The notes under the pieces: model-generated | Database searches by the model: none | The model's input: only the letters and a program-made list of their open reading frames with translations | What the model was told of the DNA's origin: nothing | Translations under genes and position numbers: made by a program | Assembly (NCBI GenBank): GCA_963749975.1 | Contig: CAVVOZ010000016.1 | Span: forward strand, 8,496-72,495 | Reading direction: 5' to 3' | DNA length: 64,000 bases | From: an uncultured Candidatus Rokubacteria bacterium | GTDB lineage: Bacteria; Methylomirabilota; Methylomirabilia; Rokubacteriales; DASRDR01 | Part shown: positions 1-64,000 of the stretch, one piece after another | How positions within the stretch are numbered: position 1 is the stretch's first letter | Layout: the number at the start of each line of letters is the position of its first letter

Positions 1-402
1 GGCGCGCGAAGCCATCGGTCGGCCCGTGATGGGTCCCGATCAGCGGGATCCGGAGGAGGCGGGACGTGGCGAAGGCCTCGAGCCCGGCTCCGAAGGGCAG
101 GTGGGCGTGCACCACGTCCGGCGCCCAGGTCCGGCAGCGGAGCACACCAAGCGCGGTTGGGACGATCGCGCGAGCCTGTCCGGTTCCCGTCCAGGAAGGG
201 CCGGAAGCCGCAGCACCGAGATCCCGTCGTCTCGGTGAGAGTCTGGCACGGCTTCTTCGAGAGGGTCGAACCGAGGGTAGCGTGGGACGGCGAGCAGGAC
301 CGCGTGTCCTCGGCGCCAGAGGGCCCGGGCGCTTGCCAGGAGTGATCCGGCGAAGTCGCCCATCTCCGGGTGGACCGTGTCGGCGAACATCGCGATTCGC
401 AT
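1..402 (-). CDS. Glycosyltransferase family 4, N-terminal part; runs off the left edge; apparent frame break near 160-180
   Basis: ORF 40..402 begins MRIAMFADTVHPEMGDFAGS...RGHAVLLAVP, a GT4-type N-terminus. Below about 170 the typical GT4 string PDVVHAHLPFGAGLEAFATSRLLRIPLIGTHH is read in a different minus-strand frame that stays open to position 1. Confidence 0.6.
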
Positions 403-587
403 CCCAGTCCGACCTCCGTCTACCCGCGATTGTCGGCCTGGGGGCTCACGAAACCTCTGTTACTGTAAGTCACCGTTACGGAATCGTCGGTTCGAGCGAC
501 AGGCAGCTCCGTCCTCGGCCTTGACAGGATCGCGCCGGCGGGAGGCCTGGATCCGCTGGGGGCACGCAATCGCGGGTCGCGCCCAGG

Positions 588-681
588 TTGGTGGGGTGGG
601 GGATTGGTCAATTTTGGTGGGGTGGACGCTTCTCCAATTGGCTGTTGACCGTGTCACGAATCGTCACGAAAATGGCTGGTA
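588..681 (+). promoter_or_regulatory. Putative pdxR promoter/operator region
   Basis: Direct repeat TTGGTGGGGTGG at 588-599 and 614-625 (26-bp period). Palindrome CCAATTGG at 634-641. TTGACC (645-650), 17 nt, GAAAAT (668-673). GTCACGAA repeated at 653-660 and 663-670. The second ATG (681) lies 7 nt after the -10 element, which suggests a leaderless start. Confidence 0.4.
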
Positions 682-2210
682 TGGCGCTCAGCCTCCAGCT
701 CGACCGCGGGAGCCCGGTGCCGCTGGCCCGGCAGATCCAGGAGCAGATCGAGCGGCTGATCCGCGAGGGGTGGCTGGCCCCGGGGGTGAAGCTGCCGGCG
801 ACGCGCGAGCTGGCGCAGGCGCTCGGCGTGAACCGGACGACCGTCGCGCTCGCCTACGAGGAGCTGGTGGCGGCGGGGCGGGTGCGGGCGCACGTGGGGC
901 AGGGGACGTTCGTGGCGGCGTCGCCGGCGGGTGGCGCGCGCCCCGCGCTGCCCTCGTCCGCGCGCGTGCCCCTCGACTGGTCGCGCCTGTTCTCGCGGAG
1001 CGCCCACATCGCCAGCTCGGGCGCGGAGCGACGGGCCGCCCTTCCCGCGGGGGGGCGGCCCGTGATCTCGTTCGCCGAGGGCACGCCGGACAGCGGGCTC
1101 TTCCCGACCGACGCGTTCCGGCGGGTGCTGAACCAGGTGGTCCGGACGGAGGGCGCGGCGCTCCTCCAGTACCCGCCGGGCGGTGACGGCTATCTGCCGC
1201 TCCGAGCGTACCTCGCCACCTACCTCCTGCGGTTCGGCGTCGAGGCGCGCGCCGACGACATCCTCGTCGTCAACGGCTCCCAGCAAGGCTTCGATCTGAT
1301 CGCCCGCACGTTCATCGATCCGGGTGACGTCGTGGCGATGGAGCAGCCGACGTACCCCCGCGCGATCGCCGTGTTCCGGGCCGCCGGGGCCCAGCTCGTG
1401 CCCGTGCCCTGGGACCGTGAGGGGCCGTCGGCCGACGCGCTCGAGCAGGTGCTGGCGCGCCACCGGCCGAAGCTCTTCTACTGCCAGCCGACCGCGCACA
1501 ACCCGACGGGGGTGACGATGTCGCCCGAGGCGGCGCGACGGGTGCTGGACGCGGCGGCGCGGCATCACGTGCCGGTCGTCGAGGACGGCTTCGACGGCAG
1601 CCTCTACTACGGCGACCGGCGGCCGCTCCCGCTCCGGGCGCTCGACCGAAACGGCCTCGTCCTCTACATCGGCACCTTCTCGAAGGTGCTGTTCCCGGGT
1701 CTCCGGCTCGGATGGCTCGTGGCGCCGCCGCCCGTCGTCGAGCGGCTGCGGGCGGCGAAGCAGCTCGCCGACCTGGGGACGAGCCCGCTCATCCAGGCCG
1801 CCGTCCACCGATTCTGCGAGCGACGCCTGCTGGACCGGCACATCGCCCGGATCGCGCGGGAGTACGACCGCCGCCGGACGGCGTTGCTCGAAGCGCTCGG
1901 CCGGCACATGCCGGAAGGGGTGAGCTGGACGGAGCCCCGCGGCGGCTTCTCGCTCCTCCTCACGCTGCCGGCGGGCTGCGACGCGGCAGGGCTCCTCCCG
2001 GGGGCTCTCCGCCGCGGGGTGGGCTTCACGCCCGGGGCGCGGTTCTTCGTGGACGGGAGCGGCGAGGGCACGGCACGGCTGTCGTTCTCCTCGGTGCCCG
2101 CGCGGCGGATCGACGACGGTGTCCGGCGGCTTGCCGAGGCGATCGCGGACTGGCGGCGGGGCGGCAGCCCCCGGCCGGCCCCCGACCGGCTCGAGGCGCT
2201 GGTGGTGTGA
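672..2210 (+). CDS. pdxR: MocR/GntR-family regulator with a PLP aminotransferase-like domain (PdxR-like)
   Basis: N-terminal winged HTH ([49 protein letters not shown]) plus a fold-type-I aminotransferase-like domain (...[21 protein letters not shown]...). It sits directly upstream of pdxS-pdxT. Alternative start at ATG 681. Confidence 0.8.
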
Positions 2211-2263
2211 TCTCGGACTCTCGGGGGGCTTCGGCCCTGACGAATGAAAAGGAGCGGCACACG

Positions 2264-3160
2264 ATGAGCGACGTGAACGGTCTCAGGATCGCGGATCCCA
2301 AGCACATCGGTCTCGCGGAGATGCTCAAGGGCGGGGTGATCATGGACGTGACCAACGCCGAGCAGGCGCGGATCGCCGAGCAGGCCGGCGCGGCGTCGGT
2401 GATGGCGCTCGAGCGCGTCCCCTCGGACATCCGGCGCGACGGCGGGGTCGCGCGCATGGCGGCCGTCAGCAAGATCCGGGAGATCCAGCAGACCGTCAGC
2501 ATCCCGGTGATGGCCAAGGCCCGGATCGGGCACTTCGTCGAGGCGCAGATCCTGGAGGCCCTGGCCGTCGACTTCATCGACGAGTCGGAGGTCCTCACCC
2601 CGGCCGACGAGCACTTCCACATCGACAAGCTCGCCTTCCGGGTGCCCTTCGTCTGCGGCGCCCGGGACCTCGGCGAGGCGCTCCGGCGGATCGGCGAGGG
2701 CGCCGCGATGATCCGGACGAAGGGGGAGGCCGGCTCGGGCAACATCGTCGAGGCCGTCCGGCACATGCGCGCGCTCACCACGGGCGTCCGGCGCCTGGCC
2801 TCGCTCGGCGCCGAGGAGCTCATGGCCGAGGCGAAGAACCTCGGCGCGCCCTACGACCTCGTGCGGTGGGTCGCGGCGAACCGGCGCCTGCCGGTGCCGA
2901 ACTTCTCCGCGGGCGGCATCGCCACTCCGGCCGACGCGGCCCTCATGATGCAGCTCGGGGCCGAGGCGGTCTTCGTGGGCTCGGGCGTCTTCAAGTCGAG
3001 CGACCCGGAGCGCCGGGCGCGCGCCATCGTGCAGGCGACGACCCACTACCGGGATCCCGACGTGCTCGCGAAGGTGAGCGAGGAGCTGGGCGACGCGATG
3101 GTGGGTCTCGAGACCTCCAAGCTCGCCGCCGGGGAGCTCCTCCAGACCCGGGGGTGGTGA
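2264..3160 (+). CDS. pdxS: Pyridoxal 5'-phosphate synthase, lyase subunit PdxS
   Basis: [49 protein letters not shown]...[20 protein letters not shown]... is the canonical PdxS sequence. AAAAGGAG ribosome-binding site lies upstream of ATG 2264. Confidence 0.95.
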
Positions 3161-3165
3161 GGACG

Positions 3166-3754
3166 GTGCGGATCGGCGTCCTCGCGCTCCAGGGCGATTT
3201 CGCGCTTCATGCGGCGGCCCTCCGCCGTGCCGGCGTGGAGCCGGTGGAGGTGCGAAAGCCCGGGGCGCTGGACGACGTGGAGGGTCTGATCCTTCCGGGC
3301 GGTGAGAGCACCACGCTCCTGCACCTGATGAACGTCTGGGACTTCGGGGCCGCCCTCCGGGCGTTCCACGCGAGCGGCCGCCCGCTCTTCGGCACCTGTG
3401 CCGGTCTGATCGTCCTCGCCCGGGAGGTCGAGGGTCCCGAGTCAGCCCTCTCTCGGGTTGATCGACGTGACCGTGGAGCGCAACAGCTACGGCCGCCAGC
3501 GGGAGTCCTTCGAGGCGGAGACGGCGGCGGCGCTCGGCGAGAGCCGTGACCCGCTCCGCATGGTCTTCATCCGGGCGCCACGCATCCGCCGCGTCGGCCC
3601 CGGAGTCGAGGTGCTGGCCCGTCACGCGGGCGACCCCGTCCTCGCGCGCGAGGGCACGGTCCTGGTCGCGACCTTCCACCCCGAGCTCACGGAGGACCTG
3701 GCCGTCCACCGCTACTTCTGCCAGATGGCGGAGGCGCGAGCGGCGGTCGTCTGA
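3166..3754 (+). CDS. pdxT: Pyridoxal 5'-phosphate synthase, glutaminase subunit PdxT; apparent +1 frame break near 3433-3443
   Basis: (M)RIGVLALQGDF...LILPGGESTT...FGTCAGLIVLAREVEG is in the frame of ORF 2866..3549. It continues as QPSLGLIDVTVERNSYGRQRESFEAE...FHPELTED in the frame of ORF 3458..3754. Confidence 0.85.
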
Positions 3755-3840
3755 TTCCCGGCCGTCCTCCCCGACCCCGTCGATCGCCCGGCCTCGGTCT
3801 GGCCCTCCCGGGCTACAATTCAGCCGCGAGGAGGGCGAGC

Positions 3841-4533
3841 GTGCCGGTGACGGTGCTACTGGTGGAGGACGAGCGTGACATCGCCGATCTCGTCCGCTAC
3901 CACGTCGAGAAGGCAGGCATGCGGTTCGTCCACGCGGCCGACGGTGGCGCCGCCCTCCGGCTCGCGCGCGCGGAGCGCCCCGACGTGGCCCTCCTCGACC
4001 TCATGTTGCCCGGGCTCGACGGACTGGAAGTCTGCCGCCAGCTTCGCGGAGACGCCGCCACCCGGCGCCTCCCCATCATCATGCTCACCGCCCGCGGCGA
4101 GGAGGTGGACCGGGTCGTGGGCCTCGAGCTCGGCGCGGACGACTACGTCGTCAAGCCGTTCAGCCCCCGGGAGCTCCTTGCCCGGATCCGCGCGGTGCTC
4201 CGGCGCGTCGAGGGGCCGGAGCCACCCGCGGCGGGGCGCACGACGGGCGATCTCCACGTCGACGAGGCGCGGCACGCCGTGACGGTCGGCGGTCGCCCCG
4301 TGGAGCTGACCGCCAAGGAGTTCGGTCTTCTCGCGGCGCTCATGCGGGCGGACGGCCGCGTGCTCAGCCGCGAGCAGCTCCTGGAAACGGTGTGGGGCTA
4401 CGCGAACGCCGCGGAGATCGAGTCGCGGACCGTGGACGTCCACGTTCGCCGTCTCCGCGCGAAGCTCGGGGCCGAGGCGCGCCGCATCGTGACGGTCAAG
4501 GCCGTCGGCTACCGGTTCGACGGCGAAACGTGA
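3841..4533 (+). CDS. OmpR/PhoB-family response regulator
   Basis: Receiver domain (VLLVEDERDIADL...DVALLDLMLPGLDG...DDYVVKPFSPRELLARI) plus winged-helix output domain (LTAKEFGLLAALM...RTVDVHVRRLRAKL...VGYRF). Confidence 0.9.
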   Translation: MPVTVLLVEDERDIADLVRYHVEKAGMRFVHAADGGAALRLARAERPDVALLDLMLPGLDGLEVCRQLRGDAATRRLPIIMLTARGEEVDRVVGLELGADDYVVKPFSPRELLARIRAVLRRVEGPEPPAAGRTTGDLHVDEARHAVTVGGRPVELTAKEFGLLAALMRADGRVLSREQLLETVWGYANAAEIESRTVDVHVRRLRAKLGAEARRIVTVKAVGYRFDGET

Positions 4534-6342
4534 CGCCGCACGGGGCGGCGCGGCGCCGCTTCGGTCTCGCCGCGCGACTCACCATCCTCCTCGGAGTCGT
4601 CGCCGGCCTGGGCGTTCTCGTCATGGGGATCTACGTGAGCCGCACCCTCGAGGCGCAAGCCGTCGCGCGGCTCCAGGGGACGCTCGTCACCCACGCGGGG
4701 CTTCTCCACGACGCATTCGTGCCCCTGCTCGACGGCCCGCCCGGTGGGCCCGACCTCCAGGGACGTGCCCAGCGCTACGCGCGGGTCCTCGGGGCGCGGG
4801 TGACCGTCATCGGCGCCGACGGCATCGTCCTGGCCGAATCCGACCGCGAGTCCGTCCGCGAGATCGAGAATCACGCCAGCCGCCCGGAGGTGCGCCGGGC
4901 GCTGGCGGGCGAGGTCGGCAGCGACGTCCGCCGGAGCGCGACCGTCGGACGCGACCTCCTGTACGTCGCGGTGCCGATCGAGCGCGAGGGCCGGCGGCGC
5001 GCGGTCCTCCGGCTCGCGCTCCCGACGCACGACGTCGACGAGGCCCGGGCGCTCGTCCGCCGCACCGTTGCCGGCGGCGCCATCCTCGCCATCTGCGTGG
5101 CCGTGGTGATCGGGCTCTTCGTGAGCCGGCGGGTGACGCGGCCCCTCCGGGGGATGGAGAACGCCGCCCGCCGGATGGCCGAGGGCGACCTCGCGCAGGC
5201 GGTGCCCGTCGCGGGAACGGATGAGATCGCCGCGCTCGGGGTCGCGCTCAACCGGACGGCCCTGGCGCTTCGCGAGAAGATCGAGCGTCTCGGCGACGAG
5301 CAGGCGAAGGTGCGCACGATCCTCGACGGGATGACCGAGGGGGTCGTGGCGCTGGACGACCGGGGCCGGCTCCTCCTCCTCAATCCCGCGGCGCGGGCGA
5401 TGTTCGGGGTCGAGAACGGGGTCGCCGAGGGTCGGCCCTTCGTCGAGGTCATCCGGCAGAAGGGGCTCCTCGATCTGGTGGAGGAGGTGCGGGCCTCGGC
5501 GTCGCCGGCGCGGCACGAGCTCGAGCTGGGCCCGCCCGTCAATCGCGTGGTCGCGGCGCGCGGCGCGCCGCTCGGCCTCGGGCCGGAGTCGGCGGGCGTG
5601 CTCCTCGTCCTTCACGACGTGACCGAGCTCCGCCGGCTCGAGCGGGTCCGGAGCGAGTTCGTGGCCAACGTCTCCCACGAGCTCAGGACGCCGCTCACGT
5701 GCATCAAGGGCTACCTCGAGACGCTCCTCGACGGCGCGCTCGACGACCGGGCTCAACGCGCGGCGCTTCCTCGAGGTCGCCGGGACGCATGCCGAGCGGC
5801 TCGACCGTCTCATCGACGACCTGCTCGAGCTGTCGAACATCGAGAGCGGCCGCGTCACGCTGGTGCCGATGCGGCTCGACCTGGGCGACGTCGTCGCCGG
5901 GGTCGTGGCCATGTTCGAGCGTCGGACCGCCCAGAACCGCCAGACGCTGGAGGGCGCCGTGCCGCCGGGCCTGGCGGTCCGCGCGGACCGGGACCGTCTC
6001 GTCCAGATCCTGGTGAACCTCGTGGACAACGCGGTCAAGTTCACGCCCGAGGGTGGCCGGGTCCGCATCGAGGCCGGGGCGGGGCCGGAGGGCCGCGTCG
6101 CGGTCCGGGTCCGCGACACGGGCATCGGGATCCCGTCGACCGAGCTGCCGAGGATCACGGAGCGCTTCTACCGCGTGGACAAGACCCGGTCGCGGGAGGT
6201 CGGCGGGACGGGGCTCGGGCTCGCGATCGTGAAGCATCTGGTCCAGGCGCACGGGGGCGAGCTTCACGTGGAGAGCGTCCTCGGCCACGGCACGACGGTG
6301 AGCTTCACGCTGCCCGCGGGCGACGGAGCCGCCGCGCCCTGA
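4530..6342 (+). CDS. Sensor histidine kinase (TM-sensor-TM-HAMP-PAS-HisKA-HATPase, PhoR-like); apparent +1 frame break near 5745-5760
   Basis: GTG 4530 overlaps the regulator stop as GTGA. H-box is SHELRTPLTCIKGYLETLLDGALDD. After about 5750 the protein continues in the next frame: ARRFLEVAGTHAERLDRLIDDLLELSNIESG...VDNAVKFTPEGG...DTGIGIP...GGTGLGLAIVKHLV. Confidence 0.85.
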
Positions 6343-8197
6343 GCGCCGACGCCTGGGGCATCGAGGATGGCTACATCGACACCGGCGGGGCCTGGCGCCC
6401 GACGGGGACCGGGGCGCGGGCCCGGATCCGCGTGGCGATGGGCGCGACCGGCGAGGCGCCTCCACCGGATGCCGGTCCGCTCGTCCACCGCCACGGCCAG
6501 CCGTTGCCGGCCGTCGAGGGGGCTGTCGAGCTCGCTCTCGAGGACGGGACGCTCCTCCGGGTAGATCGGGGACTGCCGCCGGATCTGCCCCTCGGCTACC
6601 ACGAGCTCCGGCCGCTCGACGGCCGGCCGGCCGTGCGCCTCATCGTGGCGCCCCCGCGCTGCCACCTCCCCGAAGGACTCCGGAGCTGGGGGTGGGCGAT
6701 CCAGCTCTATGCGCTCCGGTCACGGCGGAGCTGGGGGATCGGCGACCTCGCCGATCTCCGGCAGCTCGCCGACTGGTCGGCGCTCGCGCTCGGGGCGGGC
6801 GCGGTCGTTCTGAACCCGCTCCACGCGACGCTCCCGCTCGTGCCGCAGGAGCCGAGCCCGTACTTTCCCTCGAGCCGCCGCTACCGGAATCCGCTCTACC
6901 TCCGGGTCGAGGAGGTGCCCGGTGCGGCGGAGGCCGGACTCGACGTGGAGCGGCTGGCAGTCCAGGGGCGCGCTCTCAACGCCGAGCGCCGGATCGATCG
7001 CGACGCCGTGTTCCGGCTCAAGATGGCGGCCCTCGGCGGGCTGTGGGCGCGCGGCGCCGCCGGCGCGGATGGGTTCGCTCGCTATCGCGCCCGGGAGGGT
7101 CGAGGCCTCGAGGAGTTCGCGGTCTTCTGCGCGCTCGCCGAGCGTCACGGGTCGGGGTGGCGGCGCTGGCCAGCCGAGCACCAACATCCCGCGTCCCCCG
7201 CGGTCGCGCGCTTCGCCGCCGAGCAGCGGGAGCGGGTCGCGATTTCACGCCTGGCTCCAGTGGCTGCTCGACGAGCAGCTGGCTCGCGCCGGGCGGGCGC
7301 TTCGCCTGGTGACCGACCTGGCCATCGGCTTCGATGGCGAGGGCGCCGACGCCTGGGCGTGGCAGGACGTGCTGGCCCAGGGCGTCACGGTGGGGGCGCC
7401 GCCCGACGACTTCGCGCTCGAGGGGCAGGACTGGGGGCTGCCGCCATTCGTGCCGCACCGGCTCCGCGCCGCGGGGTACGGGCCGTTCGTCGAGACGGTG
7501 CGGGCCGGGTTCCGTCACGCCGGCGGGATGCGCGTCGACCACGTCATGGGGCTCTTCCGGCTGTTCTGGGTTCCCGGGGGCGCAACGGCCCGGAGCGGGG
7601 CGTACGTCCGTTACCCCACCGACGACCTTCTGGCCATCCTCGCGCTGGAGAGCGAGCGGGCGGGCGCCCTCGTCATCGGCGAGGACCTCGGAACCGTCGC
7701 GCCCGGCGTACGCGAGCGCCTCTTCGCCGAGCGGATCCTCTCGACCCGCGTGCTCTGGTTCGAGCCCGGCCCGCCCGCCGGCTACCCCGGGCTGTCGCTC
7801 GCGGCGGTCACCACGCACGACCTCCCGACGGTGCGGGGCCTCTGGACCGGCAGCGACCTCCGGGAGCAGGAGGCCGTCGGGATCCCGCCGAACGTGGCGG
7901 GAACGGAGGCGCTCCGGGCGCGCCTTCGCGAGCTGACCGCGGCTGCCGGACGACGCGCCGTCCGATGCCGTGGCGCTCTCGATCCACCGGCGCCTCGCCG
8001 AGGCGCCCTCGGTCCTGGTCGCGGCGACGCTGGAGGACGTCCTCGGCGTCGCGGAGCGGCCGAACCTCCCGGGGACGACGGGCGACCGCCGCGCGAACTG
8101 GTCGCTGGCGCTGCCCCAGACGCTCGAGGCGATCGAGGCCGACCCGCGGCCCCGGGCCTTCGCCGAGATCCTCGGCCGCCGTTCCCCGGCGTCCTGA
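6339..8197 (+). CDS. malQ: 4-alpha-glucanotransferase (amylomaltase); two apparent +1 frame breaks (about 7238-7246 and 7937-7947); no canonical start codon
   Basis: WGWAIQLYALRSRRSWGIGDLADL...LNPLHA...SPYFPSSRRYRNPLYL, then FHAWLQWLLDEQL...DLAIGFDGEGADAW...GAPPDDFALEGQDWGLPPF...MRVDHVMGLFRLFWVP..., then TLEDVLGVAERPNLPGTT. These three segments lie in three successive frames. The conserved N-terminus (SADAWGIEDGY) begins right at a CTG that overlaps the kinase stop. Confidence 0.8.
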
Positions 8198-8258
8198 GCT
8201 CTCCGACGGGCCCCGCGCAGCTTGCGCCGCGCCGCTGGCGGGGCGGATACTAGCGCCC

Positions 8259-8966
8259 GTGATCGAGAGGCTTCACCGAGCCCGCATGGTCCAGGCGGCC
8301 GTGCTCGCGCTCGCCGTCCTGGCGGCCGCGACCCCGGCCGACGAGATGCTCCACGACTTCGTGTTCCGCCACTTCGTCTCGCACGAGGTGCGCCTCCTCG
8401 CGAACGGCTTCACGCTCCTGGGCACGACGGAGGTCGCGACCGTCGGCCTCCTTGGCCTGGCGGCCGTGGCTCACCGGACGGCTGACGCCCAGATGTGGCA
8501 GGCGGCGGTGGGCGGCGTGGCAGGCGTCCTCCTCGCGGGACTCGCGACGCAGGTGGTCAAGCACGTCGCGTGTCGCGCGCGGCCTCGGCTCGTCGACGGC
8601 TGGGGCGTCGGGGCGTCGACGCCGCCCGACGCGCCCGCGCGCCGCGGGTTCTTTCACTGGCCGTGCTTCGGAGAGCGTGACTACCACGGATTCCCGTCGG
8701 GTCATGCCGCGACCGCCTTCGCGGCTGCCGCCGCCCTCGTCGGATGGGCGCCGGGCCGACGCCGCGGGTGGGTTCTCGCCGCGGCCTCCGGCGTGGGCGC
8801 CTCGCGCGTCGTGCTGAACGCCCACTTCCTCTCGGACGTGCTCGGCGGCGCGCTCTTCGGCTGGTGGGCCGGCGAGGCGGGCGTCTACCTCGTGGCCCGC
8901 TACCTCGCTCCTCGCTGGCGCGCGCGTACGCCGGGGCCTGTCCCGCGGAGCCGAGCGGCGGCGTGA
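8259..8966 (+). CDS. PAP2-family (acid phosphatase / lipid phosphate phosphatase) membrane protein
   Basis: PAP2 motifs KHVACRARP, PSGH and SRVVLNAHFLSD, with several hydrophobic helices. Alternative start at ATG 8286. Confidence 0.75.
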   Translation: MIERLHRARMVQAAVLALAVLAAATPADEMLHDFVFRHFVSHEVRLLANGFTLLGTTEVATVGLLGLAAVAHRTADAQMWQAAVGGVAGVLLAGLATQVVKHVACRARPRLVDGWGVGASTPPDAPARRGFFHWPCFGERDYHGFPSGHAATAFAAAAALVGWAPGRRRGWVLAAASGVGASRVVLNAHFLSDVLGGALFGWWAGEAGVYLVARYLAPRWRARTPGPVPRSRAAA

Positions 8967-9940
8967 TGCCGCGCTGCCTGGTCGTCCATCCAGGCGCGCT
9001 GGGCGACGTGCTCCTGGCCGGGCCCGCGCTCGGGCATCTGCGCGCGCTCGGCTTCCGTACGACGCTGGCCGTCACCTCCCGTCTCGTGCCTCTCTTCAGA
9101 GGCTCGGGCCTGGTCGACGACGCGTGCGACCTCGAGGCCCTGGCCCTCCATCGGCTCTTCGTCGAGCCGCCCGGTGCGGCGGCGCACGACGGCGTCGCGA
9201 GCTTCGACGCCCTCGTGTGCTGGCTCGGGGCAGGGGACTCGGCCTTTCGCGCGAACCTCGCCCGGCTCGGCCGTCCCACGGTGGTCGCGCGAGCCGTCCC
9301 GCCGCCGGGGACCGGCCGCCACGTGAGCCGGCATCTCCTCGAGACCCTGGCTCCGCTGGGGCCTCTTCCGGCCGGCCTCCCCTCCGTGCGCCTTCGTGCG
9401 ACGGAGGCCAGCCGGGCCGTGGCCGGAGCGTGGCTCGCTGCCCGGGGGCTCGGACCCGCGGAGGCCGTGGTCCTCCAGCCGGGTGCCGGGAGCGCCGCCA
9501 AGGTGTGGCCGGGCTTCGCGGTCCTGGCGGACCGGCTCCGCGCCGCCGGCCTTCCGCTGGTCGCCCTGGCTGGGCCGGCCGACGGACCGGTCGTGCAGGC
9601 GCTCCTCGAGGTCGGGGCGCTGCAGGAGGACAGCCTGGTCCGGGACTGGCCGCTTCCGGAGATCGCGGCTCTCCTCTCGCTCGCGCGCGCTGTCGTGGGC
9701 AACGATTCGGGCCCGACCCATCTCGCGGCGGTCGTGGGCTGCCCGACCGTGGCGCTCTTCGGGCCGACCGATCCGGCGGTGTGGGCGCCACTCGGTGCCC
9801 ATGTGCGGGCGATCGCCGGCCCCCCCGGCGGCGCTCCCTGGGCGGACGTCGATCGCGTGGTGGCGACGCTCCGGGCCCTCCTGGCGGCGCCTGGCGTGGA
9901 CGCGCCGGCTGAGCCCGTGCGCGCCGGTGTGGGGGCATGA
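8966..9940 (+). CDS. Glycosyltransferase family 9 (heptosyltransferase-like)
   Basis: MPRCLVVHPGALGDVLLAGPAL...VVLQPGAGSAAKVWP...LLSLARAVVGNDSGPTHLAAVVGCPTVALFGPTDP is a typical GT9 signature. The ATG overlaps the PAP2 stop (TGATG). Confidence 0.8.
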   Translation: MPRCLVVHPGALGDVLLAGPALGHLRALGFRTTLAVTSRLVPLFRGSGLVDDACDLEALALHRLFVEPPGAAAHDGVASFDALVCWLGAGDSAFRANLARLGRPTVVARAVPPPGTGRHVSRHLLETLAPLGPLPAGLPSVRLRATEASRAVAGAWLAARGLGPAEAVVLQPGAGSAAKVWPGFAVLADRLRAAGLPLVALAGPADGPVVQALLEVGALQEDSLVRDWPLPEIAALLSLARAVVGNDSGPTHLAAVVGCPTVALFGPTDPAVWAPLGAHVRAIAGPPGGAPWADVDRVVATLRALLAAPGVDAPAEPVRAGVGA

Positions 9941-9947
9941 GGGAGGA

Positions 9948-10388
9948 ATGGCGCTGATCGAGATCCGCCCGCCGCGCCAGGGTGACGCACGCCCGTGCGC
10001 CGAGCTGGCGGCGCTCGTCGTCGGCCCCGACCGCGCCGGGCCGCTCGTCAAGGCGCACCTGGAGCAGCACCACCTCATCGTCGCGGAGGCGGACGGTGAG
10101 GTCGTCGGGCTCTGCGCCTACCGGACCGACTGGTTCCAGTGCACGTTCGTCTCGCTGGTGGTCGTGCAGGAGAAGTTCCGGCGGCGGGGTATCGCGCGCG
10201 AGCTGATGCGGTCAGTCGACGCGGTTTCCCCGACTCCCCGCGTCTTCTCGTCCGTGGACGAGACGAACGGCCCCGCGATCCGCCTGCACGGCGCTCTCGG
10301 CTTCGCGCCCAGCGGCCACATCGACAACCTGCCGCAGGGGACACGCGAGCTGCTCTTCTACCGGCGCGTCCCGCCGCGACGGATCTGA
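9948..10388 (+). CDS. GNAT-family N-acetyltransferase
   Basis: VVVQEKFRRRGIARELM (the acetyl-CoA Q/RxxGxG/A-type segment) and ...AIRLHGALGF. GGGAGG ribosome-binding site lies before ATG 9948. Confidence 0.7.
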   Translation: MALIEIRPPRQGDARPCAELAALVVGPDRAGPLVKAHLEQHHLIVAEADGEVVGLCAYRTDWFQCTFVSLVVVQEKFRRRGIARELMRSVDAVSPTPRVFSSVDETNGPAIRLHGALGFAPSGHIDNLPQGTRELLFYRRVPPRRI

Positions 10389-10390
10389 CG

Positions 10391-10810
10391 ATGCGCAAGC
10401 GACGGCCCGGCCCCCCGCCTGGTCCGCGCGGCACAGGCCGCGCGCGCCGGGACCGGCGGGTGATGCGCCAGGGTGGAGAGGGAGTGTCGGCGGAGCTGAA
10501 CCGCGTCCTGAGCGGCTGGTTCGGCGTCCGGATCACGCCGATGTTCGGGCGGTTCGGCTACTTCGTCGGCGAGCAGCTGTTCGCCTGCTACCCCATCCGG
10601 CCGCGAGACAACGACCTCTGGGTGCGGCTGTCGCGCTCGGATCAGGCCCGCGCGCTGGCGACGCCGGGGGTGCGGCCGCACCGCCGGTTCGCGGGCCGCG
10701 GCTGGATCGAGTGTGACGTCGAGGACCCCGAGGTCCTCTCGCGCGCGTTCCGCTGGCTCCGGCGTGGGTACGAGTATGCGACGCGCTCGGCGCCGGACGA
10801 GGCGCCGTGA
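10391..10810 (+). CDS. Small conserved protein, TfoX-N-terminal-domain-like
   Basis: The core MFGRFGYFVGEQLFACYP...LWVRL... resembles the TfoX/Sxy N-terminal domain family. The N-terminal 25-45 codons are Arg/Pro-rich, so the true start may be ATG 10463 or later. Confidence 0.4.
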   Translation: MRKRRPGPPPGPRGTGRARRDRRVMRQGGEGVSAELNRVLSGWFGVRITPMFGRFGYFVGEQLFACYPIRPRDNDLWVRLSRSDQARALATPGVRPHRRFAGRGWIECDVEDPEVLSRAFRWLRRGYEYATRSAPDEAP

Positions 10811-10864
10811 GCCGCCAGCTCGAGCCCCAGCAACGAGAGCATCGGCTGTTCAGCTCGCCGGAGA

Positions 10865-10990
10865 AGGGGCGGGGACCTGACCGCGCTCGCGCTCGACCTC
10901 GGGTATGCGGATCACAGCCACTTCACCAACGCGTTCCGCCAGGAGTGGGGAGAGCCGCCGTCCCGATTCCGCGCCACCCTGGGCTCGCGG
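10865..10990 (+). pseudogene. Remnant of the C-terminal HTH of an AraC-family regulator
   Basis: The frame after the 10808-10810 stop reads ...DLTALALDLGYADHSHFTNAFRQEWGEPPSRFRA, the second HTH of AraC/XylS proteins. There is no start codon and no upstream sensor domain or first HTH. Confidence 0.6.
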
Positions 10991-11039
10991 GTCCCGGACG
11001 AAGGCTCGCGAGATCTTCACGACGATACTGACCGACGTA

Positions 11040-11068
11040 TTGACGTACGTCATCACAGACGTTAGTAT
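11040..11068 (+). promoter_or_regulatory. Sigma70-like promoter with a palindromic operator for vapBC
   Basis: TTGACG (11040-11045), 17 nt, TAGTAT (11063-11068), then 6 nt to ATG 11075 (leaderless geometry). A perfect 12-bp palindrome TGACGTACGTCA (11041-11052) overlaps the -35 element. GACGT(A/T) occurs three times. Confidence 0.55.
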
Positions 11069-11074
11069 GCCGGC

Positions 11075-11284
11075 ATGAGCAAGGCTCGCCGAGTGACTGC
11101 CAACCTTCCCGAAGACCTCCTGAAGGACGCGATGGAGGTCAGCGGCAAGGGGATTACCGACACGCTGGTCGCGGGGCTCCGGCTCGTCCGCCAGAGCCGT
11201 GCGCACGCCATGGCCATGGCCCTCCGGGGCAAGATCACACTCGACGTTGACCTGGATGAGTCGCGTGAGCGGCGTCGTCGTTGA
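11075..11284 (+). CDS. vapB: Type II antitoxin (VapB-like)
   Basis: 69-aa protein directly upstream of, and overlapping, a PIN-domain gene. It has a charged C-terminal tail. Confidence 0.7.
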   Translation: MSKARRVTANLPEDLLKDAMEVSGKGITDTLVAGLRLVRQSRAHAMAMALRGKITLDVDLDESRERRRR

Positions 11285-11651
11285 CACCTCGGTCTGGATC
11301 GATTTCTTCGCAGGGCGACCCATGCCCTCGCTGGAGGATGCTCTGGCACAGGGGAGTGTCGTCCTGTCGCCTCTGGTGGTGGCGGAGCTGGTCAGCGGGG
11401 CGAGACGATCTCGCGACCGTGAATCCATCACCGGTCTGATGCGGGAGCTTCCGTTGCACGAGACTCCGTTGGATCACTGGGTGCGGGTCGGGGACCTTCG
11501 TCGACAGCTGCGCGGACGAGGGCTGGCGGTGTCGACGCCCGATGCCCATGTGGCCCAGTGCGCTCTCGATCGGGGCGCGCTGCTCCTGTCACGAGACGCC
11601 GTGTTCCAGCGAATTGCCGCGATCGGGAAGCTCAGGCTCCAGAGCTCGTGA
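11256..11651 (+). CDS. vapC: PIN-domain ribonuclease toxin VapC
   Basis: VVVDTSVWIDFF (first acidic residue) ...LSPLVVAELV... ...TPDAHVAQCAL is a PIN-fold signature. The gene overlaps the antitoxin 3' end. Alternative start at GTG 11265. Confidence 0.8.
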   Translation: MSRVSGVVVDTSVWIDFFAGRPMPSLEDALAQGSVVLSPLVVAELVSGARRSRDRESITGLMRELPLHETPLDHWVRVGDLRRQLRGRGLAVSTPDAHVAQCALDRGALLLSRDAVFQRIAAIGKLRLQSS

Positions 11652-11676
11652 GTTGGTGCGGACCCGAGGAGGAGCG

Positions 11677-13788
11677 ATGACGCATCGCACGCACGCCTCC
11701 GTCTGCCCCCACGACTGCCCGTCCGCCTGCGCGCTCGAGGTCACGACCGAGGACGGGCGGATCGTCGACGTCGTCGGGGACCGGGCGCACCCGTTCACCC
11801 GGGGCGTGATCTGCGGCAAGGTCCACGACTACGCGGAGCGCGTGTACTCCCCGCTGCGGGTGCTCCGCCCCATGCGGCGCGTCGGGCCGAAGGGGGCCGC
11901 CGACTTCGAGCCCATCTCCTGGGACGAGGCGATCGAGGAGATCGCCCACCGGTTCACGCGGATCATCGCCCAGTGGGGCCCCGAGGCCATCCTGCCGTTC
12001 TCGTACGCGGGGACACTGGGCCGCATCCAGTACTACGCCGGTCACCCGTTCTTCCACGCCCTCGGCGCGAGCCAGCTCGACCGGACGATCTGCGTGTCGA
12101 CCGCCTATGCGGGGTGGCGGGCCACGCTCGGCGTCGTCGCCGGGAACGACTCGGAGCAGATGGTGGGCGCCGAGCTGGTCGTCCTCTGGGGAATCAACGC
12201 CGCCTACACCCACATCAACCTGATGACCCTGGTCAAGGAGGCGCGGGCGCGCGGCGCGCACATCGTCTGCATCGATCCCTACCGCACCCGGACGGCCCGG
12301 CAGGCGGACGAGCACCTCATGATCCGCTCGGGGACGGACGGGGCGCTGGCCCTCGGTCTGATGCACGTCCTGATCCGGGAGGATCTCCTCGACCACGGCT
12401 ACATCGCGCGCGCGACGCTCGGCTTCGAGGCGCTCCGCGAGCACGTCCGCGCCTATCCGCCCGAGCGCGTGGCGGCGATCACCGGGCTCCCCGCGGACGC
12501 GATCGTCGGCCTCGCGCGGCGATACGGCGGGACGCAGGCCAGCTATCTCCGCGTGGGCATCGGGCTGTCGCGGCACGAGAACGGCGGCATGACGTGCCGG
12601 ACCATCGCGTGCCTGCCCGCCCTCACGGGCGCCTATGCTCATCCTCACGGCGGGGCGCTCCTCGGGAGCTCCGGCACCTTCGGCCCCGGCGACACGGTCC
12701 TGGAGCGGAGGGACCTCCTGCCCTCACCCGCGCCGCGCACGATCAACATGGTCCAGCTCGGGCGCGCCCTGACGGACCCGGATCTCCGCCCGCCCGTCAT
12801 GGCGCTCTACGTGTACAACTCGAACCCGGCGGCGGTCTGTCCGAACTCGAGCCTCGTGCTGGAGGGACTCGCTCGCGAGGACCTCTTCACCGTCGTGCAC
12901 GAGCAGGTCCAGACGGACACGGCGGACTACGCGGACCTCCTTCTTCCGGCGACCACGAGCATGGAGCACCAGGACGTCTACCGGTCGTTCGGCCACCTGT
13001 ACCTCCAGCTGGCCGAGCCGGTGATCGCCCCGCGGGAGGAAGCCCGGACGAACTGGGAGGTCTTCGGGCAACTGGCCCGTGCCATGGGGATGCCCGACCG
13101 CCACTACGAGACGCCGCTCCCGGGGCTCATCGACGCCCATCTCCGGGCCGCGGGTCCGGTCGCCGACGGGATCACCCACGAACGCCTCCGCGTCGAGCAC
13201 TCGGCGCGGATCGCCGTACCGCGGCCCTTCCGGCCCTTCGCGGACGGGGCGCCGACGCCTTCGGGGCGCGTGGAGTTCTACTCGGAGACCCTCGGCAGGC
13301 AAGGGCTGCCGCCGCTGCCCACGTACGTCCCGCTCCGGGAGAGCCGGGACAACCCGGCCATCGGCCCGCGCTACCCCCTTCGCTGCCACGTTCCGCCGAA
13401 CCGCTTCTTCCTCAACTCGTCCTTCAGCCAGTCGGCCCTGCTCCGCGCGCGGCAGGGTGGGCCGACGGTGCTCGTCCATCCCGACGACGCGGCCACCCGG
13501 GGAATCGCCGGGGGAGACCTCGTCGCGGTCTTCAACGACCGGGGCCGGGCGCTCTTCACCGCCGTCCTGTCCGACGACACCCTGCCCGGCCAGGTGGTCA
13601 TCGAGGGGATCTGGTGGCACAAGTTCATGCCGGGGGGACGCGGCGTCAACGTCCTCACCTCGGATGGTCTCGCCGACATGGGCGGGGGACCGGCGTTCCA
13701 CTCGACGATGGTGGACGTGGCTCGAGCCGATCCGTCGGAGGCGACCTTCTCCGGCCACGCCCAGCGTGAAGCGCGGCCGGCGGGGTAG
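11677..13788 (+). CDS. Molybdopterin-dependent oxidoreductase (MopB superfamily), stand-alone catalytic subunit
   Basis: N-terminal Fe-S motif CPHDCPSAC, molybdopterin oxidoreductase core, and C-terminal molydopterin dinucleotide-binding domain (VLVHPDDAATRGIAGGDLVAVFNDRGR). GAGGAGG ribosome-binding site. No partner subunit genes are adjacent. Confidence 0.85.
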   Translation: MTHRTHASVCPHDCPSACALEVTTEDGRIVDVVGDRAHPFTRGVICGKVHDYAERVYSPLRVLRPMRRVGPKGAADFEPISWDEAIEEIAHRFTRIIAQWGPEAILPFSYAGTLGRIQYYAGHPFFHALGASQLDRTICVSTAYAGWRATLGVVAGNDSEQMVGAELVVLWGINAAYTHINLMTLVKEARARGAHIVCIDPYRTRTARQADEHLMIRSGTDGALALGLMHVLIREDLLDHGYIARATLGFEALREHVRAYPPERVAAITGLPADAIVGLARRYGGTQASYLRVGIGLSRHENGGMTCRTIACLPALTGAYAHPHGGALLGSSGTFGPGDTVLERRDLLPSPAPRTINMVQLGRALTDPDLRPPVMALYVYNSNPAAVCPNSSLVLEGLAREDLFTVVHEQVQTDTADYADLLLPATTSMEHQDVYRSFGHLYLQLAEPVIAPREEARTNWEVFGQLARAMGMPDRHYETPLPGLIDAHLRAAGPVADGITHERLRVEHSARIAVPRPFRPFADGAPTPSGRVEFYSETLGRQGLPPLPTYVPLRESRDNPAIGPRYPLRCHVPPNRFFLNSSFSQSALLRARQGGPTVLVHPDDAATRGIAGGDLVAVFNDRGRALFTAVLSDDTLPGQVVIEGIWWHKFMPGGRGVNVLTSDGLADMGGGPAFHSTMVDVARADPSEATFSGHAQREARPAG

Positions 13789-13966
13789 CGGCGCTCGCCG
13801 AGGTTCCACGCGCCTCGCACTGGTCTCGGCTGGCGCCTGGCTCAAGGTCAGGCTTATTCCGAGACGATAGATAACATATTGATTGTATGGATAAGAGTCA
13901 CGATTCATCGGTGGTGCCCCAGGGCCGACGTCGGCGCCCTTTCACGGCGGCCCGGCTGCGGGGTCT

Positions 13967-14503
13967 TTGGGAGTGATGGGCGATCGGACGTTCGAGGCGC
14001 TGATGTCTGACCACCATGCGGAGATCTACCGGTACGTGCTCCGGGTGACCGGACGGCGGCAGGATGCCGATGACCTCGCGCAGGAGACGTTCCTGCGGGC
14101 CTTCCGGGCCCACAGGACGCTCCCGCCCGATGCCAACTCCCGGGCCTGGCTCTTCGCGATCGCGACGAACCTCACCCGGAACCACTTCCGGTCGCAGAAG
14201 CGGCGCCGACTGGCCTATGCCGCGGTGGTGACCGAGGTGCGGGAGACGGACCATGAGCGGCCGGACACCGTGACTCTTTCGCAGGAGATCGGGGCGGCGG
14301 TCGAGCACGTCGTCTCCGGGCTCCCGCTCAAGCAGCGCCTGGCCTTCCTCCAGCGGAAGGTCCACGGGCTCGACTACGAAGCGATCGGCCGGAGCCTCGA
14401 GTGCTCGGCCGAGACCGCTCGGGCCCACGTGTTTCAGGCTCTCCGGAAGGTTCGCCGCGCCCTCGAGGGGCGCGAGCTGATCGGGAAGGAGCTCGTGTCG
14501 TGA
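13967..14503 (+). CDS. ECF (group 4) sigma-70 family RNA polymerase sigma factor
   Basis: Region 2 (DADDLAQETFLRAFRAH...AWLFAIATNLTRNHFR) and region 4 (LPLKQRLAFLQRKVHGLDYEAIGRSLECSAETARAHVFQALRKVR). Alternative start at ATG 13976. Confidence 0.9.
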   Translation: MGVMGDRTFEALMSDHHAEIYRYVLRVTGRRQDADDLAQETFLRAFRAHRTLPPDANSRAWLFAIATNLTRNHFRSQKRRRLAYAAVVTEVRETDHERPDTVTLSQEIGAAVEHVVSGLPLKQRLAFLQRKVHGLDYEAIGRSLECSAETARAHVFQALRKVRRALEGRELIGKELVS

Positions 14504-15474
14504 AGCGTAGGGGGGCGAGCTGCATCGAGATCGAGGCGGACCTCGTGGCCGCGGCGATCGGCGAGGCGGACGCCGGCGCCGAGGGCCGCGTGGCCGCGCA
14601 CGTCGCGCGGTGCGAATCGTGCCGGGTCGAGCACGTGAGCTACCAGGCGATCGACCGCGAGCTCGGGGTGATCCGGGAGGCGGCCGTGGACGTCCAGGGC
14701 GTGGCGCGGTCGCGCGAGCGGCTCGACGCGAGGCTCGACGACCTCCGGAGCCGCATCGTCGCCTACCGGGTGTTCGATTCGACGCTGGGGCCGATCCTCC
14801 TGGCGCACTCGGAGCAGGGCGTCGTCCTGCTGGAGTACCTCCACGGCCGGCACGATCTCGGGGCTTCGCGTCTCGCGCGGATGCGTGGGATCGAGGCGGT
14901 CGAGGACGGAGGCGAGTCCGAGGAGCTCTACCGGGAGTTCCGAGCGTACGTCGAGGGGCGGACGCAACAGCTCCCGTGGGCGCTCGACCTCCGGCTGGCG
15001 AGGAGCCCGTTCCAGCGGAAGGTCCTCGAGCGCACCGCCAGCATCCCGTACGGCGCGGTGGTGTCGTACAAGCGACTGGCGAGGGACCTGGGCCAGCCTC
15101 GGGCGGTGCGGGCCGTGGCGCAAGCGCTCCGGTGGAACCCGGTCCCCATCGCCATCCCGTGCCACCGGGTGGTGGGCGCCTCGGGCCTCCTGACGGGCTA
15201 TGCGGGCGGCGAGACCGGTCGGAAGCGGCAGCTGCTCACGACCGAAGGCGTGCCCCTGGTGCCGGCGCACAACGACTTCGCGGTGGCGCGGGGCGCGATG
15301 TACCTGCTCGCGCCCGGCGAGAGCGAGTACTGCCTCCCGAGCTGCCCGTCGATGGAGACACTCCAGTCCGGGCTCCTGACGTACTTCGGCTCCCGGAGCC
15401 GGGCCGAGGCGGTCGGGCTCCACCCCTGCACGAGCTGCCGCCCGGACCTCCACCCCCTCCACGAGGTCAATTGA
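14500..15474 (+). CDS. Fusion protein: zinc-finger (HxxxCxxC) anti-sigma domain + O6-alkylguanine-DNA alkyltransferase (MGMT/Ogt) domains + C-terminal Ada-type Cys4 zinc domain
   Basis: GTG 14500 overlaps the sigma stop as GTGA. The N-terminus carries SC...HVARCESC (ZAS signature). The middle carries FQRKVLERTASIPYGAVVSYKRLA...NPVPIAIPCHRVVG (the PCHR active site of alkyltransferases). The C-terminus carries YCLPSC, 26 residues, then CTSCRP, the same C-x3-C...C-x2-C spacing as the N-Ada zinc site. No hydrophobic transmembrane stretch is visible. Confidence 0.8.
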   Translation: MKRRGASCIEIEADLVAAAIGEADAGAEGRVAAHVARCESCRVEHVSYQAIDRELGVIREAAVDVQGVARSRERLDARLDDLRSRIVAYRVFDSTLGPILLAHSEQGVVLLEYLHGRHDLGASRLARMRGIEAVEDGGESEELYREFRAYVEGRTQQLPWALDLRLARSPFQRKVLERTASIPYGAVVSYKRLARDLGQPRAVRAVAQALRWNPVPIAIPCHRVVGASGLLTGYAGGETGRKRQLLTTEGVPLVPAHNDFAVARGAMYLLAPGESEYCLPSCPSMETLQSGLLTYFGSRSRAEAVGLHPCTSCRPDLHPLHEVN

Positions 15475-16385
15475 GCGAGTCCGATCCCGCGGGTCCGGCG
15501 GACGAGGCGCTGTTTCCGGGGTTCCGCCGGGAGCGGATCCGGACGCGCGAGGCCGAGATCCACACCGTCGTCGGGGGCCACGGGCCGCCGGTGCTCCTGC
15601 TCCACGGGTATCCCGAGACGCATGCGTGCTGGCACCGTGTCGCCCCCGCGCTGGCGGCGCGCTTCACCGTGGTGTGTCCGGATCTCCGGGGCTACGGCGA
15701 CAGCAGCCGGCCTCCCTCGGACCCCGCGCACCGCGCGTACTCGAAGCGCGCCATGGCGGAGGACCAGCGCCAGGTGATGGCGCGGCTCGGGTTCGAGCGG
15801 TTCGCCGTGGTCGGCCACGATCGCGGGGGGCGCGTGGCCTACCGCCTGGCGCTCGATCATCCGGAGCGCGTGACGCGCCTGGCCGTGCTCGATATCGTGC
15901 CCACCGTCGAGACGTGGGCACGGATGGACCGGCGCCTCGGGCTGGAGACGTACCACTGGATGTTCCTGGCGCAGCCCGCGGACCTGCCGGAGCGGCTGAT
16001 CGGCGCCGATCCGGGCTATTTCCTCCGGTGGACCCTCGACAGCTGGGCCGGGCGTCCCGACGCGTTCGACCCGCGGGCCCTGGCCGAGTACCACCGCGTC
16101 TTCCGGGATCCTGACGTCATCCACGCGACGTGCGAGGACTACCGTGCCGGCGCCACGATCGACGTCGAGGACGACGCCGCCGACCGGGGCCACCGGCGCA
16201 TCGCCTGTCCGGTGCTCACCCTCTGGGCCGAGGACAAGCGGGTGGAGCCGGACTGGGACTCGGTCGCCATCTGGCGGGACTGGGCCCGCGACGTCCGGGG
16301 TCAGCCGGTGCCCTCCGGCCACTTCCTGCCCGAGGAAGCCCCGGCCGAGACCCTGGCCGCCCTCGAGCCCTTTCTCATCCAGTAG
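15471..16385 (+). CDS. Alpha/beta hydrolase, haloacetate (fluoroacetate) dehalogenase / epoxide hydrolase-like
   Basis: LLLHGYPETHACWHRVAP...VVCPDLRGYGDS...VVGHDRGGRVAYRLALDHP...YHWMFLAQP...DYRAG...SGHFLPEEAP closely follows the haloacetate dehalogenase H-1 pattern. TTG 15471 overlaps the upstream stop as TTGA. Confidence 0.8.
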   Translation: MSESDPAGPADEALFPGFRRERIRTREAEIHTVVGGHGPPVLLLHGYPETHACWHRVAPALAARFTVVCPDLRGYGDSSRPPSDPAHRAYSKRAMAEDQRQVMARLGFERFAVVGHDRGGRVAYRLALDHPERVTRLAVLDIVPTVETWARMDRRLGLETYHWMFLAQPADLPERLIGADPGYFLRWTLDSWAGRPDAFDPRALAEYHRVFRDPDVIHATCEDYRAGATIDVEDDAADRGHRRIACPVLTLWAEDKRVEPDWDSVAIWRDWARDVRGQPVPSGHFLPEEAPAETLAALEPFLIQ

Positions 16386-16467
16386 CAGCGCTCCCGCCGC
16401 CCTCCTCCCGCGGTTTCACGCCGCCGCCCGAGCGGTGTCTCAACGGGCAAGAGGGAGGAGGCCCCAC

Positions 16468-16848
16468 ATGATGACCGCAGCGATCATGACCTTGACGATG
16501 TCCTCGCCGATCCTCGTGGTTCTCGGACTGCTCGGGCTCGCCGCATGGCGCGACCACCGCCGGGAAGCGGTGATCGCCCGGCAGGTGCGGTTGACCGACG
16601 CCATCGCGGACGAGCTGGGGCCGATCGTGGCCCCGCTGGTCGCCAAGCCGCTGGGAGGCCCGTGGCGGGTCGAGATCCGGGTCCCAGTCGGCCGGCCGGC
16701 AACGGTGAGCCGCATCGTGGCCATCGCCCACGACACCCTGACGCGGGCGGGCGCCGGCCGGTACGAGCTGGTCCTCACCCCGGAACCGGCCGTCGTGCGC
16801 CCGCTCGGCACCGTGGCGCGCCACGCTCGGCGGCTCCAGGCCGCGTGA
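16468..16848 (+). CDS. Hypothetical membrane-anchored protein
   Basis: Strong ribosome-binding site (GAGGGAGGAGG) before ATG 16468. N-terminal hydrophobic helix (MTLTMSSPILVVLGLLGLAAW). No recognisable domain. Confidence 0.35.
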   Translation: MMTAAIMTLTMSSPILVVLGLLGLAAWRDHRREAVIARQVRLTDAIADELGPIVAPLVAKPLGGPWRVEIRVPVGRPATVSRIVAIAHDTLTRAGAGRYELVLTPEPAVVRPLGTVARHARRLQAA

Positions 16849-16859
16849 GGGAGGTCGCC

Positions 16860-17075
16860 ATGCTGGACTTCATGCTCGCCGGTGGGTTCGTGGTCGCGAT
16901 CGCGGGAGTGCTGCAGGCCGCCTCGCGGCGAAAGAGCCGATGCGCGTCGGCCGTGTCGCTCCTCCGCGAGGGGATGGCCGGGTTCGAGGGACCCGACGCC
17001 GAGGCGTTCCGCGCGGAGTTCCGGCGGAGCGGGGTTGCCCTGCCGGAGCGTCAGCGCCCGGCCGGATTCTTCTGA
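16860..17075 (+). CDS. Hypothetical small protein
   Basis: GGGAGG before ATG 16860 and one hydrophobic helix. It overlaps the 3' end of the convergent kamA gene by 25 nt, which lowers confidence. Confidence 0.2.
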   Translation: MLDFMLAGGFVVAIAGVLQAASRRKSRCASAVSLLREGMAGFEGPDAEAFRAEFRRSGVALPERQRPAGFF

Positions 17076-18250
17076 GCCTTCAGGACCGGCAACGGGAAGG
17101 GGTGAGCCGCACTCGCGGCTCGCCCCTTCTGCTTTCTTGGCCTTGGCGCGGAGCTTCCGCGGGACGGGGTGACAGCCGGCCTCAGCGGCGGCGGACCGTC
17201 CGGCTTCGGCAGGATGTACCGGAACGTCTTGCCGGCGTAGTTCCGCAGCACAACCTCCCGATCGGTGACGGACTGCACGTACTCGGGCAGGAGCGGGATC
17301 TTCCCGCCGCCGCCGGGCGCGTCGATGACGAAGTGCGGGACGGCCAGCCCCGAGGTCCATCCCCGGAGCGCCTCGATGATCTCGATTCCCTTGGCGACGG
17401 ACGTCCGGAAGTGCTCTCCGCCCGCGACGAGGTCCGCCTGGTAGAGGTAGTAGGGCCGGACACGGCACTTGAGAAGCTCCTGCATGAGCCGCTTCATGAT
17501 GACCGGATCGTCGTTCACACCCTTCAGGAGGACGGTCTGGCTGCCCAGGGGGCAGCCGGCGTCGGCGAGCCTTGCTAGCGCCGTCCGGGTCGCCGGCGTC
17601 AGCTCGTCCGGATGGTTGAAATGCACGTTCACGAACACGGGATGGAACTTCTTGATCGTCTCGCAGAGCTCCGGCGTGATGCGTTCGGGCAGCTGGGAGG
17701 GAATCCGGGTGTGGATGCGCACGATCTCGACGTGGGGGATCGCCCGGAGCTTCGCGAGGAAGTACTCGACCCGCCGATCCGAGAGCATCAGGGGGTCGCC
17801 GCCCGAGAGGCTGACGTCCCGGACCTCGGTGTGCTGCCGGATGTAGTCGAACGCCGCGTCGAACTGGCCGAGGGGGATCTTCTCGGGATCGCCCACCTTG
17901 CGGCGCCGCGTGCAGAAGCGGCAGTAGGCGGCGCAGACCGGGCTCACGAGGAAAAGAACGCGGTCGGGATAGCGGTGGGTGATGTTCGGGACCGGCGAAT
18001 CGGCGTCCTCGCCGAGCGAGTCGACGATCCCGTCCACCACCTCGTTCTCCTCGGGCGTGGGGACGTACTGCCGCCAGATCGCGTCCCCCGGCTCCTTCAC
18101 GAGATTGAGCATCTCGGGGGTGATGCGGAGGTTGAACCCGTCGACCGCTCGCTGCACGGCTTCCTGGTCGATGTAGTCGACCCCGAAGCGCTTGACGAGC
18201 TCGTCGACCGTGGTCACCGACTCGCGGAGACTCTCTTGCCAATAGGTCAC
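17051..18250 (-). CDS. kamA: KamA-family radical SAM aminomutase (lysine 2,3-aminomutase-like)
   Basis: CAAYCRFCTRR radical-SAM cluster motif, plus ...VSLSGGDPLML...VRIHTR...VNVHFNHP...QTVLLKGVND...YYLYQAD.... The GTG start overlaps the upstream stop as GTGA. The last roughly 50 residues are Pro/Arg/Lys-rich and may not be genuine. Confidence 0.9.
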   Translation of the reverse strand: MTYWQESLRESVTTVDELVKRFGVDYIDQEAVQRAVDGFNLRITPEMLNLVKEPGDAIWRQYVPTPEENEVVDGIVDSLGEDADSPVPNITHRYPDRVLFLVSPVCAAYCRFCTRRRKVGDPEKIPLGQFDAAFDYIRQHTEVRDVSLSGGDPLMLSDRRVEYFLAKLRAIPHVEIVRIHTRIPSQLPERITPELCETIKKFHPVFVNVHFNHPDELTPATRTALARLADAGCPLGSQTVLLKGVNDDPVIMKRLMQELLKCRVRPYYLYQADLVAGGEHFRTSVAKGIEIIEALRGWTSGLAVPHFVIDAPGGGGKIPLLPEYVQSVTDREVVLRNYAGKTFRYILPKPDGPPPLRPAVTPSRGSSAPRPRKQKGRAASAAHPFPLPVLKAQKNPAGR

Positions 18251-19395
18251 GTCGGCCTCGTCCCCCTGGGCTCACGCCGGCCGAGGGCCGACGCGAGGCG
18301 CTGGGTGTAGAGCATGCCCTCCGTCAGGCGTCGAGCATCTGCGAGCGCCGCTGGAGGAGTCGGACCCGGTCCGCTTGCCCGGCGCGCCCGGGCGAGGGCG
18401 TCCTCGACGATCCGGGCGATCAGGTCGAGATAGCTCCACCCGGCGGCGGCCGCCTGGCGCGCCAGTCCCGCCTGGACCCCGAGGTCCGGATTCGGGTTCA
18501 CGTCCGTGACGAACGTCGTGCCGCGGCCGTCGACCCGGACGTCGATGCGGCCGTATCCGGTGCCGTCCACGGCGGCCCAGACGTGCTGGGCAAGCTGGGT
18601 CAGACGGGCGGCGAGGCGGGCCGGCAGGCGCGCGGGGCACCTCGGTACCGTCCCCCGGTCCGCCGGACTGCCGTGCTCCCACTTCGCCGCGTACGTCACC
18701 ACCGCGGGCAGTCCCGGAGCGAGACGGCTGAAGTCGATCTCGGCGTGGGGGAGCACCCGCCCGCCGACGATCGCCAGGTTGAACTCCCGGCCTCCGACGA
18801 AGCGCTGAACGAGCATGCGGCCCCACTGCTGGCATCCGCGCGCCACGACGGTCTCGAGCGCGGCCCGATCGCCTACCACGCAGTCGGCGCCGATCCCGAA
18901 CGACCCGTCCTCGCCGGCGGGCTTGACGATGGCCGGGAACCGGCGCCACCGTGCCCGGGGGCCGTCCGGCCGCACCAGGATCCACTCCGGCACCGGGATA
19001 CCGTGGGCGCGGAGCACGGCGTTCGCCCGGTCCTTCCGGAGACACAGCGCGAGCATGTCGGACGAGGCGCCGGTCAGGGGAATCCCGAGGAGCTCGACGA
19101 GGGCCGCGGCGACGGGCTCGCCGGCCGCCTGGTTGTCCAGGCCCTCGCACAGGTTGAACGCCAGCTGGAAGCGTCCGGTTGCCAGCTCGGACAGCCACTC
19201 CGAGGGGTTGCCGTTGAACTCGACCAGCACCGGATCGTAGCCGAGCGTCCGCAGGGCGGCCAGCACCGGCCCGGGGTTGCCGGGGGCTGACGGCGTGCCG
19301 AGAGCCTGGGCAGTCGCCTCCGACAGGGCATCGGTGATGACCGCCACGCGGAGCCGTCCCCGCGGCCGCAGCCGAGGCCTAGACGACAATGCCAT
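18247..19395 (-). CDS. ATP-grasp ligase, D-alanine--D-alanine ligase family (paralog 1)
   Basis: ...LCLRKDRANAVLRAHGIPVPEW...FPAIVKPAGEDGSFGI...QRFVGGREFNLAIVG...GYGRIDVRVDGRG..FVTDVNPNPDL. An alternative GTG start at 19347 would remove the overlap with the upstream gene. Confidence 0.8.
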   Translation of the reverse strand: MALSSRPRLRPRGRLRVAVITDALSEATAQALGTPSAPGNPGPVLAALRTLGYDPVLVEFNGNPSEWLSELATGRFQLAFNLCEGLDNQAAGEPVAAALVELLGIPLTGASSDMLALCLRKDRANAVLRAHGIPVPEWILVRPDGPRARWRRFPAIVKPAGEDGSFGIGADCVVGDRAALETVVARGCQQWGRMLVQRFVGGREFNLAIVGGRVLPHAEIDFSRLAPGLPAVVTYAAKWEHGSPADRGTVPRCPARLPARLAARLTQLAQHVWAAVDGTGYGRIDVRVDGRGTTFVTDVNPNPDLGVQAGLARQAAAAGWSYLDLIARIVEDALARARRASGPGPTPPAALADARRLTEGMLYTQRLASALGRREPRGTRPT

Positions 19396-20464
19396 GTCGC
19401 ACGGCTCCGGCCCGCAGGACGGCCCGGATCATGGACCCGTAGTCCATCCCGGCCGCCCGCGCAGCCTTGGGGAAGCAGGAGTTCATGGCCGGGTCCGGAA
19501 GCACCCCCGGCAGGGGGTTCACCTCGAGGATGTGCGGCACCCCTCGGGCGTCGCAGCGAACGTCGATGCGGGCCCAGTCCCGGCAGCGCAGGACGCGATA
19601 GGCGGCCAGCACCGTCTGCTCGATCTGCCGCGCGAGCCCGCGCGGGAGCGAGGCGGGGCACTGGAAGATGGCGAGCGGCCGCTCCGGTCTGTCCCACAGC
19701 CACTTGGCCTCGTACGAGTAGAGGCGCGCCGCCCCGCGAGGCAGCGCGTCGAAATCGACCTCGACCACCGGCAGGACGCGGGCGCTCGGGCCGTTCCCGA
19801 GGATCGCGCAGGTGAACTCGCGGCCGGGCAGCCACCGCTCGACGAGCGCCGGCTGGCGGTAGCGCCGCCACACCAGGCCGACGGCGCGGCCCACCTCGGC
19901 CCGGGTCCGGCAGAGCGACGCCTGGGTGATCCCCTTGCTGGAGCCCTCGTGGACTGGCTTCACGACCACGGGCAGCCGCGGGATCCCGTCGAGCCGAGCC
20001 CCTCCGGGCGCGACGGTGAACTCCGCGGTCGGGATGCCGTGGTAAGCGAGGATCTCCTTGGCGCGGCCCTTGTCCAGACAGATCGCCAGGGTGAGGGGAT
20101 CGCTTCCCGTGTAGGGCACGCCCCAGAACTCGCAGAGGGCCGGCACGTGGGCCTCGCGGTTCGGCCCCCAGAGCCCTTCCGCCACGTTGAAGACGATGTC
20201 GGGCTGCGACTCCCGCAGCCGGAGCGGGAAGTCCTCCGTCGCCTCCAGCCGCGTGACCTCGCCGGCCTCCGCCAGCGCCGCCTCGATCGCCGCGATCGTG
20301 ACCTCGTCGTCCCACTCGGCGTAGAGATCGGCGGGGTCCCCGAGACTCGGGTTCCTGGTGGGCGCGATGGGTGGCGGGGCCCCGTCGTCCGGCTTCTTGT
20401 TGAAGGCGAAGCCGATCCGGGGCGCTGATCGCGGCCCGCCGTTGCGTTCTGGCGCTCCCGTCAG
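19379..20464 (-). CDS. ATP-grasp ligase, D-alanine--D-alanine ligase family (paralog 2); start codon unresolved
   Basis: ...ICLDKGRAKEILAYHGIPTAEF...LPVVVKPVHEGSSKGI...ERWLPGREFTCAILG...DWARIDVRCDARGVPHILEVNPLPG. The conserved N-terminus (RIGFAFNKKPDD...DLYAEWDDEVTIAAIEAAL) extends upstream of the listed ORF start (20185). The only in-frame candidate there is CTG 20464. Confidence 0.7.
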   Translation of the reverse strand: MTGAPERNGGPRSAPRIGFAFNKKPDDGAPPPIAPTRNPSLGDPADLYAEWDDEVTIAAIEAALAEAGEVTRLEATEDFPLRLRESQPDIVFNVAEGLWGPNREAHVPALCEFWGVPYTGSDPLTLAICLDKGRAKEILAYHGIPTAEFTVAPGGARLDGIPRLPVVVKPVHEGSSKGITQASLCRTRAEVGRAVGLVWRRYRQPALVERWLPGREFTCAILGNGPSARVLPVVEVDFDALPRGAARLYSYEAKWLWDRPERPLAIFQCPASLPRGLARQIEQTVLAAYRVLRCRDWARIDVRCDARGVPHILEVNPLPGVLPDPAMNSCFPKAARAAGMDYGSMIRAVLRAGAVRHGIVV

Positions 20465-20535
20465 GACCGCCCGGCCGGTCGGGCGGACCGCGCGGCCGGG
20501 GGCAGGGACGTGGGCGCTGGCGCGTTGGATGGCGG

Positions 20536-21183
20536 CTACTCCTCGACTGCCAGGCGGAGCTCCTCGAGCCCCTCGTTCCCGAGCGTGTGGCGCAGCTCGA
20601 CCTCGCAGACGTCGAGAACCCCCAGCGGACCGCCGGGGGTCGGCCGGCAGCAGCCGTCAGGCGCGTCGAGACACATCTCGTCGATCCACAAGGCGCCGGC
20701 GGCGATCGTGATGGGGAAGGCCGAGCAGAAGAATGGCTTGAGATCGAAGCCCGGCCGGGCGACGGCGATCGTCACCGCCTGGAGGACGCATCGCCGCGCC
20801 GCGTCCAGAAAGACGCATCCGCTGCCGCGCACCTGCGTACCGACGCACCGGCCAGACGGGAAGTCAGGGTCCGGGACCTCCGTTTCCTCGAACCAGCCGC
20901 CCACATCCTGGTCCTGGCCGGGATCCATCGCGCGCCGGATGAGGTCGGCGTGGGCAAGGATCTGATCGCGCTGGGCGACGTCCACCTTGACGCCGCTCGA
21001 ACAGCACATCCCGTCGCAGTGTCCCGGCGAGGATCCGGGGGCGTATCGGGTATCGAAGATGCTGCCGTTCACCTCGAGACCGGGCAGGTGGGATAGCCGG
21101 TGCCGTCGCAGAACGACCCGGCTCTCGGCGGAGCGCGGCTCGGTGTGCGGGTCGCCGTCAGGGGGGTCGGGTTCGCTGTCCAC
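20536..21183 (-). CDS. Cys-rich protein, DUF3109-like
   Basis: HCDGMCCSSGVKVD..., ...GSGCVFL...RRCVLQ..., and ...PFFCSAFPI... give a cysteine pattern like the DUF3109 family. It lies immediately upstream of the ATP-grasp/kamA genes on the same strand. Confidence 0.5.
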   Translation of the reverse strand: MDSEPDPPDGDPHTEPRSAESRVVLRRHRLSHLPGLEVNGSIFDTRYAPGSSPGHCDGMCCSSGVKVDVAQRDQILAHADLIRRAMDPGQDQDVGGWFEETEVPDPDFPSGRCVGTQVRGSGCVFLDAARRCVLQAVTIAVARPGFDLKPFFCSAFPITIAAGALWIDEMCLDAPDGCCRPTPGGPLGVLDVCEVELRHTLGNEGLEELRLAVEE

Positions 21184-21226
21184 CGCCTCTAGCGCTCGAA
21201 GGGCGCGGGTGCGTGCTCGGTTCGGA

Positions 21227-21424
21227 TCACGGCTTCGGCTTCGCCGACTCGGCCGAGCGAAGGGCCTTTTCGAGCTTGGAGAGGCCGTCCGCCGTCTCGC
21301 GCCGGAGATCCTCCCGGAGCGACTCGACCTTCTTCGTGAGGTCCTTCGTGCCGCCGGCTTCCTGGTAGGCGAGGATGGAAATTCCCAGTGCCACGAGCGA
21401 GATCAGGAAGGCGAGCTGCGCCAT
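21227..21424 (-). CDS. Small membrane-anchored coiled-coil protein
   Basis: MAQLAFLISLVALGISILAY, then a charged helix. It has its own promoter-like element and an AGGAGG upstream. Confidence 0.45.
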   Translation of the reverse strand: MAQLAFLISLVALGISILAYQEAGGTKDLTKKVESLREDLRRETADGLSKLEKALRSAESAKPKP

Positions 21425-21451
21425 AGCCCTGGGTATCGTCCTCCTAGCGGC

Positions 21452-21480
21452 AATCTAGCGTGTCACTCTCTCCGCTGCAA
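21452..21480 (-). promoter_or_regulatory. Sigma70-like promoter for the 21227..21424 gene (and possibly the downstream cluster)
   Basis: On the minus strand: TTGCAG (21480-21475), 17 nt, TAGATT (21457-21452), followed by TAGGAGG and the ATG. Confidence 0.45.
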
Positions 21481-21800
21481 GGAAGAAACCACGGCCCGAC
21501 CCTGGTGGCGCCGGCTGGCTCGGACCCATCAGGGGCCAGGCTTGGGCGCCACGGCCCGTGTCCCTCGCCGGAGGCCAAGGCCTCCGTACCCCGTGAGGAT
21601 CCATGCGGCCTCGTGGAACCGGACGACCTCACGGCGGGAGCGGGAGCGGTGGCGAGCGAGCGCCCAGATCGTCGACCAGCCGGGGCCCATCGAGACACTC
21701 ACGAGCTCGACACGGCACCGGCTAGGGAGCGGCCGTGCGGGTCACGGGGATCGGACCGGGCGGGGGCCGGCGCCGGGTGGCGTCGCGGGCTCGGGCGCGG

Positions 21801-23834
21801 CTACCGCGTCCGCTCGGGACGGGAGCCGCGTAGAGCCGCGGGCGGGACCGGCGCCGACGCATGGGGTCCGTCGTCGGGCCGGGCGGGGTCAGCCAGGTCA
21901 CCGTGGCGCCGCCGCGCTGCCTGCGCTCCGAACCGAGGGGTCGCACCGGTCCAATAGCAATGGAGACAGGGCGACACTTGGACCTCCACCCATATCGGCT
22001 GGTTCCGCCCAGCGCTCACCGTGAAGGGGGCCGCCTGGAATCGCCCGCCGAGCGGCTGTCCAGTGTCCGGATTGACGAAGGGAATCAACGCGTCGGGCCA
22101 CCAGCCGGGCGGATACGGGGAGCCTGCGGTCGACTGAGTGACGAGCACGTAGTGCTCCCGATACAGGCGCACGGGCCCCGCGCTGGCGCCGCCCGGGCCG
22201 ACGAGATTCGATGCGACGACGTTGACGTTGGACAGGGACTGGCCGTTCGGCGCGCGGATCACGAGCTGGAAGGCCTCGTACTCGTTCCGCGCGGCCTTGA
22301 TCCAGGCCGACAGCATGGCTCCCGGGGGATCGGTCGGCTGCACCCGCGTGAGGGGATCCGTCACCCACGCCGTGATGCCGCCCGTCGTGCCCGCAATATT
22401 GAATGCCGCGCTTGCGCGGTTGTTCGTCTCGACCGACTCCGCGATCGTGCCGCCGGGATCGGCCGCGGCAATGATGAAGTACGCGCCTGGGCTGCCATTG
22501 GGCAGCGTCGCTGACGTCACCACGGCCGTGGAGGCGCCCACGGAGAGTGCCGGCACGGATACCGTCTTGAGGCTCGCGATCCCCGGCAGCGCCGAGTCCG
22601 GGCTGCTGGCCAGATACAATCCGACCGAGGAAGTGCCGACGGCGGCCGTGCCTGCGTTCCTGACGGTGAAGTTGACGTTGAGGCTGCCTCCAGCGGAGAC
22701 GCTCCCCGGACTCACAGTCAAGGATCCGACCGTCAGGTCGGGGCTGCTACCTCCGCCTCCGGATCCGCCCGCGACCGCGAAGACCTCGACCTCACCGACG
22801 GAGATGAACGCGGCGCTTCCGCCGGGGGCGCCGTAGATCCGGATGCCGTCGCCCTGGATCGGGTCGAAGCTCAGGGTGTACGTCGTGTAGTTGGGCGCGT
22901 TCCTGCCCGAATAGGCGGGGGTGGTCGCGAGGTTCCGGACGGCGACCCACTGGCCGCTCTGCCGGACTTGCACGGTCAGGCTGAGGAACCACCCGCCATC
23001 CCAGAAGTGGACGCCTTCCTGGAACACGGCCCGCGTGAACGTCTGGGGACTCGCGAAGGTGTAGCCGACCCAATCCTCGGTGGCGGCGTTGGCCCCGTCC
23101 CAGCTGTCGTACTGGCGGCGCGTGTCGCCGGTGCCGGCCGGCGGCCGGTCTCCATCGCGGATCACCGACAACCCGGCGCCGGAGCCCTGCGGCGCCGGCA
23201 CCTTGGCGATGACGGCTTGCGCCTGGGCGGTCACGGACGCGTCGGTCTGTGTGCCACCCCCACCGCCTCCGGTGGCTGCGGGCGCGAAGACCTCGACCTC
23301 ACCGACGGAGATGAACGCGGCGCTTCCGCCGGGGGCGCCGTAGATCCGGATGCCGTCGCCCTGGATCGGGTCGAAGCTCAGGGTGTACGTCGTGTAGTTG
23401 GGCGCGTTCCTGCCCGAATAGGCGGGGGTGGTCGCGAGGTTCCGGACGGCGACCCACTGGCCGCTCTGCCGGACTTGCACGGTCAGGCTGAGGAACCACC
23501 CGCCATCCCAGAAGTGGACGCCTTCCTGGAACACGACCCGCGTGAACGTCTGGGGACTCGCGAAGGTGTAGCCGACCCAATCCTCGGTGGCGGCGTTGGC
23601 CCCGTCCCAGCTGTCGTACTGGCGGCGCGTGTCGCCGGTGCCGGCCGGCGGCCGGTCTCCATCGCGGATCACCGACAACCCGGCGCCGGAGCCCAGCGGC
23701 GCCGGCACCTTGGCGATGACGGCCTGCGCCTGGGCGGTCAGCGGCGTCTGCGCAACGGCGGAAGACCACGGGAGCGCGAAGGTCAGGAGCACCATCAGGA
23801 TCAGCGGGCTGCCGGAACGCGAGTATGACCGCAT
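21801..23834 (-). CDS. Secreted multidomain protein: signal peptide + two near-identical galactose-binding/discoidin-like modules + CARDB-like domain + truncated DUF4091-like region
   Basis: Signal peptide is MRSYSRSGSPLILMVLLTFALPWSSAVA. A duplicated 150-aa module is present. The CARDB-type segment is PDLTVGSLTVSPGSVSAGGSLNVNFTVRNAG...ETNNRA. The last roughly 60 codons are Arg/Pro-rich and look out of frame or truncated. Confidence 0.7.
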   Translation of the reverse strand: MRSYSRSGSPLILMVLLTFALPWSSAVAQTPLTAQAQAVIAKVPAPLGSGAGLSVIRDGDRPPAGTGDTRRQYDSWDGANAATEDWVGYTFASPQTFTRVVFQEGVHFWDGGWFLSLTVQVRQSGQWVAVRNLATTPAYSGRNAPNYTTYTLSFDPIQGDGIRIYGAPGGSAAFISVGEVEVFAPAATGGGGGGTQTDASVTAQAQAVIAKVPAPQGSGAGLSVIRDGDRPPAGTGDTRRQYDSWDGANAATEDWVGYTFASPQTFTRAVFQEGVHFWDGGWFLSLTVQVRQSGQWVAVRNLATTPAYSGRNAPNYTTYTLSFDPIQGDGIRIYGAPGGSAAFISVGEVEVFAVAGGSGGGGSSPDLTVGSLTVSPGSVSAGGSLNVNFTVRNAGTAAVGTSSVGLYLASSPDSALPGIASLKTVSVPALSVGASTAVVTSATLPNGSPGAYFIIAAADPGGTIAESVETNNRASAAFNIAGTTGGITAWVTDPLTRVQPTDPPGAMLSAWIKAARNEYEAFQLVIRAPNGQSLSNVNVVASNLVGPGGASAGPVRLYREHYVLVTQSTAGSPYPPGWWPDALIPFVNPDTGQPLGGRFQAAPFTVSAGRNQPIWVEVQVSPCLHCYWTGATPRFGAQAARRRHGDLADPARPDDGPHASAPVPPAALRGSRPERTR
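22776..23740. repeat. Tandem direct duplication: two 458-bp copies (22776-23233 and 23283-23740), 507-bp period
   Basis: Base-by-base comparison by eye found only 3 mismatches: 23029/23536 G/A, 23188/23695 T/A and 23217/23724 T/C. The 507-bp period equals 169 codons, so the duplication is in frame. Confidence 0.9.
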
Positions 23835-23842
23835 GGCGCACG

Positions 23843-23883
23843 CTCCTCCCCGAAGCTCTTCCGGGAGGAGCCTGGGCTCCTCC
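23843..23883 (-). promoter_or_regulatory. 5'-UTR with mutually exclusive SD / anti-SD / anti-anti-SD pairings
   Basis: The minus-strand mRNA reads GGAGGAGCC-CA-GGCUCCUCCC-GGAAGAGCUUCG-GGGAGGAG-CGUGCGCC-AUG. The central CUCCUCC can pair either with the upstream GGAGGAG or with the Shine-Dalgarno GGGAGGAG. Confidence 0.35.
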
Positions 23884-24106
23884 TCTTCTTCGGCAACCCG
23901 GCTGTCAGGCGCCCCACGGAGGGGCCTGACCCGCGGCTTTGCGCCCCCGCCTCACGACGGGTTTGCCGTTCTCGGAATAGGCCTCAGCGCGCTGTGTTGG
24001 GCTATCGGAAGTGGTGACCGCGCGGACCGTGTTCAAGCTTGGTGCCAGTCAGCGAAGCCGGGCGACGGGGCTCCCTTACAGCCACTTAGGAGCGCAGCAG
24101 ATTCGC

Positions 24107-24135
24107 TTCTGCGAGTAACAGGTAAAAACTACTAT
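24107..24135 (+). promoter_or_regulatory. Possible sigma70-like promoter in an AT-rich patch, about 300 nt upstream of phnW
   Basis: TTCTGC (24107-24112), 17 nt, TACTAT (24130-24135), inside a roughly 38% GC patch within roughly 70% GC surroundings. Confidence 0.25.
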
Positions 24136-24442
24136 GAAAGTATGACACTCCGCGGCAAGGCGCCGCCAAGCTCAACGGTCTCGACTCGCCATGAGGCGAG
24201 GTAGTCCTCGGAGGAACCAGCTACCGCGCACCTGTGCGTCGCCCGGGTCTGCGAACACGCCATGGCAACACGTCCACGGGGCAGGCTCCTGCGCCGGCGC
24301 ACGCCGACGGCTCACGACAATCCTCGTCGAAGGCGTCCACCATCTGCACGCATCTGCGCGCGCGCGTTCGACGACGTCGCGGAAGGAGTGGGGTGGACGG
24401 GCGGCGGCGGCGAGGGTAGCCTGACGGCCGGGAGGATCGGAG

Positions 24443-25552
24443 ATGCGCGAGCGCGAGTGGATCCTGCTGAACCCCGGCCCCGCCAACACCAGCCGATCGG
24501 TGCGGGAGGCCCTGGTGATGCCGGACCTCTGCCACCGGGAGCCGGAGTTCTTCGAGATGATGCGAGAGTGCCGGGCTCGGCTCGTCCGGCTGGCCGGTTG
24601 CGACGAGCGTTTCGCCGCGGTGCTGTTCAGCGGGTCGGGGACCGCCGCCGTGGAGGCCGCCGTCAGCTCGGTGGTGCCGAGGGACCGCGCGGTCCTGATC
24701 GTGAACAACGGTGTCTACGGCGACCGGCTGGCCCGGATCGCGCGGGTCCACGGGATCCCCGCCGAGGTGCTCGCGTACGACGTCACCACCCCCGTGGCCC
24801 CGGCCGACGTCGAGGCCGCGCTCCGGGCGCGGCCCGAGCTGAGCCACGTGGCGGTCGTCCACCACGAGACCACGACGGGCCTCCTGAACCCGGTGATGGA
24901 CGTCGCGCGGGTGGCCGCACGGGCGGGGCGCCGGGTCCTGATCGACGCCATGAGCTCGCTCTTCGGCGAGCGGCTCGACGTGGACGCCGACGGCGTCGAC
25001 TTCGTGATGGCCAGCGCCAACAAGTGCCTGCAGGGGGTCCCGGGAATCGCCTTCGTCCTCGGCCGCCGCACGGCGCTGGACGCGCTCGCCGGACAGCCAC
25101 CGCGCGGCGTCTATCTGGACCTCCATGGCCACTACACGACCCAGGAGCGGGACAACACGCCCTTCACCCCGGCGGTCCAGGTCCTCCACGCGATGCGGCA
25201 GGCCCTCGTCGAGCTGGAAGCCGAGGGGGTGGCCGGCCGGATCGCCCGGTACGCGGAGAACGCCCGCGTGCTGCGGCGCGGCATGGCGGCGCTCGGCTTC
25301 GAGATCCTGGTCCCGGAGGCGGCGCGGTCCAGCATCCTGACGACGTTCCGGCTCCTGCCAGGACTGACCTACGACCCGCTCCACGACGCGATGAAGCGGC
25401 GCGGGTACGTCATCTACGCCGGTCAGGGGGACATCCGCACGTACGCGTTCCGCGTGTCCAACATGGGGACGCTCACCCCCCGGGACATGGAGGGGGTGGT
25501 CGACGCGTTCCGGGCCAGCCTGTCAGAGCTGGCGGTGGGGGTCGGACGGTGA
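24443..25552 (+). CDS. phnW: 2-aminoethylphosphonate--pyruvate transaminase-like class V aminotransferase
   Basis: LLNPGPANTSRSVREAL...SGSGTAAVEAAV...VLIVNNGVYG...VVHHETTTGLLNP...LIDAMSSLFGE...SANKCLQGVPGIAFVL aligns closely with my recollection of enterobacterial PhnW. Confidence 0.75.
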   Translation: MREREWILLNPGPANTSRSVREALVMPDLCHREPEFFEMMRECRARLVRLAGCDERFAAVLFSGSGTAAVEAAVSSVVPRDRAVLIVNNGVYGDRLARIARVHGIPAEVLAYDVTTPVAPADVEAALRARPELSHVAVVHHETTTGLLNPVMDVARVAARAGRRVLIDAMSSLFGERLDVDADGVDFVMASANKCLQGVPGIAFVLGRRTALDALAGQPPRGVYLDLHGHYTTQERDNTPFTPAVQVLHAMRQALVELEAEGVAGRIARYAENARVLRRGMAALGFEILVPEAARSSILTTFRLLPGLTYDPLHDAMKRRGYVIYAGQGDIRTYAFRVSNMGTLTPRDMEGVVDAFRASLSELAVGVGR

Positions 25553-25568
25553 CCCCGGGGGCTGACCG

Positions 25569-26748
25569 ATGACGCGACCGAAGCGTGTCCTGATGTTCCT
25601 CCTCGACGGATTCGACCCGGGCTACGTCCAGCCGGCCCGGATGCCGCGGCTGGCCGCGCTCATGAAGGCCGGCGCCTCGACCCTCGATGGTCGCGGCGTG
25701 CTCCCCAGCCTCACGAACGTGAACCACATCTCGCTCCTCACGGGCACGTACCCGGCGCGCCACGGCCTGTCGACGAACTTCTTCTACGACAGGGCCACGC
25801 GGACGGACGTCTTCATGGAGCAGGTCTCGTTCGTGCAGGAGCCTCTCGTGTTCGAGCACTTCAAGGCGGCCGGCTGGTCCACGGCGCTCGTCACGGCGAA
25901 GGAGAAGCTGACGAAGCTCCTCCGACGGGGCCTGGACATCTGCGTCGACATGAAGACCCACCCGGAAGCTCACCGGGCGGTGGCCGGGCCCCCCCCGGAG
26001 ATCTTCTCCCTCGACATCAATCTCTGGGTGTTCCGGATGGCCCGCGAGGTCGCGCTCCGGGAGCGCCCGGACTTCCTCTACGTCGCCACGACGGACTACC
26101 CCCAGCACATGCTGGCGCCCGACGAGCCCGCCATGCAGCGCTACCTCGAGGCCAGCGACGAGGCGCTCGGGCGGCTCCTCGACGTGTACGACCCTGCCGA
26201 GACGGTCGTCGTCCTCACCGCCGATCACGGCATGAACGCGAAGCTCCGCTCCGTCTCGCCGGTGCGGGTGCTGGCGGAGGCGGGTATCACGACGCACGGG
26301 GTGCCGCTCATCCGGGACGGGCTCTACGCACACCACCGGGATCTCGGCGGGGCGCTCTACCTCTACTTCGACGACCCGGGCAAGGCGCGCGAGGCGCACG
26401 CCATCCTGGGGCGGACCGCCGGCATCGACGAGGTGGTCCCGAACGCCGAGGCGCGACGCGATCACCTCCCGCCCGAGCGCGTCGGCGACCTGATCTGCTG
26501 GGCGGCCCGGGACGTCGCCCTCGGCGTCTGGGCGGACGAGCCCGCGCACCGCGCCGAGACCGGGCTGCGCTCGCATGGCTCCAAGCACGAGCAGCGGATC
26601 CCGATGCTGGTGACCGGGCCGGGCGTGCGGGCCGGGCGCCGAGATCCGGGCCGGGCGGACCATCGACCTCATGCCGACGCTCTGCCGCCTGACGGGGATG
26701 GACGCCGGCCGCGTCGACGGCCGCGTCCTCGAGGACGTTCTCGCCTGA
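25569..26748 (+). CDS. phnA: Phosphonoacetate hydrolase-like enzyme (alkaline phosphatase/NPP superfamily); apparent +1 frame break near 26625-26640
   Basis: VLMFLLDGFDPGYV...LPSLTNVNHISLLTGTYPARHGLSTNFFYD...TADHGM...SHGS.... The expected C-terminus (AEIRAGRTIDLMPTLCRLTGMDAGRVDGRVLEDVLA, stop at 26746-26748) is in the next frame. Confidence 0.7.
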
Positions 26749-26967
26749 TGCGGTTCCGACCCACGCCTGGGCTGGGTCCAGTGCAAGTCCAAATCGATTC
26801 GGTGGCTGTGTACGCCGCGGGTGGCGCCGGGTGCTGCCTCCCGCGCCGAGGCCGGGGGTCCCTACACCGGGCGAGGGTGGCCGAGGCGCGGGAGGCAAGC
26901 CCGGCGACGGGCCCCGCGGCTCGCTCAAGGCAGTTGGATCGGCGCTAGCGGCCGGCGCGAGCGCCAC

Positions 26968-29404
26968 ATGCGGGGCGAGGCGGCGGTCGTCGTCGTCGGC
27001 GGCGGCATCATCGGCTGCAGCATCGCGTATCACCTGGCGGCCGCCGGCTGCCGGGACGTGGTCCTCCTCGAGAAGGGCGAGCTGACGAGCGGCACGACCT
27101 TCCACTCGGTCGGCCTCGTCTCGCAGTTCCGCACGTCGCCCGCCGACATGCGCCTCATGAACTACAGCATCCGGCTCTACCGGGAGCTCGCGGCCGAGGT
27201 CGGCGAGGCCGCCGGCTGGCGGCCCGTCGGGAGCCTTCGGCTCGCCTCGAGCGCCCCGATGCTCCAGAGCCTCCAGCGCAGCGTGAGCCGGGCGCGAGCA
27301 CTCGGCCTCGACGTCGGGATCATCACGCCCGCCGAGGCGCTCCAGATCTGCCCCGTCATGAGCGGAGCGGGCCTTCACGGCGCGGTCCACGTCCCGGACG
27401 ACGGGTACCTCGAGCCCAACGGCATCACGCGTGAGCTGGCGCGCCGAGCCGCCGCCAGAGGGGCGGAGGTGGTTACCGGGACGCGGGTCACCGGGATCCG
27501 GCTCGACCCGCGCGGCCGGATCCAGGGAGTCGAGACCACCGCAGGCGCGATCCGCGCGGAGTGCGTGGTCAACGCGGCCGGCCAGTGGGCGCCTCGCGTG
27601 GCGGCGATGGCCGGCGTCGATCTGCCGATCGTCCCCCTGATGCACCAGTACCTGATCACGCGGCCCGTCCCCGGCCAGGAGCTTCCCCGCCAGACGCCGG
27701 TGGTGCGCGATCCCGAGAACCTCGTGTACGTGCGCGAGGAGGTGGGCGGATACCTGGTCGGCGGGTTCGAGCCCCACCCGAAGGCGTGGCGCCTCGACGA
27801 CGTTCCCTGGGAGTTCACGCAGCAGCTGCTCCCCGCCGAGTGGGAGCTGTTCGACCCGCTCCTGGCGGGGGCCATCCGGCGATTCCCGGCCGTCGAGAAG
27901 GCCGAGATCCTGCAGCTCGTCAACGGGCCCGACGGCTTCACGCCGGATGGCCACTACGCGCTCGGCCCGGTACCCGGGCGGCCCGGCTTCTGGGTGGCGG
28001 CGGGGATGTCGATCAACGGGATCGCGGGCGCGGGCGGCGTCGGGCGCGTGATGGCCGAGTGGATCCTCGAGGGCGAGCCCTCGATCGACGTGTGGGAGCT
28101 GAACGTCCGCCGCTTCGGGGCTCACCTCGGCGACCGCCGCTACGCCGCCGAGAAGGCGCGCGAGGTATACCGCTACTACTACGCGCCCCAGTTCCCGTGC
28201 GACGAGAACGAGTGGGGCCGGCCCCTCCGGACGAGCCCGCTTCTCGAGCGGCTCCTCGCGCAGGGCGCCGTGTTCGGGGAGCGCGGGGGATGGGAGCGGG
28301 CCCACTACTTCGTCCCCGGGCGGCCCGGCCGGCGGCAGGGCGCCGACGAGCGGACCTGGGAGCGCCCGAGCTACTGGGAGCACGTGGCGCGCGAGCATCG
28401 CACGGTGCGCGAGCGCGTGGGCGTGCTCGACATGACGTCGTTCGGCAAGCTCGACGTGACCGGTCCCGGGGCCCTCGCCTTCCTCCAGCGGCTCTGCAGT
28501 AACGACGTGGACCGCCCGGCCGGGAGCCTCGTCTACACGCAGTGCCTGAACTCGCGGGGCGGCATCGAGTGCGACGTGACGGTGACGCGCCTCGGAGAGT
28601 CCGCGTTCCGGGTGACGACCGGGACCGGCTCGGCGGCCGGGGACCTCGGCTGGCTCCGGCTTCACCTGCCGGACGACGGCTCGGTCGAGCTCGCCGACGT
28701 CACCGAGCGCCACGCCGTGATCAGCCTGTGGGGCCCCGACTCGCGCCGTACCCTTGCCAAGGTGAGCCGGGGCGACCTGTCCACCCCCGCGTTCCCGTAC
28801 CTCACGTCCCGGCGTCATCGACGTGGGAGGGGTCGAGGTTCGCGCCAACCGCGTGAGCTTCGCGGGCGAGCTCGGCTACGAGCTGGTCGCCCCCCTGGAC
28901 GGCGCCGGGCGCGTGTGGGACGCGGTCCTCGCGGCCGGCCAGGAGTTCGGAATCGAGCCCGTCGGGTACTACGCGCTCAACACGCTCCGTCTCGAGAAGT
29001 GCTTCTACTACTGGGGTGACGACGTCTGTCCGAGCGACACGCCCCTCGAGGCGAACCTCGGCTTCTGCGTGCGGTTCGACAAGGGCGACTTCATCGGGCG
29101 CGACGCGCTCCTCCGCCAGCGGGCCGCCGGGCTCGAGCGAAAGCTCGTCCCCCTGGTCCTCGACGGGACGGCGTGCGTCCTCTGGGGCGGGGAGGCCGTC
29201 GTCTCGGCGGAGAGCGTCGTCGGGCGGGTGCGGAGCGGTGGTTACGGCCACACGATCGGGCACAACGTCGCGCTCGCGTACCTTCCGGTGGAGCTGACGC
29301 AGCCGGGTACGGCGGTCGCGGTGGAGTCGTTCGGGAGACTGGTGCCAGCGGAGGTCCGCAGGGCGCCTCTCTGGGATCCCCGAGGCGAGCGGGTGCGGGC
29401 CTGA
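26968..29404 (+). CDS. Dimethylglycine/sarcosine dehydrogenase-like flavoenzyme (DAO FAD domain fused to a GcvT-type folate-binding aminomethyltransferase domain); apparent +1 frame break near 28806-28815
   Basis: VVVVGGGIIGCSIAYHLA (FAD fold) ... then MTSFGKLDVTGPGALAFLQRLCSNDVD...; continues after the break as VIDVGGVEVRANRVSFAGELGYELV...YYALNTLRLEK... (GcvT fold). Confidence 0.8.
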
Positions 29405-29430
29405 TCACGGCGAGAAGGGGAGGAGCTCCG

Positions 29431-30237
29431 ATGAGACAGTCGGCCGGCCGGCAAGCGCGCCGCATCCTGGCCCTCGTTTGCCTTGTCGCCGCCATCCAGG
29501 CGGGAGCGGCGAACGACGAGGTCCGGAGCGTACCGACCCGCAAGGGCGTCACCCAGGGATTCCTCCTCGTCCGGCCGCCTGGGGCCCCGGTCGCCAGCGC
29601 CATACTGTTCGCCGGCGGCGATGGCCATTTGGCGCTGTCTCCGAGCGGGATCGGTCAGCTTCGCTTCAACTTCCTCGTCAAGATGCGCGAGCGGTTCGCG
29701 CGTCACGGCCTGCTGGTCGCCGTGGTGGACACGCCGTCCGACCGCGTCGACTACTGGAACTTCCGGACCTCGAAGGAGCACGCCGAGGACATGAAGCAGG
29801 TGATCGCCGCCCTTCGAGAGATTGCGCCCGTTCCAGTGTGGCTCGTCGGGACGAGCATGGGCACGCTCTCGGCCGCGAGCGTGGCGGCGCGCCTCACGGA
29901 AGGAGGCCCGGACGGGGTCGTCCTCACCTCCTCCGTGACGCTGACCTCCCAGAAGACCGGCGAGTCGGTGAGGACGGTGCGGCTCGGCGACATCCGCGTG
30001 CCGACCTTGATCGTGCGGCACAAGGATGACGGCTGCCGGTACTCGTCCCCGTCCGACGCGCCGGCTCTCTTGAAGGCGCTGACGCAAGCGAACCCTAAGG
30101 AGCTCCTCACGTTCGAGGGCGGCAATCCTCCGCGCTCGGAGCCGTGCGAGGCCCAGGCGCAGCACGGCTACTTCGGCATCGAGCCTCAAGTGGTCGACGC
30201 GATCGTCGGATGGATCCGCGCCCCGCACGCGGAGTAG
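29431..30237 (+). CDS. Secreted alpha/beta-fold hydrolase
   Basis: Signal peptide (ILALVCLVAAIQAGAA). Nucleophile elbow-like GTSMG. GGGGAGG ribosome-binding site. Confidence 0.55.
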   Translation: MRQSAGRQARRILALVCLVAAIQAGAANDEVRSVPTRKGVTQGFLLVRPPGAPVASAILFAGGDGHLALSPSGIGQLRFNFLVKMRERFARHGLLVAVVDTPSDRVDYWNFRTSKEHAEDMKQVIAALREIAPVPVWLVGTSMGTLSAASVAARLTEGGPDGVVLTSSVTLTSQKTGESVRTVRLGDIRVPTLIVRHKDDGCRYSSPSDAPALLKALTQANPKELLTFEGGNPPRSEPCEAQAQHGYFGIEPQVVDAIVGWIRAPHAE

Positions 30238-30758
30238 GGGGCGGGAGCGATCCCCCGGAGTACCGGGGCGCGCGGCTCCGGGTCCGGCGGGAGCGCCACG
30301 TCTTGCCGGACGGGCGCCGCGTCTCGGTCGACGCGGTGCGCGCGCCCGCCGTGGCCTACATCCTGCCGCTCCTCGACGACGGCCGGGTCGTGCTGATCCG
30401 GCAGTACCGGCCGATCGTGGGCGCCGAGATCTGGGAGCTACCGGCCGGCACGATCGAGGCAGGGGAGTCGCCCGAGGCGTGCGCCCGGCGCGAGCTCATC
30501 GAGGAGGCGGGCTACGAGGCCGGGCGCCTCGATCCCCTGGGGGAGGCGCTCGCCGATCCCGGGCTCACCGACGAGCGCATCTTCCTCTTCGTCGCGCGGG
30601 AGCTCCGGCCGGCCGCGCGCGGGCTCGACGCCGACGAGCACATCGAGGTCGTGCCGGCGCCGCTCGCCGAGGCCTACCGGATGGCCGACGCGGGGGAGAT
30701 TCTCGACGCGGGGACCCTCGTCGCCCTCTTCCGATTCCGGGGCCGCGCCGACCGCTGA
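30210..30758 (+). CDS. NUDIX hydrolase (ADP-ribose pyrophosphatase-like)
   Basis: Nudix box GTIEAGESPEACARRELIEEAGY. The start is uncertain; the nearest in-frame ATG is 30210, which overlaps the upstream gene. Confidence 0.75.
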   Translation: MDPRPARGVGGGSDPPEYRGARLRVRRERHVLPDGRRVSVDAVRAPAVAYILPLLDDGRVVLIRQYRPIVGAEIWELPAGTIEAGESPEACARRELIEEAGYEAGRLDPLGEALADPGLTDERIFLFVARELRPAARGLDADEHIEVVPAPLAEAYRMADAGEILDAGTLVALFRFRGRADR

Positions 30759-30783
30759 GGTCCCCGGGCCGGCGGGCGCGGCG

Positions 30784-31848
30784 TCAGGGCGCGTCCTGGA
30801 AGCGCGGCAGGACCTTGGTGCCGAGGAGCTCGATGGCGCGCATCACCTCGTCGTGAGGCGTCACGCCGGCCTGCACCATGAGGATGAGCTGGTCGACGCC
30901 GACGCTCGCCCAGCCCTCGATGACGCGGGAGCACGTGTCCGGATCGCCCCCGACGACCATGCGGTCGCGAACGAGCGCGTCGTCCGTGTACTTGGCGAAG
31001 CGGGCGCGGTCGAAGTCGGGCCCGAACCGCACGCGGTTCAGGGGCGCCTCGTTGTCCCCGAGATACCATCGCGCGGCGGCGCCGGCCATCGCACGTCCGC
31101 GACGGTCGTCCGTGTCGCAGTGCGCCGTCATGAACGCGGCCACCTGGAAGTTGGGCGCGGCGCCGAAGAACTCCGCCGGATCGGCCGCCGCCTGGGCCGC
31201 GCGGTACGCTGACACCGCCGGCGCCAGCTCCTCGGGCGGCACGGCGGTGAACCCGAGGACGCCGAGCCCCGCGCGCGCCGCGCTCGTGAAGGTCGCCTGG
31301 CTCGTCGCCGCCACCCAGAGCGGGGGATGCGGCCGCTGGAGGGGCTTGGGCACGAGCTTCCGCTCGGGGATCTCGTAGTGCCGGCCCTTGTGCCCCGGGA
31401 AGGTGTCGTTGACGAAGAGACCGCAGATCACCCGGAGGGCCTCGTCCCAGACCTCTCGCGACTCGTCGATCGAGACGCCGAACGCCTCGGTGTGATACCA
31501 GGAGGCTCCCCGGCCCGTACCGAGGTCGAGGCGCCCGTTGGACAGGATGTCGAGCGTGGCCGCCCGCTCCGCGACCCGGACCGGGTGGTTGCACGGCAGC
31601 ACGACCACCCCGTGCCCCAGGCGGATGCGGGAGGTGCGGGCCGCCAGCGCCGCCAGGAACACCTCGGGCGCCGAGCTGTGGGCGATCTCCTCGTAGAAGT
31701 GGTGCTCGGTCGCCCAGTAGTAGTCGAAGCCGACCTCCTCGGCCAGCACCGCCTCGGCGAGCGTGTCCCAGTGGATCCGATGGTCCACGTTCTCGCCCTC
31801 GGGCCACGGCTTCGGCGCCTGCATCTGCGCGATGAGGCCGAACTTCAT
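30784..31848 (-). CDS. LLM-class (luciferase-like) flavin-dependent oxidoreductase
   Basis: MKFGLIAQM...GFDYYWATEHHF...IRLGHGVVVLPCNHPVRVAE...LDILSNGRLDLGTGRG... Confidence 0.85.
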   Translation of the reverse strand: MKFGLIAQMQAPKPWPEGENVDHRIHWDTLAEAVLAEEVGFDYYWATEHHFYEEIAHSSAPEVFLAALAARTSRIRLGHGVVVLPCNHPVRVAERAATLDILSNGRLDLGTGRGASWYHTEAFGVSIDESREVWDEALRVICGLFVNDTFPGHKGRHYEIPERKLVPKPLQRPHPPLWVAATSQATFTSAARAGLGVLGFTAVPPEELAPAVSAYRAAQAAADPAEFFGAAPNFQVAAFMTAHCDTDDRRGRAMAGAAARWYLGDNEAPLNRVRFGPDFDRARFAKYTDDALVRDRMVVGGDPDTCSRVIEGWASVGVDQLILMVQAGVTPHDEVMRAIELLGTKVLPRFQDAP

Positions 31849-32014
31849 GGCCGAGCCTTCCGGGTCTTCGCGTCGTCGCGGGCTCGCTCGTTCGTCACCC
31901 AGGAACGCTAGCCCGGCGCGTCCGGTCCGTCAATCGGGCACGTGACCGGCACGCGGTAGATACGAGCAGGCAGCATGAGAGGCGGCGCGGCGGCGCGCCG
32001 CGGGTGCCGGTCGC

Positions 32015-32044
32015 TTGACAGCGGCGAACGGCCGTCGCTACAGT
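32015..32044 (+). promoter_or_regulatory. Sigma70-like promoter for the plus-strand LLM gene
   Basis: TTGACA (32015-32020), 18 nt, TACAGT (32039-32044). It is followed by a roughly 110-nt leader containing two copies of the palindrome GTCGCGAC and the palindrome CGGCTAGCCG. Confidence 0.45.
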
Positions 32045-32157
32045 CACGCCCGTCGCGACCTGCGGTCACGATCGGCACGCGGGAGACGGCTCTCGCCGGC
32101 CAGCCGGCGGCTAGCCGGCCGCCAGCCGGGCCGTCGCGACGTGGAGGAAGCCGGACG

Positions 32158-33186
32158 ATGCGCTTTTCACAACTCGTCCTCTGCGACCGGCGAGAGGGCC
32201 AGTCGAGCCAGGAGCGCTACGAGCAGCAGCTGGCCGAGGTGCGCCTCATGGACCAGCTGGGCTACTGGGCGTGCTGGTTCGCCGAGCATCACTTCGCCGG
32301 GTACGCGCTGGTGCCGGATTGCCTGCTCATGGCCGCGGCGGCCGCCCGCGAGACGCGGCGGATCCGCCTCGGCACCGGCGTGGTCGTCCTTCCGTTCCAG
32401 CACCACCCGATCCGGGTCGTGGAGCAGGCGGCGATGGTGGACTGCCTGAGCGGCGGGCGGCTCGAGCTCGGACTCGGGCGTGGCTACCAGCCGCACGAGT
32501 TCATGGGCTTCGGGGTGAAGCTCGAGGAGAGCCAGGACCGCTTCGACCAGTCCCTCAGCGTGGTCCGCCAGGCCCTCGCCCAACTTCACGACCTGGACTA
32601 CGCGACCCCGCTCTTCCGGGGGCGTCACGCCAGCATCTGGCCCAAGCCGGTCCAGAATCCGATCCCCTGCTGGGGGGCCTCGATCAGCGAGGCGTCCTTC
32701 GCGCGGTACGGGGCGCTCGGATGGCCCATCCTGACCTTCCCCGCGAACCAGAAGCCGGAGGCGCTCCGGACCCAGATCGACACCTACCGGCGCGTGTACC
32801 GGGAGCATGGCCACGACCCAGCCCGGATGCGCGTCGCCTTGACGATGTTCTGCTACCTCGCCGAGAGCGCGGCCGAGGCCAACGAGACGTTCGAGCGCGG
32901 CATGGAGAAGTACTTCGGCTTCCTCGACAGCATCACGGCCGACGCCGAGAAGCACCAGCACACCCTCTACGATCGGATCCCGACGCTGGCGCGGCTCTCG
33001 GGATCGCCGGAGGACGCGGTCAAGCGGCTCCGCGAGCTGATCGACTACTTCGATGTGACGGACTTCCTGAACGTCACCCAGTTCGCCGGGTACCTGAGCC
33101 ACGAGCAGATCATGCGGTCGATGCGGCTCTTCGCCGATCGCGTGATGCCGCACTTCCAGCGGGGCGCCCGCAACGGCGGGCCGTGA
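32158..33186 (+). CDS. LLM-class (luciferase-like) flavin-dependent oxidoreductase
   Basis: ...GYWACWFAEHHFAGY...IRLGTGVVVLPFQHHPIRVVEQ...LSGGRLELGLGRGY.... GGAGGAAG ribosome-binding site. Confidence 0.85.
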   Translation: MRFSQLVLCDRREGQSSQERYEQQLAEVRLMDQLGYWACWFAEHHFAGYALVPDCLLMAAAAARETRRIRLGTGVVVLPFQHHPIRVVEQAAMVDCLSGGRLELGLGRGYQPHEFMGFGVKLEESQDRFDQSLSVVRQALAQLHDLDYATPLFRGRHASIWPKPVQNPIPCWGASISEASFARYGALGWPILTFPANQKPEALRTQIDTYRRVYREHGHDPARMRVALTMFCYLAESAAEANETFERGMEKYFGFLDSITADAEKHQHTLYDRIPTLARLSGSPEDAVKRLRELIDYFDVTDFLNVTQFAGYLSHEQIMRSMRLFADRVMPHFQRGARNGGP

Positions 33187-33572
33187 TGCGCCCGCGTGAG
33201 CGGGTCTCGTCCGGCGGGCGCTGGGAGCCGCTCGTCGGGTACTCGCGGGCCGTCCGGGTCGGCGACATGGCCTGGGTGTCGGGGTGCACGGCGGCGGGGC
33301 CGGGCGGCGCGGTGGTGGGCCGGGGGGACGCGTACGCGCAGACCGTCCAGGCGATCCGCACGATGTCGGAGGCGCTCGGGCAGCTCGGGCTCGGCCTCGG
33401 TCACGTCGTCAAGACGGGGGTGTATCTCGCCGACATGGCCCAGTGGGAGGCCGTGGCTCGCGCGCACCGCGAGGCGTTCGGCGATGTCCGGCCGGCCTGC
33501 ACCTGGGTCGAGTGCGGAACGATGATCCATCCGGACATGCTGGTCGAGATCGACGCGATCGCCGTCGAGTGA
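33186..33572 (+). CDS. RidA/YjgF-family protein
   Basis: ...VGYSRAVRVGDMAWVSGCTA...AQTVQAIRTMSEALG...VVKTGVYLAD...VEIDAIAVE. The ATG overlaps the upstream stop (TGATG). Confidence 0.8.
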   Translation: MRPRERVSSGGRWEPLVGYSRAVRVGDMAWVSGCTAAGPGGAVVGRGDAYAQTVQAIRTMSEALGQLGLGLGHVVKTGVYLADMAQWEAVARAHREAFGDVRPACTWVECGTMIHPDMLVEIDAIAVE

Positions 33573-33577
33573 GCGGG

Positions 33578-34095
33578 ATGAGCGGACTCGCTGCCCGCGT
33601 CGGCGTTCGGCGCCGGCCCGCTGGCCACGACGGTCCAGCGCGCGCTCGCCGTCGGCCCGCGCGCAGCTCGGCGTCAGGCGGACCGCGCTCTTCTGGCTCG
33701 ACGACGCCCTGGGCCGCTCGTCCTGCGTCGCCACGGCGGGTGCCGGCGGCACGGACGGGTGGGTCGGCCAGACGCTCGCCGCCGGCGTCGGGATGGCGGG
33801 GCGCGCGGTGAGGGAGGGCCGGCCGGTGTGGACGCCGGACCTGCTCGCCGACCCGCGCGTTCCGATCGCGCCGTGGCTCCGGGAGCGACTCGAGGAGGAG
33901 GGGCTCCGGACGGTGGCGGCGGCGCCGGTCCGGATGGACGGCGCGATCCGGGGCGCGCTGGGCTTCCTGGACGGACCGGGCCGGACCTTCGACGACGACG
34001 CTCTTCGACAGATCGGGCGCCTCGCCGACGAGGTCGCGGCGAGCCTGGTGCGCGGAGCCAGCGCCCAGCCTGAGGATGACCGGGCCATTCGATGA
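33578..34095 (+). CDS. GAF-domain protein, apparently fragmented (frame breaks near 33600 and 33655-33662; no clean start)
   Basis: ORF 33793..34095 carries the C-terminal half of a GAF fold (GMAGRAVREGRPVWTPDLLADPRV...RTVAAAPV...GALGF). Its in-frame upstream extension reads AQLGVRRTALFWLDDALGRSSCVATAG. Still further upstream, LATTVQRALAVGPR lies in another frame. Confidence 0.4.
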
Positions 34096-34208
34096 CACTC
34101 GCGAACGTGAGACCGCTCTGCCCTCTGACGGTGGTGGTCGCGCGATCCCTCACTTCGCTCGCCAGAGATCTCCTGCGTGCGGCGCCCTGACCCGAGATCC
34201 TCGGCGCC

Positions 34209-34962
34209 TCACTCCGGCGCGAGACGGCCGATCCGGGGCAGCACCTCGACCTCCGCCGCGTGGAGGTCCTGGGGGAAGTCGATCTCGATCCAGGGGAGCC
34301 CGGCCGTCGGGCACATCGCGAACGGGTGCCCACCCAGGAGGCCGTCGAGGGCGACCTCGTAGTCGCCGTCCACACGGCCCTCCCGGACCATGGCGTCGAG
34401 TCCGGCCGCGAGGGCGGATCCCGCGGGCACGGCTCACCTTGACGAAGCCGACCCACTCGGCCCTGGCGTCGTAGGGGACGGCGGGCGGCCCGCTCACACC
34501 CCGGCGGATCGCCACGACCCGCTCGCCGGCCTGGTAGAGGTTGATCTCCTCGCCGGTGTCCATGAACTCGGGCTCGCCCAGGAACACGTTCGGCTCGGTG
34601 GCGCGGACGACGCGCTCGAGCAGGGGCGGCGCGAAGAGCACGTCGCCGTCGACCAGGACCACGTCGTCCCGCTCGAACTCCGCGCGGCCCGCCCAGAGCG
34701 ACAGCCGCGGGCCCTTCTCGAAATCGCGGTTGACGACGTAGCGGAGCGGCATGCCCCGATGGGAGGTGCCGAGGGCGGCCCGGATCATCGCCTGGCGGTA
34801 GCCGACGACGAGGACGGTCTCGTGTACCCCGGCGGCCAGGAGGCCGTCGAGAAGGCGCGCAAGGAGGCTCCGGCCTCCGAGCTCGATCAGGCCCTTCGGC
34901 CGCTCCTCGGTGAGGGGAGCCAGGCGCTTGCCGAGGCCCGCGGCCAGGACGAGGCCCGTCAC
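34209..34962 (-). CDS. Sugar-phosphate / phosphocholine nucleotidyltransferase-like protein (LicC/MobA-like fold); apparent +1 frame break near 34428-34434
   Basis: MTGLVLAAGLGKRLAPLTEERPKGLIELGGRSLL...; after EWVGFVKVS it continues in the frame of ORF 34209..34430 (...GLPWIEIDFPQDLHAAE). The GTG start overlaps the mlaC stop as GTGA. Confidence 0.65.
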
Positions 34963-35594
34963 GGCTTCTTGCCCTTCGCCGCGGCGTCCTCGTCGAACTG
35001 GAGCTCCTCCTGCTTCGTCTTGAGCCGCTGGACGAGATCCGGATAGCCAGACTGCTGGATGATGCGGTTGAACTGGGAGCGGTAGTTGGAGACCAAGCCC
35101 ACGTTCTCGATCTTCACATCGTAGATGCGCCAGCGCTCGTCCACCTTGTGCATCTGATAGTCGATCGGGATCTGGTTCCCGTTCTTGGTCAGGAGCTTCG
35201 TCCGCACCGTGGCCTGGTCCCCGTCGAGCGTCTCCTCACCGTAGAGGATCTTCTCGCCGCTGTAGGCCTCGATCTTGCCCACGTACGACCGCTCGAGAAG
35301 ATCGGCGAAGAGCTTCGAGAATTCCTCTCGCTCCTGCGGCGACCGTCCCTGCCAGTGCCGGGCGAGCGCGCGCTTGCCCGTCTCGGTCCAGTCGAAGACC
35401 TCATTGGCGATGGCGCGGATCTTCTGACGACGCTCCTCGGCCTTGCCGGGCTGCTTGAGGGCCGGGTCCTGGAGGATGGCCAGCACCCGGTCGATGCCCC
35501 CCTTGAGCTGATCGGTCGGCGGTCCAGCCTGGGCGGCGCGCCCGGCCAGCAGGGCCAGCGCCACGATGAACAGCGAGACGGCGAGCCGTCGCAT
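34959..35594 (-). CDS. mlaC: MlaC/Ttg2D-family periplasmic lipid-binding protein
   Basis: Signal peptide MRRLAVSLFIVALALLAGRAAQA, then ...IANEVFDWTETGKRALARHW...FSKLFADLLERSYVGKIEAY...WRIYDVKIENVGLVSNYRSQF. GGAGG ribosome-binding site. Confidence 0.8.
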   Translation of the reverse strand: MRRLAVSLFIVALALLAGRAAQAGPPTDQLKGGIDRVLAILQDPALKQPGKAEERRQKIRAIANEVFDWTETGKRALARHWQGRSPQEREEFSKLFADLLERSYVGKIEAYSGEKILYGEETLDGDQATVRTKLLTKNGNQIPIDYQMHKVDERWRIYDVKIENVGLVSNYRSQFNRIIQQSGYPDLVQRLKTKQEELQFDEDAAAKGKKP

Positions 35595-35620
35595 GCGTTC
35601 AATCCTCCGGATGGAGTCTC

Positions 35621-37141
35621 TCACGGCTTTGACGGAGCCAGCCGCTGCACGTCGGGGACGTCCTGGCCCGCGGCGTGGGCGAGCTGCTCGAGGCCGAAGA
35701 CGTAGGCGTAGAGCGCCTGGAGGTAGTCGGCTCGGGTCCGGGCATACTGCACGAAGGCGTCCGCCAGGTCGTCCGGATCCCCGACCCCCAGGTCCACGTT
35801 CGAGGAGCTCGCGACGAGCCACTGCTTGGCGTTGTCGTGCGCCTCCGACAGGACCCTGGTGTTCCGCTCGGCCTCGACCACCGTGGTGTACGCGTCGCGA
35901 ACCTGGAGCGGGATTCCGTCGAGGGCGTGGTCCCGCAGGGCTTCGAGCTTCTGGACCTCCGCCTCGGCTTCCTTGATCTTGCCGGCGCGGATCCCGAAGT
36001 CGAGGTTGTACTTGAAGCCGATGACCGGCCCCACCGCGGTGTGGTAGAGGGGGTCGATGACGTAGGGGTTCTCGAGCCGGTCTCGGTTGGTCGCGTACGC
36101 GAGATCGCCCAGGAGGCCGACGAAGAAGAGCGGATAGCCCTGCTTGCGCTCGACCTCGACCAGTCTCCGGCGCGCCTCGATGCCCTCCCGGAGCTGGGAG
36201 AACTCCGGCCGCCCGGCGAGCGCGTTCTGAACGTACAGGTCCAGCGCCGGGATGGGCTTCATGTCCGCCGGCAGGACCTCATCCGTCGGGTCGACGGCCA
36301 CCCCCTTGGGCTGGCCCGTCCACGTTCCCAGGGCCTGGGTGGCCAGGTCTATCGTCTTGTCCGTGAGGTTGATGTACCGCTCGAGCTCACCGCGCTTGGA
36401 GCGAAACCGGTAGAGGTCGATGTCGGTCGCGAATCCGCCCTCCACCAGCCGCTCGGTCCGCGCGATCGCCTGGTCGACCTGATCGCGCACCTCGACCAGG
36501 AACGCGCGGATCGCCTTGGCCGTCACGGCCCCCCAGTACGCCTGCTTCACGCGGAGCGCGACCTCGGTGCTCTTGACGTCGACGCCAGCCTGCGCGGCCC
36601 GGACGCCGTGGTCGGCGGCCAGGCGCGCGTTCTCGACAAGGCCCCACGTGAAGATGGGCTGGATGATGCTGACCGTGCCCCGCACGAACGCGCCCGTGAT
36701 GTCCGGGGAGTACTGGTCGTCAGGGGAGGCGACCTGGTTCCCGCGGGCCCGGGGTGACGGGCCGAGCACGGTCTGGACCTCGATCTGCGGGCGGCCGATC
36801 CCGACGGCCTGGAGCTGCTTGCCGCGGAAGCCCTCGAGCTCTGCGATCGCCTGGCGGGTCTCGGGGCTCCGCCCGAGCGCCGCCCGGAGGCTCGCCTCCA
36901 GCGTCAGCCGGACGGCCGGCGGTCCCAGGACGGACGCCGACTGGGCGGGAGTAGCCGGAGCCGAAGGCGTCGACGTTCCCTGCGTGGCCGGTGGGGGCGT
37001 GGTGCCCTGAGCCCCGACCGATCCCGGGGTGAGCGTTGCGCCCAGCATCAAGACCAGCGCCACGGGCAGCACCCGGACGGGCACGCGCGTGCCGGGCCGC
37101 GCTGCCGGGGCGCCGGAAGTGAGGGGACGGTGCCAGCGCAT
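35621..37141 (-). CDS. TolC-family outer-membrane protein
   Basis: Signal peptide plus a Thr/Pro-rich linker, then two OEP-type repeats (LTLEASLRAALGRSPE...; ...ALAGRPEFSQLREGIEARR...YLQALYAYVFGLEQL). Confidence 0.75.
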   Translation of the reverse strand: MRWHRPLTSGAPAARPGTRVPVRVLPVALVLMLGATLTPGSVGAQGTTPPPATQGTSTPSAPATPAQSASVLGPPAVRLTLEASLRAALGRSPETRQAIAELEGFRGKQLQAVGIGRPQIEVQTVLGPSPRARGNQVASPDDQYSPDITGAFVRGTVSIIQPIFTWGLVENARLAADHGVRAAQAGVDVKSTEVALRVKQAYWGAVTAKAIRAFLVEVRDQVDQAIARTERLVEGGFATDIDLYRFRSKRGELERYINLTDKTIDLATQALGTWTGQPKGVAVDPTDEVLPADMKPIPALDLYVQNALAGRPEFSQLREGIEARRRLVEVERKQGYPLFFVGLLGDLAYATNRDRLENPYVIDPLYHTAVGPVIGFKYNLDFGIRAGKIKEAEAEVQKLEALRDHALDGIPLQVRDAYTTVVEAERNTRVLSEAHDNAKQWLVASSSNVDLGVGDPDDLADAFVQYARTRADYLQALYAYVFGLEQLAHAAGQDVPDVQRLAPSKP

Positions 37142-37145
37142 GAGT

Positions 37146-37583
37146 CTACACCTTGCCGAATACGTACTTCGAGATCAACTCCTCGATGTCGACCGGCGCT
37201 TCGACCTCGGTGAGGCGCCCACCGGCCGGCACGAGCTTGTCCGAGCCTCCCGGGCTGATCTGGATGAACTTCTCGCCGATGAGACCCTTCGTCTTGATCG
37301 AGACGATTGCGTCGGTCTGGAGCTTCACGGCGTCGTCGATCCGGAGGGCGACCCGTGCCTGGTACTCCTTGAGCCCGATCGACTGCACCCGGCCGACCGA
37401 GACGCCGGCGATCTCCACGGCCGCTCCGGACTTGAGCCCGCCCACGGTCGGAAAGTCCGCGTAGACGACGTAGCCCTGACGGCCCAGGACGTCGACCTTG
37501 CCCAGATTCATGGACAGGTACGCCAGCGCGAGGATTCCCGCGACCATGAACAGCCCGACTCCGAGCTCCACTCGTCGCCCCAT
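37146..37583 (-). CDS. mlaD: MlaD (MCE-domain) protein
   Basis: N-terminal TM helix, then the MCE domain ...YADFPTVGGLKSGAAVEIAGVSVGRVQSI...VSIKTKGLIGEKFIQISPG. Confidence 0.85.
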   Translation of the reverse strand: MGRRVELGVGLFMVAGILALAYLSMNLGKVDVLGRQGYVVYADFPTVGGLKSGAAVEIAGVSVGRVQSIGLKEYQARVALRIDDAVKLQTDAIVSIKTKGLIGEKFIQISPGGSDKLVPAGGRLTEVEAPVDIEELISKYVFGKV

Positions 37584-37636
37584 GACGGCCTCCGTGCCTT
37601 CTTTGCGCGCTTCCGCTTTGACCAGCTAGATGGCAG

Positions 37637-38398
37637 CTAGACGGCCTGCTCCTCGACCTCGCCGTGGATGAATCGACGCACCGCCGGGTCGCTGGAGCCC
37701 TGGATCTCCTCCGGCGTGCCCACCATGTGGATCCGCCCTTCGTGGAGCACCGCGACACGGTGGGCGATCTGGAAGATCTCCGGGATCTCGTGACTGACCA
37801 TGACGGCCGTGAAGCCGAACTTTCGATGAAGCCCGACGACCAGATGGTGGATCGAGTTGACGAGGATGGGGTCGAGCCCGGTCGTCGGCTCGTCGAGGAA
37901 CACCACCTGGGGCTCGGTGACCAGCGCCCGAGCGATGGCAACGCGCTTCCGCATGCCTCCGGAGATCTCGGCCGGGTACTTGTGGCCCATCTCCCCGAGG
38001 CCGACCTGGGCCAGGGCTTCCTGGGCCCGTGGCAGGAGATCGGACTGGGGAAGCCGGCGGCGCTCCCGGATCGGGAACAGGATGTTCTCGAGCACGGTGA
38101 GCGAGTCGAAGAGGGCGCCTCCCTGGAACACGACCCCGAAGCGCTCCCGGATCCGGTCGAGGGCCTGCCCGCGGAGGCTCGCCACGTCCTGGCCGTCGAT
38201 GATCACGCGCCCGGCATCCGGCCGGACCAGCCCGAGGAGGTGCCGGAGGAGCACGGACTTGCCGCCCCCGGACCGCCCGATGACGACCATCAGCTCGGCC
38301 GGCGCGATCTCGAGGTCGATCCCGCGGAGAACCTCCTGGCGTCCGAAGCGCTTGCGGAGCCCCTCGACCCGGATCGCGGGGGCCGGCGCTCCCGTCAC
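37637..38398 (-). CDS. mlaF: MlaF-type ABC transporter ATP-binding protein
   Basis: Walker A GRSGGGKS, signature ISGGMRKRVAIARAL, Walker B VVFLDEPTTGLD. The GTG start overlaps the mlaE stop as GTGA. Confidence 0.9.
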   Translation of the reverse strand: MTGAPAPAIRVEGLRKRFGRQEVLRGIDLEIAPAELMVVIGRSGGGKSVLLRHLLGLVRPDAGRVIIDGQDVASLRGQALDRIRERFGVVFQGGALFDSLTVLENILFPIRERRRLPQSDLLPRAQEALAQVGLGEMGHKYPAEISGGMRKRVAIARALVTEPQVVFLDEPTTGLDPILVNSIHHLVVGLHRKFGFTAVMVSHEIPEIFQIAHRVAVLHEGRIHMVGTPEEIQGSSDPAVRRFIHGEVEEQAV

Positions 38399-39180
38399 GG
38401 CATCACCGAGCCCAGGAGGTAGTCGAGCACGAGGATGAGGACCGACGCGAGCACGACCGCCTCGGTCGTGGCGCGCCCCACGCCCTCGGCGCCGTGGCCG
38501 ACGTTGAAGCCCTTGTAGCAGGCGACCCACGTGATGACGAGCCCGAACACGAGCGCCTTCCAGAAGCCGACCCAGATGTCCTCGGTGTCCAGGAAGGCCT
38601 GGATCTGCCCGAAGTAGGTTCCGGAGGACATCCCGAAGAGCTTCACCGTCACGAGATAGCCGCCGTAGATGCCCACGACGTCGAATACCCAGGCGAGGAG
38701 GGGAAGGGCGACGAGCCCCGCCACCAGCGTCGGCACGACCAGGTACCGCATCGGGTTGAGCGCCATCACGGTCAGCGCGTCGATCTGCTCGGTGATGCGC
38801 ATGACGCCGATCTCGGCGGCGAGGGCCGATCCCGCGCGTCCGGTCACCATCAGCGCGGCGAGCACCGGGCCGAGCTCACGCACGAGCGCGATCGCCACCA
38901 GCGGGCCCACGAAGGCCTCCGAGCCGACGCGCTGCAGCATCAGCATGCCCTGGAGCCCGAGGACCATTCCGGTGAACGCCCCGGTCAGAAGGATCACGGA
39001 CATCGATCGAAAGCCCACGAACCAGACTCGCTGGAGCGCCTGGCGGGCCTTGAACGGCGGGACGACGGCCCAGCGCAGCGCCTCGCCCAGGAAGACGCCG
39101 AAGCGCCCGAGGGCCGAGAGGGTATCGAGGCCGAACCGCCCGAGACCCTGGATGGAGTCGAGGACGAGGGAACCGGGCAT
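38395..39180 (-). CDS. mlaE: MlaE-type ABC transporter permease
   Basis: ...FVGFRSMSVILLTGAFTGMVLGLQ...ELGPVLAALMVTGRAGSALAAEIGVMRITEQIDAL... is the typical MlaE/Ttg2B core. It starts 41 nt after the shc stop. Confidence 0.9.
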   Translation of the reverse strand: MPGSLVLDSIQGLGRFGLDTLSALGRFGVFLGEALRWAVVPPFKARQALQRVWFVGFRSMSVILLTGAFTGMVLGLQGMLMLQRVGSEAFVGPLVAIALVRELGPVLAALMVTGRAGSALAAEIGVMRITEQIDALTVMALNPMRYLVVPTLVAGLVALPLLAWVFDVVGIYGGYLVTVKLFGMSSGTYFGQIQAFLDTEDIWVGFWKALVFGLVITWVACYKGFNVGHGAEGVGRATTEAVVLASVLILVLDYLLGSVMP

Positions 39181-39221
39181 TCGGGGGTGAACGGGTCTGT
39201 GGCTTGGGCTCCCGCCGGGCT

Positions 39222-41111
39222 CTACCGCGTGAGCCGGCGCCACGCTCCGAGCGCCCACAGGGGGAAGTAGTGGGCGTAGAGGTGGTACTGCAGGTAGAAG
39301 ACCCGAGGAAAGCCGGTTCCGTTCCAGAGCTGGTCGTCCCAGCCGCCATCGGCTCGCTGGCCCCGCAGGAGGAACTCGATGCCACGCTCGACCACCGGGG
39401 TGGCCGCCTGGCCCGCGGCCATCAGGCCGAGCAGGGCCCACGCCGTCTGGCTCGGTCCCGATGCCCCGCGTCCCTTGAGGTGGGCGTCGGCGTAGGAATC
39501 GCAGGTCTCGCCCCAGCCGCCATCCGGATTCTGGCGAGCCTCGAGCCATCGGATCGCACGCCCGACCATGGGATCGTCGGCGCGGAGCCCGATCGCCTCG
39601 AGTCCCCGGAGGACCGACCACGTCCCGTAGAGGTAGTTCACGCCCCAGCGCCCGTGCCACGCGCCCTCGGGCGTCTGGGTTCGGCGGAGGAACGCGAGGC
39701 CCCGCTGGATCGCCGGGTCGTCACGCGGGACCCCCAGCCGCCCGAAGCACTCGATGCAGCGCGCGGTGAGGTCTTCCGTGGCCGGGTCGAGGAGCGCCCC
39801 GTGATCGGCGAACGGGATGTTGTTGAAGAGCAGCCGCGTCTGATCCGTGTCGAACGACGCCCAGCCCCCGTCCTTGCCCTGCATGCCCCGGAGCCACCGC
39901 ACGGCGCGGTCGATGGCAAGGCGCCGCCGGCCGTCGTCCGGATGGTCGATCTGGGCCAGCCCCATGGCGACCACCGCGGTGTCGTCGAGATCCGGGTAGA
40001 AGGGGTTGTCGAACTGGAAGGCCCAGCCGCCGGGCGCGAGCCCCGGACGCTTGACCTGCCAGTCTCCCGTCTCGAGCACCTGACGGTCCAGGAGCCAGTC
40101 CGCGGCGCGAATGACGGCCGGGTGCGAGCTCGGGAGCCCCGACGCCAGAAGGGCGTTGACCGCGAGCGCGGTGTCCCAGACGGGGGACACGCACGGCTGG
40201 ACGTGGAAACGACGCGGCTCCTCGACGCCGAGCGCCTCGATCTCCTTGATCTGCCCCGCGATCAGTCCGTGATCATCCGGGTAGCCCAGGAGCCGCATCG
40301 CCAGGATCCCGTTCACCATGGCGGGATAGATGCCACCCAGGCCGCCCGGGACGGTCATCCGAGGAACCAGCCAGTCGTGGGCGGCACGGATCGCCCGGGC
40401 GCGCCAGGGGCGAGGTCCGAAGGCCTCCCACGTCTTGAGGAAGCCGTCGACGCCGATGAAGATGTTCTTCCACGACACGAGCCCGCGGCGCGCATACGCC
40501 GGGTCGTCGAGGTGGAGGTGATGCGCCCACAGCTCGTCGATGCCCCAGCCGCGCGGAACGGGGTGCACCGGCCGGCGGTCCATGACGATCAGGAGGGGGA
40601 TGAGGACCGTCCTCGACCAGTAGGAGATCTCCCAGATGTTGAAGTAGGACCACCGGGGCAGCAGCATGATCTCGACCGGCATCGCCGGCACGCCGCCCCA
40701 GGGGTACTGGCCGAACAGGGCCAGGGTGATCTTGGTGAACACGTTGGCCTGGGTCGGCCCGCCCCGCTCCAGGATCCACTCCCGGGCGCGAGCCATGGCG
40801 GGATCGGCCGGGGAGACCTGGGCCATCTTCATGGCGAAGTACGCCTTGATGGTCGCCGAGAGGTCGCCGGCCCCGGCCTGGTAGAGGTTCCACGAGCCGT
40901 CCGTGCCCTGCCGGTCCCTGAGGTACGCGACCGCCTTCTGCTCGAGGTCCCGATCCACGGTCCCGAGGAGATGGCGGAGGAGGACGTACTCGGACGTGAT
41001 GGTGGAGTCGGCCTCCAGCTCCCCGACCCAGTCCCCGGCCGGGGACTGGAGCCGCAGGAGATGGTCCTGCGAGCGCCGGAGCGCCGCGTCGACTCGGCTC
41101 GTATCTACCAT
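39222..41111 (-). CDS. shc: Squalene-hopene cyclase
   Basis: QW repeats (e.g. RDRQGTDGSWN, LLDRQVLETGDW, LRGMQGKDGGW, ARQNPDGGWG, GQRADGGW) and the catalytic DxDDTA motif (YPDLDDTAVV). Confidence 0.95.
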   Translation of the reverse strand: MVDTSRVDAALRRSQDHLLRLQSPAGDWVGELEADSTITSEYVLLRHLLGTVDRDLEQKAVAYLRDRQGTDGSWNLYQAGAGDLSATIKAYFAMKMAQVSPADPAMARAREWILERGGPTQANVFTKITLALFGQYPWGGVPAMPVEIMLLPRWSYFNIWEISYWSRTVLIPLLIVMDRRPVHPVPRGWGIDELWAHHLHLDDPAYARRGLVSWKNIFIGVDGFLKTWEAFGPRPWRARAIRAAHDWLVPRMTVPGGLGGIYPAMVNGILAMRLLGYPDDHGLIAGQIKEIEALGVEEPRRFHVQPCVSPVWDTALAVNALLASGLPSSHPAVIRAADWLLDRQVLETGDWQVKRPGLAPGGWAFQFDNPFYPDLDDTAVVAMGLAQIDHPDDGRRRLAIDRAVRWLRGMQGKDGGWASFDTDQTRLLFNNIPFADHGALLDPATEDLTARCIECFGRLGVPRDDPAIQRGLAFLRRTQTPEGAWHGRWGVNYLYGTWSVLRGLEAIGLRADDPMVGRAIRWLEARQNPDGGWGETCDSYADAHLKGRGASGPSQTAWALLGLMAAGQAATPVVERGIEFLLRGQRADGGWDDQLWNGTGFPRVFYLQYHLYAHYFPLWALGAWRRLTR

Positions 41112-41156
41112 TGATCGCTGGTGTCGCTGGTCGGGTTGATTGGGGCTTAGTGTAGC

Positions 41157-42014
41157 ATGGGTGGCTCGGGACCGATGGGCGGCGGCGACCAGCTCTTCAT
41201 CTTCGCAGGGCTCGGGGCAGCGCTCGGGCGCGCGTGGGGCAGCGTCCTCCTGCGCCCGTACGTGTTCGGGTTCCTCGCCGTGTACCTCACCGCTGCGGCG
41301 GCGGTGTGGGGCTGGCGGCGCGCGGCGGCGTTCACCGTCTGGGCCGGGGGCCTGGCGTTCGCCGCCGAGTGGAGCTCGACCCGCACCGGGATCCCGTTCG
41401 GGCTCTACCACTACACCGGGGCGACCGTGGGGCGGGAGCTCTACCTCTCGAACGTCCCCTTCTTCGACTCCGTGTCCTTCACGTTTCTCGCGTACGCGAG
41501 TCTCGGGCTGGCCGGGCAGCTCCTCGGCGCCGGGGAAGAGGCGGCCCAGGCCCGGACCGGCGCGCGCCTTCGCCTGGCTGGCCTGGCGGGACTCCTCATG
41601 ATGTGGCTCGACATCGTGATCGATCCGCTGGCGGTGCGGGGCGACCGGTGGTTCCTCGGCCGGATCTTCTACTACCCGGAGCCCGGCTGGTACTTCGGGG
41701 TGCCGGTCGCGAACTTCGTCGGCTGGGTGCTCGTCGGCGCGGCGATCGCGTGGGGCTGGACGATCATCGGCCCTCGCGTCGGCGGCGCGCGGCCCGCCTG
41801 GGGGATGCGCTGGCCGGAGCACGGACGTCAGGCCGTGGCGCTCTACTATCTCGTGCTGGCCTTCAACCTGGCGATCACGGCGGCGGTGGCCGAGCCCGCG
41901 CTTCTCGGCGTCGGGGTTCTCCTCCACGTGCCGCTGGCAGCCGTTGTAGTATGCTCTCTACGATCGCGGGACCAGGCGGGCCGGATACCGGCGCGCGCTG
42001 GCGAGCCCGCATGA
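41157..42014 (+). CDS. Integral membrane protein of the 'carotenoid biosynthesis protein' (DUF422) family
   Basis: Multi-helix membrane protein with ...AEWSSTRTGIPFGLYHYT...SNVPFFDSVSFTFLAY...DPLAVRGDRWFLG...YFGVPVANFVGW.... It is divergent from shc. Confidence 0.5.
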   Translation: MGGSGPMGGGDQLFIFAGLGAALGRAWGSVLLRPYVFGFLAVYLTAAAAVWGWRRAAAFTVWAGGLAFAAEWSSTRTGIPFGLYHYTGATVGRELYLSNVPFFDSVSFTFLAYASLGLAGQLLGAGEEAAQARTGARLRLAGLAGLLMMWLDIVIDPLAVRGDRWFLGRIFYYPEPGWYFGVPVANFVGWVLVGAAIAWGWTIIGPRVGGARPAWGMRWPEHGRQAVALYYLVLAFNLAITAAVAEPALLGVGVLLHVPLAAVVVCSLRSRDQAGRIPARAGEPA

Positions 42015-42033
42015 GACCCGGCGAGCGGAGCGT

Positions 42034-43056
42034 ATGAGCGTACCCATCTCTCAGATGTGGACCGTCGCGAGCTACGTGCTCACGCAGCGGTTTCGTGGGC
42101 GCAAGCAGTACCCGCTCGTCCTCATGCTCGAGCCGCTGTTCCGCTGCAACCTCGCCTGTGCGGGCTGCGGCAAGATCCAGTATCCGGGCCAGATCCTCCG
42201 GAAGAACCTCAGCGTCGAGCAGTGTCTCAAGGCCGTCGACGAGTGCGGCGCCCCCATCGTGTCCATCCCGGGCGGCGAGCCTCTCATGTACCCGGAGATC
42301 GGGCGGCTCGTGACGGAGCTGGTCGCGCGGAAGAAGTACATCTATCTCTGCACGAACGCCATCCTGCTCAAGGAGAAGCTCGACGCCGGCGTCTTCACGC
42401 CGTCGAAGTACCTCTCCTTCAGCATCCACATGGATGGGCTCCGGGAGGAGCACGACGAGGCCGTCTGCAAGGACGGCGTCTTCGACCAGGCCGTCGAGGG
42501 GATCCGGGAGGCGCTCCGCCGGGGATATCGCGTGACGACGAACACCACCCTGTTCGACGGCGCCAATCCCGAGCGGGTGCGGCAGTTCTTCGACGCGATG
42601 ATGGACCTCGGCGTGGAGGGGATGATGGTGTCCCCCGGCTACAGCTACTCGAAGGCGCCCGATCAGGAGCACTTCCTGCGCAAGCAGCGGGCCAACGACC
42701 TCTTCCGACGCATCCTGTCGAGCCCGAAGCGGCGGTGGCGGTTCAACCAGTCTCCGCTGTTCCTCCAGTTCCTCATGGGGAAGCGGGACTACGAGTGCAC
42801 GCCCTGGGGGAATCCGACCTTCAACGTCTTCGGCTGGCAGCGCCCGTGCTACCTCCTCCAGGAGGGCTACGCGCCGAGCTTCGAGGATCTGCTCCGGGGC
42901 ACGCGGTGGGAGCGCTACGGGAAGCGGAGCGGCAACGAGAAGTGCCGCGACTGCATGGTCCACTGCGGGTTCGAGGCGACGGCCGTCCAGGAGACCTTCT
43001 CCAGCTGGCGCGGATTCCGGGACACGGTGGTGGCCACCGTGACCGGACGTGCGTGA
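42034..43056 (+). CDS. hpnH: Adenosyl-hopene transferase HpnH (radical SAM)
   Basis: LEPLFRCNLACAGCGKIQYP (CxxxCxxC) ...GGEPLMYPEI...LCTNAILL...WGNPTFNVFGWQRPCYLL...CRDCMVHCGFE. Confidence 0.9.
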   Translation: MSVPISQMWTVASYVLTQRFRGRKQYPLVLMLEPLFRCNLACAGCGKIQYPGQILRKNLSVEQCLKAVDECGAPIVSIPGGEPLMYPEIGRLVTELVARKKYIYLCTNAILLKEKLDAGVFTPSKYLSFSIHMDGLREEHDEAVCKDGVFDQAVEGIREALRRGYRVTTNTTLFDGANPERVRQFFDAMMDLGVEGMMVSPGYSYSKAPDQEHFLRKQRANDLFRRILSSPKRRWRFNQSPLFLQFLMGKRDYECTPWGNPTFNVFGWQRPCYLLQEGYAPSFEDLLRGTRWERYGKRSGNEKCRDCMVHCGFEATAVQETFSSWRGFRDTVVATVTGRA

Positions 43057-43404
43057 TGGAGGTCGAGAAGACCCTCGAGGGGTGGGCGCCCGAGCCGGAT
43101 GCCGAGATGTCTCTCGCCCACATCGTCGAGCTCGCCTTCGACTACCGGGGCAACACCACGGTCGTGAAGCGGGACGGTACGGAGCATCCACGGCTACGTG
43201 TTCAACCGGGACGCGGACGCTCCGGTGCCGTACCTCGAGATGTTCGATGCCGAGGGCGGGGGACCCTACCGCGTTCCGTACGCGGAGGTGCGCACGATCC
43301 ACTTCACCGGAAAGGACACCGCGGCCGGGAAGTCCTACGCCGCATGGCTTGCCCGGAAGCAGGCGGAGAAGGCCGGACGGGCGGCGGGCCCACCGCCACC
43401 GTGA
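43056..43404 (+). CDS. Small conserved hypothetical protein in the hpn cluster; apparent +1 frame break near 43183-43190
   Basis: MEVEKTLEGWAPEPDAEMSLAHIVELAFDYRGNTTVVKRDGTE is in the first frame. It continues as IHGYVFNRDADAPVPYLEMFDAEGGGPYRVPYAEVRTIHFTGKD in the frame of ORF 43198..43404. The ATG overlaps the hpnH stop. Confidence 0.45.
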
Positions 43405-44128
43405 CGCAGGGGTCGAGCTCACGCGCGAGGGTCGCTTCCTCGTCGTCGCCGGCCTCGCCATGGAGGCCCGCGGACTGCTCCGGCGCTTGCCGCCGGCCAC
43501 CCGGCGGGCGCTGACCGTCCGGATCGTGGGCCCTCGCGCGACCCTCCTCGACCGTCTCGAGATCCCCCCGGCCTCGCGGGAGCCCGTGGGGCTGCTCGTG
43601 ACCGGGCTCGCGGGTGGCTGCGGGCCAGATCTCCGGCCGGGTGACGTCATCGTCGGCGACCCCGTGGCGACCCCAGGTGCGGAGTCCTGCAGTGACGCCG
43701 GGGATCCCGGCCTCCGACACCGGGCCACACGCGCCCTCGATGCCGCCCGGCTTCGCTACCGGGTCGGACGGCTCCTCACGGTGGACGACGTCGTGACGAG
43801 CCCGGCGGCGAAGGCGGAGTGGTGGGCGACGCAGCGCGTGCTGGCCGTCGACATGGAGAGCGCGCACGTCCTCGCCTGGGCCCGGCGCGCCGGGCTTCCC
43901 GCGCTGGCGGTCCGGGCCGTCGCGGACGGCCCCGAGGACGACGTACCGCGAGAGCTGCTCGGAGTGGTGGGGGCGGATGGCCGCACGCGCGCCCGCGCCG
44001 TGGCGCGCCTCCTCGGGCGTCCGGCTCTGGTCGGCGCGGCCTGGCGCCTCGGGCGTCGGTCGCACCAGGCGCTCGAGAGCCTTGCCCGGTTCATCCGGGC
44101 GTTCGTGGACACACCGGGCGAGCCCTGA
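43401..44128 (+). CDS. hpnG: Hopanoid-associated phosphorylase HpnG (PNP/UDP family); start unresolved
   Basis: FLVVAGLAMEARGL...LLVTGLAGGCGPDLRPGDVIV...AVDMESAHVLAWARRAGLPALAVRAVADG. The only start-like codon near the conserved N-terminus is GTG 43401 (a GTGA overlap), but it is one base out of frame with the rest of the gene. Confidence 0.7.
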
Positions 44129-45312
44129 GGCCTCTCGCCGCGCTCCTGGTCGGCTGCCTGCTCGCGCTGCCGCGCCCGGCGGCGGCGGACACCTCGTATT
44201 CCTTCTTTCCCTTGCCCGCGTTCGACACCGATCCGAACGAGGGGGAGACCTACGGCGTCCTGCCGGTCTGGATGTTCAAGGACGAGGAGGGGCGTATCCG
44301 GACCATCGTGGCCCCATCCATAACCTGGAACGAGATCCGCGGGGTGACGGGGACGTTCCGGTACTTCCTCTACGCGAGCGCCTTCGAGCGGCTGGAGCTC
44401 ATCGCCTCCTACTCGGAGAAGATCGACCGCGAGCTCAAGGTCCAGTACAAGAATCTCGACGTGTTCGGCGGCCGATTCCACACCGACTTCCAGTTTCTGC
44501 ACGAGCGCGTGTCCTCGATCCGCTTCTTCGGTATCGGCCCCTCATCGCAGAAGGAGGACGAGTCCAACATGACGCTGGAGACGACGGGGGGCTACGCCAT
44601 CTTTGGCGTCAACGTGACTCCGACCATGCGGCTGTCCCTCGGCGAGACCCTCCAGCGGTTCGAGGTCGCCCGAGGGGGTGTGCCGGGCCTACCGTTCACC
44701 GGCGACCTCTTCCCCGACCTCCCCGGGATCCAGGGCGCCACGATCCACGCCCAGCGGGTTGCCTTCATACACGACAACCGCGACTCGCTGACCACGCCGA
44801 CGCAGGGACTCTACGTCAGCGTGTTTGCCGAGGCCTCCACCGAGCTCCTCGGGAGCGACGCCGACTACATCAAGGCCGGCGCCGAAGGCAGGTACCTGAA
44901 GCCCTTCCTCGACCGCCGGGTCGTGCTGGTCCTGCGGGGACTCTTCGAGGGCATCTCGGGTGAGTCGAACACCCCCTTCCAGGTGCTGCCCACGCTGGGC
45001 GGGGTCGACACGCTGCGCGGCTTTGGCGAGAATCGCTTCTACGGGGACGCCCGGTTGCTCTTCAATGCCGAGGTGCGCGGCAGTGTGTTCCGCGGCCGCA
45101 TCTTCGGCGTCGACGCGGAGTTGCAGGTCGCGCCCTTCGTCGACGTCGGCAAGGTGTTCAACTCGCTCGAGCAGTTCCTCGACACCCCCTTCGAGATCAC
45201 TCCCGGTGTCGGGTTTCGCGGGCTGGCTCCGCCGAGCGTCGTCGGCCACATCGAGTTCGCGTTCAGCCGGGAGGGGCCGGCGATCTACGTCGGCCTCGAC
45301 TACCCCTTCTGA
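44125..45312 (+). CDS. Omp85/BamA-TamA-family outer-membrane beta-barrel protein (surface antigen domain only); CTG start candidate
   Basis: Signal peptide (L/M)RPLAALLVGCLLALPRPAAA. C-terminal barrel with ...LPTLGGVDTLRGFGENRFYGDA...VDVGKVF...PGVGFRG...EFAFSREGPAIYVGLDYPF. CTG 44125 overlaps the hpnG stop. Confidence 0.7.
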   Translation: MRPLAALLVGCLLALPRPAAADTSYSFFPLPAFDTDPNEGETYGVLPVWMFKDEEGRIRTIVAPSITWNEIRGVTGTFRYFLYASAFERLELIASYSEKIDRELKVQYKNLDVFGGRFHTDFQFLHERVSSIRFFGIGPSSQKEDESNMTLETTGGYAIFGVNVTPTMRLSLGETLQRFEVARGGVPGLPFTGDLFPDLPGIQGATIHAQRVAFIHDNRDSLTTPTQGLYVSVFAEASTELLGSDADYIKAGAEGRYLKPFLDRRVVLVLRGLFEGISGESNTPFQVLPTLGGVDTLRGFGENRFYGDARLLFNAEVRGSVFRGRIFGVDAELQVAPFVDVGKVFNSLEQFLDTPFEITPGVGFRGLAPPSVVGHIEFAFSREGPAIYVGLDYPF

Positions 45313-45515
45313 GCTGTGGCCGATCCGCGTCGCATCCCGTCGTCCTCGGTCGTCCGCGGCCCTCACCGTGCAGGAGTACGCCTCGGGCCGCCTCCTCCCT
45401 GCGTCTTTCTCACGGCCTGCGGCCTGTGGGGGCTGCTCGCGTCTCGCCCACGGCACACGGCTGACAGGGTTCGTTCGGACCTTCGTCCGAAAGCGCGGGT
45501 AGCGCTCGTGGCACG

Positions 45516-46523
45516 ATGAGAGCGCTCGTCACCGGCGGGACCGGCTTCGTCGGCAGCCACGTCGTGCGGGCCCTGGTCGAGGACGGCGTCACCGTGCGCG
45601 TCCTGGCCCGTCCGGGGAGCGACCGGCGCGCCCTGGCCGACCTTCCGGTCGAGATCGTGACGGGCGACCTCGCCGAGCCGCGCTCGCTGGAGGCGCCGCT
45701 CGCGGGCGTGGAGGTGCTCTACCACGTCGCGGCCGACTACCGCCTCTGGGCGCGCGACCCCGCCGTGCTCTACCGCGTCAACGTCGGCGGCACGCGGGCG
45801 CTCCTCCTCGCCGCGGCCGCGGCCGGCGTCGCTCGCGTGGTCTACACGTCGAGCGTCGGCACCCTCGGCTTGCCGCCGGAGGGCAGGTCCGGCACGGAGG
45901 AGACGCCGGTCCGGCTCGAGGACATGGTGGGGGACTACAAGCGCTCGAAGTTCCTCGCGGAGCGCGAGGCGGAGGCGGCCGCCGCTCGCGGATTGCCCGT
46001 CGTCATCGTCAACCCCTCGGCGCCCGTCGGTCCGTGGGACTGGAAGCCCACGCCGACGGGGCGGATGCTCGTGGACTACCTGAAGGGTCGGATGCTCGCC
46101 TACCTGGAAACCGGGCTGAACGTCGTGCACGTTCGCGACGTCGCGCGAGGGCACCTCCTGGCCGCCGCGCGCGGCCGAGTCGGCGAGCGGTACATCCTGG
46201 GGCATGCGGAGGGGAACCTGGGGCTCCGCGCCATCTTCGAGCGGCTCGCCCCCTACACCGGGGTGCGGGCGCCCCGGGTGCGCCTGCCGCACCGGGCCGC
46301 GCTGGCGCTCGGTGCCGGCGCCGAGCTCGTGGCGCGCCTGACGGGGACCGAGCCGGTCGTCGCGCGGACTGCCGTGCGGATGGCGGCCAAGCGGATGTTC
46401 TTCGACCCGTCCAGGGCGATCCGGGAGCTCGGGCTGCCCCAGACGCCCGTGGACCAGGCGCTCCGCGATGCGGTGGACTGGTTCTGGGCGAACGGCTACG
46501 CTCCGCGCCGGCGCCGTGTATAA
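45516..46523 (+). CDS. hpnA: Hopanoid-associated NAD-dependent sugar epimerase/reductase HpnA (extended SDR)
   Basis: MRALVTGGTGFVGSHVVRAL...YHVAADYRLW...VYTSSVGT...YKRSKFLAE (YxxxK). Confidence 0.8.
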   Translation: MRALVTGGTGFVGSHVVRALVEDGVTVRVLARPGSDRRALADLPVEIVTGDLAEPRSLEAPLAGVEVLYHVAADYRLWARDPAVLYRVNVGGTRALLLAAAAAGVARVVYTSSVGTLGLPPEGRSGTEETPVRLEDMVGDYKRSKFLAEREAEAAAARGLPVVIVNPSAPVGPWDWKPTPTGRMLVDYLKGRMLAYLETGLNVVHVRDVARGHLLAAARGRVGERYILGHAEGNLGLRAIFERLAPYTGVRAPRVRLPHRAALALGAGAELVARLTGTEPVVARTAVRMAAKRMFFDPSRAIRELGLPQTPVDQALRDAVDWFWANGYAPRRRRV

Positions 46524-46553
46524 TCGTGGACATCCTGCCGGCACGCGCAGCCG

Positions 46554-47417
46554 GTGTCACATCACGTCATGAACGCGGCTGACCTCTCCGCCATCCTCAC
46601 CCGTCGCAGCGGGTCGAATTTCTACTACTCGTTCCTGTTCCTGCCGAAGCGGAAGCGGCACGCCATCTACGCGCTGTACGCCTTCTGTCGAACGGTGGAT
46701 GACGCCGTGGATCAGGGGGCGGCGACACCGAGCGAGCAGCGCCGCATCCTGGCGGACTGGCGGCTCGAGCTGGGCCGCGCGTACGACGGCCGCCCGACGC
46801 AGCCGATCGCTCAGCATCTCGCCGAGGTGGTCCGGGCCTTTCCCGTCCAGCGCCAGCACCTCGAGGCGATCCTCGACGGCGTCGAGATGGACATCGACAA
46901 GCGACGCTACGCCTCGTTCGAGGAGCTGTACGAGTACTGCTACCGGGTGGCGGGAGCGGTCGGTCTGGCCTGCATCGAGGTCTTCGGCTACACGGACCCC
47001 CGGGCCCGGGACTACGCGGTCAACCTGGGCATCGCGCTCCAGCTGACGAACATCATGCGCGACCTCCGCACGGACGCCGAGCGGGGCCGCATCTATCTGC
47101 CGCTCGACGAGATCCGCCGGTTCGGGTACTCGGAGGACGAGCTCATCCACGGGCGGCACACTCCGGCGTTCGTCGGGCTGATGCGCTTCCAGGCCGATCG
47201 CGCGCACGCGTACTACCGTGCCGCCAAGGCGGCCCTGCCGCCGGCCGACCGGCGCCGCCTGATCGCGGCGCAGATCATGGGCGGCATCTACCGCGCGCTC
47301 CTGCGAGAGATCGAGGCGCGCCAGTTCCGCGTCTTCGACGGTCGCATCCGGGTTTCCACTCCGAAGAAGATCGCCCTCGCGCTCGGCGCTTACCTGCACG
47401 GCCAGCTCGCCCCATGA
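46554..47417 (+). CDS. hpnD: Squalene/phytoene synthase family enzyme (HpnD-like presqualene diphosphate synthase)
   Basis: SNFYYSFLFLPKRKRHAIYALYAFCRTVDDAVD (first Asp-rich motif) ...YCYRVAGAVG...QLTNIMRDLRTDAERGRIYLP. Alternative start at ATG 46569. Confidence 0.75.
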   Translation: MSHHVMNAADLSAILTRRSGSNFYYSFLFLPKRKRHAIYALYAFCRTVDDAVDQGAATPSEQRRILADWRLELGRAYDGRPTQPIAQHLAEVVRAFPVQRQHLEAILDGVEMDIDKRRYASFEELYEYCYRVAGAVGLACIEVFGYTDPRARDYAVNLGIALQLTNIMRDLRTDAERGRIYLPLDEIRRFGYSEDELIHGRHTPAFVGLMRFQADRAHAYYRAAKAALPPADRRRLIAAQIMGGIYRALLREIEARQFRVFDGRIRVSTPKKIALALGAYLHGQLAP

Positions 47418-48440
47418 GGGCGGCCGTCCACGCGGGTGCCGGCGAGATCCGGGTCGAGACCCACCCCGCCCCCCGGATCGGGCCCGGCGAGCTCCTGCTG
47501 CGGGTCCTGGGCTGCGGCCTGTGCGGCTCGGACCTGGCCAAGCTCCGCGGGCCGGCGCCGCGGCCGGCCGTCCTCGGGCACGAGGTCGTGGGCGAGGTGG
47601 CCGAGGCGGGCGAGGGCGCCGGGGGTTTTCGTCCGGGCGAGCGAGTCGTCGTGGCCCACCACGTCCCGTGTTCCACCTGCCACTACTGCCGGCGAGGCAG
47701 CGTCTCGATGTGCCGGGCCTTCAAGGCGTCGAACCTCGACCCGGGTGGCTTCGCCGAGTACGTGCGCGTCCCCGCCGAGAACGTGCGCCACGTGACCTTC
47801 CGCGTGCCCGCCGGGATGTCCGACGCCGTCGCCTCGTTCACCGAGCCTCTCGGCTGCTGCGTCCGGGCGATCCGGCGCGCGGCGGTGGAGGGAGGCGACA
47901 CGGTCGTCGTGGCGGGGCTCGGGGCGATGGGCTGCCTCCTCCTCCAGCTCGCGCGCCGGCGCGAGGCGCGCGTCGTGGGACGTGGATCCGCTTCCGGCCC
48001 GCCGGGCGCTCGCGGAGTCGCTGGGTGCGGAGGTCGCCGTGGCGCCCGATGGGGCCGGCAGGGCCATCGCGGGCCTGAGCGAGGGCCGGGGCGCGGACGT
48101 GGTCGTGCTGGCGGCCGCGGCTCCCGCCCTCGTCCGGGCCGCGCTCGGCTGGGTGCGGGACGGCGGGGCGGTTCACCTCTTCGTCGGCGAGGGCGAGGGG
48201 CCGGTGCCGTTCGGCGAGCTCTACAAGCGGGAGCTGACCCTGACCGCGACCTACTCGTCGTCCCCGGCGGACCTGGCCGAGGCCTTCGACCTCATCCGAA
48301 GCGGCGCGATCCGGGTGGACGAGCTCTGCTCGCATCGCGTCCCCCTCGAGCGCCTGGCCGACGCGGTCGGCCTCATGGAGCGCCGCGAGGCGCTCAAGGT
48401 CTTCGTGGAGATGGGTTGCAAGCCGGGGAGTCTCCCGTGA
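47414..48440 (+). CDS. Zn-dependent MDR alcohol/polyol dehydrogenase; apparent +1 frame break near 47975-47983
   Basis: GCGLCGSDL...GHEVVGEV...CSTCHYCRRGSVSMC (structural Zn), GLGAMGCLLLQLA (Rossmann). It continues as VDPLPARRALAESLGAEV...LKVFVEM in the frame of ORF 47982..48440. The ATG overlaps the hpnD stop as ATGA. Confidence 0.8.
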
Positions 48441-48519
48441 TCGGTGCGCGTGTTGCTCCAATGCGGGTCCGCCTCCCTCCTCGGGGTGGGAGGGGGTTCA
48501 GCGGTGGGGGGGGTCCCGA

Positions 48520-49542
48520 ATGAGGGCGCAGGTCTTCTACGGTCCCGGCGACCTCCGGTTCGAGGACGCGCCGGTGCCGGAGCCGGGCCCGGGCGAGGTG
48601 GTGCTCCGGATCGAGGCGGCACTGACCTGCGGCACGGACGTGAAGACGCTTCGGCGGGGCCATCCCGTGATGATCCCGCGGGTGCCCACGGTCTTCGGTC
48701 ACGAGTTTGCGGGGACGGTCGCGGCGATCGGGCCGGGTGTGGGTCATGTGCGGCTCGGAGACCGGGCGGTTGCGGCGAACTCGGCCCCGTGTGGGACGTG
48801 TGCGGCCTGTCGCCGGGGCCGGGCGAACCTCTGCGACGACCTCCTCTTCGTGAACGGCGCCTACGCCGAGTACATCGCCCTCCCTCCGCGCCTGGTCGCC
48901 CGGAACCTGGTGACGGTGTCGCCGGGCGCCGAGGCGGCGCGCATCGCGTTCGCCGAGCCCGTTGCCTGCTGTCTACGGGCCATCGACGCGGCGGAGGTGG
49001 GGGCGGGGGACACCGTGGTGATCCTGGGCCACGGGCCGCTCGGCCTCCTCCTCGGCCTCCTGGCCCGCGCCGGGGGGGCGCGGGTGATTCTCGCGGGCAA
49101 GACGGGACTGCGCCTCGAGCGTGCCCGTGGGCTCGGCTTTGCCGCCTGCGTGGACGTGGCGCGGGTGCCCGACGCGGTCTCGGCCGTGCGCGAGGCGGCC
49201 GGCGGCGACGTGCGCTGCGTGATCGAGGCGACCGGGAGGCCCGAGGCGTGGGAGCAGGCGATGGCCGTCGCCGGCAAGGGCGCCACCGTGGTGTTCTTCG
49301 GCGGCTGCGCTCCCGGCACGAGCGTCCCTCTCGACACGCGACGGGTCCACTACGAGGAGCTGCGGCTCCTGGGCGTGTTCCATCACACTCCCGCGCTGAT
49401 CCGGCGGGCCGTCGCGCTGCTCGCCGACGGCACGCTCGATCCCACGCCGCTGGTCACCCACGAGATGGGGCTCGGCGACGTGCCGCGGGCACTCGACCTG
49501 ATGAGCCGAGGCGAAGCGCTCAAGGTCCTGATCCGCCCGTGA
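48520..49542 (+). CDS. Zn-dependent MDR alcohol/polyol dehydrogenase (paralog)
   Basis: TCGTDVK...GHEFAGTV...CGTCAACRRGRANLC..., ILGHGPLGLL..., ALKVLIRP. Confidence 0.85.
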   Translation: MRAQVFYGPGDLRFEDAPVPEPGPGEVVLRIEAALTCGTDVKTLRRGHPVMIPRVPTVFGHEFAGTVAAIGPGVGHVRLGDRAVAANSAPCGTCAACRRGRANLCDDLLFVNGAYAEYIALPPRLVARNLVTVSPGAEAARIAFAEPVACCLRAIDAAEVGAGDTVVILGHGPLGLLLGLLARAGGARVILAGKTGLRLERARGLGFAACVDVARVPDAVSAVREAAGGDVRCVIEATGRPEAWEQAMAVAGKGATVVFFGGCAPGTSVPLDTRRVHYEELRLLGVFHHTPALIRRAVALLADGTLDPTPLVTHEMGLGDVPRALDLMSRGEALKVLIRP

Positions 49543-49838
49543 CGGCGCCGACCGCTGGGGAGGGTTGCCGCCGGGTCGGGCGATGTCCCGGGTGCCGGGA
49601 GCATGTTCGGGCACCGCTTCCAGTTCGTCTCCAACCCAACGATCTGCAGCTTCACCCCCGGCATCAACGCGAGCGCGGCAGTGTCTCAGTTGGCCCTCGG
49701 CGGAATCACTGTTCGCTCCGAGCCCGGTTTGGTGCGCGAGAGGTCGCCGGACCTTGGGAGGAATTCCAGGAGCAACTCTAGCCGGTGAACGCGGCCAGCG
49801 TCTGCCGAGCGACAACTCAAAGCGCGCGGCGGCGTTGC

Positions 49839-49868
49839 TTGCGTCGGTCGGGCCGCGGCCTCTATACT
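49839..49868 (+). promoter_or_regulatory. Sigma70-like promoter giving a (near-)leaderless ispH transcript
   Basis: TTGCGT (49839-49844), 18 nt, TATACT (49863-49868), then 8 nt to ATG 49877. No Shine-Dalgarno sequence fits in between. Confidence 0.4.
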
Positions 49869-49876
49869 GAGGGTCC

Positions 49877-50891
49877 ATGCGAACAGCGGGCCGCGAGCAG
49901 CCCTCGATTCCCGCTCCCGCGCCGCTCGCCGAGATCGTTCTGGCGGGGCCGCGGGGCTTCTGTGCCGGCGTCGAGCGGGCCATCGAGATCGTCGAGCAGG
50001 CCCTCGAGGTCGTCGGCGTGCCCGATCTACGTCCGGCGCGAGATCGTCCACAACCGCCACGTGGTCGAGGCCCTCCGGGAAAAGGGCGCCGTCTTCGTGG
50101 ACGAGCTCGACGAGGTGCCGGAGGGCGCGACGGTGATCTTCAGCGCCCACGGGGTATCGCCGGCCGTGCGGGAGTCCGCGACGGCGCGGCGCCTCCGCGT
50201 GATCGACGCGACGTGCCCCCTGGTCACGAAGGTCCACCTGGAGGCCATCCGGTACGCGAAGGAAGGGCGCACGATCGTGCTCGTCGGCCACGCGGACCAC
50301 GACGAGGTGATCGGGACCCTCGGCGAGGCGCCCCGGCGCATCGTGGTCATCGACTCGGTCGAGGAGGCGGAGCAGCTGACCGTCGAGGACCCCGCGAAGG
50401 TCGCCTACCTGACGCAGACCACGCTGTCGGTGGACGACACGAGGGCGGTCATCGAGGTGCTCCGCCGCCGGTTCCCGGCCATTCTCGGGCCGGCGCGTGA
50501 CGACATCTGCTACGCGACGCAGAACCGCCAGGCGGCCGTCAAGCAGCTCGCGAACGACGTGGACCTGGTGCTGGTGCTGGGCGCGGCGAACAGCTCGAAC
50601 GCGAACCGGCTCCGAGAGGTCGCCGAGGCGCTGGGCACGCGCGCGCGGCTCATCAACGACGTCCGCGACATCCGGCCGGAGTGGCTCGATGGGTGTAACC
50701 GCATCGGCGTGACGGCCGGCGCGTCGACGCCGGAGTTCCTCGTGCGCGAGGTGGTGGACTACCTCGGGGCCCGCGGCGCACCGGCGGTGCGAGAGTTCCG
50801 CGTGGTGGAGGAGGATGTCCGCTTCGGGTTGCCCCACGAGCTCCTCGAGATCGCGCGCCAGAAGCAGGCGGCGTCGGCCGCCGCGTCGTAG
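49877..50891 (+). CDS. ispH: 4-hydroxy-3-methylbut-2-enyl diphosphate reductase; apparent +1 frame break near 50015-50023
   Basis: GPRGFCAGVERAIEIVEQAL is in the frame of ORF 49877. It continues as PIYVRREIVHNRHVV...IFSAHGVSP...IDATCPLVTKVH...GHADHDEV...QTTLS...ICYATQNRQ...SSNANRL...TAGASTPE in the frame of ORF 49785..50891. Confidence 0.9.
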
Positions 50892-50939
50892 TCCTCGCCG
50901 CTTGCCCGCCCCGCCTGGCTGGCGCATTCCCGACCTCCC

Positions 50940-52175
50940 ATGAGTCCCGCACGCGAAGCCGCCGCCGTCGTGGTTGGCGGCGGCATCTGGGGCTGCTCGA
51001 TCGCCTATCATCTGGCGCGGGCCGGCCTGCGCGACGTCGTCGTCCTGGAGCGGCGCGAGCTCGCGTGCGGGAACACCCCGCAGGCGGCGGGGCTCGTCGG
51101 CCAGCTCCGCTCGAGCGAGCTCATGGTCCGGTCCATCCGCCACGTCGTCGATCGTCTCGAGCACTGGGCGGCCGAGCACGGCGAGGAGAGCGGGTTCCGG
51201 CAGGTGGGGAGCCTCAAGCTCGCGCTGACGGACGGGCGAGTCCGGGAGCTCGAGGAGCACGTCGCCAACGCGCGGTCGTGGGGCCTCGAGGTCGAGCTGC
51301 TGACGCCCAAGTCGGCGAGCGCCCGCGTGCCGTTCCTCGACACCGCCGGCGTCAAGGCGGCGGCGTGGATTCCCGGGGACGGATACGTGGAGCCGTACAC
51401 GCTCGCCATGACGATCGCGCGCGCCGCCCGGCGCCTCGGGGTGGTCTTCGAGACGGGCCGGCCGGTGACCGCGATCCAGATGGACCGGGGCGCGGTGCGC
51501 GGCGTGGACACGCCGGCGGGCACGCTCCTGACCCCGCGCGTGATCGTGGCCGCGGGACCCTGGGTCGAGCGGGTCGCCGGCGCGGTCGGGCTCGCGGTGG
51601 ACACGGTGCCGCTGCGGCACCAGCACTGGACGACGGCGCCCATGGCCGACGTGCCGGCGAACCTGCCGGTGGTCCGCGTGCCCGATGCCTCCGTCTACAT
51701 CCGGCCCGAGGTCGGCGGTCTCATGCTCGGCGGCTTCGAGGCGCACCCCAAGGCCTTCTCGATGGCCGAGCTGCCGCTCACGTTCGAGATCGAGCACACC
51801 GAGAAGGATCTGGGGGTGCTGGAGGAGCTCGCCGGCGGCCTCACCCGCGCGTTTCCGGCGCTCGCGGGCGCCCCGGTTCTCAAGGGCTGCGCCGGGCTGC
51901 CGACCTTCACGCCGGACGGCAACTACCTGCTCGGCGCCGTCCCGACCGCCCGCGGGCTCTGGGTCGCGGCCGGGTGCAACGCGATCGGGATCGCAGGGTC
52001 GCTCCTCGTCGGGGAGTGGCTGAGCGAGCTGGTCCTGGAGGGGCGGACGCGGGCCGACACGAGCAGCCAGGCGCTGGACCGGTTCGGCCCCCGCTACGCG
52101 GAGCGCCGGCGGCTCAGAGAGGCCTGCGAGTCGATCTACGGGAACTTCTACAGCCTGGACAAGGGAGCCTTCTGA
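50940..52175 (+). CDS. FAD-dependent oxidoreductase (DAO family, sarcosine/glycine oxidase-like)
   Basis: AVVVGGGIWGCSIAYHLARAG dinucleotide fold; ...GLPTFTPDGNYLLG.... Confidence 0.8.
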   Translation: MSPAREAAAVVVGGGIWGCSIAYHLARAGLRDVVVLERRELACGNTPQAAGLVGQLRSSELMVRSIRHVVDRLEHWAAEHGEESGFRQVGSLKLALTDGRVRELEEHVANARSWGLEVELLTPKSASARVPFLDTAGVKAAAWIPGDGYVEPYTLAMTIARAARRLGVVFETGRPVTAIQMDRGAVRGVDTPAGTLLTPRVIVAAGPWVERVAGAVGLAVDTVPLRHQHWTTAPMADVPANLPVVRVPDASVYIRPEVGGLMLGGFEAHPKAFSMAELPLTFEIEHTEKDLGVLEELAGGLTRAFPALAGAPVLKGCAGLPTFTPDGNYLLGAVPTARGLWVAAGCNAIGIAGSLLVGEWLSELVLEGRTRADTSSQALDRFGPRYAERRRLREACESIYGNFYSLDKGAF

Positions 52176-52259
52176 CGTGCGCGGTCCGTGCTTGCCGACC
52201 CGGATAACGCGGCAGCCGATGGCGCCCGGCCCCCTGGCCGTCCCGGGAACGGCCTGAGG

Positions 52260-53691
52260 ATGTCCCAGGAGCGCTTCGCCAAGATCGTCTGCACCATCGG
52301 GCCGGCGTCCATCGCCGAGGGCATCATCGAGCAGATGGCGCGGGCAGGGATGGACGTGGCCCGCCTGAACTTCTCCCACGGCACCCACGGGGAGCACCTG
52401 CAGGCCATCGAGCGCATCCGGTCCGTGGAGGCCAGGATCGGGAAGCCCATCGCGATCCTCCAGGACCTCCAGGGTCCCAAGATTCGCCTGGGCACGTTCG
52501 CCGGCGGCGGGGCCGTGATGCTGCGGCGCGGCGACGCCTTCGTCCTGACGACGGAGACCGTCCCGGGCACGGCCGAGCGGGCGAGCATCTCCTACGCCGG
52601 CTTCGCCCAGGACGTGAAGGCAGGGGACCGCGTGCTGATCGACGACGGCCGGATCGCGCTGGACGTCGAGGAGGTGCGGGACCAGGACGTCCTCTGCCGT
52701 GTCGCGACGGGGGGGATGGTCCGGGACCACAAGGGCGTGAACCTCCCCCGCACGACGCTCCGCCTCCCGATCCTGACCGAGAAGGACCGCGAGGACCTTC
52801 ACTTCGGCCTCCGGCACGGCGTCGACTACGTCGGCGTCTCGTTCGTGCGATCGGGGGCGGACCTCCTGGAGGTTCGGGAGGTCATCAACGAGTTCCGCTC
52901 CGACGTCCAGGTCGTCGCCAAGCTGGAGCGGCCCGAGGCCCTCGGGCGCCTCGACGAGATCCTGAACGCCACCGCCGCGGTCATGGTGGCGCGCGGCGAC
53001 CTCGGGGTCGAGGTGCCGCTCGAGGAGGTCCCGATCGCCCAGAAGGAGATCCTCCGGAAGGCGCGCCTGGCGAGGACCCCCGTGATCGTGGCCACCCAGA
53101 TGCTGGAGTCCATGGTCGCGAGCCTCCGTCCCACGCGCGCCGAGGTCTCGGATGTCGCCAACGCGGTGCTGGACGGCACGGACGCGGTGATGCTGTCCGC
53201 GGAGTCGGCGACCGGCGCGTACCCCGTCGAGGCGGTGCGGGTCCTCGACCGCATCATCCGGCGGACCGAGGCGGCCTTCCCGCCGCAGACGATGGACCGC
53301 CCGCGGCGGGGCGAGGTGTCGTTCCCCCAGGCGATCTCGGACTCGGCGTCGTTCGCCGCGCGGGAGCTCAAGGCCCGCGCGATCGTGGCCTTCACCCAGT
53401 CGGGTTACACCGCGCGGCTCATCTCCCAGGACCGGCCGCCGGTTCCCATCATCGCGTTCACGCCCAACGAGCGCGTGCGGCGGCGGCTGGCCCTCGACTG
53501 GGGCGTCATCTCGCGGCTCATCAAGTCGCAGACCTCGATCGACCAGATGGTGACGGACATCGAGGCGAGCCTGCTCGCGGACCGGTCGGTGCGCTACAAC
53601 GACATCCTGGTCATCGTGGGCGGGCGCGCCCCTCGCGGTGCGCGGCACGGTCAACCTGCTGAAGCTCCACCGGGTCGGCGAGCACCGGTAG
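52260..53691 (+). CDS. pyk: Pyruvate kinase; apparent +1 frame break near 53619-53627
   Basis: KIVCTIGPAS...MDVARLNFSHG...ILQDLQGPKIRLG...VAKLERPEA...MVARGDLGVE...ATQMLESM...PTRAEVSDVANAV. The expected C-terminus (APLAVRGTVNLLKLHRVGEHR, stop at 53689-53691) is in the next frame. Confidence 0.9.
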
Positions 53692-53740
53692 CCGGCGGTC
53701 CGCTGGCCCGGGGGCGCACCGGCGTCTCCGACGGGGCGGG

Positions 53741-54070
53741 ATGGTGATGCGCGACGTGATCACGAGCTACTTCGGAGTGACGCTCACCCCCTGGAAGCTC
53801 GTCGGCTACCTGGGCCTCGCCCTGTTCACCGGCCGCTGGCTGGTCCAGCTGTACGTTTCGCGCGCGGAAGGCCGGCCGACGGTGCCGCGGATGTTCTGGT
53901 ACATGAGCGTGACCGGCAGCGCCCTGCTGCTCGCCTACTTCACCTGGGGGAAGAACGACTCGGTCGGCATCCTGTCCAACCTGTTCCCGGCGCTCATCGC
54001 GGTCTACAACCTCTACCTGGACATCCGGAGCGGTCGCCCGGCCTCGCGCTCCGGCCAGGGCGCCCGCTGA
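53741..54070 (+). CDS. Small membrane protein with a lipid-A-disaccharide-synthase N-terminal-like (LAB_N) domain
   Basis: ...LVGYLGLALFTGRWLVQLYVSRAEGRPTVPRMFWYMSVTGSALLLAYFTWGKNDSVGIL... Confidence 0.55.
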   Translation: MVMRDVITSYFGVTLTPWKLVGYLGLALFTGRWLVQLYVSRAEGRPTVPRMFWYMSVTGSALLLAYFTWGKNDSVGILSNLFPALIAVYNLYLDIRSGRPASRSGQGAR

Positions 54071-54106
54071 GCGGACGCCGATCCCGGTCGCATCGAGCGC
54101 CGGGGT

Positions 54107-55525
<1,419 letters not shown>

Positions 55526-55528
55526 GGC

Positions 55529-56236
55529 TCAGTAGGATTGCCGCATGGCGGTGCGAGCGGCCTTGAGGTCCTCGACCGTCACGCCGGGCTTCTGGCAGAC
55601 CGCGATCATCTTTCGCTCGCGCGCCTCGATCCGGGCCGCCGCCTCCGGGATCTTGGCGGCGATCTCGGGAGGCACGACCACGACACCGTGCTGGTCGCCG
55701 TGCAGGAGGTCCCCCGGCCGGATCCACAGGCCTCCGACCTTGACGGGGGCGCCGAAGTCCACCATGTGGACGTAGGCGTGGGAGACCGACACGTGCGCCG
55801 AGAAGAAGTGGAAGCCGGCGGCCTCGGCCTCCGGCAGGTCCCGCACGGTCCCGTCGGTCACCACGCCGAGGCACCCGAGCGCCCGGTGGATGTTGGCCTG
55901 GACCTCCCCCCAGTACGCGCCCTGGCCGCGCGGCTCGTCGATGTCGTGCATCACGATCACGCGCGGACCGGGGCTCGCCGCCACGTGCTCCCACCAGGCG
56001 AACTCGTTGGCGCGGTGGCCCTCGATGGGCTGCGGCTCCGCCCGGATCAGCGCCGTCACCGCGTACCCCACCATGGCCGGGAGCCGCGGGAATCGGCAGA
56101 CGATGTCGGAGGACACGAAGCCCGTGTTCCAGGGCTTCACGTTGAAGGTCTCGATCGCGTTGGCGATGGTCGGAGACGAGATGCGGGAGAGCTCGGCGAG
56201 AATCTTCGGGTCGAGTGGGGAGTCGAGGGGGGTCAT
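55529..56236 (-). CDS. RraA-family protein (4-hydroxy-4-methyl-2-oxoglutarate aldolase / RNase E regulator-like)
   Basis: ...GAYWGEVQANIHRALGCLGVVTDGTVRDL...IRPGDLLHGDQHGVVVVP. GGAGG ribosome-binding site. Confidence 0.75.
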   Translation of the reverse strand: MTPLDSPLDPKILAELSRISSPTIANAIETFNVKPWNTGFVSSDIVCRFPRLPAMVGYAVTALIRAEPQPIEGHRANEFAWWEHVAASPGPRVIVMHDIDEPRGQGAYWGEVQANIHRALGCLGVVTDGTVRDLPEAEAAGFHFFSAHVSVSHAYVHMVDFGAPVKVGGLWIRPGDLLHGDQHGVVVVPPEIAAKIPEAAARIEARERKMIAVCQKPGVTVEDLKAARTAMRQSY

Positions 56237-56268
56237 GCGTCCTCCGTTGGTCTGTGTCGGTCTCGGGT

Positions 56269-56895
56269 TCAGATGGACTGCTGGCGGCGTTGTCTGAGGA
56301 CTTCCCGGATCCGTTCCAGGACGGCCTCCACCTGGGCGAGGGTGGGGTCCACCGCCAGGGCCTTCTCGAAGTACTCCGCAGCCCTGGGCAGGTCCTCCTT
56401 CTGGAGGTAGATCAGGCCGAAGCCGGACAGCGCTCCGAAGTGGGCCGGGTTGCGCTTCACGACCTCCTCGCAGTCGGCCAGCGAGCGGTCGAGCTCGCCC
56501 ATCATGTAGTACGCGGTCGCACGCTTGTTCCAGCCCTCCGCGAATCCGGGCGCCCGGGCGATCACGTCGCTGAAGACCGCGACCGATTCCGGCAGGCGGC
56601 CGGACTGCATGAGGGCGATGCCCTGTCCGAGGAGGATGTCGATCGCGGGGTCGCCGGAGCGGTGCCAGATGGCCCACAGCGCGTCGTGGGCCTCGCTGCG
56701 GACGGTGGAGTCGGGGTCGCGGAGCGCCTGGACGAGCGCTGCGGTCGCCCCGTCGTCGCCGATCTGGCCGAGCCGCCCGGCGGCGATTCGCCGCTCCTCG
56801 ACCGCGCCGCTCCGGAGCCGCTCGAGCAGCCCCGCCTGCTCGGCCGGGGGCGCGGCCGCCATGGCGACGAGCAGGACTGCCGCGAGCTTCATCAT
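56269..56895 (-). CDS. Secreted HEAT/TPR-repeat protein
   Basis: Signal peptide MMKLAAVLLVAMAAA. HEAT-like ...ALVQALRDPDSTVRSEAHDAL. TPR ...GWNKRATAYYMMGELDRSLADCEEVVKRNP...AAEYFEKALAVDP. Confidence 0.7.
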   Translation of the reverse strand: MMKLAAVLLVAMAAAPPAEQAGLLERLRSGAVEERRIAAGRLGQIGDDGATAALVQALRDPDSTVRSEAHDALWAIWHRSGDPAIDILLGQGIALMQSGRLPESVAVFSDVIARAPGFAEGWNKRATAYYMMGELDRSLADCEEVVKRNPAHFGALSGFGLIYLQKEDLPRAAEYFEKALAVDPTLAQVEAVLERIREVLRQRRQQSI

Positions 56896-56908
56896 GGGGC
56901 GCCTCCTC

Positions 56909-59935
<3,027 letters not shown>

Positions 59936-59959
59936 TTAGAGCACCGGACCCCGTGACCG

Positions 59960-61984
59960 TCAATCGCGCGGGGGCTCCGGGCCGCCACCCCCGGCGATCG
60001 CCGCTCCGGCCGGGGCTCGCACCGTCACCGGCGCCCGCCGTCCCGCCGGCCACAGCGCGAGGCCGCCGCCCATGAGGATCACCAGCCCTCCCAGCCAGAT
60101 CCACGCGACCATCGGGTGAACCTGAGCCTTGATCTGGGCCCATTCACCCTGGCGGTCGAACGCGCCGAGAATCACGTAGAAGTCGCGGACGAAGCCGTAT
60201 CGCACCGCGACGGACGCGAACGGCGAGCTGGATCCCGGGTAGAGCCGCTGGCCCGGCCGGAGCGTCCCCGCGGGCCGGCCGGCCTCGCTCACCTCCAGGG
60301 CAGCCTGGACCAGGAGGTGCGTCGGCTGCTCCCCGGCCGAGAGCCCGGTGAAGCGCACGGCGTACCGGCCGAGCTCGAGCGTCTCCCCCTTCTTCAGCGT
60401 CGCCTCGCGCTCGAGCTTGCCCACGGTCGACGTGGCGACGCCGATCGCGACCAGGACCACGCCGAGGTGGACCACGAGCCCGCCGTAGCGCCGGTGGTTC
60501 TGCGCGAGGAGTCGGCCGACGGCCGTCGGCCAGGGCTCGCCGGTCGCGCGGCGGCGGCCCCGCGCCGCCCGCCAGAGCTCGCCCAGCACGATGGCGGCCA
60601 CGAAGTACGGGAGCGTGTAGCCGAGACCCACGAGCCCGAGCGGAAGCCCCCCGACCAGCCACGTGAGGAGGCTCGCGCCGAGGGCGACGGCGGCGGGCCC
60701 CTGGAGGAGGCGCCCCAGAACCGGCCACGACCCGCGCCGCCAGGGGACCAGCGGGCCCGCCCCCATCAGCAGGAGCGTGACGAGCAGGATGGGCACGCTC
60801 ACCCAGTTGAAGTACGGTGTGCCGACCGACACCTTGGCCCCCGTCACGGCTTCCGAGAGGAGCGGGAAGATCGTGCCCATGAACACGGTGAAGCAGAAGG
60901 CCACGAGCAGCACGTTGTTCACGAGGAACACGGACTCGCGCGACAGCAGGGCGTCGAGCTCCGCGCGCTCCCCGAGCCGGTCCCAGCGCCAGACGAGGAG
61001 CCCGAGCGACGTCAGCAGGATCGCGGCCAGGTAGGCCAGGAGGAAGGGGCCGATGGCCCCGCTGGCGAATGCGTGGACCGACGAGATCACGCCGCTCCGG
61101 GTGAGGAAGGTCCCGAAGATCGTGAGCGCGAAGGTGAGAGTGATCAGGGCCATGTTCCAGATCTTCAGCATCGGACGCCGCTCCTGGACCATGACCGAGT
61201 GCACGAACGCCGTCCCCATGAGCCAGGGCATGAACGAGGCGTTCTCCACCGGATCCCACGCCCAGTAGCCGCCCCACCCCAGCGTCCGGTATGACCACCA
61301 GCCGCCGTACAGCACCCCGGCGGTGAGGAAGAGCCACGCCGTGACGGTCCACCGCCGCGTCAGCGTGAGCCAGGTGCCGTCGAGCCGGCCGGCGAGCAGG
61401 GCAGCCACCGCGAACGCGAACGGGACCACGAAGCCGACGTAGCCCGTGTAGAGCAGGAGCGGGTGCACGAGCATGTCGGTGACCTCGAGGAGCGGGTTGA
61501 GCCCCCGGCCCTCGAGGGCGGGCTCGGCCAGGCGCTCGAACGGGCTCGCGATCACCGTCATCATCACCAGGAAGATCCCGGAGACGACGAAGAGCACGGC
61601 CAGCGCGTACCCCGACAGCTCCCGGCGCAGCGCCGCCGCCCGGCGCGCGACGAGCAGGACGAACAGCGCCTGCAGCCACTCCCAGAGGAGGATCGAGCCC
61701 TCCAGCGCCCCCCAGAGGCCGGCGATCCTGTAGCGCACCGGGCTCGCCGACGTGCTCGTGTCGGCGACGTACCGGACGCTGAAGTCGCTCGTGATCAGGA
61801 GGTACTCGAGGGCCACGACGGCGAGGGTCACGAGGACGAACTGGGCCACCGCGGCCCGCCGCGCGCTCGCGAGCCATCCCGGGGCGGCCGCGCGGCTCGC
61901 GCGGACGCCGAAGACCATGCCGGCGGCGGCGACGACGAGGGCGGCCAGCAGGGTGGCCGCGCCGAGCTCGGGGACCATGCTCAC
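59960..61984 (-). CDS. ccmF: Cytochrome c-type biogenesis heme lyase subunit CcmF
   Basis: WGGYWAWDPVENASFMPWL (WWD heme-handling motif), with a large polytopic membrane protein architecture. Confidence 0.9.
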   Translation of the reverse strand: MSMVPELGAATLLAALVVAAAGMVFGVRASRAAAPGWLASARRAAVAQFVLVTLAVVALEYLLITSDFSVRYVADTSTSASPVRYRIAGLWGALEGSILLWEWLQALFVLLVARRAAALRRELSGYALAVLFVVSGIFLVMMTVIASPFERLAEPALEGRGLNPLLEVTDMLVHPLLLYTGYVGFVVPFAFAVAALLAGRLDGTWLTLTRRWTVTAWLFLTAGVLYGGWWSYRTLGWGGYWAWDPVENASFMPWLMGTAFVHSVMVQERRPMLKIWNMALITLTFALTIFGTFLTRSGVISSVHAFASGAIGPFLLAYLAAILLTSLGLLVWRWDRLGERAELDALLSRESVFLVNNVLLVAFCFTVFMGTIFPLLSEAVTGAKVSVGTPYFNWVSVPILLVTLLLMGAGPLVPWRRGSWPVLGRLLQGPAAVALGASLLTWLVGGLPLGLVGLGYTLPYFVAAIVLGELWRAARGRRRATGEPWPTAVGRLLAQNHRRYGGLVVHLGVVLVAIGVATSTVGKLEREATLKKGETLELGRYAVRFTGLSAGEQPTHLLVQAALEVSEAGRPAGTLRPGQRLYPGSSSPFASVAVRYGFVRDFYVILGAFDRQGEWAQIKAQVHPMVAWIWLGGLVILMGGGLALWPAGRRAPVTVRAPAGAAIAGGGGPEPPRD

Positions 61985-62122
61985 CGGGCTAGCCTGTCCA
62001 GGGGCCCCGCCGCCCGTGGGCTCTCGCTGCGATTGATCGGACGGGTTCGATTGGACGGTCCCAATCGGACGGGCTCGATCGGACGAGCCTGGTCGGCCTT
62101 CGGCCTGTGGCGGCCTGTGGGC

Positions 62123-63071
62123 TCATGGACGGACGACGGGCGCGCCCGCCTTCGGCGTGGCCGCGAGCCGGGCCTTCGCATCCCGGAGCCGCTCCTGGGC
62201 ACGGTCGCGATCGGGTCCCGCCGGAGCGACGCGCACGAAACGCTCGAGCGTCGCGACCGCGCCCGCATGGTCCTGGCGCGCCTCCTGGACCCCCGCCTTG
62301 TCCCAGAGCGCGTGGGCGTAGTTGGGATCGATGGCGAGCGCCCGGTCGAACGCCTCGAGCGCGTCGGCGTGGTGACCCGCCAGGGCGAGGATCACGCCGA
62401 GGTGGGTGATGGCGTCGACGTTCCGGGGCTCGCGCCTGAGGATGGCGGTGTATGCGGCGATCGCCTCCTGGTAGCGGCCGGCATCGAGGCTCGCGTGCGC
62501 CGCCTGGAGCATTCCCTCGAGCATCTCCTTCGAAAGGGGACGGGGCGCGCCGCCGCCCCCCGCCGCCGCTGGATCCTGGCGCCATGGCGGAGGGCGCCCC
62601 GGGCCGGGCGGCGGTCATGTCGGGCTCCGGGGGCGCCGGCGTCGAGTAGCGTGAGACCAGGAGGCCCAGGACGACCCCGAATACGAGGAGCCCGACTCCC
62701 ATCGCGCCGAGGACGGCGGGCTGGCGGGTCCAGGGTGTCGCGGCGGCCCGAGTCGGCGAGGGAACACCCCGAGAAGGACGCGCGACCGGTCCGAGGGCGT
62801 CGAGCCGGCGGAGCACGGCGACCGCGTCGCCCTCGTACCGGGAGTGGAGGTCGCGATAGTCCTCGTCGTCCACGTGCCCCGCCACCCGGTCCAGCTCGAG
62901 CTCCCGGAGCGCCCGCAGCGCGATGACCTTCTCGTTCTCGAGCCCCGCCCGCTCGTCGTCGGCAGGCGCGGCGACGAGACGGGCTTGGCCGCTCCGGCGC
63001 ACGAGGGAGGGCCAGACGGCGAAGACCAGCGCCGGGACGGCGAGCGCGAGGGTCAGGAGGGCCGTCGTCAT
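62123..63071 (-). CDS. ccmI: Cytochrome c-type biogenesis protein CcmI/CycH (TM + TPR); apparent +1 frame break at the C6 run 62556-62561
   Basis: N-terminal TM segments are in ORF 61989..63071 (MTTALLTLALAVPALVFAVWP...). The TPR part is in ORF 62123..62524 (...DAGRYQEAIAAYTAILRREPRNVDAITHLGVILALAGHHADALEAFDRALAIDPNYAHALW). Confidence 0.65.
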
Positions 63072-63083
63072 CGTGGCGTCCCG

Positions 63084-63563
63084 CTAGTCGCCCAGGCGCT
63101 CGAGCTCGGCGGCGAGCCGCTCGCGCTCGGCCGGACCCACGGCGGGGGCTGCCGCCCGCTCCAGCGACGCCGGCTGCCGTCGCCAGCGCCGCGAGAGGCC
63201 CACGACCAGGGCGAGGCCGCCCGCCACCGCCCCGAACGGCGCAAGCCACAGGAGGAGGTTGAGCCCACGGGCCGGGGGAGCCAGAAGCACCCACTCGCCG
63301 TAGCGCTGGACGAAGTAGGCCATGACCTGTTCCGGCCGGTCTCCCGCCGCCAGCCGCTCGCGGATGAGGTCGCGCATCTGGCGCGCCATCTCGGAGGGCG
63401 AGTCGGCGACCGAGAGGTTCTGACACACGACGCAGCGCAGCTGGGTCGCGATGGCGTGGACCTCCTCGTCACTGACCGCCGCCGCCAGGGCGAGGCGGCC
63501 GGCGCCGACGCTCGGGACGAGGATCAGGAGCCAGACGGCAAGGAGCCGCGCCGCCGCGCTCAC
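63084..63563 (-). CDS. ccmH: Cytochrome c-type biogenesis protein CcmH
   Basis: LRCVVCQNLSVADS (the CXXC heme-handling motif) plus a C-terminal TM helix. The GTG start overlaps the upstream stop as GTGA. Confidence 0.85.
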   Translation of the reverse strand: MSAAARLLAVWLLILVPSVGAGRLALAAAVSDEEVHAIATQLRCVVCQNLSVADSPSEMARQMRDLIRERLAAGDRPEQVMAYFVQRYGEWVLLAPPARGLNLLLWLAPFGAVAGGLALVVGLSRRWRRQPASLERAAAPAVGPAERERLAAELERLGD

Positions 63564-64000
63564 TGGGGGAGCCTATCCGCCGGCCCTCGGCCTGCGAAGG
63601 CCGGCGGGACCACCCAGCCGGCAGCTCGCCACACCGCCCCGGGCCTTCGGTCGTTCTGACGGCCTTCGGCCCGTTGGATGTGTCGCTCTCCTCCGGCGGC
63701 TGCGCTCTCGCCGAGGAGCGGCTCGACCCACTCGCGAAAGACCGCCTCGGTGACGGCGCCGACGTGCTTGCGGCGGATCACCCCTTTCCGGTCGATCACG
63801 AACGTCTCGGGCACGCCGTAGACCCCGTAGTCGATCGAGACCTTGCCCGCGGGGTCGGGGGCGTTGGGGAAGGTGAGGCCGAAGCGCTGGATGAACTCCA
63901 GCGAGGCCGGGTCCTTGTCCTGGATGGCGACGCCGAGCACCAGCACCCCCTGCGCCTCGACCCGTCGCCAGCTTGCCTCGAGGACCGGCGCCTCCTCGTA
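63560..64000 (-). CDS. ccmG: TlpA/DsbE(CcmG)-like thioredoxin-fold protein, C-terminal part; runs off the right edge
   Basis: ...VLVLGVAIQDKDPASLEFIQRFGLTFPNAPDPAGKVSIDYGVYGVPETFVIDRKGVIR.... The reading frame is open to position 64000. The last roughly 50 codons are Arg/Gly/Ala-rich and may not be genuine. Confidence 0.65.
   Translation of the reverse strand, partial: YEEAPVLEASWRRVEAQGVLVLGVAIQDKDPASLEFIQRFGLTFPNAPDPAGKVSIDYGVYGVPETFVIDRKGVIRRKHVGAVTEAVFREWVEPLLGESAAAGGERHIQRAEGRQNDRRPGAVWRAAGWVVPPAFAGRGPADRLPQ

Follow-up and report, generated by a model that had tools for sequence, protein, structure and literature searches.

The closest described counterparts of the locus analysed here are the Mla pathway of Proteobacteria (MlaFEDB, MlaC, MlaA-OmpC/F), a proposed hopanoid route and a gene cluster of Negativicutes. 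The hopanoid route, likewise of Proteobacteria, joins an orphan MlaC-like protein, HpnM, with the RND pump HpnN and the MlaA-like HpnS, with hopanoid shuttling hypothesised by analogy to Mla (Lawrence, Pan, Ollikainen, Belin; bioRxiv 10.1101/2025.07.29.667474). The idea of an association of MlaC with hopanoids is, in this preprint, already published, while its text, supplementary tables aside, makes no mention of TolC, an ABC transporter, a permease or MCE. In Negativicutes, a lineage described as devoid of MlaA, a tolC homologue directly follows mlaEFD in the cluster mlaEFD-tolC-tamB (Grasekamp et al. 2023, PMC10665443).

The window, which is the entire stretch of 64,000 nucleotides analysed, belongs to the genome of an uncultured soil Rokubacterium (Methylomirabilota; G000, 91% complete). 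The seven-gene minus-strand string that a sequence-only reading had described in it is confirmed by profile matches, and the re-read sequence shows the claimed junction gaps of 41, -4, 53, 4, 26 and -4 nt, both overlaps being GTGA and each reading gccGTGAcgg. The string and the divergent hopanoid genes beside it are composed as follows.

34209..34962, minus strand: MobA/LicC-like nucleotidyltransferase, disrupted; NTP_transf_3 56 bits; GTGA overlap with mlaC
34959..35594, minus strand: mlaC, periplasmic lipid-binding shuttle, 211 aa, signal peptide; PF05494 161 bits
35621..37141, minus strand: TolC-family outer-membrane factor, 506 aa; PF02321, two repeats, 105.9 bits
37146..37583, minus strand: mlaD, short single-MCE protein, 145 aa; TIGR04430 OM_asym_MlaD 139.1 bits, cut-off 135; PF02470 77 bits
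37637..38398, minus strand: mlaF-like ABC ATPase, 253 aa; ABC_tran 113.4 bits; GTG start overlapping the mlaE stop (GTGA)
38395..39180, minus strand: mlaE, ABC permease, 261 aa; PF02405 269.1 bits; TIGR00056 257.6 bits, cut-off 212.2
39222..41111, minus strand: shc, squalene-hopene cyclase, 629 aa; TIGR01507 801.8 bits, cut-off 431.1; both SQHop_cyclase domains
41157..42014, plus strand: CruF-like membrane protein, divergent from shc; PF04240 94.2 bits
42034..43056, plus strand: hpnH, adenosyl-hopene transferase; TIGR03470 532.3 bits, cut-off 225
43819..45312, plus strand: Omp85-family outer-membrane protein in the hopanoid island; PF01103 64.6 bits; NF047779 139.6 bits, under the cut-off of 200
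45516..46523, plus strand: hpnA, hopanoid-associated sugar epimerase; TIGR03466 466.3 bits, cut-off 367.65
46524..47417 (ORF bounds), plus strand: hpnD, presqualene diphosphate synthase; TIGR03465 322.7 bits, cut-off 278.6

The start of shc at 41111 coincides with the beginning of the SQHop_cyclase domains, and hpnD likely starts at an ATG near 46569. On narrower models, MlaE scores 265.4 bits with NF033619 (cut-off 315) and the MlaF-like ATPase 175.6 bits with PRK11831 (cut-off 441), several other ABC ATPase models scoring on the latter as well. A MlaB/STAS domain was not found in the seven ORFs in a profile search of the string, and the same ORFs hold no HlyD adaptor, MacB or RND domain and so do not make up a tripartite efflux pump such as MacAB-TolC.

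The sequence-only reading holds in its anatomy: besides the TolC-family protein and the nucleotidyltransferase, the string carries all parts of MlaFED-MlaC, with the ATPase assigned as MlaF-like. The nucleotidyltransferase, however, is frameshifted and not one open frame. Compared to the nearest relative (G014), one extra C causes a +1 frameshift near 34427, and the frame from 34962 runs into an Arg/Pro-rich tail with a stop at 34150. In 7/7 family relatives the gene encodes a 250-aa protein with a conserved C-terminus, which persists in the window when the other frame is read (34424-34209), with the boundary previously set at 34209 being the stop codon of the shifted frame. Activation of a head group, the role suggested for this gene, gains from relatives that pair the nucleotidyltransferase with a CDP-alcohol transferase and an inositol-3-phosphate synthase, both encoded beside the ortholog in most loci of the sister family, but loses in the present genome where, besides the frameshift, the partners are missing: in G000 (91% complete) inositol-3-phosphate synthase was not found and the CDP-alcohol transferase query retrieved one weak, partial hit (50 bits) on a different contig. 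An identity as inositol-1-phosphate cytidylyltransferase (IPCT) was rejected, as the scores with NF041135 (cut-off 580) are 50-55 bits for this gene and its counterparts in family relatives and 73.6 bits for a sister-family ortholog.

The linkage of shc and mla genes extends well beyond this contig, since a comparison of coordinates places shc and mlaE next to each other in 74 of 82 Rokubacteriales genomes; shc lies directly upstream of mlaE in 52/61 operon loci, and since all these loci of the Rokubacteriales share descent, neither count consists of independent cases. In nearly all loci of the class examined, the cruF-like gene adjoins hpnH and shc or mlaE. In genus g16, cruF adjoins mlaE with no shc in between (5/6 genomes; 6 loci in a separate locus set), so that the shc-mlaE pair is separable. 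The Omp85-family gene was matched only in loci with a close (59-94% identical) form of tolC, which is the layout of the family of G000. Here, hpnH, hpnA and hpnD are located at most 12 kb from mlaC, which itself shares strand and string with shc. Furthermore, in two other families (L117-L120) a different MCE system with a long MlaD lies downstream of shc at a distance of 1.5-1.9 kb, which looks like a second, separate linkage to shc, and in another order the operon itself contains the HpnN gene, with an mlaC gene on either side (L121, L122). Within the class, MCE systems are joined to shc in three distinct arrangements.

The adjacency of shc and mlaE, including the distance of 41 nt from the shc stop to mlaE, the long-MlaD linkage and the nested HpnN gene speak for a dedicated hopanoid exporter, in which MlaFED would extract hopanoids from the inner membrane, MlaC ferry them through the periplasm and the TolC-like protein take them over at the outer membrane, replacing the HpnN route. 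Cholesterol-carrying MCE systems, known in mycobacteria, equally count for this explanation, as does the proposal that MlaC-like HpnM proteins are hopanoid shuttles (Lawrence et al., bioRxiv 10.1101/2025.07.29.667474). Even so, we consider it unlikely that the transporter is dedicated to hopanoids, as had been proposed from the sequence alone, because in the complete genome G047 (L124) the orthologous unit and shc are 1.9 Mb apart, and the unit has been kept intact in G041, a 100% complete genome with no SHC candidate. Furthermore, MlaC is the sole MlaC in a search of G000 and MlaD passes the MlaD equivalog cut-off. As relatives keep the operon unlinked or without the cyclase, we favour, with a probability of roughly 0.55, a general Mla-type lipid shuttle with a TolC-like outer-membrane partner, which would be co-expressed with hopanoid synthesis but not reserved for hopanoids. 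What exceeds the needs of a purely general phospholipid system is the order-wide tight linkage to shc and the nesting of HpnN in the operon of L121 and L122.

The absence of hpnN, noted before for the hopanoid island, extends to the available genome (91% complete), where TIGR03480 has no match at E <= 0.001 and tblastn with the HpnN-like protein of a relative finds none. HpnN-like genes were detected neither in G000 nor in any of 8 further family genomes, and no full-length match was obtained in 21 family genomes; the family has lost an HpnN-like gene that most relatives carry in the same cluster. This loss, together with the scarcity of MlaA in the family, is in line with a dedicated exporter, as is the lack of HpnN in f11 (0/6 genomes), one of the two families with the long-MlaD system near shc. 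On the other hand, an anticorrelation between shc-mla linkage and hpnN is contradicted by the sister family, 70/73 genomes of which possess HpnN-like genes, mostly in the same cluster; linkage occurs with and without hpnN, an indifference that weighs against dedication. In the SHC-less family of G041, HpnN-like genes are found in 0/2 genomes, in contrast to the Mla operon, which is intact in G041.

The AF2 model of MlaC (pLDDT 85.8) has phospholipid-bound MlaC/Ttg2D as its nearest solved folds (TM 0.66-0.73, normalised to the query). With the HpnM model TIGR03481, MlaC scores 97.2 bits, under the curated cut-off of 160.1, and seven other Methylomirabilota MlaC proteins, whether shc-linked or not, score 76.5-100.8 bits. 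An identity as HpnM was therefore dismissed, as the protein is no nearer to the model than MlaC paralogs unlinked to hopanoid genes, which equally argues against a dedicated exporter.

The gene of the TolC-like protein starts 4 nt after mlaD and is followed after 26 nt by mlaC with a GGAGG preceding its ATG. The protein carries a Thr/Pro-rich linker in addition to its signal peptide, and its AF2 model (pLDDT 85.8) displays a full TolC fold, with four long strands and a pair of helices of 67 residues each, in agreement with the two OEP repeats by PF02321; the Foldseek top match is E. coli TolC (TM 0.79, range 0.75-0.79). TIGR01844 gives just 64.4 bits compared to a cut-off of 225, and among the three OEP genes of G000 the operon tolC is the most divergent, the other two being more canonical. 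A tolC ortholog was recovered in 44/121 genomes of the phylum, by family and with G000 left out in f1 7/8, f2 7/73, f6 2/2, f7 14/15, f8 10/11 and f10 3/3, and wherever coordinates were compared the distance to the mlaE ortholog is about 2 kb. The order mlaE-mlaF-mlaD-tolC-mlaC is identical in five annotated loci (L121, L122, L124, L125, L126), and the unit mlaEFD-tolC-mlaC belongs to the core operons of the class.

This conservation bears on the explanation that the neighbourhood has been inherited without functional coupling and that the TolC-like protein is an ordinary outer-membrane factor for efflux pumps encoded elsewhere. Shared descent of the Rokubacteriales loci and the g16 layout are compatible with mere inheritance, and so is the Negativicutes cluster, for which a functional link between mlaEFD, tolC and tamB is not shown in the text concerned (PMC10665443). 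We nevertheless regard this explanation as very unlikely, given that the place of tolC between mlaD and mlaC is kept exactly across six families despite 35-47% identity outside the family of G000, that two more canonical OEP genes exist in the genome, that the string lacks a periplasmic adaptor or efflux pump gene, that tolC is separated from its neighbours by 4 and 26 nt, spacings that imply a single translated mRNA, and that MCE systems and shc are joined in three different ways within the class.

A contact between MlaC and one TolC-like protomer has also been predicted, with a score of 0.58 (0.57-0.59 between runs, against 0.00 for the best of 3 controls), at least 91% contact agreement among runs and a partner pLDDT of at least 81, which the tool rates as 'weak support'. 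In its calibration, the mark was reached by 116/157 solved complexes and 2/215 mismatches, but scores up to 0.60 comprise only 18/157 solved complexes plus both mismatches that passed, so that the prediction, made with the TolC monomer and not the trimer, counts as weak when measured against this calibration. By these models, the TolC-like protein is a putative outer-membrane partner of MlaC.

The distribution of MlaA can be set beside that of tolC. In G000 (91% complete), neither PF04333 nor tblastn with the MlaA of a relative finds a match, and MlaA is present in 4/20 genomes of its family. MlaA occurs in 1/8, 0/2, 0/11 and 0/3 genomes of f1, f6, f8 and f10, and the families with few or no MlaA matches, f11 and the single-genome f9 excepted, all retain tolC (four families), while tolC losses are concentrated in f2 with MlaA in 68/73 genomes, a comparison that speaks for TolC as the outer-membrane partner but represents few independent evolutionary events. 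However, tolC and MlaA co-occur in f7 (14/15 genomes each) and in 5/5 checked sister-family genomes with tolC inside the operon; therefore TolC is not simply a substitute for MlaA.

In the preferred general lipid shuttle, the six genes behind shc would constitute the version of the core Mla pathway of lipid trafficking that Methylomirabilota possess. The inner-membrane ABC complex would consist of MlaF, MlaE and MlaD, MlaC would act as the soluble periplasmic lipid shuttle, and an outer-membrane TolC-family trimer would, in G000, replace the absent MlaA lipoprotein as the docking site of MlaC. Gene identities, folds, order and conservation are established by the analysis; we infer the assembly of such a complex, as well as the transport direction. 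The default cargo is probably glycerophospholipid, and hopanoids may be carried in addition, which would matter in the family of G000 because the HpnN exporter has been lost there. Co-transcription of the mla unit with shc is probable, which would co-regulate envelope lipid traffic and hopanoid synthesis. A more far-reaching proposal, which we hold to be quite unlikely, is that MlaFED, MlaC and the TolC-family protein provide this HpnN- and MlaA-less family with an ATP-driven route to the outer membrane for hopanoids made by the cyclase, which would be co-transcribed, and perhaps for phospholipids, with the TolC trimer as acceptor. If true, a lipid chaperone would find its outer-membrane acceptor in a TolC-family trimer, and such a function is to our knowledge not known for the TolC family. 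Against the preferred shuttle itself stand the lack of a MlaB/STAS gene in the string and the fact that we know of no way for a TolC channel to accept or insert lipids.

In comparison with the described systems, the locus shares with proteobacterial Mla the MlaE permease, an ABC ATPase, a short single-MCE MlaD and a soluble MlaC of the same fold, but differs by a string without a MlaB/STAS gene, a genome without a detected MlaA, the insertion of tolC between mlaD and mlaC and the position of the operon directly behind shc. With the HpnN-HpnM-HpnS route it has in common an MlaC-like protein encoded beside hopanoid genes; here, in contrast, MlaC is accompanied by an MlaFED ABC transporter of its own and by a TolC-family protein, with HpnN and MlaA absent. 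In the relative G004 (L013), a module of the HpnN-HpnM-HpnS type is present as hpnN (split)-mlaC-mlaA. The Negativicutes cluster resembles the locus in mlaEFD directly followed by a tolC homologue and in the lack of MlaA, although a long MlaD is thought to bridge the envelope alone there, without MlaC (PMC10665443), whereas the MlaD described here is short (145 aa) and tolC is enclosed by mlaD and mlaC. The TolC embedded in an shc-linked mla operon is the newer element.

In the window (G+C ~72%), reading frames were chosen first by third-position G+C and then by family searches, and the seven-gene string on the minus strand, 34209-41111, that had been read from the sequence alone was borne out, with a frameshift in its last gene as an addition:

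39222-41111, minus strand: squalene-hopene cyclase, shc (TIGR01507, 801.8 bits)
38395-39180, minus strand: mlaE
37637-38398, minus strand: ABC ATPase in the mlaF position
37146-37583, minus strand: mlaD, 145 aa (139.1 bits, passing the cut-off of 135 of the curated MlaD equivalog)
35621-37141, minus strand: TolC-family protein, 506 aa (tolC)
34959-35594, minus strand: mlaC
start 34962, region to 34209, minus strand: MobA/LicC-like nucleotidyltransferase

The junctions of 41, -4, 53, 4, 26 and -4 nt are as originally stated and both overlaps read gccGTGAcgg. A promoter and terminator scan of 32800-42200, uninformative at 70% G+C, gave no promoter-like site and one terminator-like site on the plus strand, with more found in shuffles; Rfam gave no match across 30000-46000, and the shares in sequencing runs are small (0.14 at most in RNA runs), with no conclusion drawn. 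An open reading frame at 33045-34088 (minus strand) was discarded as an eighth gene, having no family match, an Arg/Pro/Ser-rich translation and a position partly antisense to a luciferase-like gene. The stretch of ~0.95 kb that separates the luciferase-like gene from the nucleotidyltransferase (33190-34150) matches nothing in Rfam and contains no convincing gene, but it is conserved in family relatives.

Divergent from shc, genes for a CruF-like membrane protein, hpnH, an Omp85-family protein, hpnA and hpnD are found, together with a zinc alcohol dehydrogenase, ispH, an FAD oxidase and pyruvate kinase. The CruF-like protein (PF04240, carotenoid hydratase family; 41157-42014, plus strand) adjoins hpnH and shc or mlaE at almost every examined locus of the class; that it hydrates a hopene double bond is only a guess. 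The Omp85-family outer-membrane protein (43819-45312, plus strand), encoded between hpnH and hpnA, has matches only in loci with the layout of the window's own family (f1), while none lies between hpnA and hpnH in other Rokubacteriales loci. Upstream in the window, a lysine 2,3-aminomutase-like radical SAM gene occurs with two D-Ala-D-Ala ligase-like genes (17054-20656, minus strand), and the segment 24425-26945 (plus strand) encodes a 2-aminoethylphosphonate transaminase together with a PhnA-like hydrolase.

The interpretation read from the sequence alone is borne out in part: the linkage of shc with the mla genes is real and conserved. The complete order from shc to the nucleotidyltransferase recurs in 7/7 fetched f1 loci, and the same order without tolC in 10/11 fetched loci of other Rokubacteriales families, one locus being without shc. 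Alignment of MlaC collected 80 loci, 19 with an orphan MlaC and 61 with MlaC in an mlaD-containing operon; among the latter, shc lies directly upstream of mlaE in 52, a CruF-like gene adjoins mlaE without shc in six and a contig end cuts three, while tolC is present in 20, an HpnN-like gene in the flank in 30 and both in three. By coordinate comparison in a phylum sample of 121 genomes, the mlaE ortholog abuts shc in 8/9 f1 genomes and in 66/73 genomes of the sister family f2 (63/70 without three unpublished genomes, G038, G080 and G119), which extends the linkage well beyond the contig of the window; the non-adjacent genomes are five of one genus with a different cyclase elsewhere and three with a missing match. 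Metagenome-assembled genomes labelled Binatia, Verrucomicrobiia and Limnocylindria did not take the comparison beyond the phylum: the cyclases are of Rokubacteria type in two, and in the third the match equals a sampled Rokubacteriales genome in contig number, coordinates and score.

However, this Mla-type operon belongs to the core of the class and is retained even where the cyclase is missing. In family f8, its order is mlaEFD-tolC-mlaC-hpnN-mlaC-PagL-like-shc (L121, L122), with 7.5-8.3 kb from mlaE to shc on the same contig in 8/11 genomes. In f7, the orthologous mlaE-mlaF-mlaD-tolC-mlaC unit is located away from shc, at a distance of 1.9 Mb in the sole complete genome (G047, L124), and in f6, genome G041 (100% complete) carries the five-gene operon intact with no cyclase candidate. 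A second f6 genome, G081, equally keeps the five genes, but was dropped as a further case because it carries a remote homologue of the cyclase (150 bits), leaving G041 as the only clean one. Because the operon is kept after the cyclase has been lost, it cannot serve hopanoids only. At the G047 shc locus (L123, G047:C1:26000-42000), the cyclase gene precedes one for an HpnG-like phosphorylase, after which come an HlyD adaptor and a MacB-type ABC transporter. Another MCE system, in which MlaD is long, is situated 1.5-1.9 kb downstream of shc in 3/15 f7 and at least 3/6 f11 genomes; in L117-L120, from these two families, it consists of mlaE, mlaF and a MlaD of 333-393 aa, and a GH57/DUF3536 gene comes next.

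Whole-genome searches of the window's genome (G000; 5.28 Mb, 91% complete) found no HpnN-like gene, in agreement with the absence of hpnN initially noticed in the hopanoid island, and no MlaA, the outer-membrane lipoprotein of the Mla pathway. The only MlaC copy is the one in the string; three MlaE/MlaD loci are present in all, and among three outer-membrane efflux protein (OEP) genes the TolC-family gene of the string is the most divergent. Most f1 genomes have a second, orphan MlaC (L028, L029, L030, L031), which G000 is without; at the sole annotated locus (L030, 3920-10117) it lies beside PAP2, LPG-synthase-like, diacylglycerol kinase-like and endonuclease/phosphatase-family genes.

Genomes per family with an HpnN-like gene, a tolC ortholog and MlaA. 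HpnN-like proteins were counted at E <= 1e-80 and are full length, with 430-607 bits, under the curated cut-off; tolC and MlaA tallies exclude G000, which has tolC and no MlaA.
f1 (window's family): HpnN-like 0/8, G000 also none; tolC 7/8; MlaA 1/8
f2 (sister family): HpnN-like 70/73; tolC 7/73; MlaA 68/73
f6: HpnN-like 0/2; tolC 2/2; MlaA 0/2
f7: HpnN-like 15/15; tolC 14/15; MlaA 14/15
f8: HpnN-like 11/11; tolC 10/11; MlaA 0/11
f10: HpnN-like 3/3 (one of three genomes unpublished); tolC 3/3; MlaA 0/3
f11: HpnN-like 0/6; tolC 0/6; MlaA 1/6

The expectation of the sequence-only reading that shc-mla linkage would anticorrelate with hpnN was rejected on these counts, with which a second search over closer relatives agrees: the linkage occurs with hpnN in f2 and f8 and without it in f1. 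HpnN is equally missing from the SHC-less family f6, where the Mla-TolC operon is present. An anticorrelation of hpnN with the tolC insert alone also failed, as both are present in L059, L115, L116 and f8. The Mla-TolC operon does not systematically replace hpnN.

The tolC ortholog, found in 44/121 phylum genomes and ~2 kb from the mlaE ortholog wherever coordinates were compared, is kept in all MlaA-poor families with the operon and has been lost mainly in the MlaA-rich f2, a family pattern that amounts to few independent events. A strict either/or of TolC and MlaA was dismissed, the relation not being exclusive because f7 carries both, as do 5/5 f2-type genomes checked whose operon includes tolC. 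In its AF2 model (pLDDT 85.8), the TolC-like protein adopts the complete TolC fold (TM 0.79 versus E. coli TolC). The predicted complex of MlaC with a single TolC-like protomer scored 0.58, the best of three controls 0.00, with the verdict 'weak support' from a tool whose mark is reached by 116/157 solved complexes and 2/215 mismatches and whose scores <=0.60 comprise only 18/157 solved complexes plus both passing mismatches; contact agreement among runs was at least 91% and partner pLDDT at least 81.

The best NCBIfam match of the window's MlaC is the hopanoid-associated HpnM (97.2 bits, cut-off 160.1), but this match is unspecific because seven further MlaC proteins from the phylum, orphans and the shc-unlinked G047 copy included, reach 76.5-100.8 bits on the same model, and HpnM-likeness was abandoned as a sign of hopanoid cargo. 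The closest structures to the MlaC AF2 model (pLDDT 85.8) are phospholipid-bound MlaC/Ttg2D.

For the nucleotidyltransferase, the proposed head-group role is consistent with the gene order of relatives. In most sister-family loci, the genes that come after its ortholog encode a CDP-alcohol phosphatidyltransferase or an HpnL-like protein, then inositol-3-phosphate synthase and HpnN, which makes it reasonable to suspect that the hopanoid cluster of these relatives includes a pathway for inositol-phosphate lipid head groups. Inositol-3-phosphate synthase was not found in G000 (genome search, 91% complete). A CDP-alcohol transferase query gave a single weak partial match in G000, on a different contig, and the nucleotidyltransferase and its orthologs weakly match the cytidylyltransferase portion of the model for the inositol-phosphate enzyme (50-74 bits, cut-off 580). 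The sister-family arrangement, starting from mlaC, can be seen in L016 (6670-9598), L023 (10166-16846) and L017 (7807-11748); in L023, mlaD and mlaC are separated by an insertion (5855-6474) that comprises a MazEF toxin-antitoxin pair together with a gene of the enolase superfamily. The window gene is, moreover, split: its frame from 34962 ends in an Arg/Pro-rich tail, while the C-terminus conserved in the 250-aa protein of 7/7 family relatives is encoded by the other frame, 34424-34209. One extra C near 34427 (34420-34430) relative to the nearest relative distributes the protein over two frames; either a misassembled C-run or a genuine disruption may be the cause.

HpnN is the established hopanoid exporter, and to our knowledge hopanoid delivery to the outer membrane is known for this one RND pump only; mycobacterial Mce4 transports cholesterol. 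The operon most likely encodes a general Mla lipid shuttle that has a TolC-family protein as its outer-membrane partner and is expressed along with hopanoid synthesis, and hopanoids are a possible cargo, especially in f1, which is without HpnN and MlaA. With an Mla ABC transporter and MlaC, an operon-embedded TolC-family protein and a position directly behind the cyclase in a lineage without HpnN and MlaA, the locus is a compact, conserved test case for hopanoid delivery to the outer membrane and for Mla function without MlaA outside Proteobacteria. If the TolC-like protein is the partner of MlaC, it would represent a new type of outer-membrane end for the Mla pathway, and if hopanoids are the cargo, a second hopanoid route would exist.

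A literature search found no paper on shc adjoining mlaEFD nor on an mlaEFD-tolC-mlaC operon. In Proteobacteria, the MlaC-like HpnM, the MlaA-like HpnS and the lipocalin-like HpnT have been proposed, as far as the available preprint text goes, to shuttle hopanoids with HpnN (Lawrence et al., bioRxiv 10.1101/2025.07.29.667474). That text mentions no TolC, ABC transporter, permease or MCE, its supplementary shc-neighbour tables may list such domains, and the terms MlaE, MlaD, Mce and efflux are absent from the PDF supplement of version 1. A separate module in a single genome of the window's genus (L013, G004:C5:964000-980000, ~6564-11017), with a split HpnN-like gene, then MlaC and then MlaA, has the order proposed for Proteobacteria. 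In Negativicutes, according to the portion of the study consulted, mlaEFD is followed by tolC and tamB and occurs without MlaA and MlaC (Grasekamp et al., PMC10665443).

Follow-up and report, generated by a model that had tools for sequence, protein, structure and literature searches.

The window, meaning the whole 64,000-nt stretch of DNA analysed here, comes from an uncultured soil Candidatus Rokubacteria bacterium (assembly GCA_963749975.1, contig CAVVOZ010000016.1, positions 8,496–72,495 of the forward strand) and carries a hopanoid operon. The squalene-hopene cyclase gene shc is located on the minus strand at 39225–41100, divergent from the hpnH operon and with an approximate upstream limit; its TIGR01507 match (801.8 bits) covers residues 276–899 of a 901-aa open frame, and the frame plot points to minus-strand coding. 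On the plus strand lie hpnH, encoding adenosylhopane synthase (42034–43056; TIGR03470, 532.3 bits), and hpnG (43049–44128, the open reading frame as listed), in which the PF01048 phosphorylase domain starts at about residue 150 and which scores 114.7 bits with TIGR03468, under the cut-off of 187.1. Further downstream, after a gene for an Omp85 protein, follow hpnA, encoding the hopanoid-associated SDR 'sugar epimerase' (45516–46523; TIGR03466, 466.3 bits, cut-off 367.65), and hpnD, encoding presqualene diphosphate synthase (46554–47417; PF00494, 273.9 bits; TIGR03465, 322.8 bits, cut-off 278.6). The ispH (lytB) gene is found at 49785–50891 on the same strand (TIGR00216; PF02401, 286.8 bits), and since its domain begins at residue 78, the true start is probably located later within the listed open reading frame.

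Two genes, designated MDR1 and MDR2, occupy the space between hpnD and ispH on the plus strand, and the sequence-only reading was right in describing them as paralogous zinc-dependent MDR dehydrogenases. MDR1 consists of a first part in frame 0 (47414–47980), which encodes the GroES-like catalytic domain and the start of the Rossmann domain (PF08240 ADH_N, 91.8 bits, E 3.9e-26), and a second part in the +1 frame (47982–48440), which encodes the Rossmann remainder and the C-terminus (PF00107 ADH_zinc_N, 47.6 bits, E 2.1e-12). MDR2 (48520–49542) is intact, encodes 340 aa and matches both families as well (PF08240, 86.9 bits; PF00107, 71.9 bits). The two proteins share 37% identity when the intact MDR1 of the relative L001 is compared with MDR2 of the window. 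The ATG of MDR1 overlaps the TGA stop of hpnD in the tetranucleotide ATGA at 47414–47417, as had been noticed from the sequence alone. A search for terminator-like sites between 40800 and 54300 gave none, where shuffled sequence would lead one to expect 2.5; this is weak evidence.

The frame break in MDR1

The +1 frame break reported for the first paralog is real in the assembly. Beyond approximately residue 189, frame 0 yields an Arg/Gly/Pro-rich nonsense sequence, and the real continuation is in the +1 frame, the two parts being separated by one extra base at 47981. In the DNA alignment this base is missing in all five relatives, and it is also missing from the Logan contigs of all three public runs covering the position (X1, X2 and X5, none of which is shown to come from the source sample); run X3 has no coverage of 47981. 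The X1 contig displays only three other letter differences in 430. Altogether 20 public-run rows share part of the stretch, each of them fewer than half of the sampled words. The MDR1 ortholog of L001 is intact with 335 aa in a single frame, and the gene is in a single frame in 70 of 72 loci. Because the extra base is missing in the five relatives and the three covering runs, it is probably an assembly error, and the organism thus probably has both enzymes. Two other breaks were seen in the window, namely a DAO/GCV_T gene split across two frames (26749–29401) and a PdxT fragment (3410–3751), both of which fit an indel-prone assembly.

Active site, cofactor and conservation of the pair

The catalytic Cys, His and Glu and the four structural-zinc cysteines are visible in the MDR1 translation. 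The catalytic zinc ligands (Cys, His-Glu, Glu), the four-Cys structural site and the GxGxxG motif, at positions described for the Zn-MDR family and placed by alignment with sorbitol (SDH) and L-threonine (TDH) dehydrogenases, are invariant in all 83 MDR2 and all 81 MDR1 sequences scored. Both proteins belong to the polyol/threonine-dehydrogenase branch of zinc dehydrogenases and are of the active type. At the end of strand β2, MDR1 has Asp in 68 of 81 sequences, and the same position in MDR2 is characterized by Gly (78/83) and Lys (76/83); the MDR1 Asp and, in MDR2, Gly193 of the NADP-type signature Gly193-Lys194 align with the Asp/Glu of NAD-dependent SDH and TDH. The predicted cofactors are NAD(H) for MDR1 and NADP(H) for MDR2. 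IolM, Tdh and sorbitol dehydrogenases match best among the families, with scores far under the cut-off in every case. Assignment of MDR2 as an L-threonine 3-dehydrogenase was rejected (156 bits against a cut-off of 458.35 for TIGR00692; 153.2 against 380 for NF003808), the MDR1 halves scoring 112.4 and 25.1 bits with L-threonine 3-dehydrogenase profiles, and so was its assignment as the scyllo-inosose 3-dehydrogenase IolM (NF041097; 160.3 bits against 450). Relatives carry the JGI label 'L-iditol 2-dehydrogenase'.

All loci matched by an MDR2 search of genome contigs belong to the phylum of the window, and the synteny set comprises 80 species-level loci. Three loci labelled Binatia, Deferrimicrobiaceae and Acidoferrum do not provide a centre in another phylum, the HpnH places of two of them coinciding with those of the Rokubacteriales genomes G123 and G106. 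The gene arrangement hpnA-hpnD-MDR1-MDR2-ispH has been conserved in Rokubacteriales and in two sister orders. Among loci whose contigs leave room, MDR1 immediately precedes MDR2 in 71 of 74, hpnD precedes the pair in 67 of 69, and ispH follows it in 57 of 60. MDR1 and MDR2 are translated together with hpnD; a 4-nt overlap is present between hpnD and MDR1 in 47 of 72 loci and between MDR1 and MDR2 in 41 of 79. The lowest protein identities in the loci are ~58% for MDR2 and ~45% for the C-terminal part of MDR1. The Omp85 gene insertion is restricted to the closest relatives, the family f7 has ispH inverted with the pair still among hpn genes, and in the family f9 the search next to the pair turned up no hpnD.

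Co-occurrence with hpnH/hpnG was a check named in the sequence-only reading, and within the phylum the pair was compared with hpnH. In the two genomes of the family f5, both 100% complete, neither HpnH nor the tandem pair was found. In the HpnH-positive genomes G011, G125 and G141 (94%, 95% and 85% complete) the queries used retrieved no tandem, only single MDR matches of 33–41% identity. In G008 and G183, which belong to the same class and possess HpnH, the pair lies far from both hpnH and hpnD, in a housekeeping-gene environment where it follows a DUF971/GBBH-like_N gene, the hpn genes being dispersed in both genomes anyway. Apparent losses of MDR2 in G065 and G084 are assembly gaps, since the hpnH contigs stop before the expected MDR place.

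Elsewhere, an unrelated soil metagenome contig, L106, exhibits the order ispH-shc-hpnH-hpnA-hpnG-MDR(371 aa)-MDR(349 aa)-hpnC, with an HpnH only 45% identical to that of the window. Its two MDR proteins are 36% (MDR1) and 41% (MDR2) identical to the pair; in the tree the upstream one is positioned within the MDR1-type clade (14 rows, SH-aLRT 98) and the downstream one in the MDR2-type half, not as sister to the rokubacterial MDR2. On the contig L109 (GC 38%) genes of both types stand in tandem, and no hpn gene occurs up to 8 kb away. MDR2-type single genes (L100, L105 and L110) have unrelated housekeeping genes as neighbours and thus offer no functional clue. Relatives at 46–47% identity include a protein from a Bathyarchaeota MAG, and a Ktedonobacterales MAG is the other named source among the nearest outgroups.

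Possible roles of the pair

The sequence-only reading had put the pair forward for the reduction of ribosylhopane to bacteriohopanetetrol (BHT), believing that no gene had been assigned to that step. This belief agrees with the available portions of PMC12583986 (Nov 2025) and PMC13459092 (Aug 2026), which give no enzyme for the conversion, the latter using the words 'predicted to be nonenzymatically transformed'. Our literature search found no MDR assigned to any hopanoid step. The cell-free reaction from ribosylhopane to BHT was reportedly found to be NADPH-dependent by Bodlenner et al. in 2015. The pair is a plausible candidate for this last BHT-making step: the zinc ligands, the hpn linkage, both conserved and present on L106, and the NADP-type signature of MDR2 speak for it, whereas nothing in these features is specific to ribosylhopane and the tightest coupling is to hpnD, not to hpnG.

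The best explanation as a whole, which we advance tentatively, is that MDR1 and MDR2 together make up a redox module of two enzymes within the hopanoid operon, acting on the side chain. Both enzymes would act on the polyhydroxylated C5 side chain built on hopene by HpnH and HpnG. The most likely specific reaction would be the reduction by MDR2 of the open-chain ribosylhopane aldehyde with NADPH to BHT, and MDR1 would use NAD to oxidise either a hydroxyl group of the side chain or the ribosyl hemiacetal; MDR1 and MDR2 may assemble into a hetero-oligomer. The side-chain role is suggested by the operon coupling, by the recurrence in a second lineage and by the fact that the step is still without an assigned enzyme. 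That the pair stays among hpn genes despite changing neighbours (the Omp85 gene, f7 and f9) counts for a hopanoid role, and the situation in f5 counts for a side-chain role. On the other hand, the side-chain role is weakened by the tightest coupling being to hpnD, with hpnG separated from the pair by the Omp85 gene and hpnA. The proposed aldehyde reduction by MDR2 is weakened because polyol-type MDRs usually oxidise secondary alcohols and do not reduce the C1 of aldoses. A specific or universal role is weakened by the pair being outside the hpn clusters in two related lineages (G008 and G183), by the hpnH-bearing genomes in which no tandem was found (G011, G125 and G141), by the MDR2-type relatives in an archaeal MAG and by the tandem without hpn genes on L109. 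It is also weakened by published gene clusters, since the available part of the 2025 survey describes alphaproteobacterial hpn clusters as having no obvious candidate genes nearby (PMC12583986), and Chloracidobacterium thermophilum, which has genes for bacteriohopanepolyols (BHPs), lacks one of the two acidobacterial counterparts, ug2, according to the accessible part of PMC5462960.

Alternatively, and no less tentatively, the pair may be a general sugar-alcohol or amino-alcohol dehydrogenase module without a hopanoid substrate, an ancient gene pair taken up by the hpn cluster and since carried with it. The same ordered pair is seen outside hpn clusters in G008, G183 and L109, in the first two following the DUF971/GBBH-like_N gene; MDR2-type singles stand among housekeeping genes, relatives occur in the Ktedonobacterales and Bathyarchaeota MAGs, the best families (IolM, Tdh and sorbitol dehydrogenases) are all matched far below their cut-offs, and the JGI label of the relatives is 'L-iditol 2-dehydrogenase'. 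However, the frequent 4-nt overlaps with hpnD, the survival of the place inside the hpn cluster through several neighbour rearrangements and the recurrence on the distant contig L106 and in published acidobacterial clusters argue against this reading, as does the window itself, where no sugar transporter, kinase or regulator adjoins the pair.

The coupling of MDR1 to hpnD instead of hpnG would also suit a service to the squalene/isoprenoid branch, with the pair handling an HpnD/HpnC intermediate or by-product, e.g. an allylic alcohol or aldehyde of the farnesyl, presqualene or hydroxysqualene series. The same is suggested by the flanking genes, hpnD and ispH in the window and, immediately after the pair, hpnC in L106, as well as by the failure to find HpnE in any of 201 genomes of the phylum (8 candidates per genome scored). 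This role is nevertheless unlikely. In L106 and in the published Acidobacteria the pair coexists with HpnC (and HpnD/HpnE), so that it is not their replacement; G011, G125 and G141 have SHC and/or HpnH without HpnE and without the tandem, so that squalene formation in these genomes does not depend on the pair. Moreover, a squalene-synthase-like gene is present elsewhere in the organism's own genome (L082/L083; PF00494, 170 bits), the f9 pair has no hpnD found beside it, and no HpnC, HpnD or HpnE step is known to require a zinc alcohol dehydrogenase (Pan et al. 2015, as cited in PMC5462960). Complementarity between HpnE and the in-cluster pair was also considered and dropped, the count of 0/201 leaving no pattern to read. 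It is very unlikely that the frame break is real and MDR1 a pseudogene in this strain, with MDR2 working alone, for although the extra base is present in the assembly, does not simply lengthen a long homopolymer run and might conceivably be a private mutation, none of the four compared runs being shown as the source sample, it is missing in all five relatives and all three covering runs including the nearly identical X1, the strong codon-position GC signal persists in the +1 frame past the break, the window has at least two further frame breaks, many genes are split in relatives whose assemblies consist of few and very long contigs (L006 and L015), and MDR1 is in one frame in nearly all other loci.

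The side-chain redox module may also be framed in a fuller form, in which MDR2 would be the NADPH-dependent ribosylhopane reductase of Rokubacteria and Acidobacteria, and MDR1 its obligate NAD-linked partner, possibly hetero-oligomeric, that oxidises either a hydroxyl of the side chain or the ribosyl hemiacetal; together the two would thereby determine both redox state and stereochemistry in the C35 side chain (BHT, lactone, BHT isomers). In all these particulars the proposal is distinctly unlikely; if true, a hetero-oligomeric MDR would itself be unusual. Bacteriohopanepolyols rank among the major lipids of bacterial membranes and are in wide use as geological biomarkers, and a conserved, co-translated NAD-type/NADP-type pair in the hopanoid operons of two abundant soil lineages offers concrete genes to test. 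Should the pair belong to the squalene branch or be unrelated, a recurrent false lead would be removed.

Comparison with known systems

Sorbitol and L-threonine dehydrogenases (PDB 1pl6, 3qe3, 2dfv and 2dq4; E 1e-36 to 1e-39) have in common with MDR1 and MDR2 the fold and domain order, the catalytic Cys-His-Glu(-Glu) zinc site and the four-Cys structural zinc site. Unlike them, MDR2 is without the NAD-specifying acidic residue, and the genetic context is sugar or threonine catabolism in their case but hopanoid genes here. The best PDB match of both proteins is the 'putative zinc-binding dehydrogenase' 4ej6/4ejm (MDR2 5e-44, MDR1 3.8e-42), which has Thr-Arg at the position of the MDR2 Gly-Lys and, having no assigned function, gives no substrate clue. 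HpnA is the other suggestion published for the conversion of ribosylhopane to BHT (in the available part of PMC5462960). Like the MDR proteins, it is an NAD(P)-dependent oxidoreductase whose gene belongs to this operon, but it has the SDR and not the MDR fold. According to the accessible parts of PMC5462960 and PMC12583986, Burkholderia cenocepacia can do without HpnA in making BHT, and some BHT producers lack the protein.

The closest parallel is provided by ug1 and ug2, two Zn-ADH genes in acidobacterial hopanoid clusters, the function of which is given as 'not established' in the available text of Sinninghe Damsté et al. 2017 (PMC5462960). As here, they form a pair of ~340–370-aa Zn-ADHs beside hpnA/hpnG and squalene-synthase-like genes, and the pair of the window likewise stands within a hopanoid cluster, directly after hpnA-hpnD. 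Likeness to the ug1/ug2 proteins was judged through L106 alone as a stand-in of inferred taxon; the gene order and sizes of L106 match those described in PMC5462960, and its genes fall in the MDR1-type and MDR2-type groups. The gene order differs, being hpnA-hpnD-MDR1-MDR2-ispH here and hpnA-hpnG-ug1 / ug2-hpnC-hpnD-hpnE in Acidobacteria. In the part of that paper available, two Zn-ADH genes in hpn clusters are already in print since 2017; the window pair belongs to a different phylum, Methylomirabilota (Rokubacteria) as against Acidobacteria.

The hpn operon and its two dehydrogenase genes

A gene map of the window (70–77% G+C), whose contig belongs to a genome of 5.28 Mb in 37 contigs with a completeness rated 91%, was drawn from family scans. 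On the forward strand, hpnH (42034–43056), hpnG (within 43049–44128), an Omp85-family gene (within 43819–45312), hpnA (45516–46523) and hpnD (46554–47417) are followed by MDR1 (47414–48440), MDR2 (48520–49542) and ispH (49785–50891), and then by genes for a DAO-type flavoprotein, pyruvate kinase and a LAB_N protein, in that order. The sequence-only reading had placed two paralogous Zn-dependent MDR dehydrogenases at these coordinates, with an ATGA at 47414–47417 joining hpnD to MDR1; the scans bear out the coordinates, the overlap and the description of the two proteins, which are 37% identical, and the presence of the pair in the hpn operon is confirmed.

On the reverse strand, shc (39225 to about 41100) is followed by mlaE, mlaF and mlaD and by a gene for an outer-membrane efflux protein (OEP; 35624–37174), all continuing the shc strand within 35624–41100. 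The genes mlaF and mlaE adjoin shc in most related loci and lie within the hpn locus in family f7; by analogy with the Mla-like trafficking proposed in a passage of PMC12324291, the mla and OEP genes could possibly form a hopanoid export system. Between shc and hpnH, in a position kept across the class, lies a gene for a CruF-like "carotenoid biosynthesis" membrane protein (41157–42014, forward strand; PF04240, 94 bits), the substrate of which may be a hopanoid or squalene double bond (hydration) and not a carotenoid. The Omp85-family insertion between hpnG and hpnA is restricted to the closest relatives of the window (f1 loci) and is not found in the rest of the order. A single stop-free frame at 56912–59935 (reverse strand) encodes a membrane domain of the LPG_synthase_TM type, to whose fold family HpnL belongs, and then a complete NAD-dependent DNA ligase, representing either two same-frame genes or an artefactual fusion.

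As assembled, MDR1 is a 369-aa open reading frame with a second half of Arg/Gly/Pro-rich nonsense. Its true continuation lies in the +1 frame at 47982–48440, where the codon-position G+C signal shifts likewise, and the +1 break first noticed from the sequence is thus present in the assembly. In a DNA alignment with five relatives, the window alone has an extra base at 47981; this base is also missing from the Logan contigs of all three public runs covering this position (X1, X2 and X5, of four compared), the X1 contig differing from the window in just three other letters over 430. MDR1 is single-frame in 70 of 72 related loci, and the ortholog at locus L001 is intact (335 aa). There are at least two more frame breaks in the window: a DAO/FAO_M/GCV_T dehydrogenase (26749–29401, forward) runs over two overlapping frames that divide at GCV_T profile position 171, and a PdxT (SNO) fragment (3410–3751, forward) lacks everything before profile position 91. 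The break in MDR1 is very probably an assembly error.

Conservation and age of the pair

Synteny was compared across 80 species-level loci, all from MAGs, representing the closest public relatives of MDR2; 72 are labelled Rokubacteria, Rokuibacteriota, Methylomirabilota or Methylomirabilia, five "uncultured bacterium" and three otherwise. MDR1 lies immediately 5' of MDR2 in 71 of the 74 loci with room (the exceptions being L033, L034 and L078), hpnD is upstream of the pair in 67 of 69, and ispH is downstream on the same strand in 57 of 60. Overlaps of 4 nt join hpnD to MDR1 (47 of 72 loci) and MDR1 to MDR2 (41 of 79).

In 201 searched genomes of the phylum, HpnH scored over the cut-off in 190, and full-length MDR2 orthologs (at least 53% identity) were present in families f1–f4, i.e. 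the order of the window, and in f7 and f9, the best matches in f5, f6, f8 and f10–f12 having 33–42% identity. These tallies, as well as that for HpnE, include five genomes flagged unpublished (G029, G047, G058, G101 and G152), on which alone no claim is based. In G065 and G084, complete-looking genomes of the window's order without an MDR2 ortholog, the hpnH contig stops before the MDR position. The cluster order in f7 is hpnH-hpnG-hpnA-hpnD-MDR1-MDR2 with ispH inverted, and in f9 the pair follows hpnA, no hpnD being detected beside it; the pair therefore remains among hpn genes as its neighbours vary.

In genomes G008 (f6) and G183 (f10), an MDR1-type and then an MDR2-type gene are found distant from hpnH and hpnD, immediately preceded by a small GBBH-like_N (DUF971) gene (L092, 11690–12049, reverse; L093, 8453–8830, forward), the array in G008 being pheT-rny-ymdB-folD-x-DUF971-MDR-MDR. 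In the window's own genome, a GBBH-like_N (DUF971) gene is found on the MDR2 contig, some 61 kb downstream of MDR2. When the MDR2-like protein of G008 is compared with that genome, its best match is the window MDR2 (1.3e-65 at 41% identity), and the second-best full-length match is 31% identical. An IQ-TREE quick tree was calculated for 89 sequences, omitting from 150 representatives those with <300 or >400 residues plus about half of the remainder. The upstream genes of the tandems (Rokubacteria, G008, G183, L109_a and L106_a) all lie in one 14-row clade (SH-aLRT 98), and the downstream genes all fall within the MDR2-type half (SH-aLRT 96), the MDR2-like proteins of G008 and G183 being on a long branch without resolved placement. 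In locus L109 (38% G+C), no hpn gene lies within 8 kb of a tandem of both types, the neighbours of which encode TolC, GmhB, an M48 peptidase, an RTX-repeat protein and TopA; MDR2-type singles from JGI metagenome loci are located among unrelated genes. The pair predates its position in the hpn cluster.

That the pair is a hitchhiker unrelated to hopanoids is a possible explanation. Because the hopanoid genes of G008 and G183 are dispersed, the placement of the pair there argues only weakly against its having a hopanoid role; the retention of the pair among hpn genes in f7 and f9 speaks against the hitchhiker reading.

Predicted cofactors and candidate reactions

The catalytic and structural zinc ligands and the GxGxxG motif are all kept in 81 of 81 MDR1 and 83 of 83 MDR2 sequences. 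The residue at the end of strand β2 in Rossmann folds is an established guide to NAD versus NADP preference. At this place MDR1 has Asp in 68 and Gly in 12 of the 81 sequences, and MDR2 has Gly-Lys (Gly in 78 and Lys in 76 of 83); when aligned with HMMER, these residues lie opposite the Asp in sorbitol dehydrogenases and the Glu in an archaeal threonine dehydrogenase. MDR1 is therefore predicted from sequence to use NAD(H) and MDR2 to use NADP(H). The MDR2-like proteins of G008 and G183 have Asp at this position. Among curated families the best matches were IolM and Tdh, both well under the cut-offs, and the best solved relative, 4ej6, is without assigned function.

A service of the pair in the squalene/isoprenoid branch is rather unlikely. 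The own genome has HpnD, neither HpnC nor HpnE being over the cut-off, and an SQS-like gene (347 aa) on two near-identical stretches (L082/L083, contigs C28 and C2), these two copies pointing to duplicated strains or to contamination of the bin; with HpnD and the SQS-like gene, it resembles the "hpnD plus fdfT" genomes in entries of the PMC5462960 supplement. HpnE was found in none of the 201 genomes (eight candidates scored per genome) and the MDR tandem was not found in G011, G125 and G141, so the pair is dispensable for squalene in these three.

A redox role of the pair on the hopanoid side chain is a possible explanation too, about as likely as the hitchhiker reading. The most likely specific reaction, doubtful as it is, would be that of MDR2 as an NADPH-dependent ribosylhopane reductase yielding bacteriohopanetetrol (BHT), as put forward for both genes in the sequence-only reading. 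The cell-free reduction of Bodlenner et al. in 2015 was reportedly NADPH-dependent.

In passages of a November 2025 paper, the conversion of ribosylhopane to BHT is without an assigned enzyme and the surroundings of alphaproteobacterial hpn clusters contain no obvious new candidate genes (PMC12583986); a passage of an August 2026 review describes it as "predicted to be nonenzymatically transformed" (PMC13459092). HpnA was proposed for this step in a section of PMC5462960 that also mentions counter-evidence. The genes hpnS and hpnT are named in a 2025 preprint that deals with microsynteny around shc, the searched passages of which mention neither zinc nor GroES-like domains (PMC12324291). The literature search found no paper assigning an MDR to any hopanoid step.

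Comparison with the acidobacterial ug1/ug2 genes

The nearest relative of MDR2 outside the phylum, P0128, whose cluster includes a Ktedonobacterales MAG protein, was used to scan JGI metagenomes, which gave 12 loci. One of these, L106 (63% G+C), represents a second lineage that carries the pair within an hpn cluster; its order is ispH-shc-hpnH-hpnA-hpnG-MDR(371 aa)-MDR(349 aa)-hpnC, where the contig ends, and its HpnH is 45% identical to that of the window, within-class identities being at least 68%. According to the cluster descriptions in PMC5462960, acidobacterial cluster C contains hpnA-hpnG-ug1 and cluster A ug2-hpnC-hpnD-hpnE, where ug1 is a "Zn-dependent alcohol dehydrogenase, ca. 370 AA" and ug2 a "Zn-binding alcohol dehydrogenase, ca. 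350 AA", the function of both being given as "Not established". The arrangement in L106 is that published there for Acidobacteria, and L106 is presumably acidobacterial. As far as these descriptions go, the pair in the window appears to be a Rokubacteria member of the ug1/ug2 kind, which is already in print and still uncharacterised (PMC5462960).
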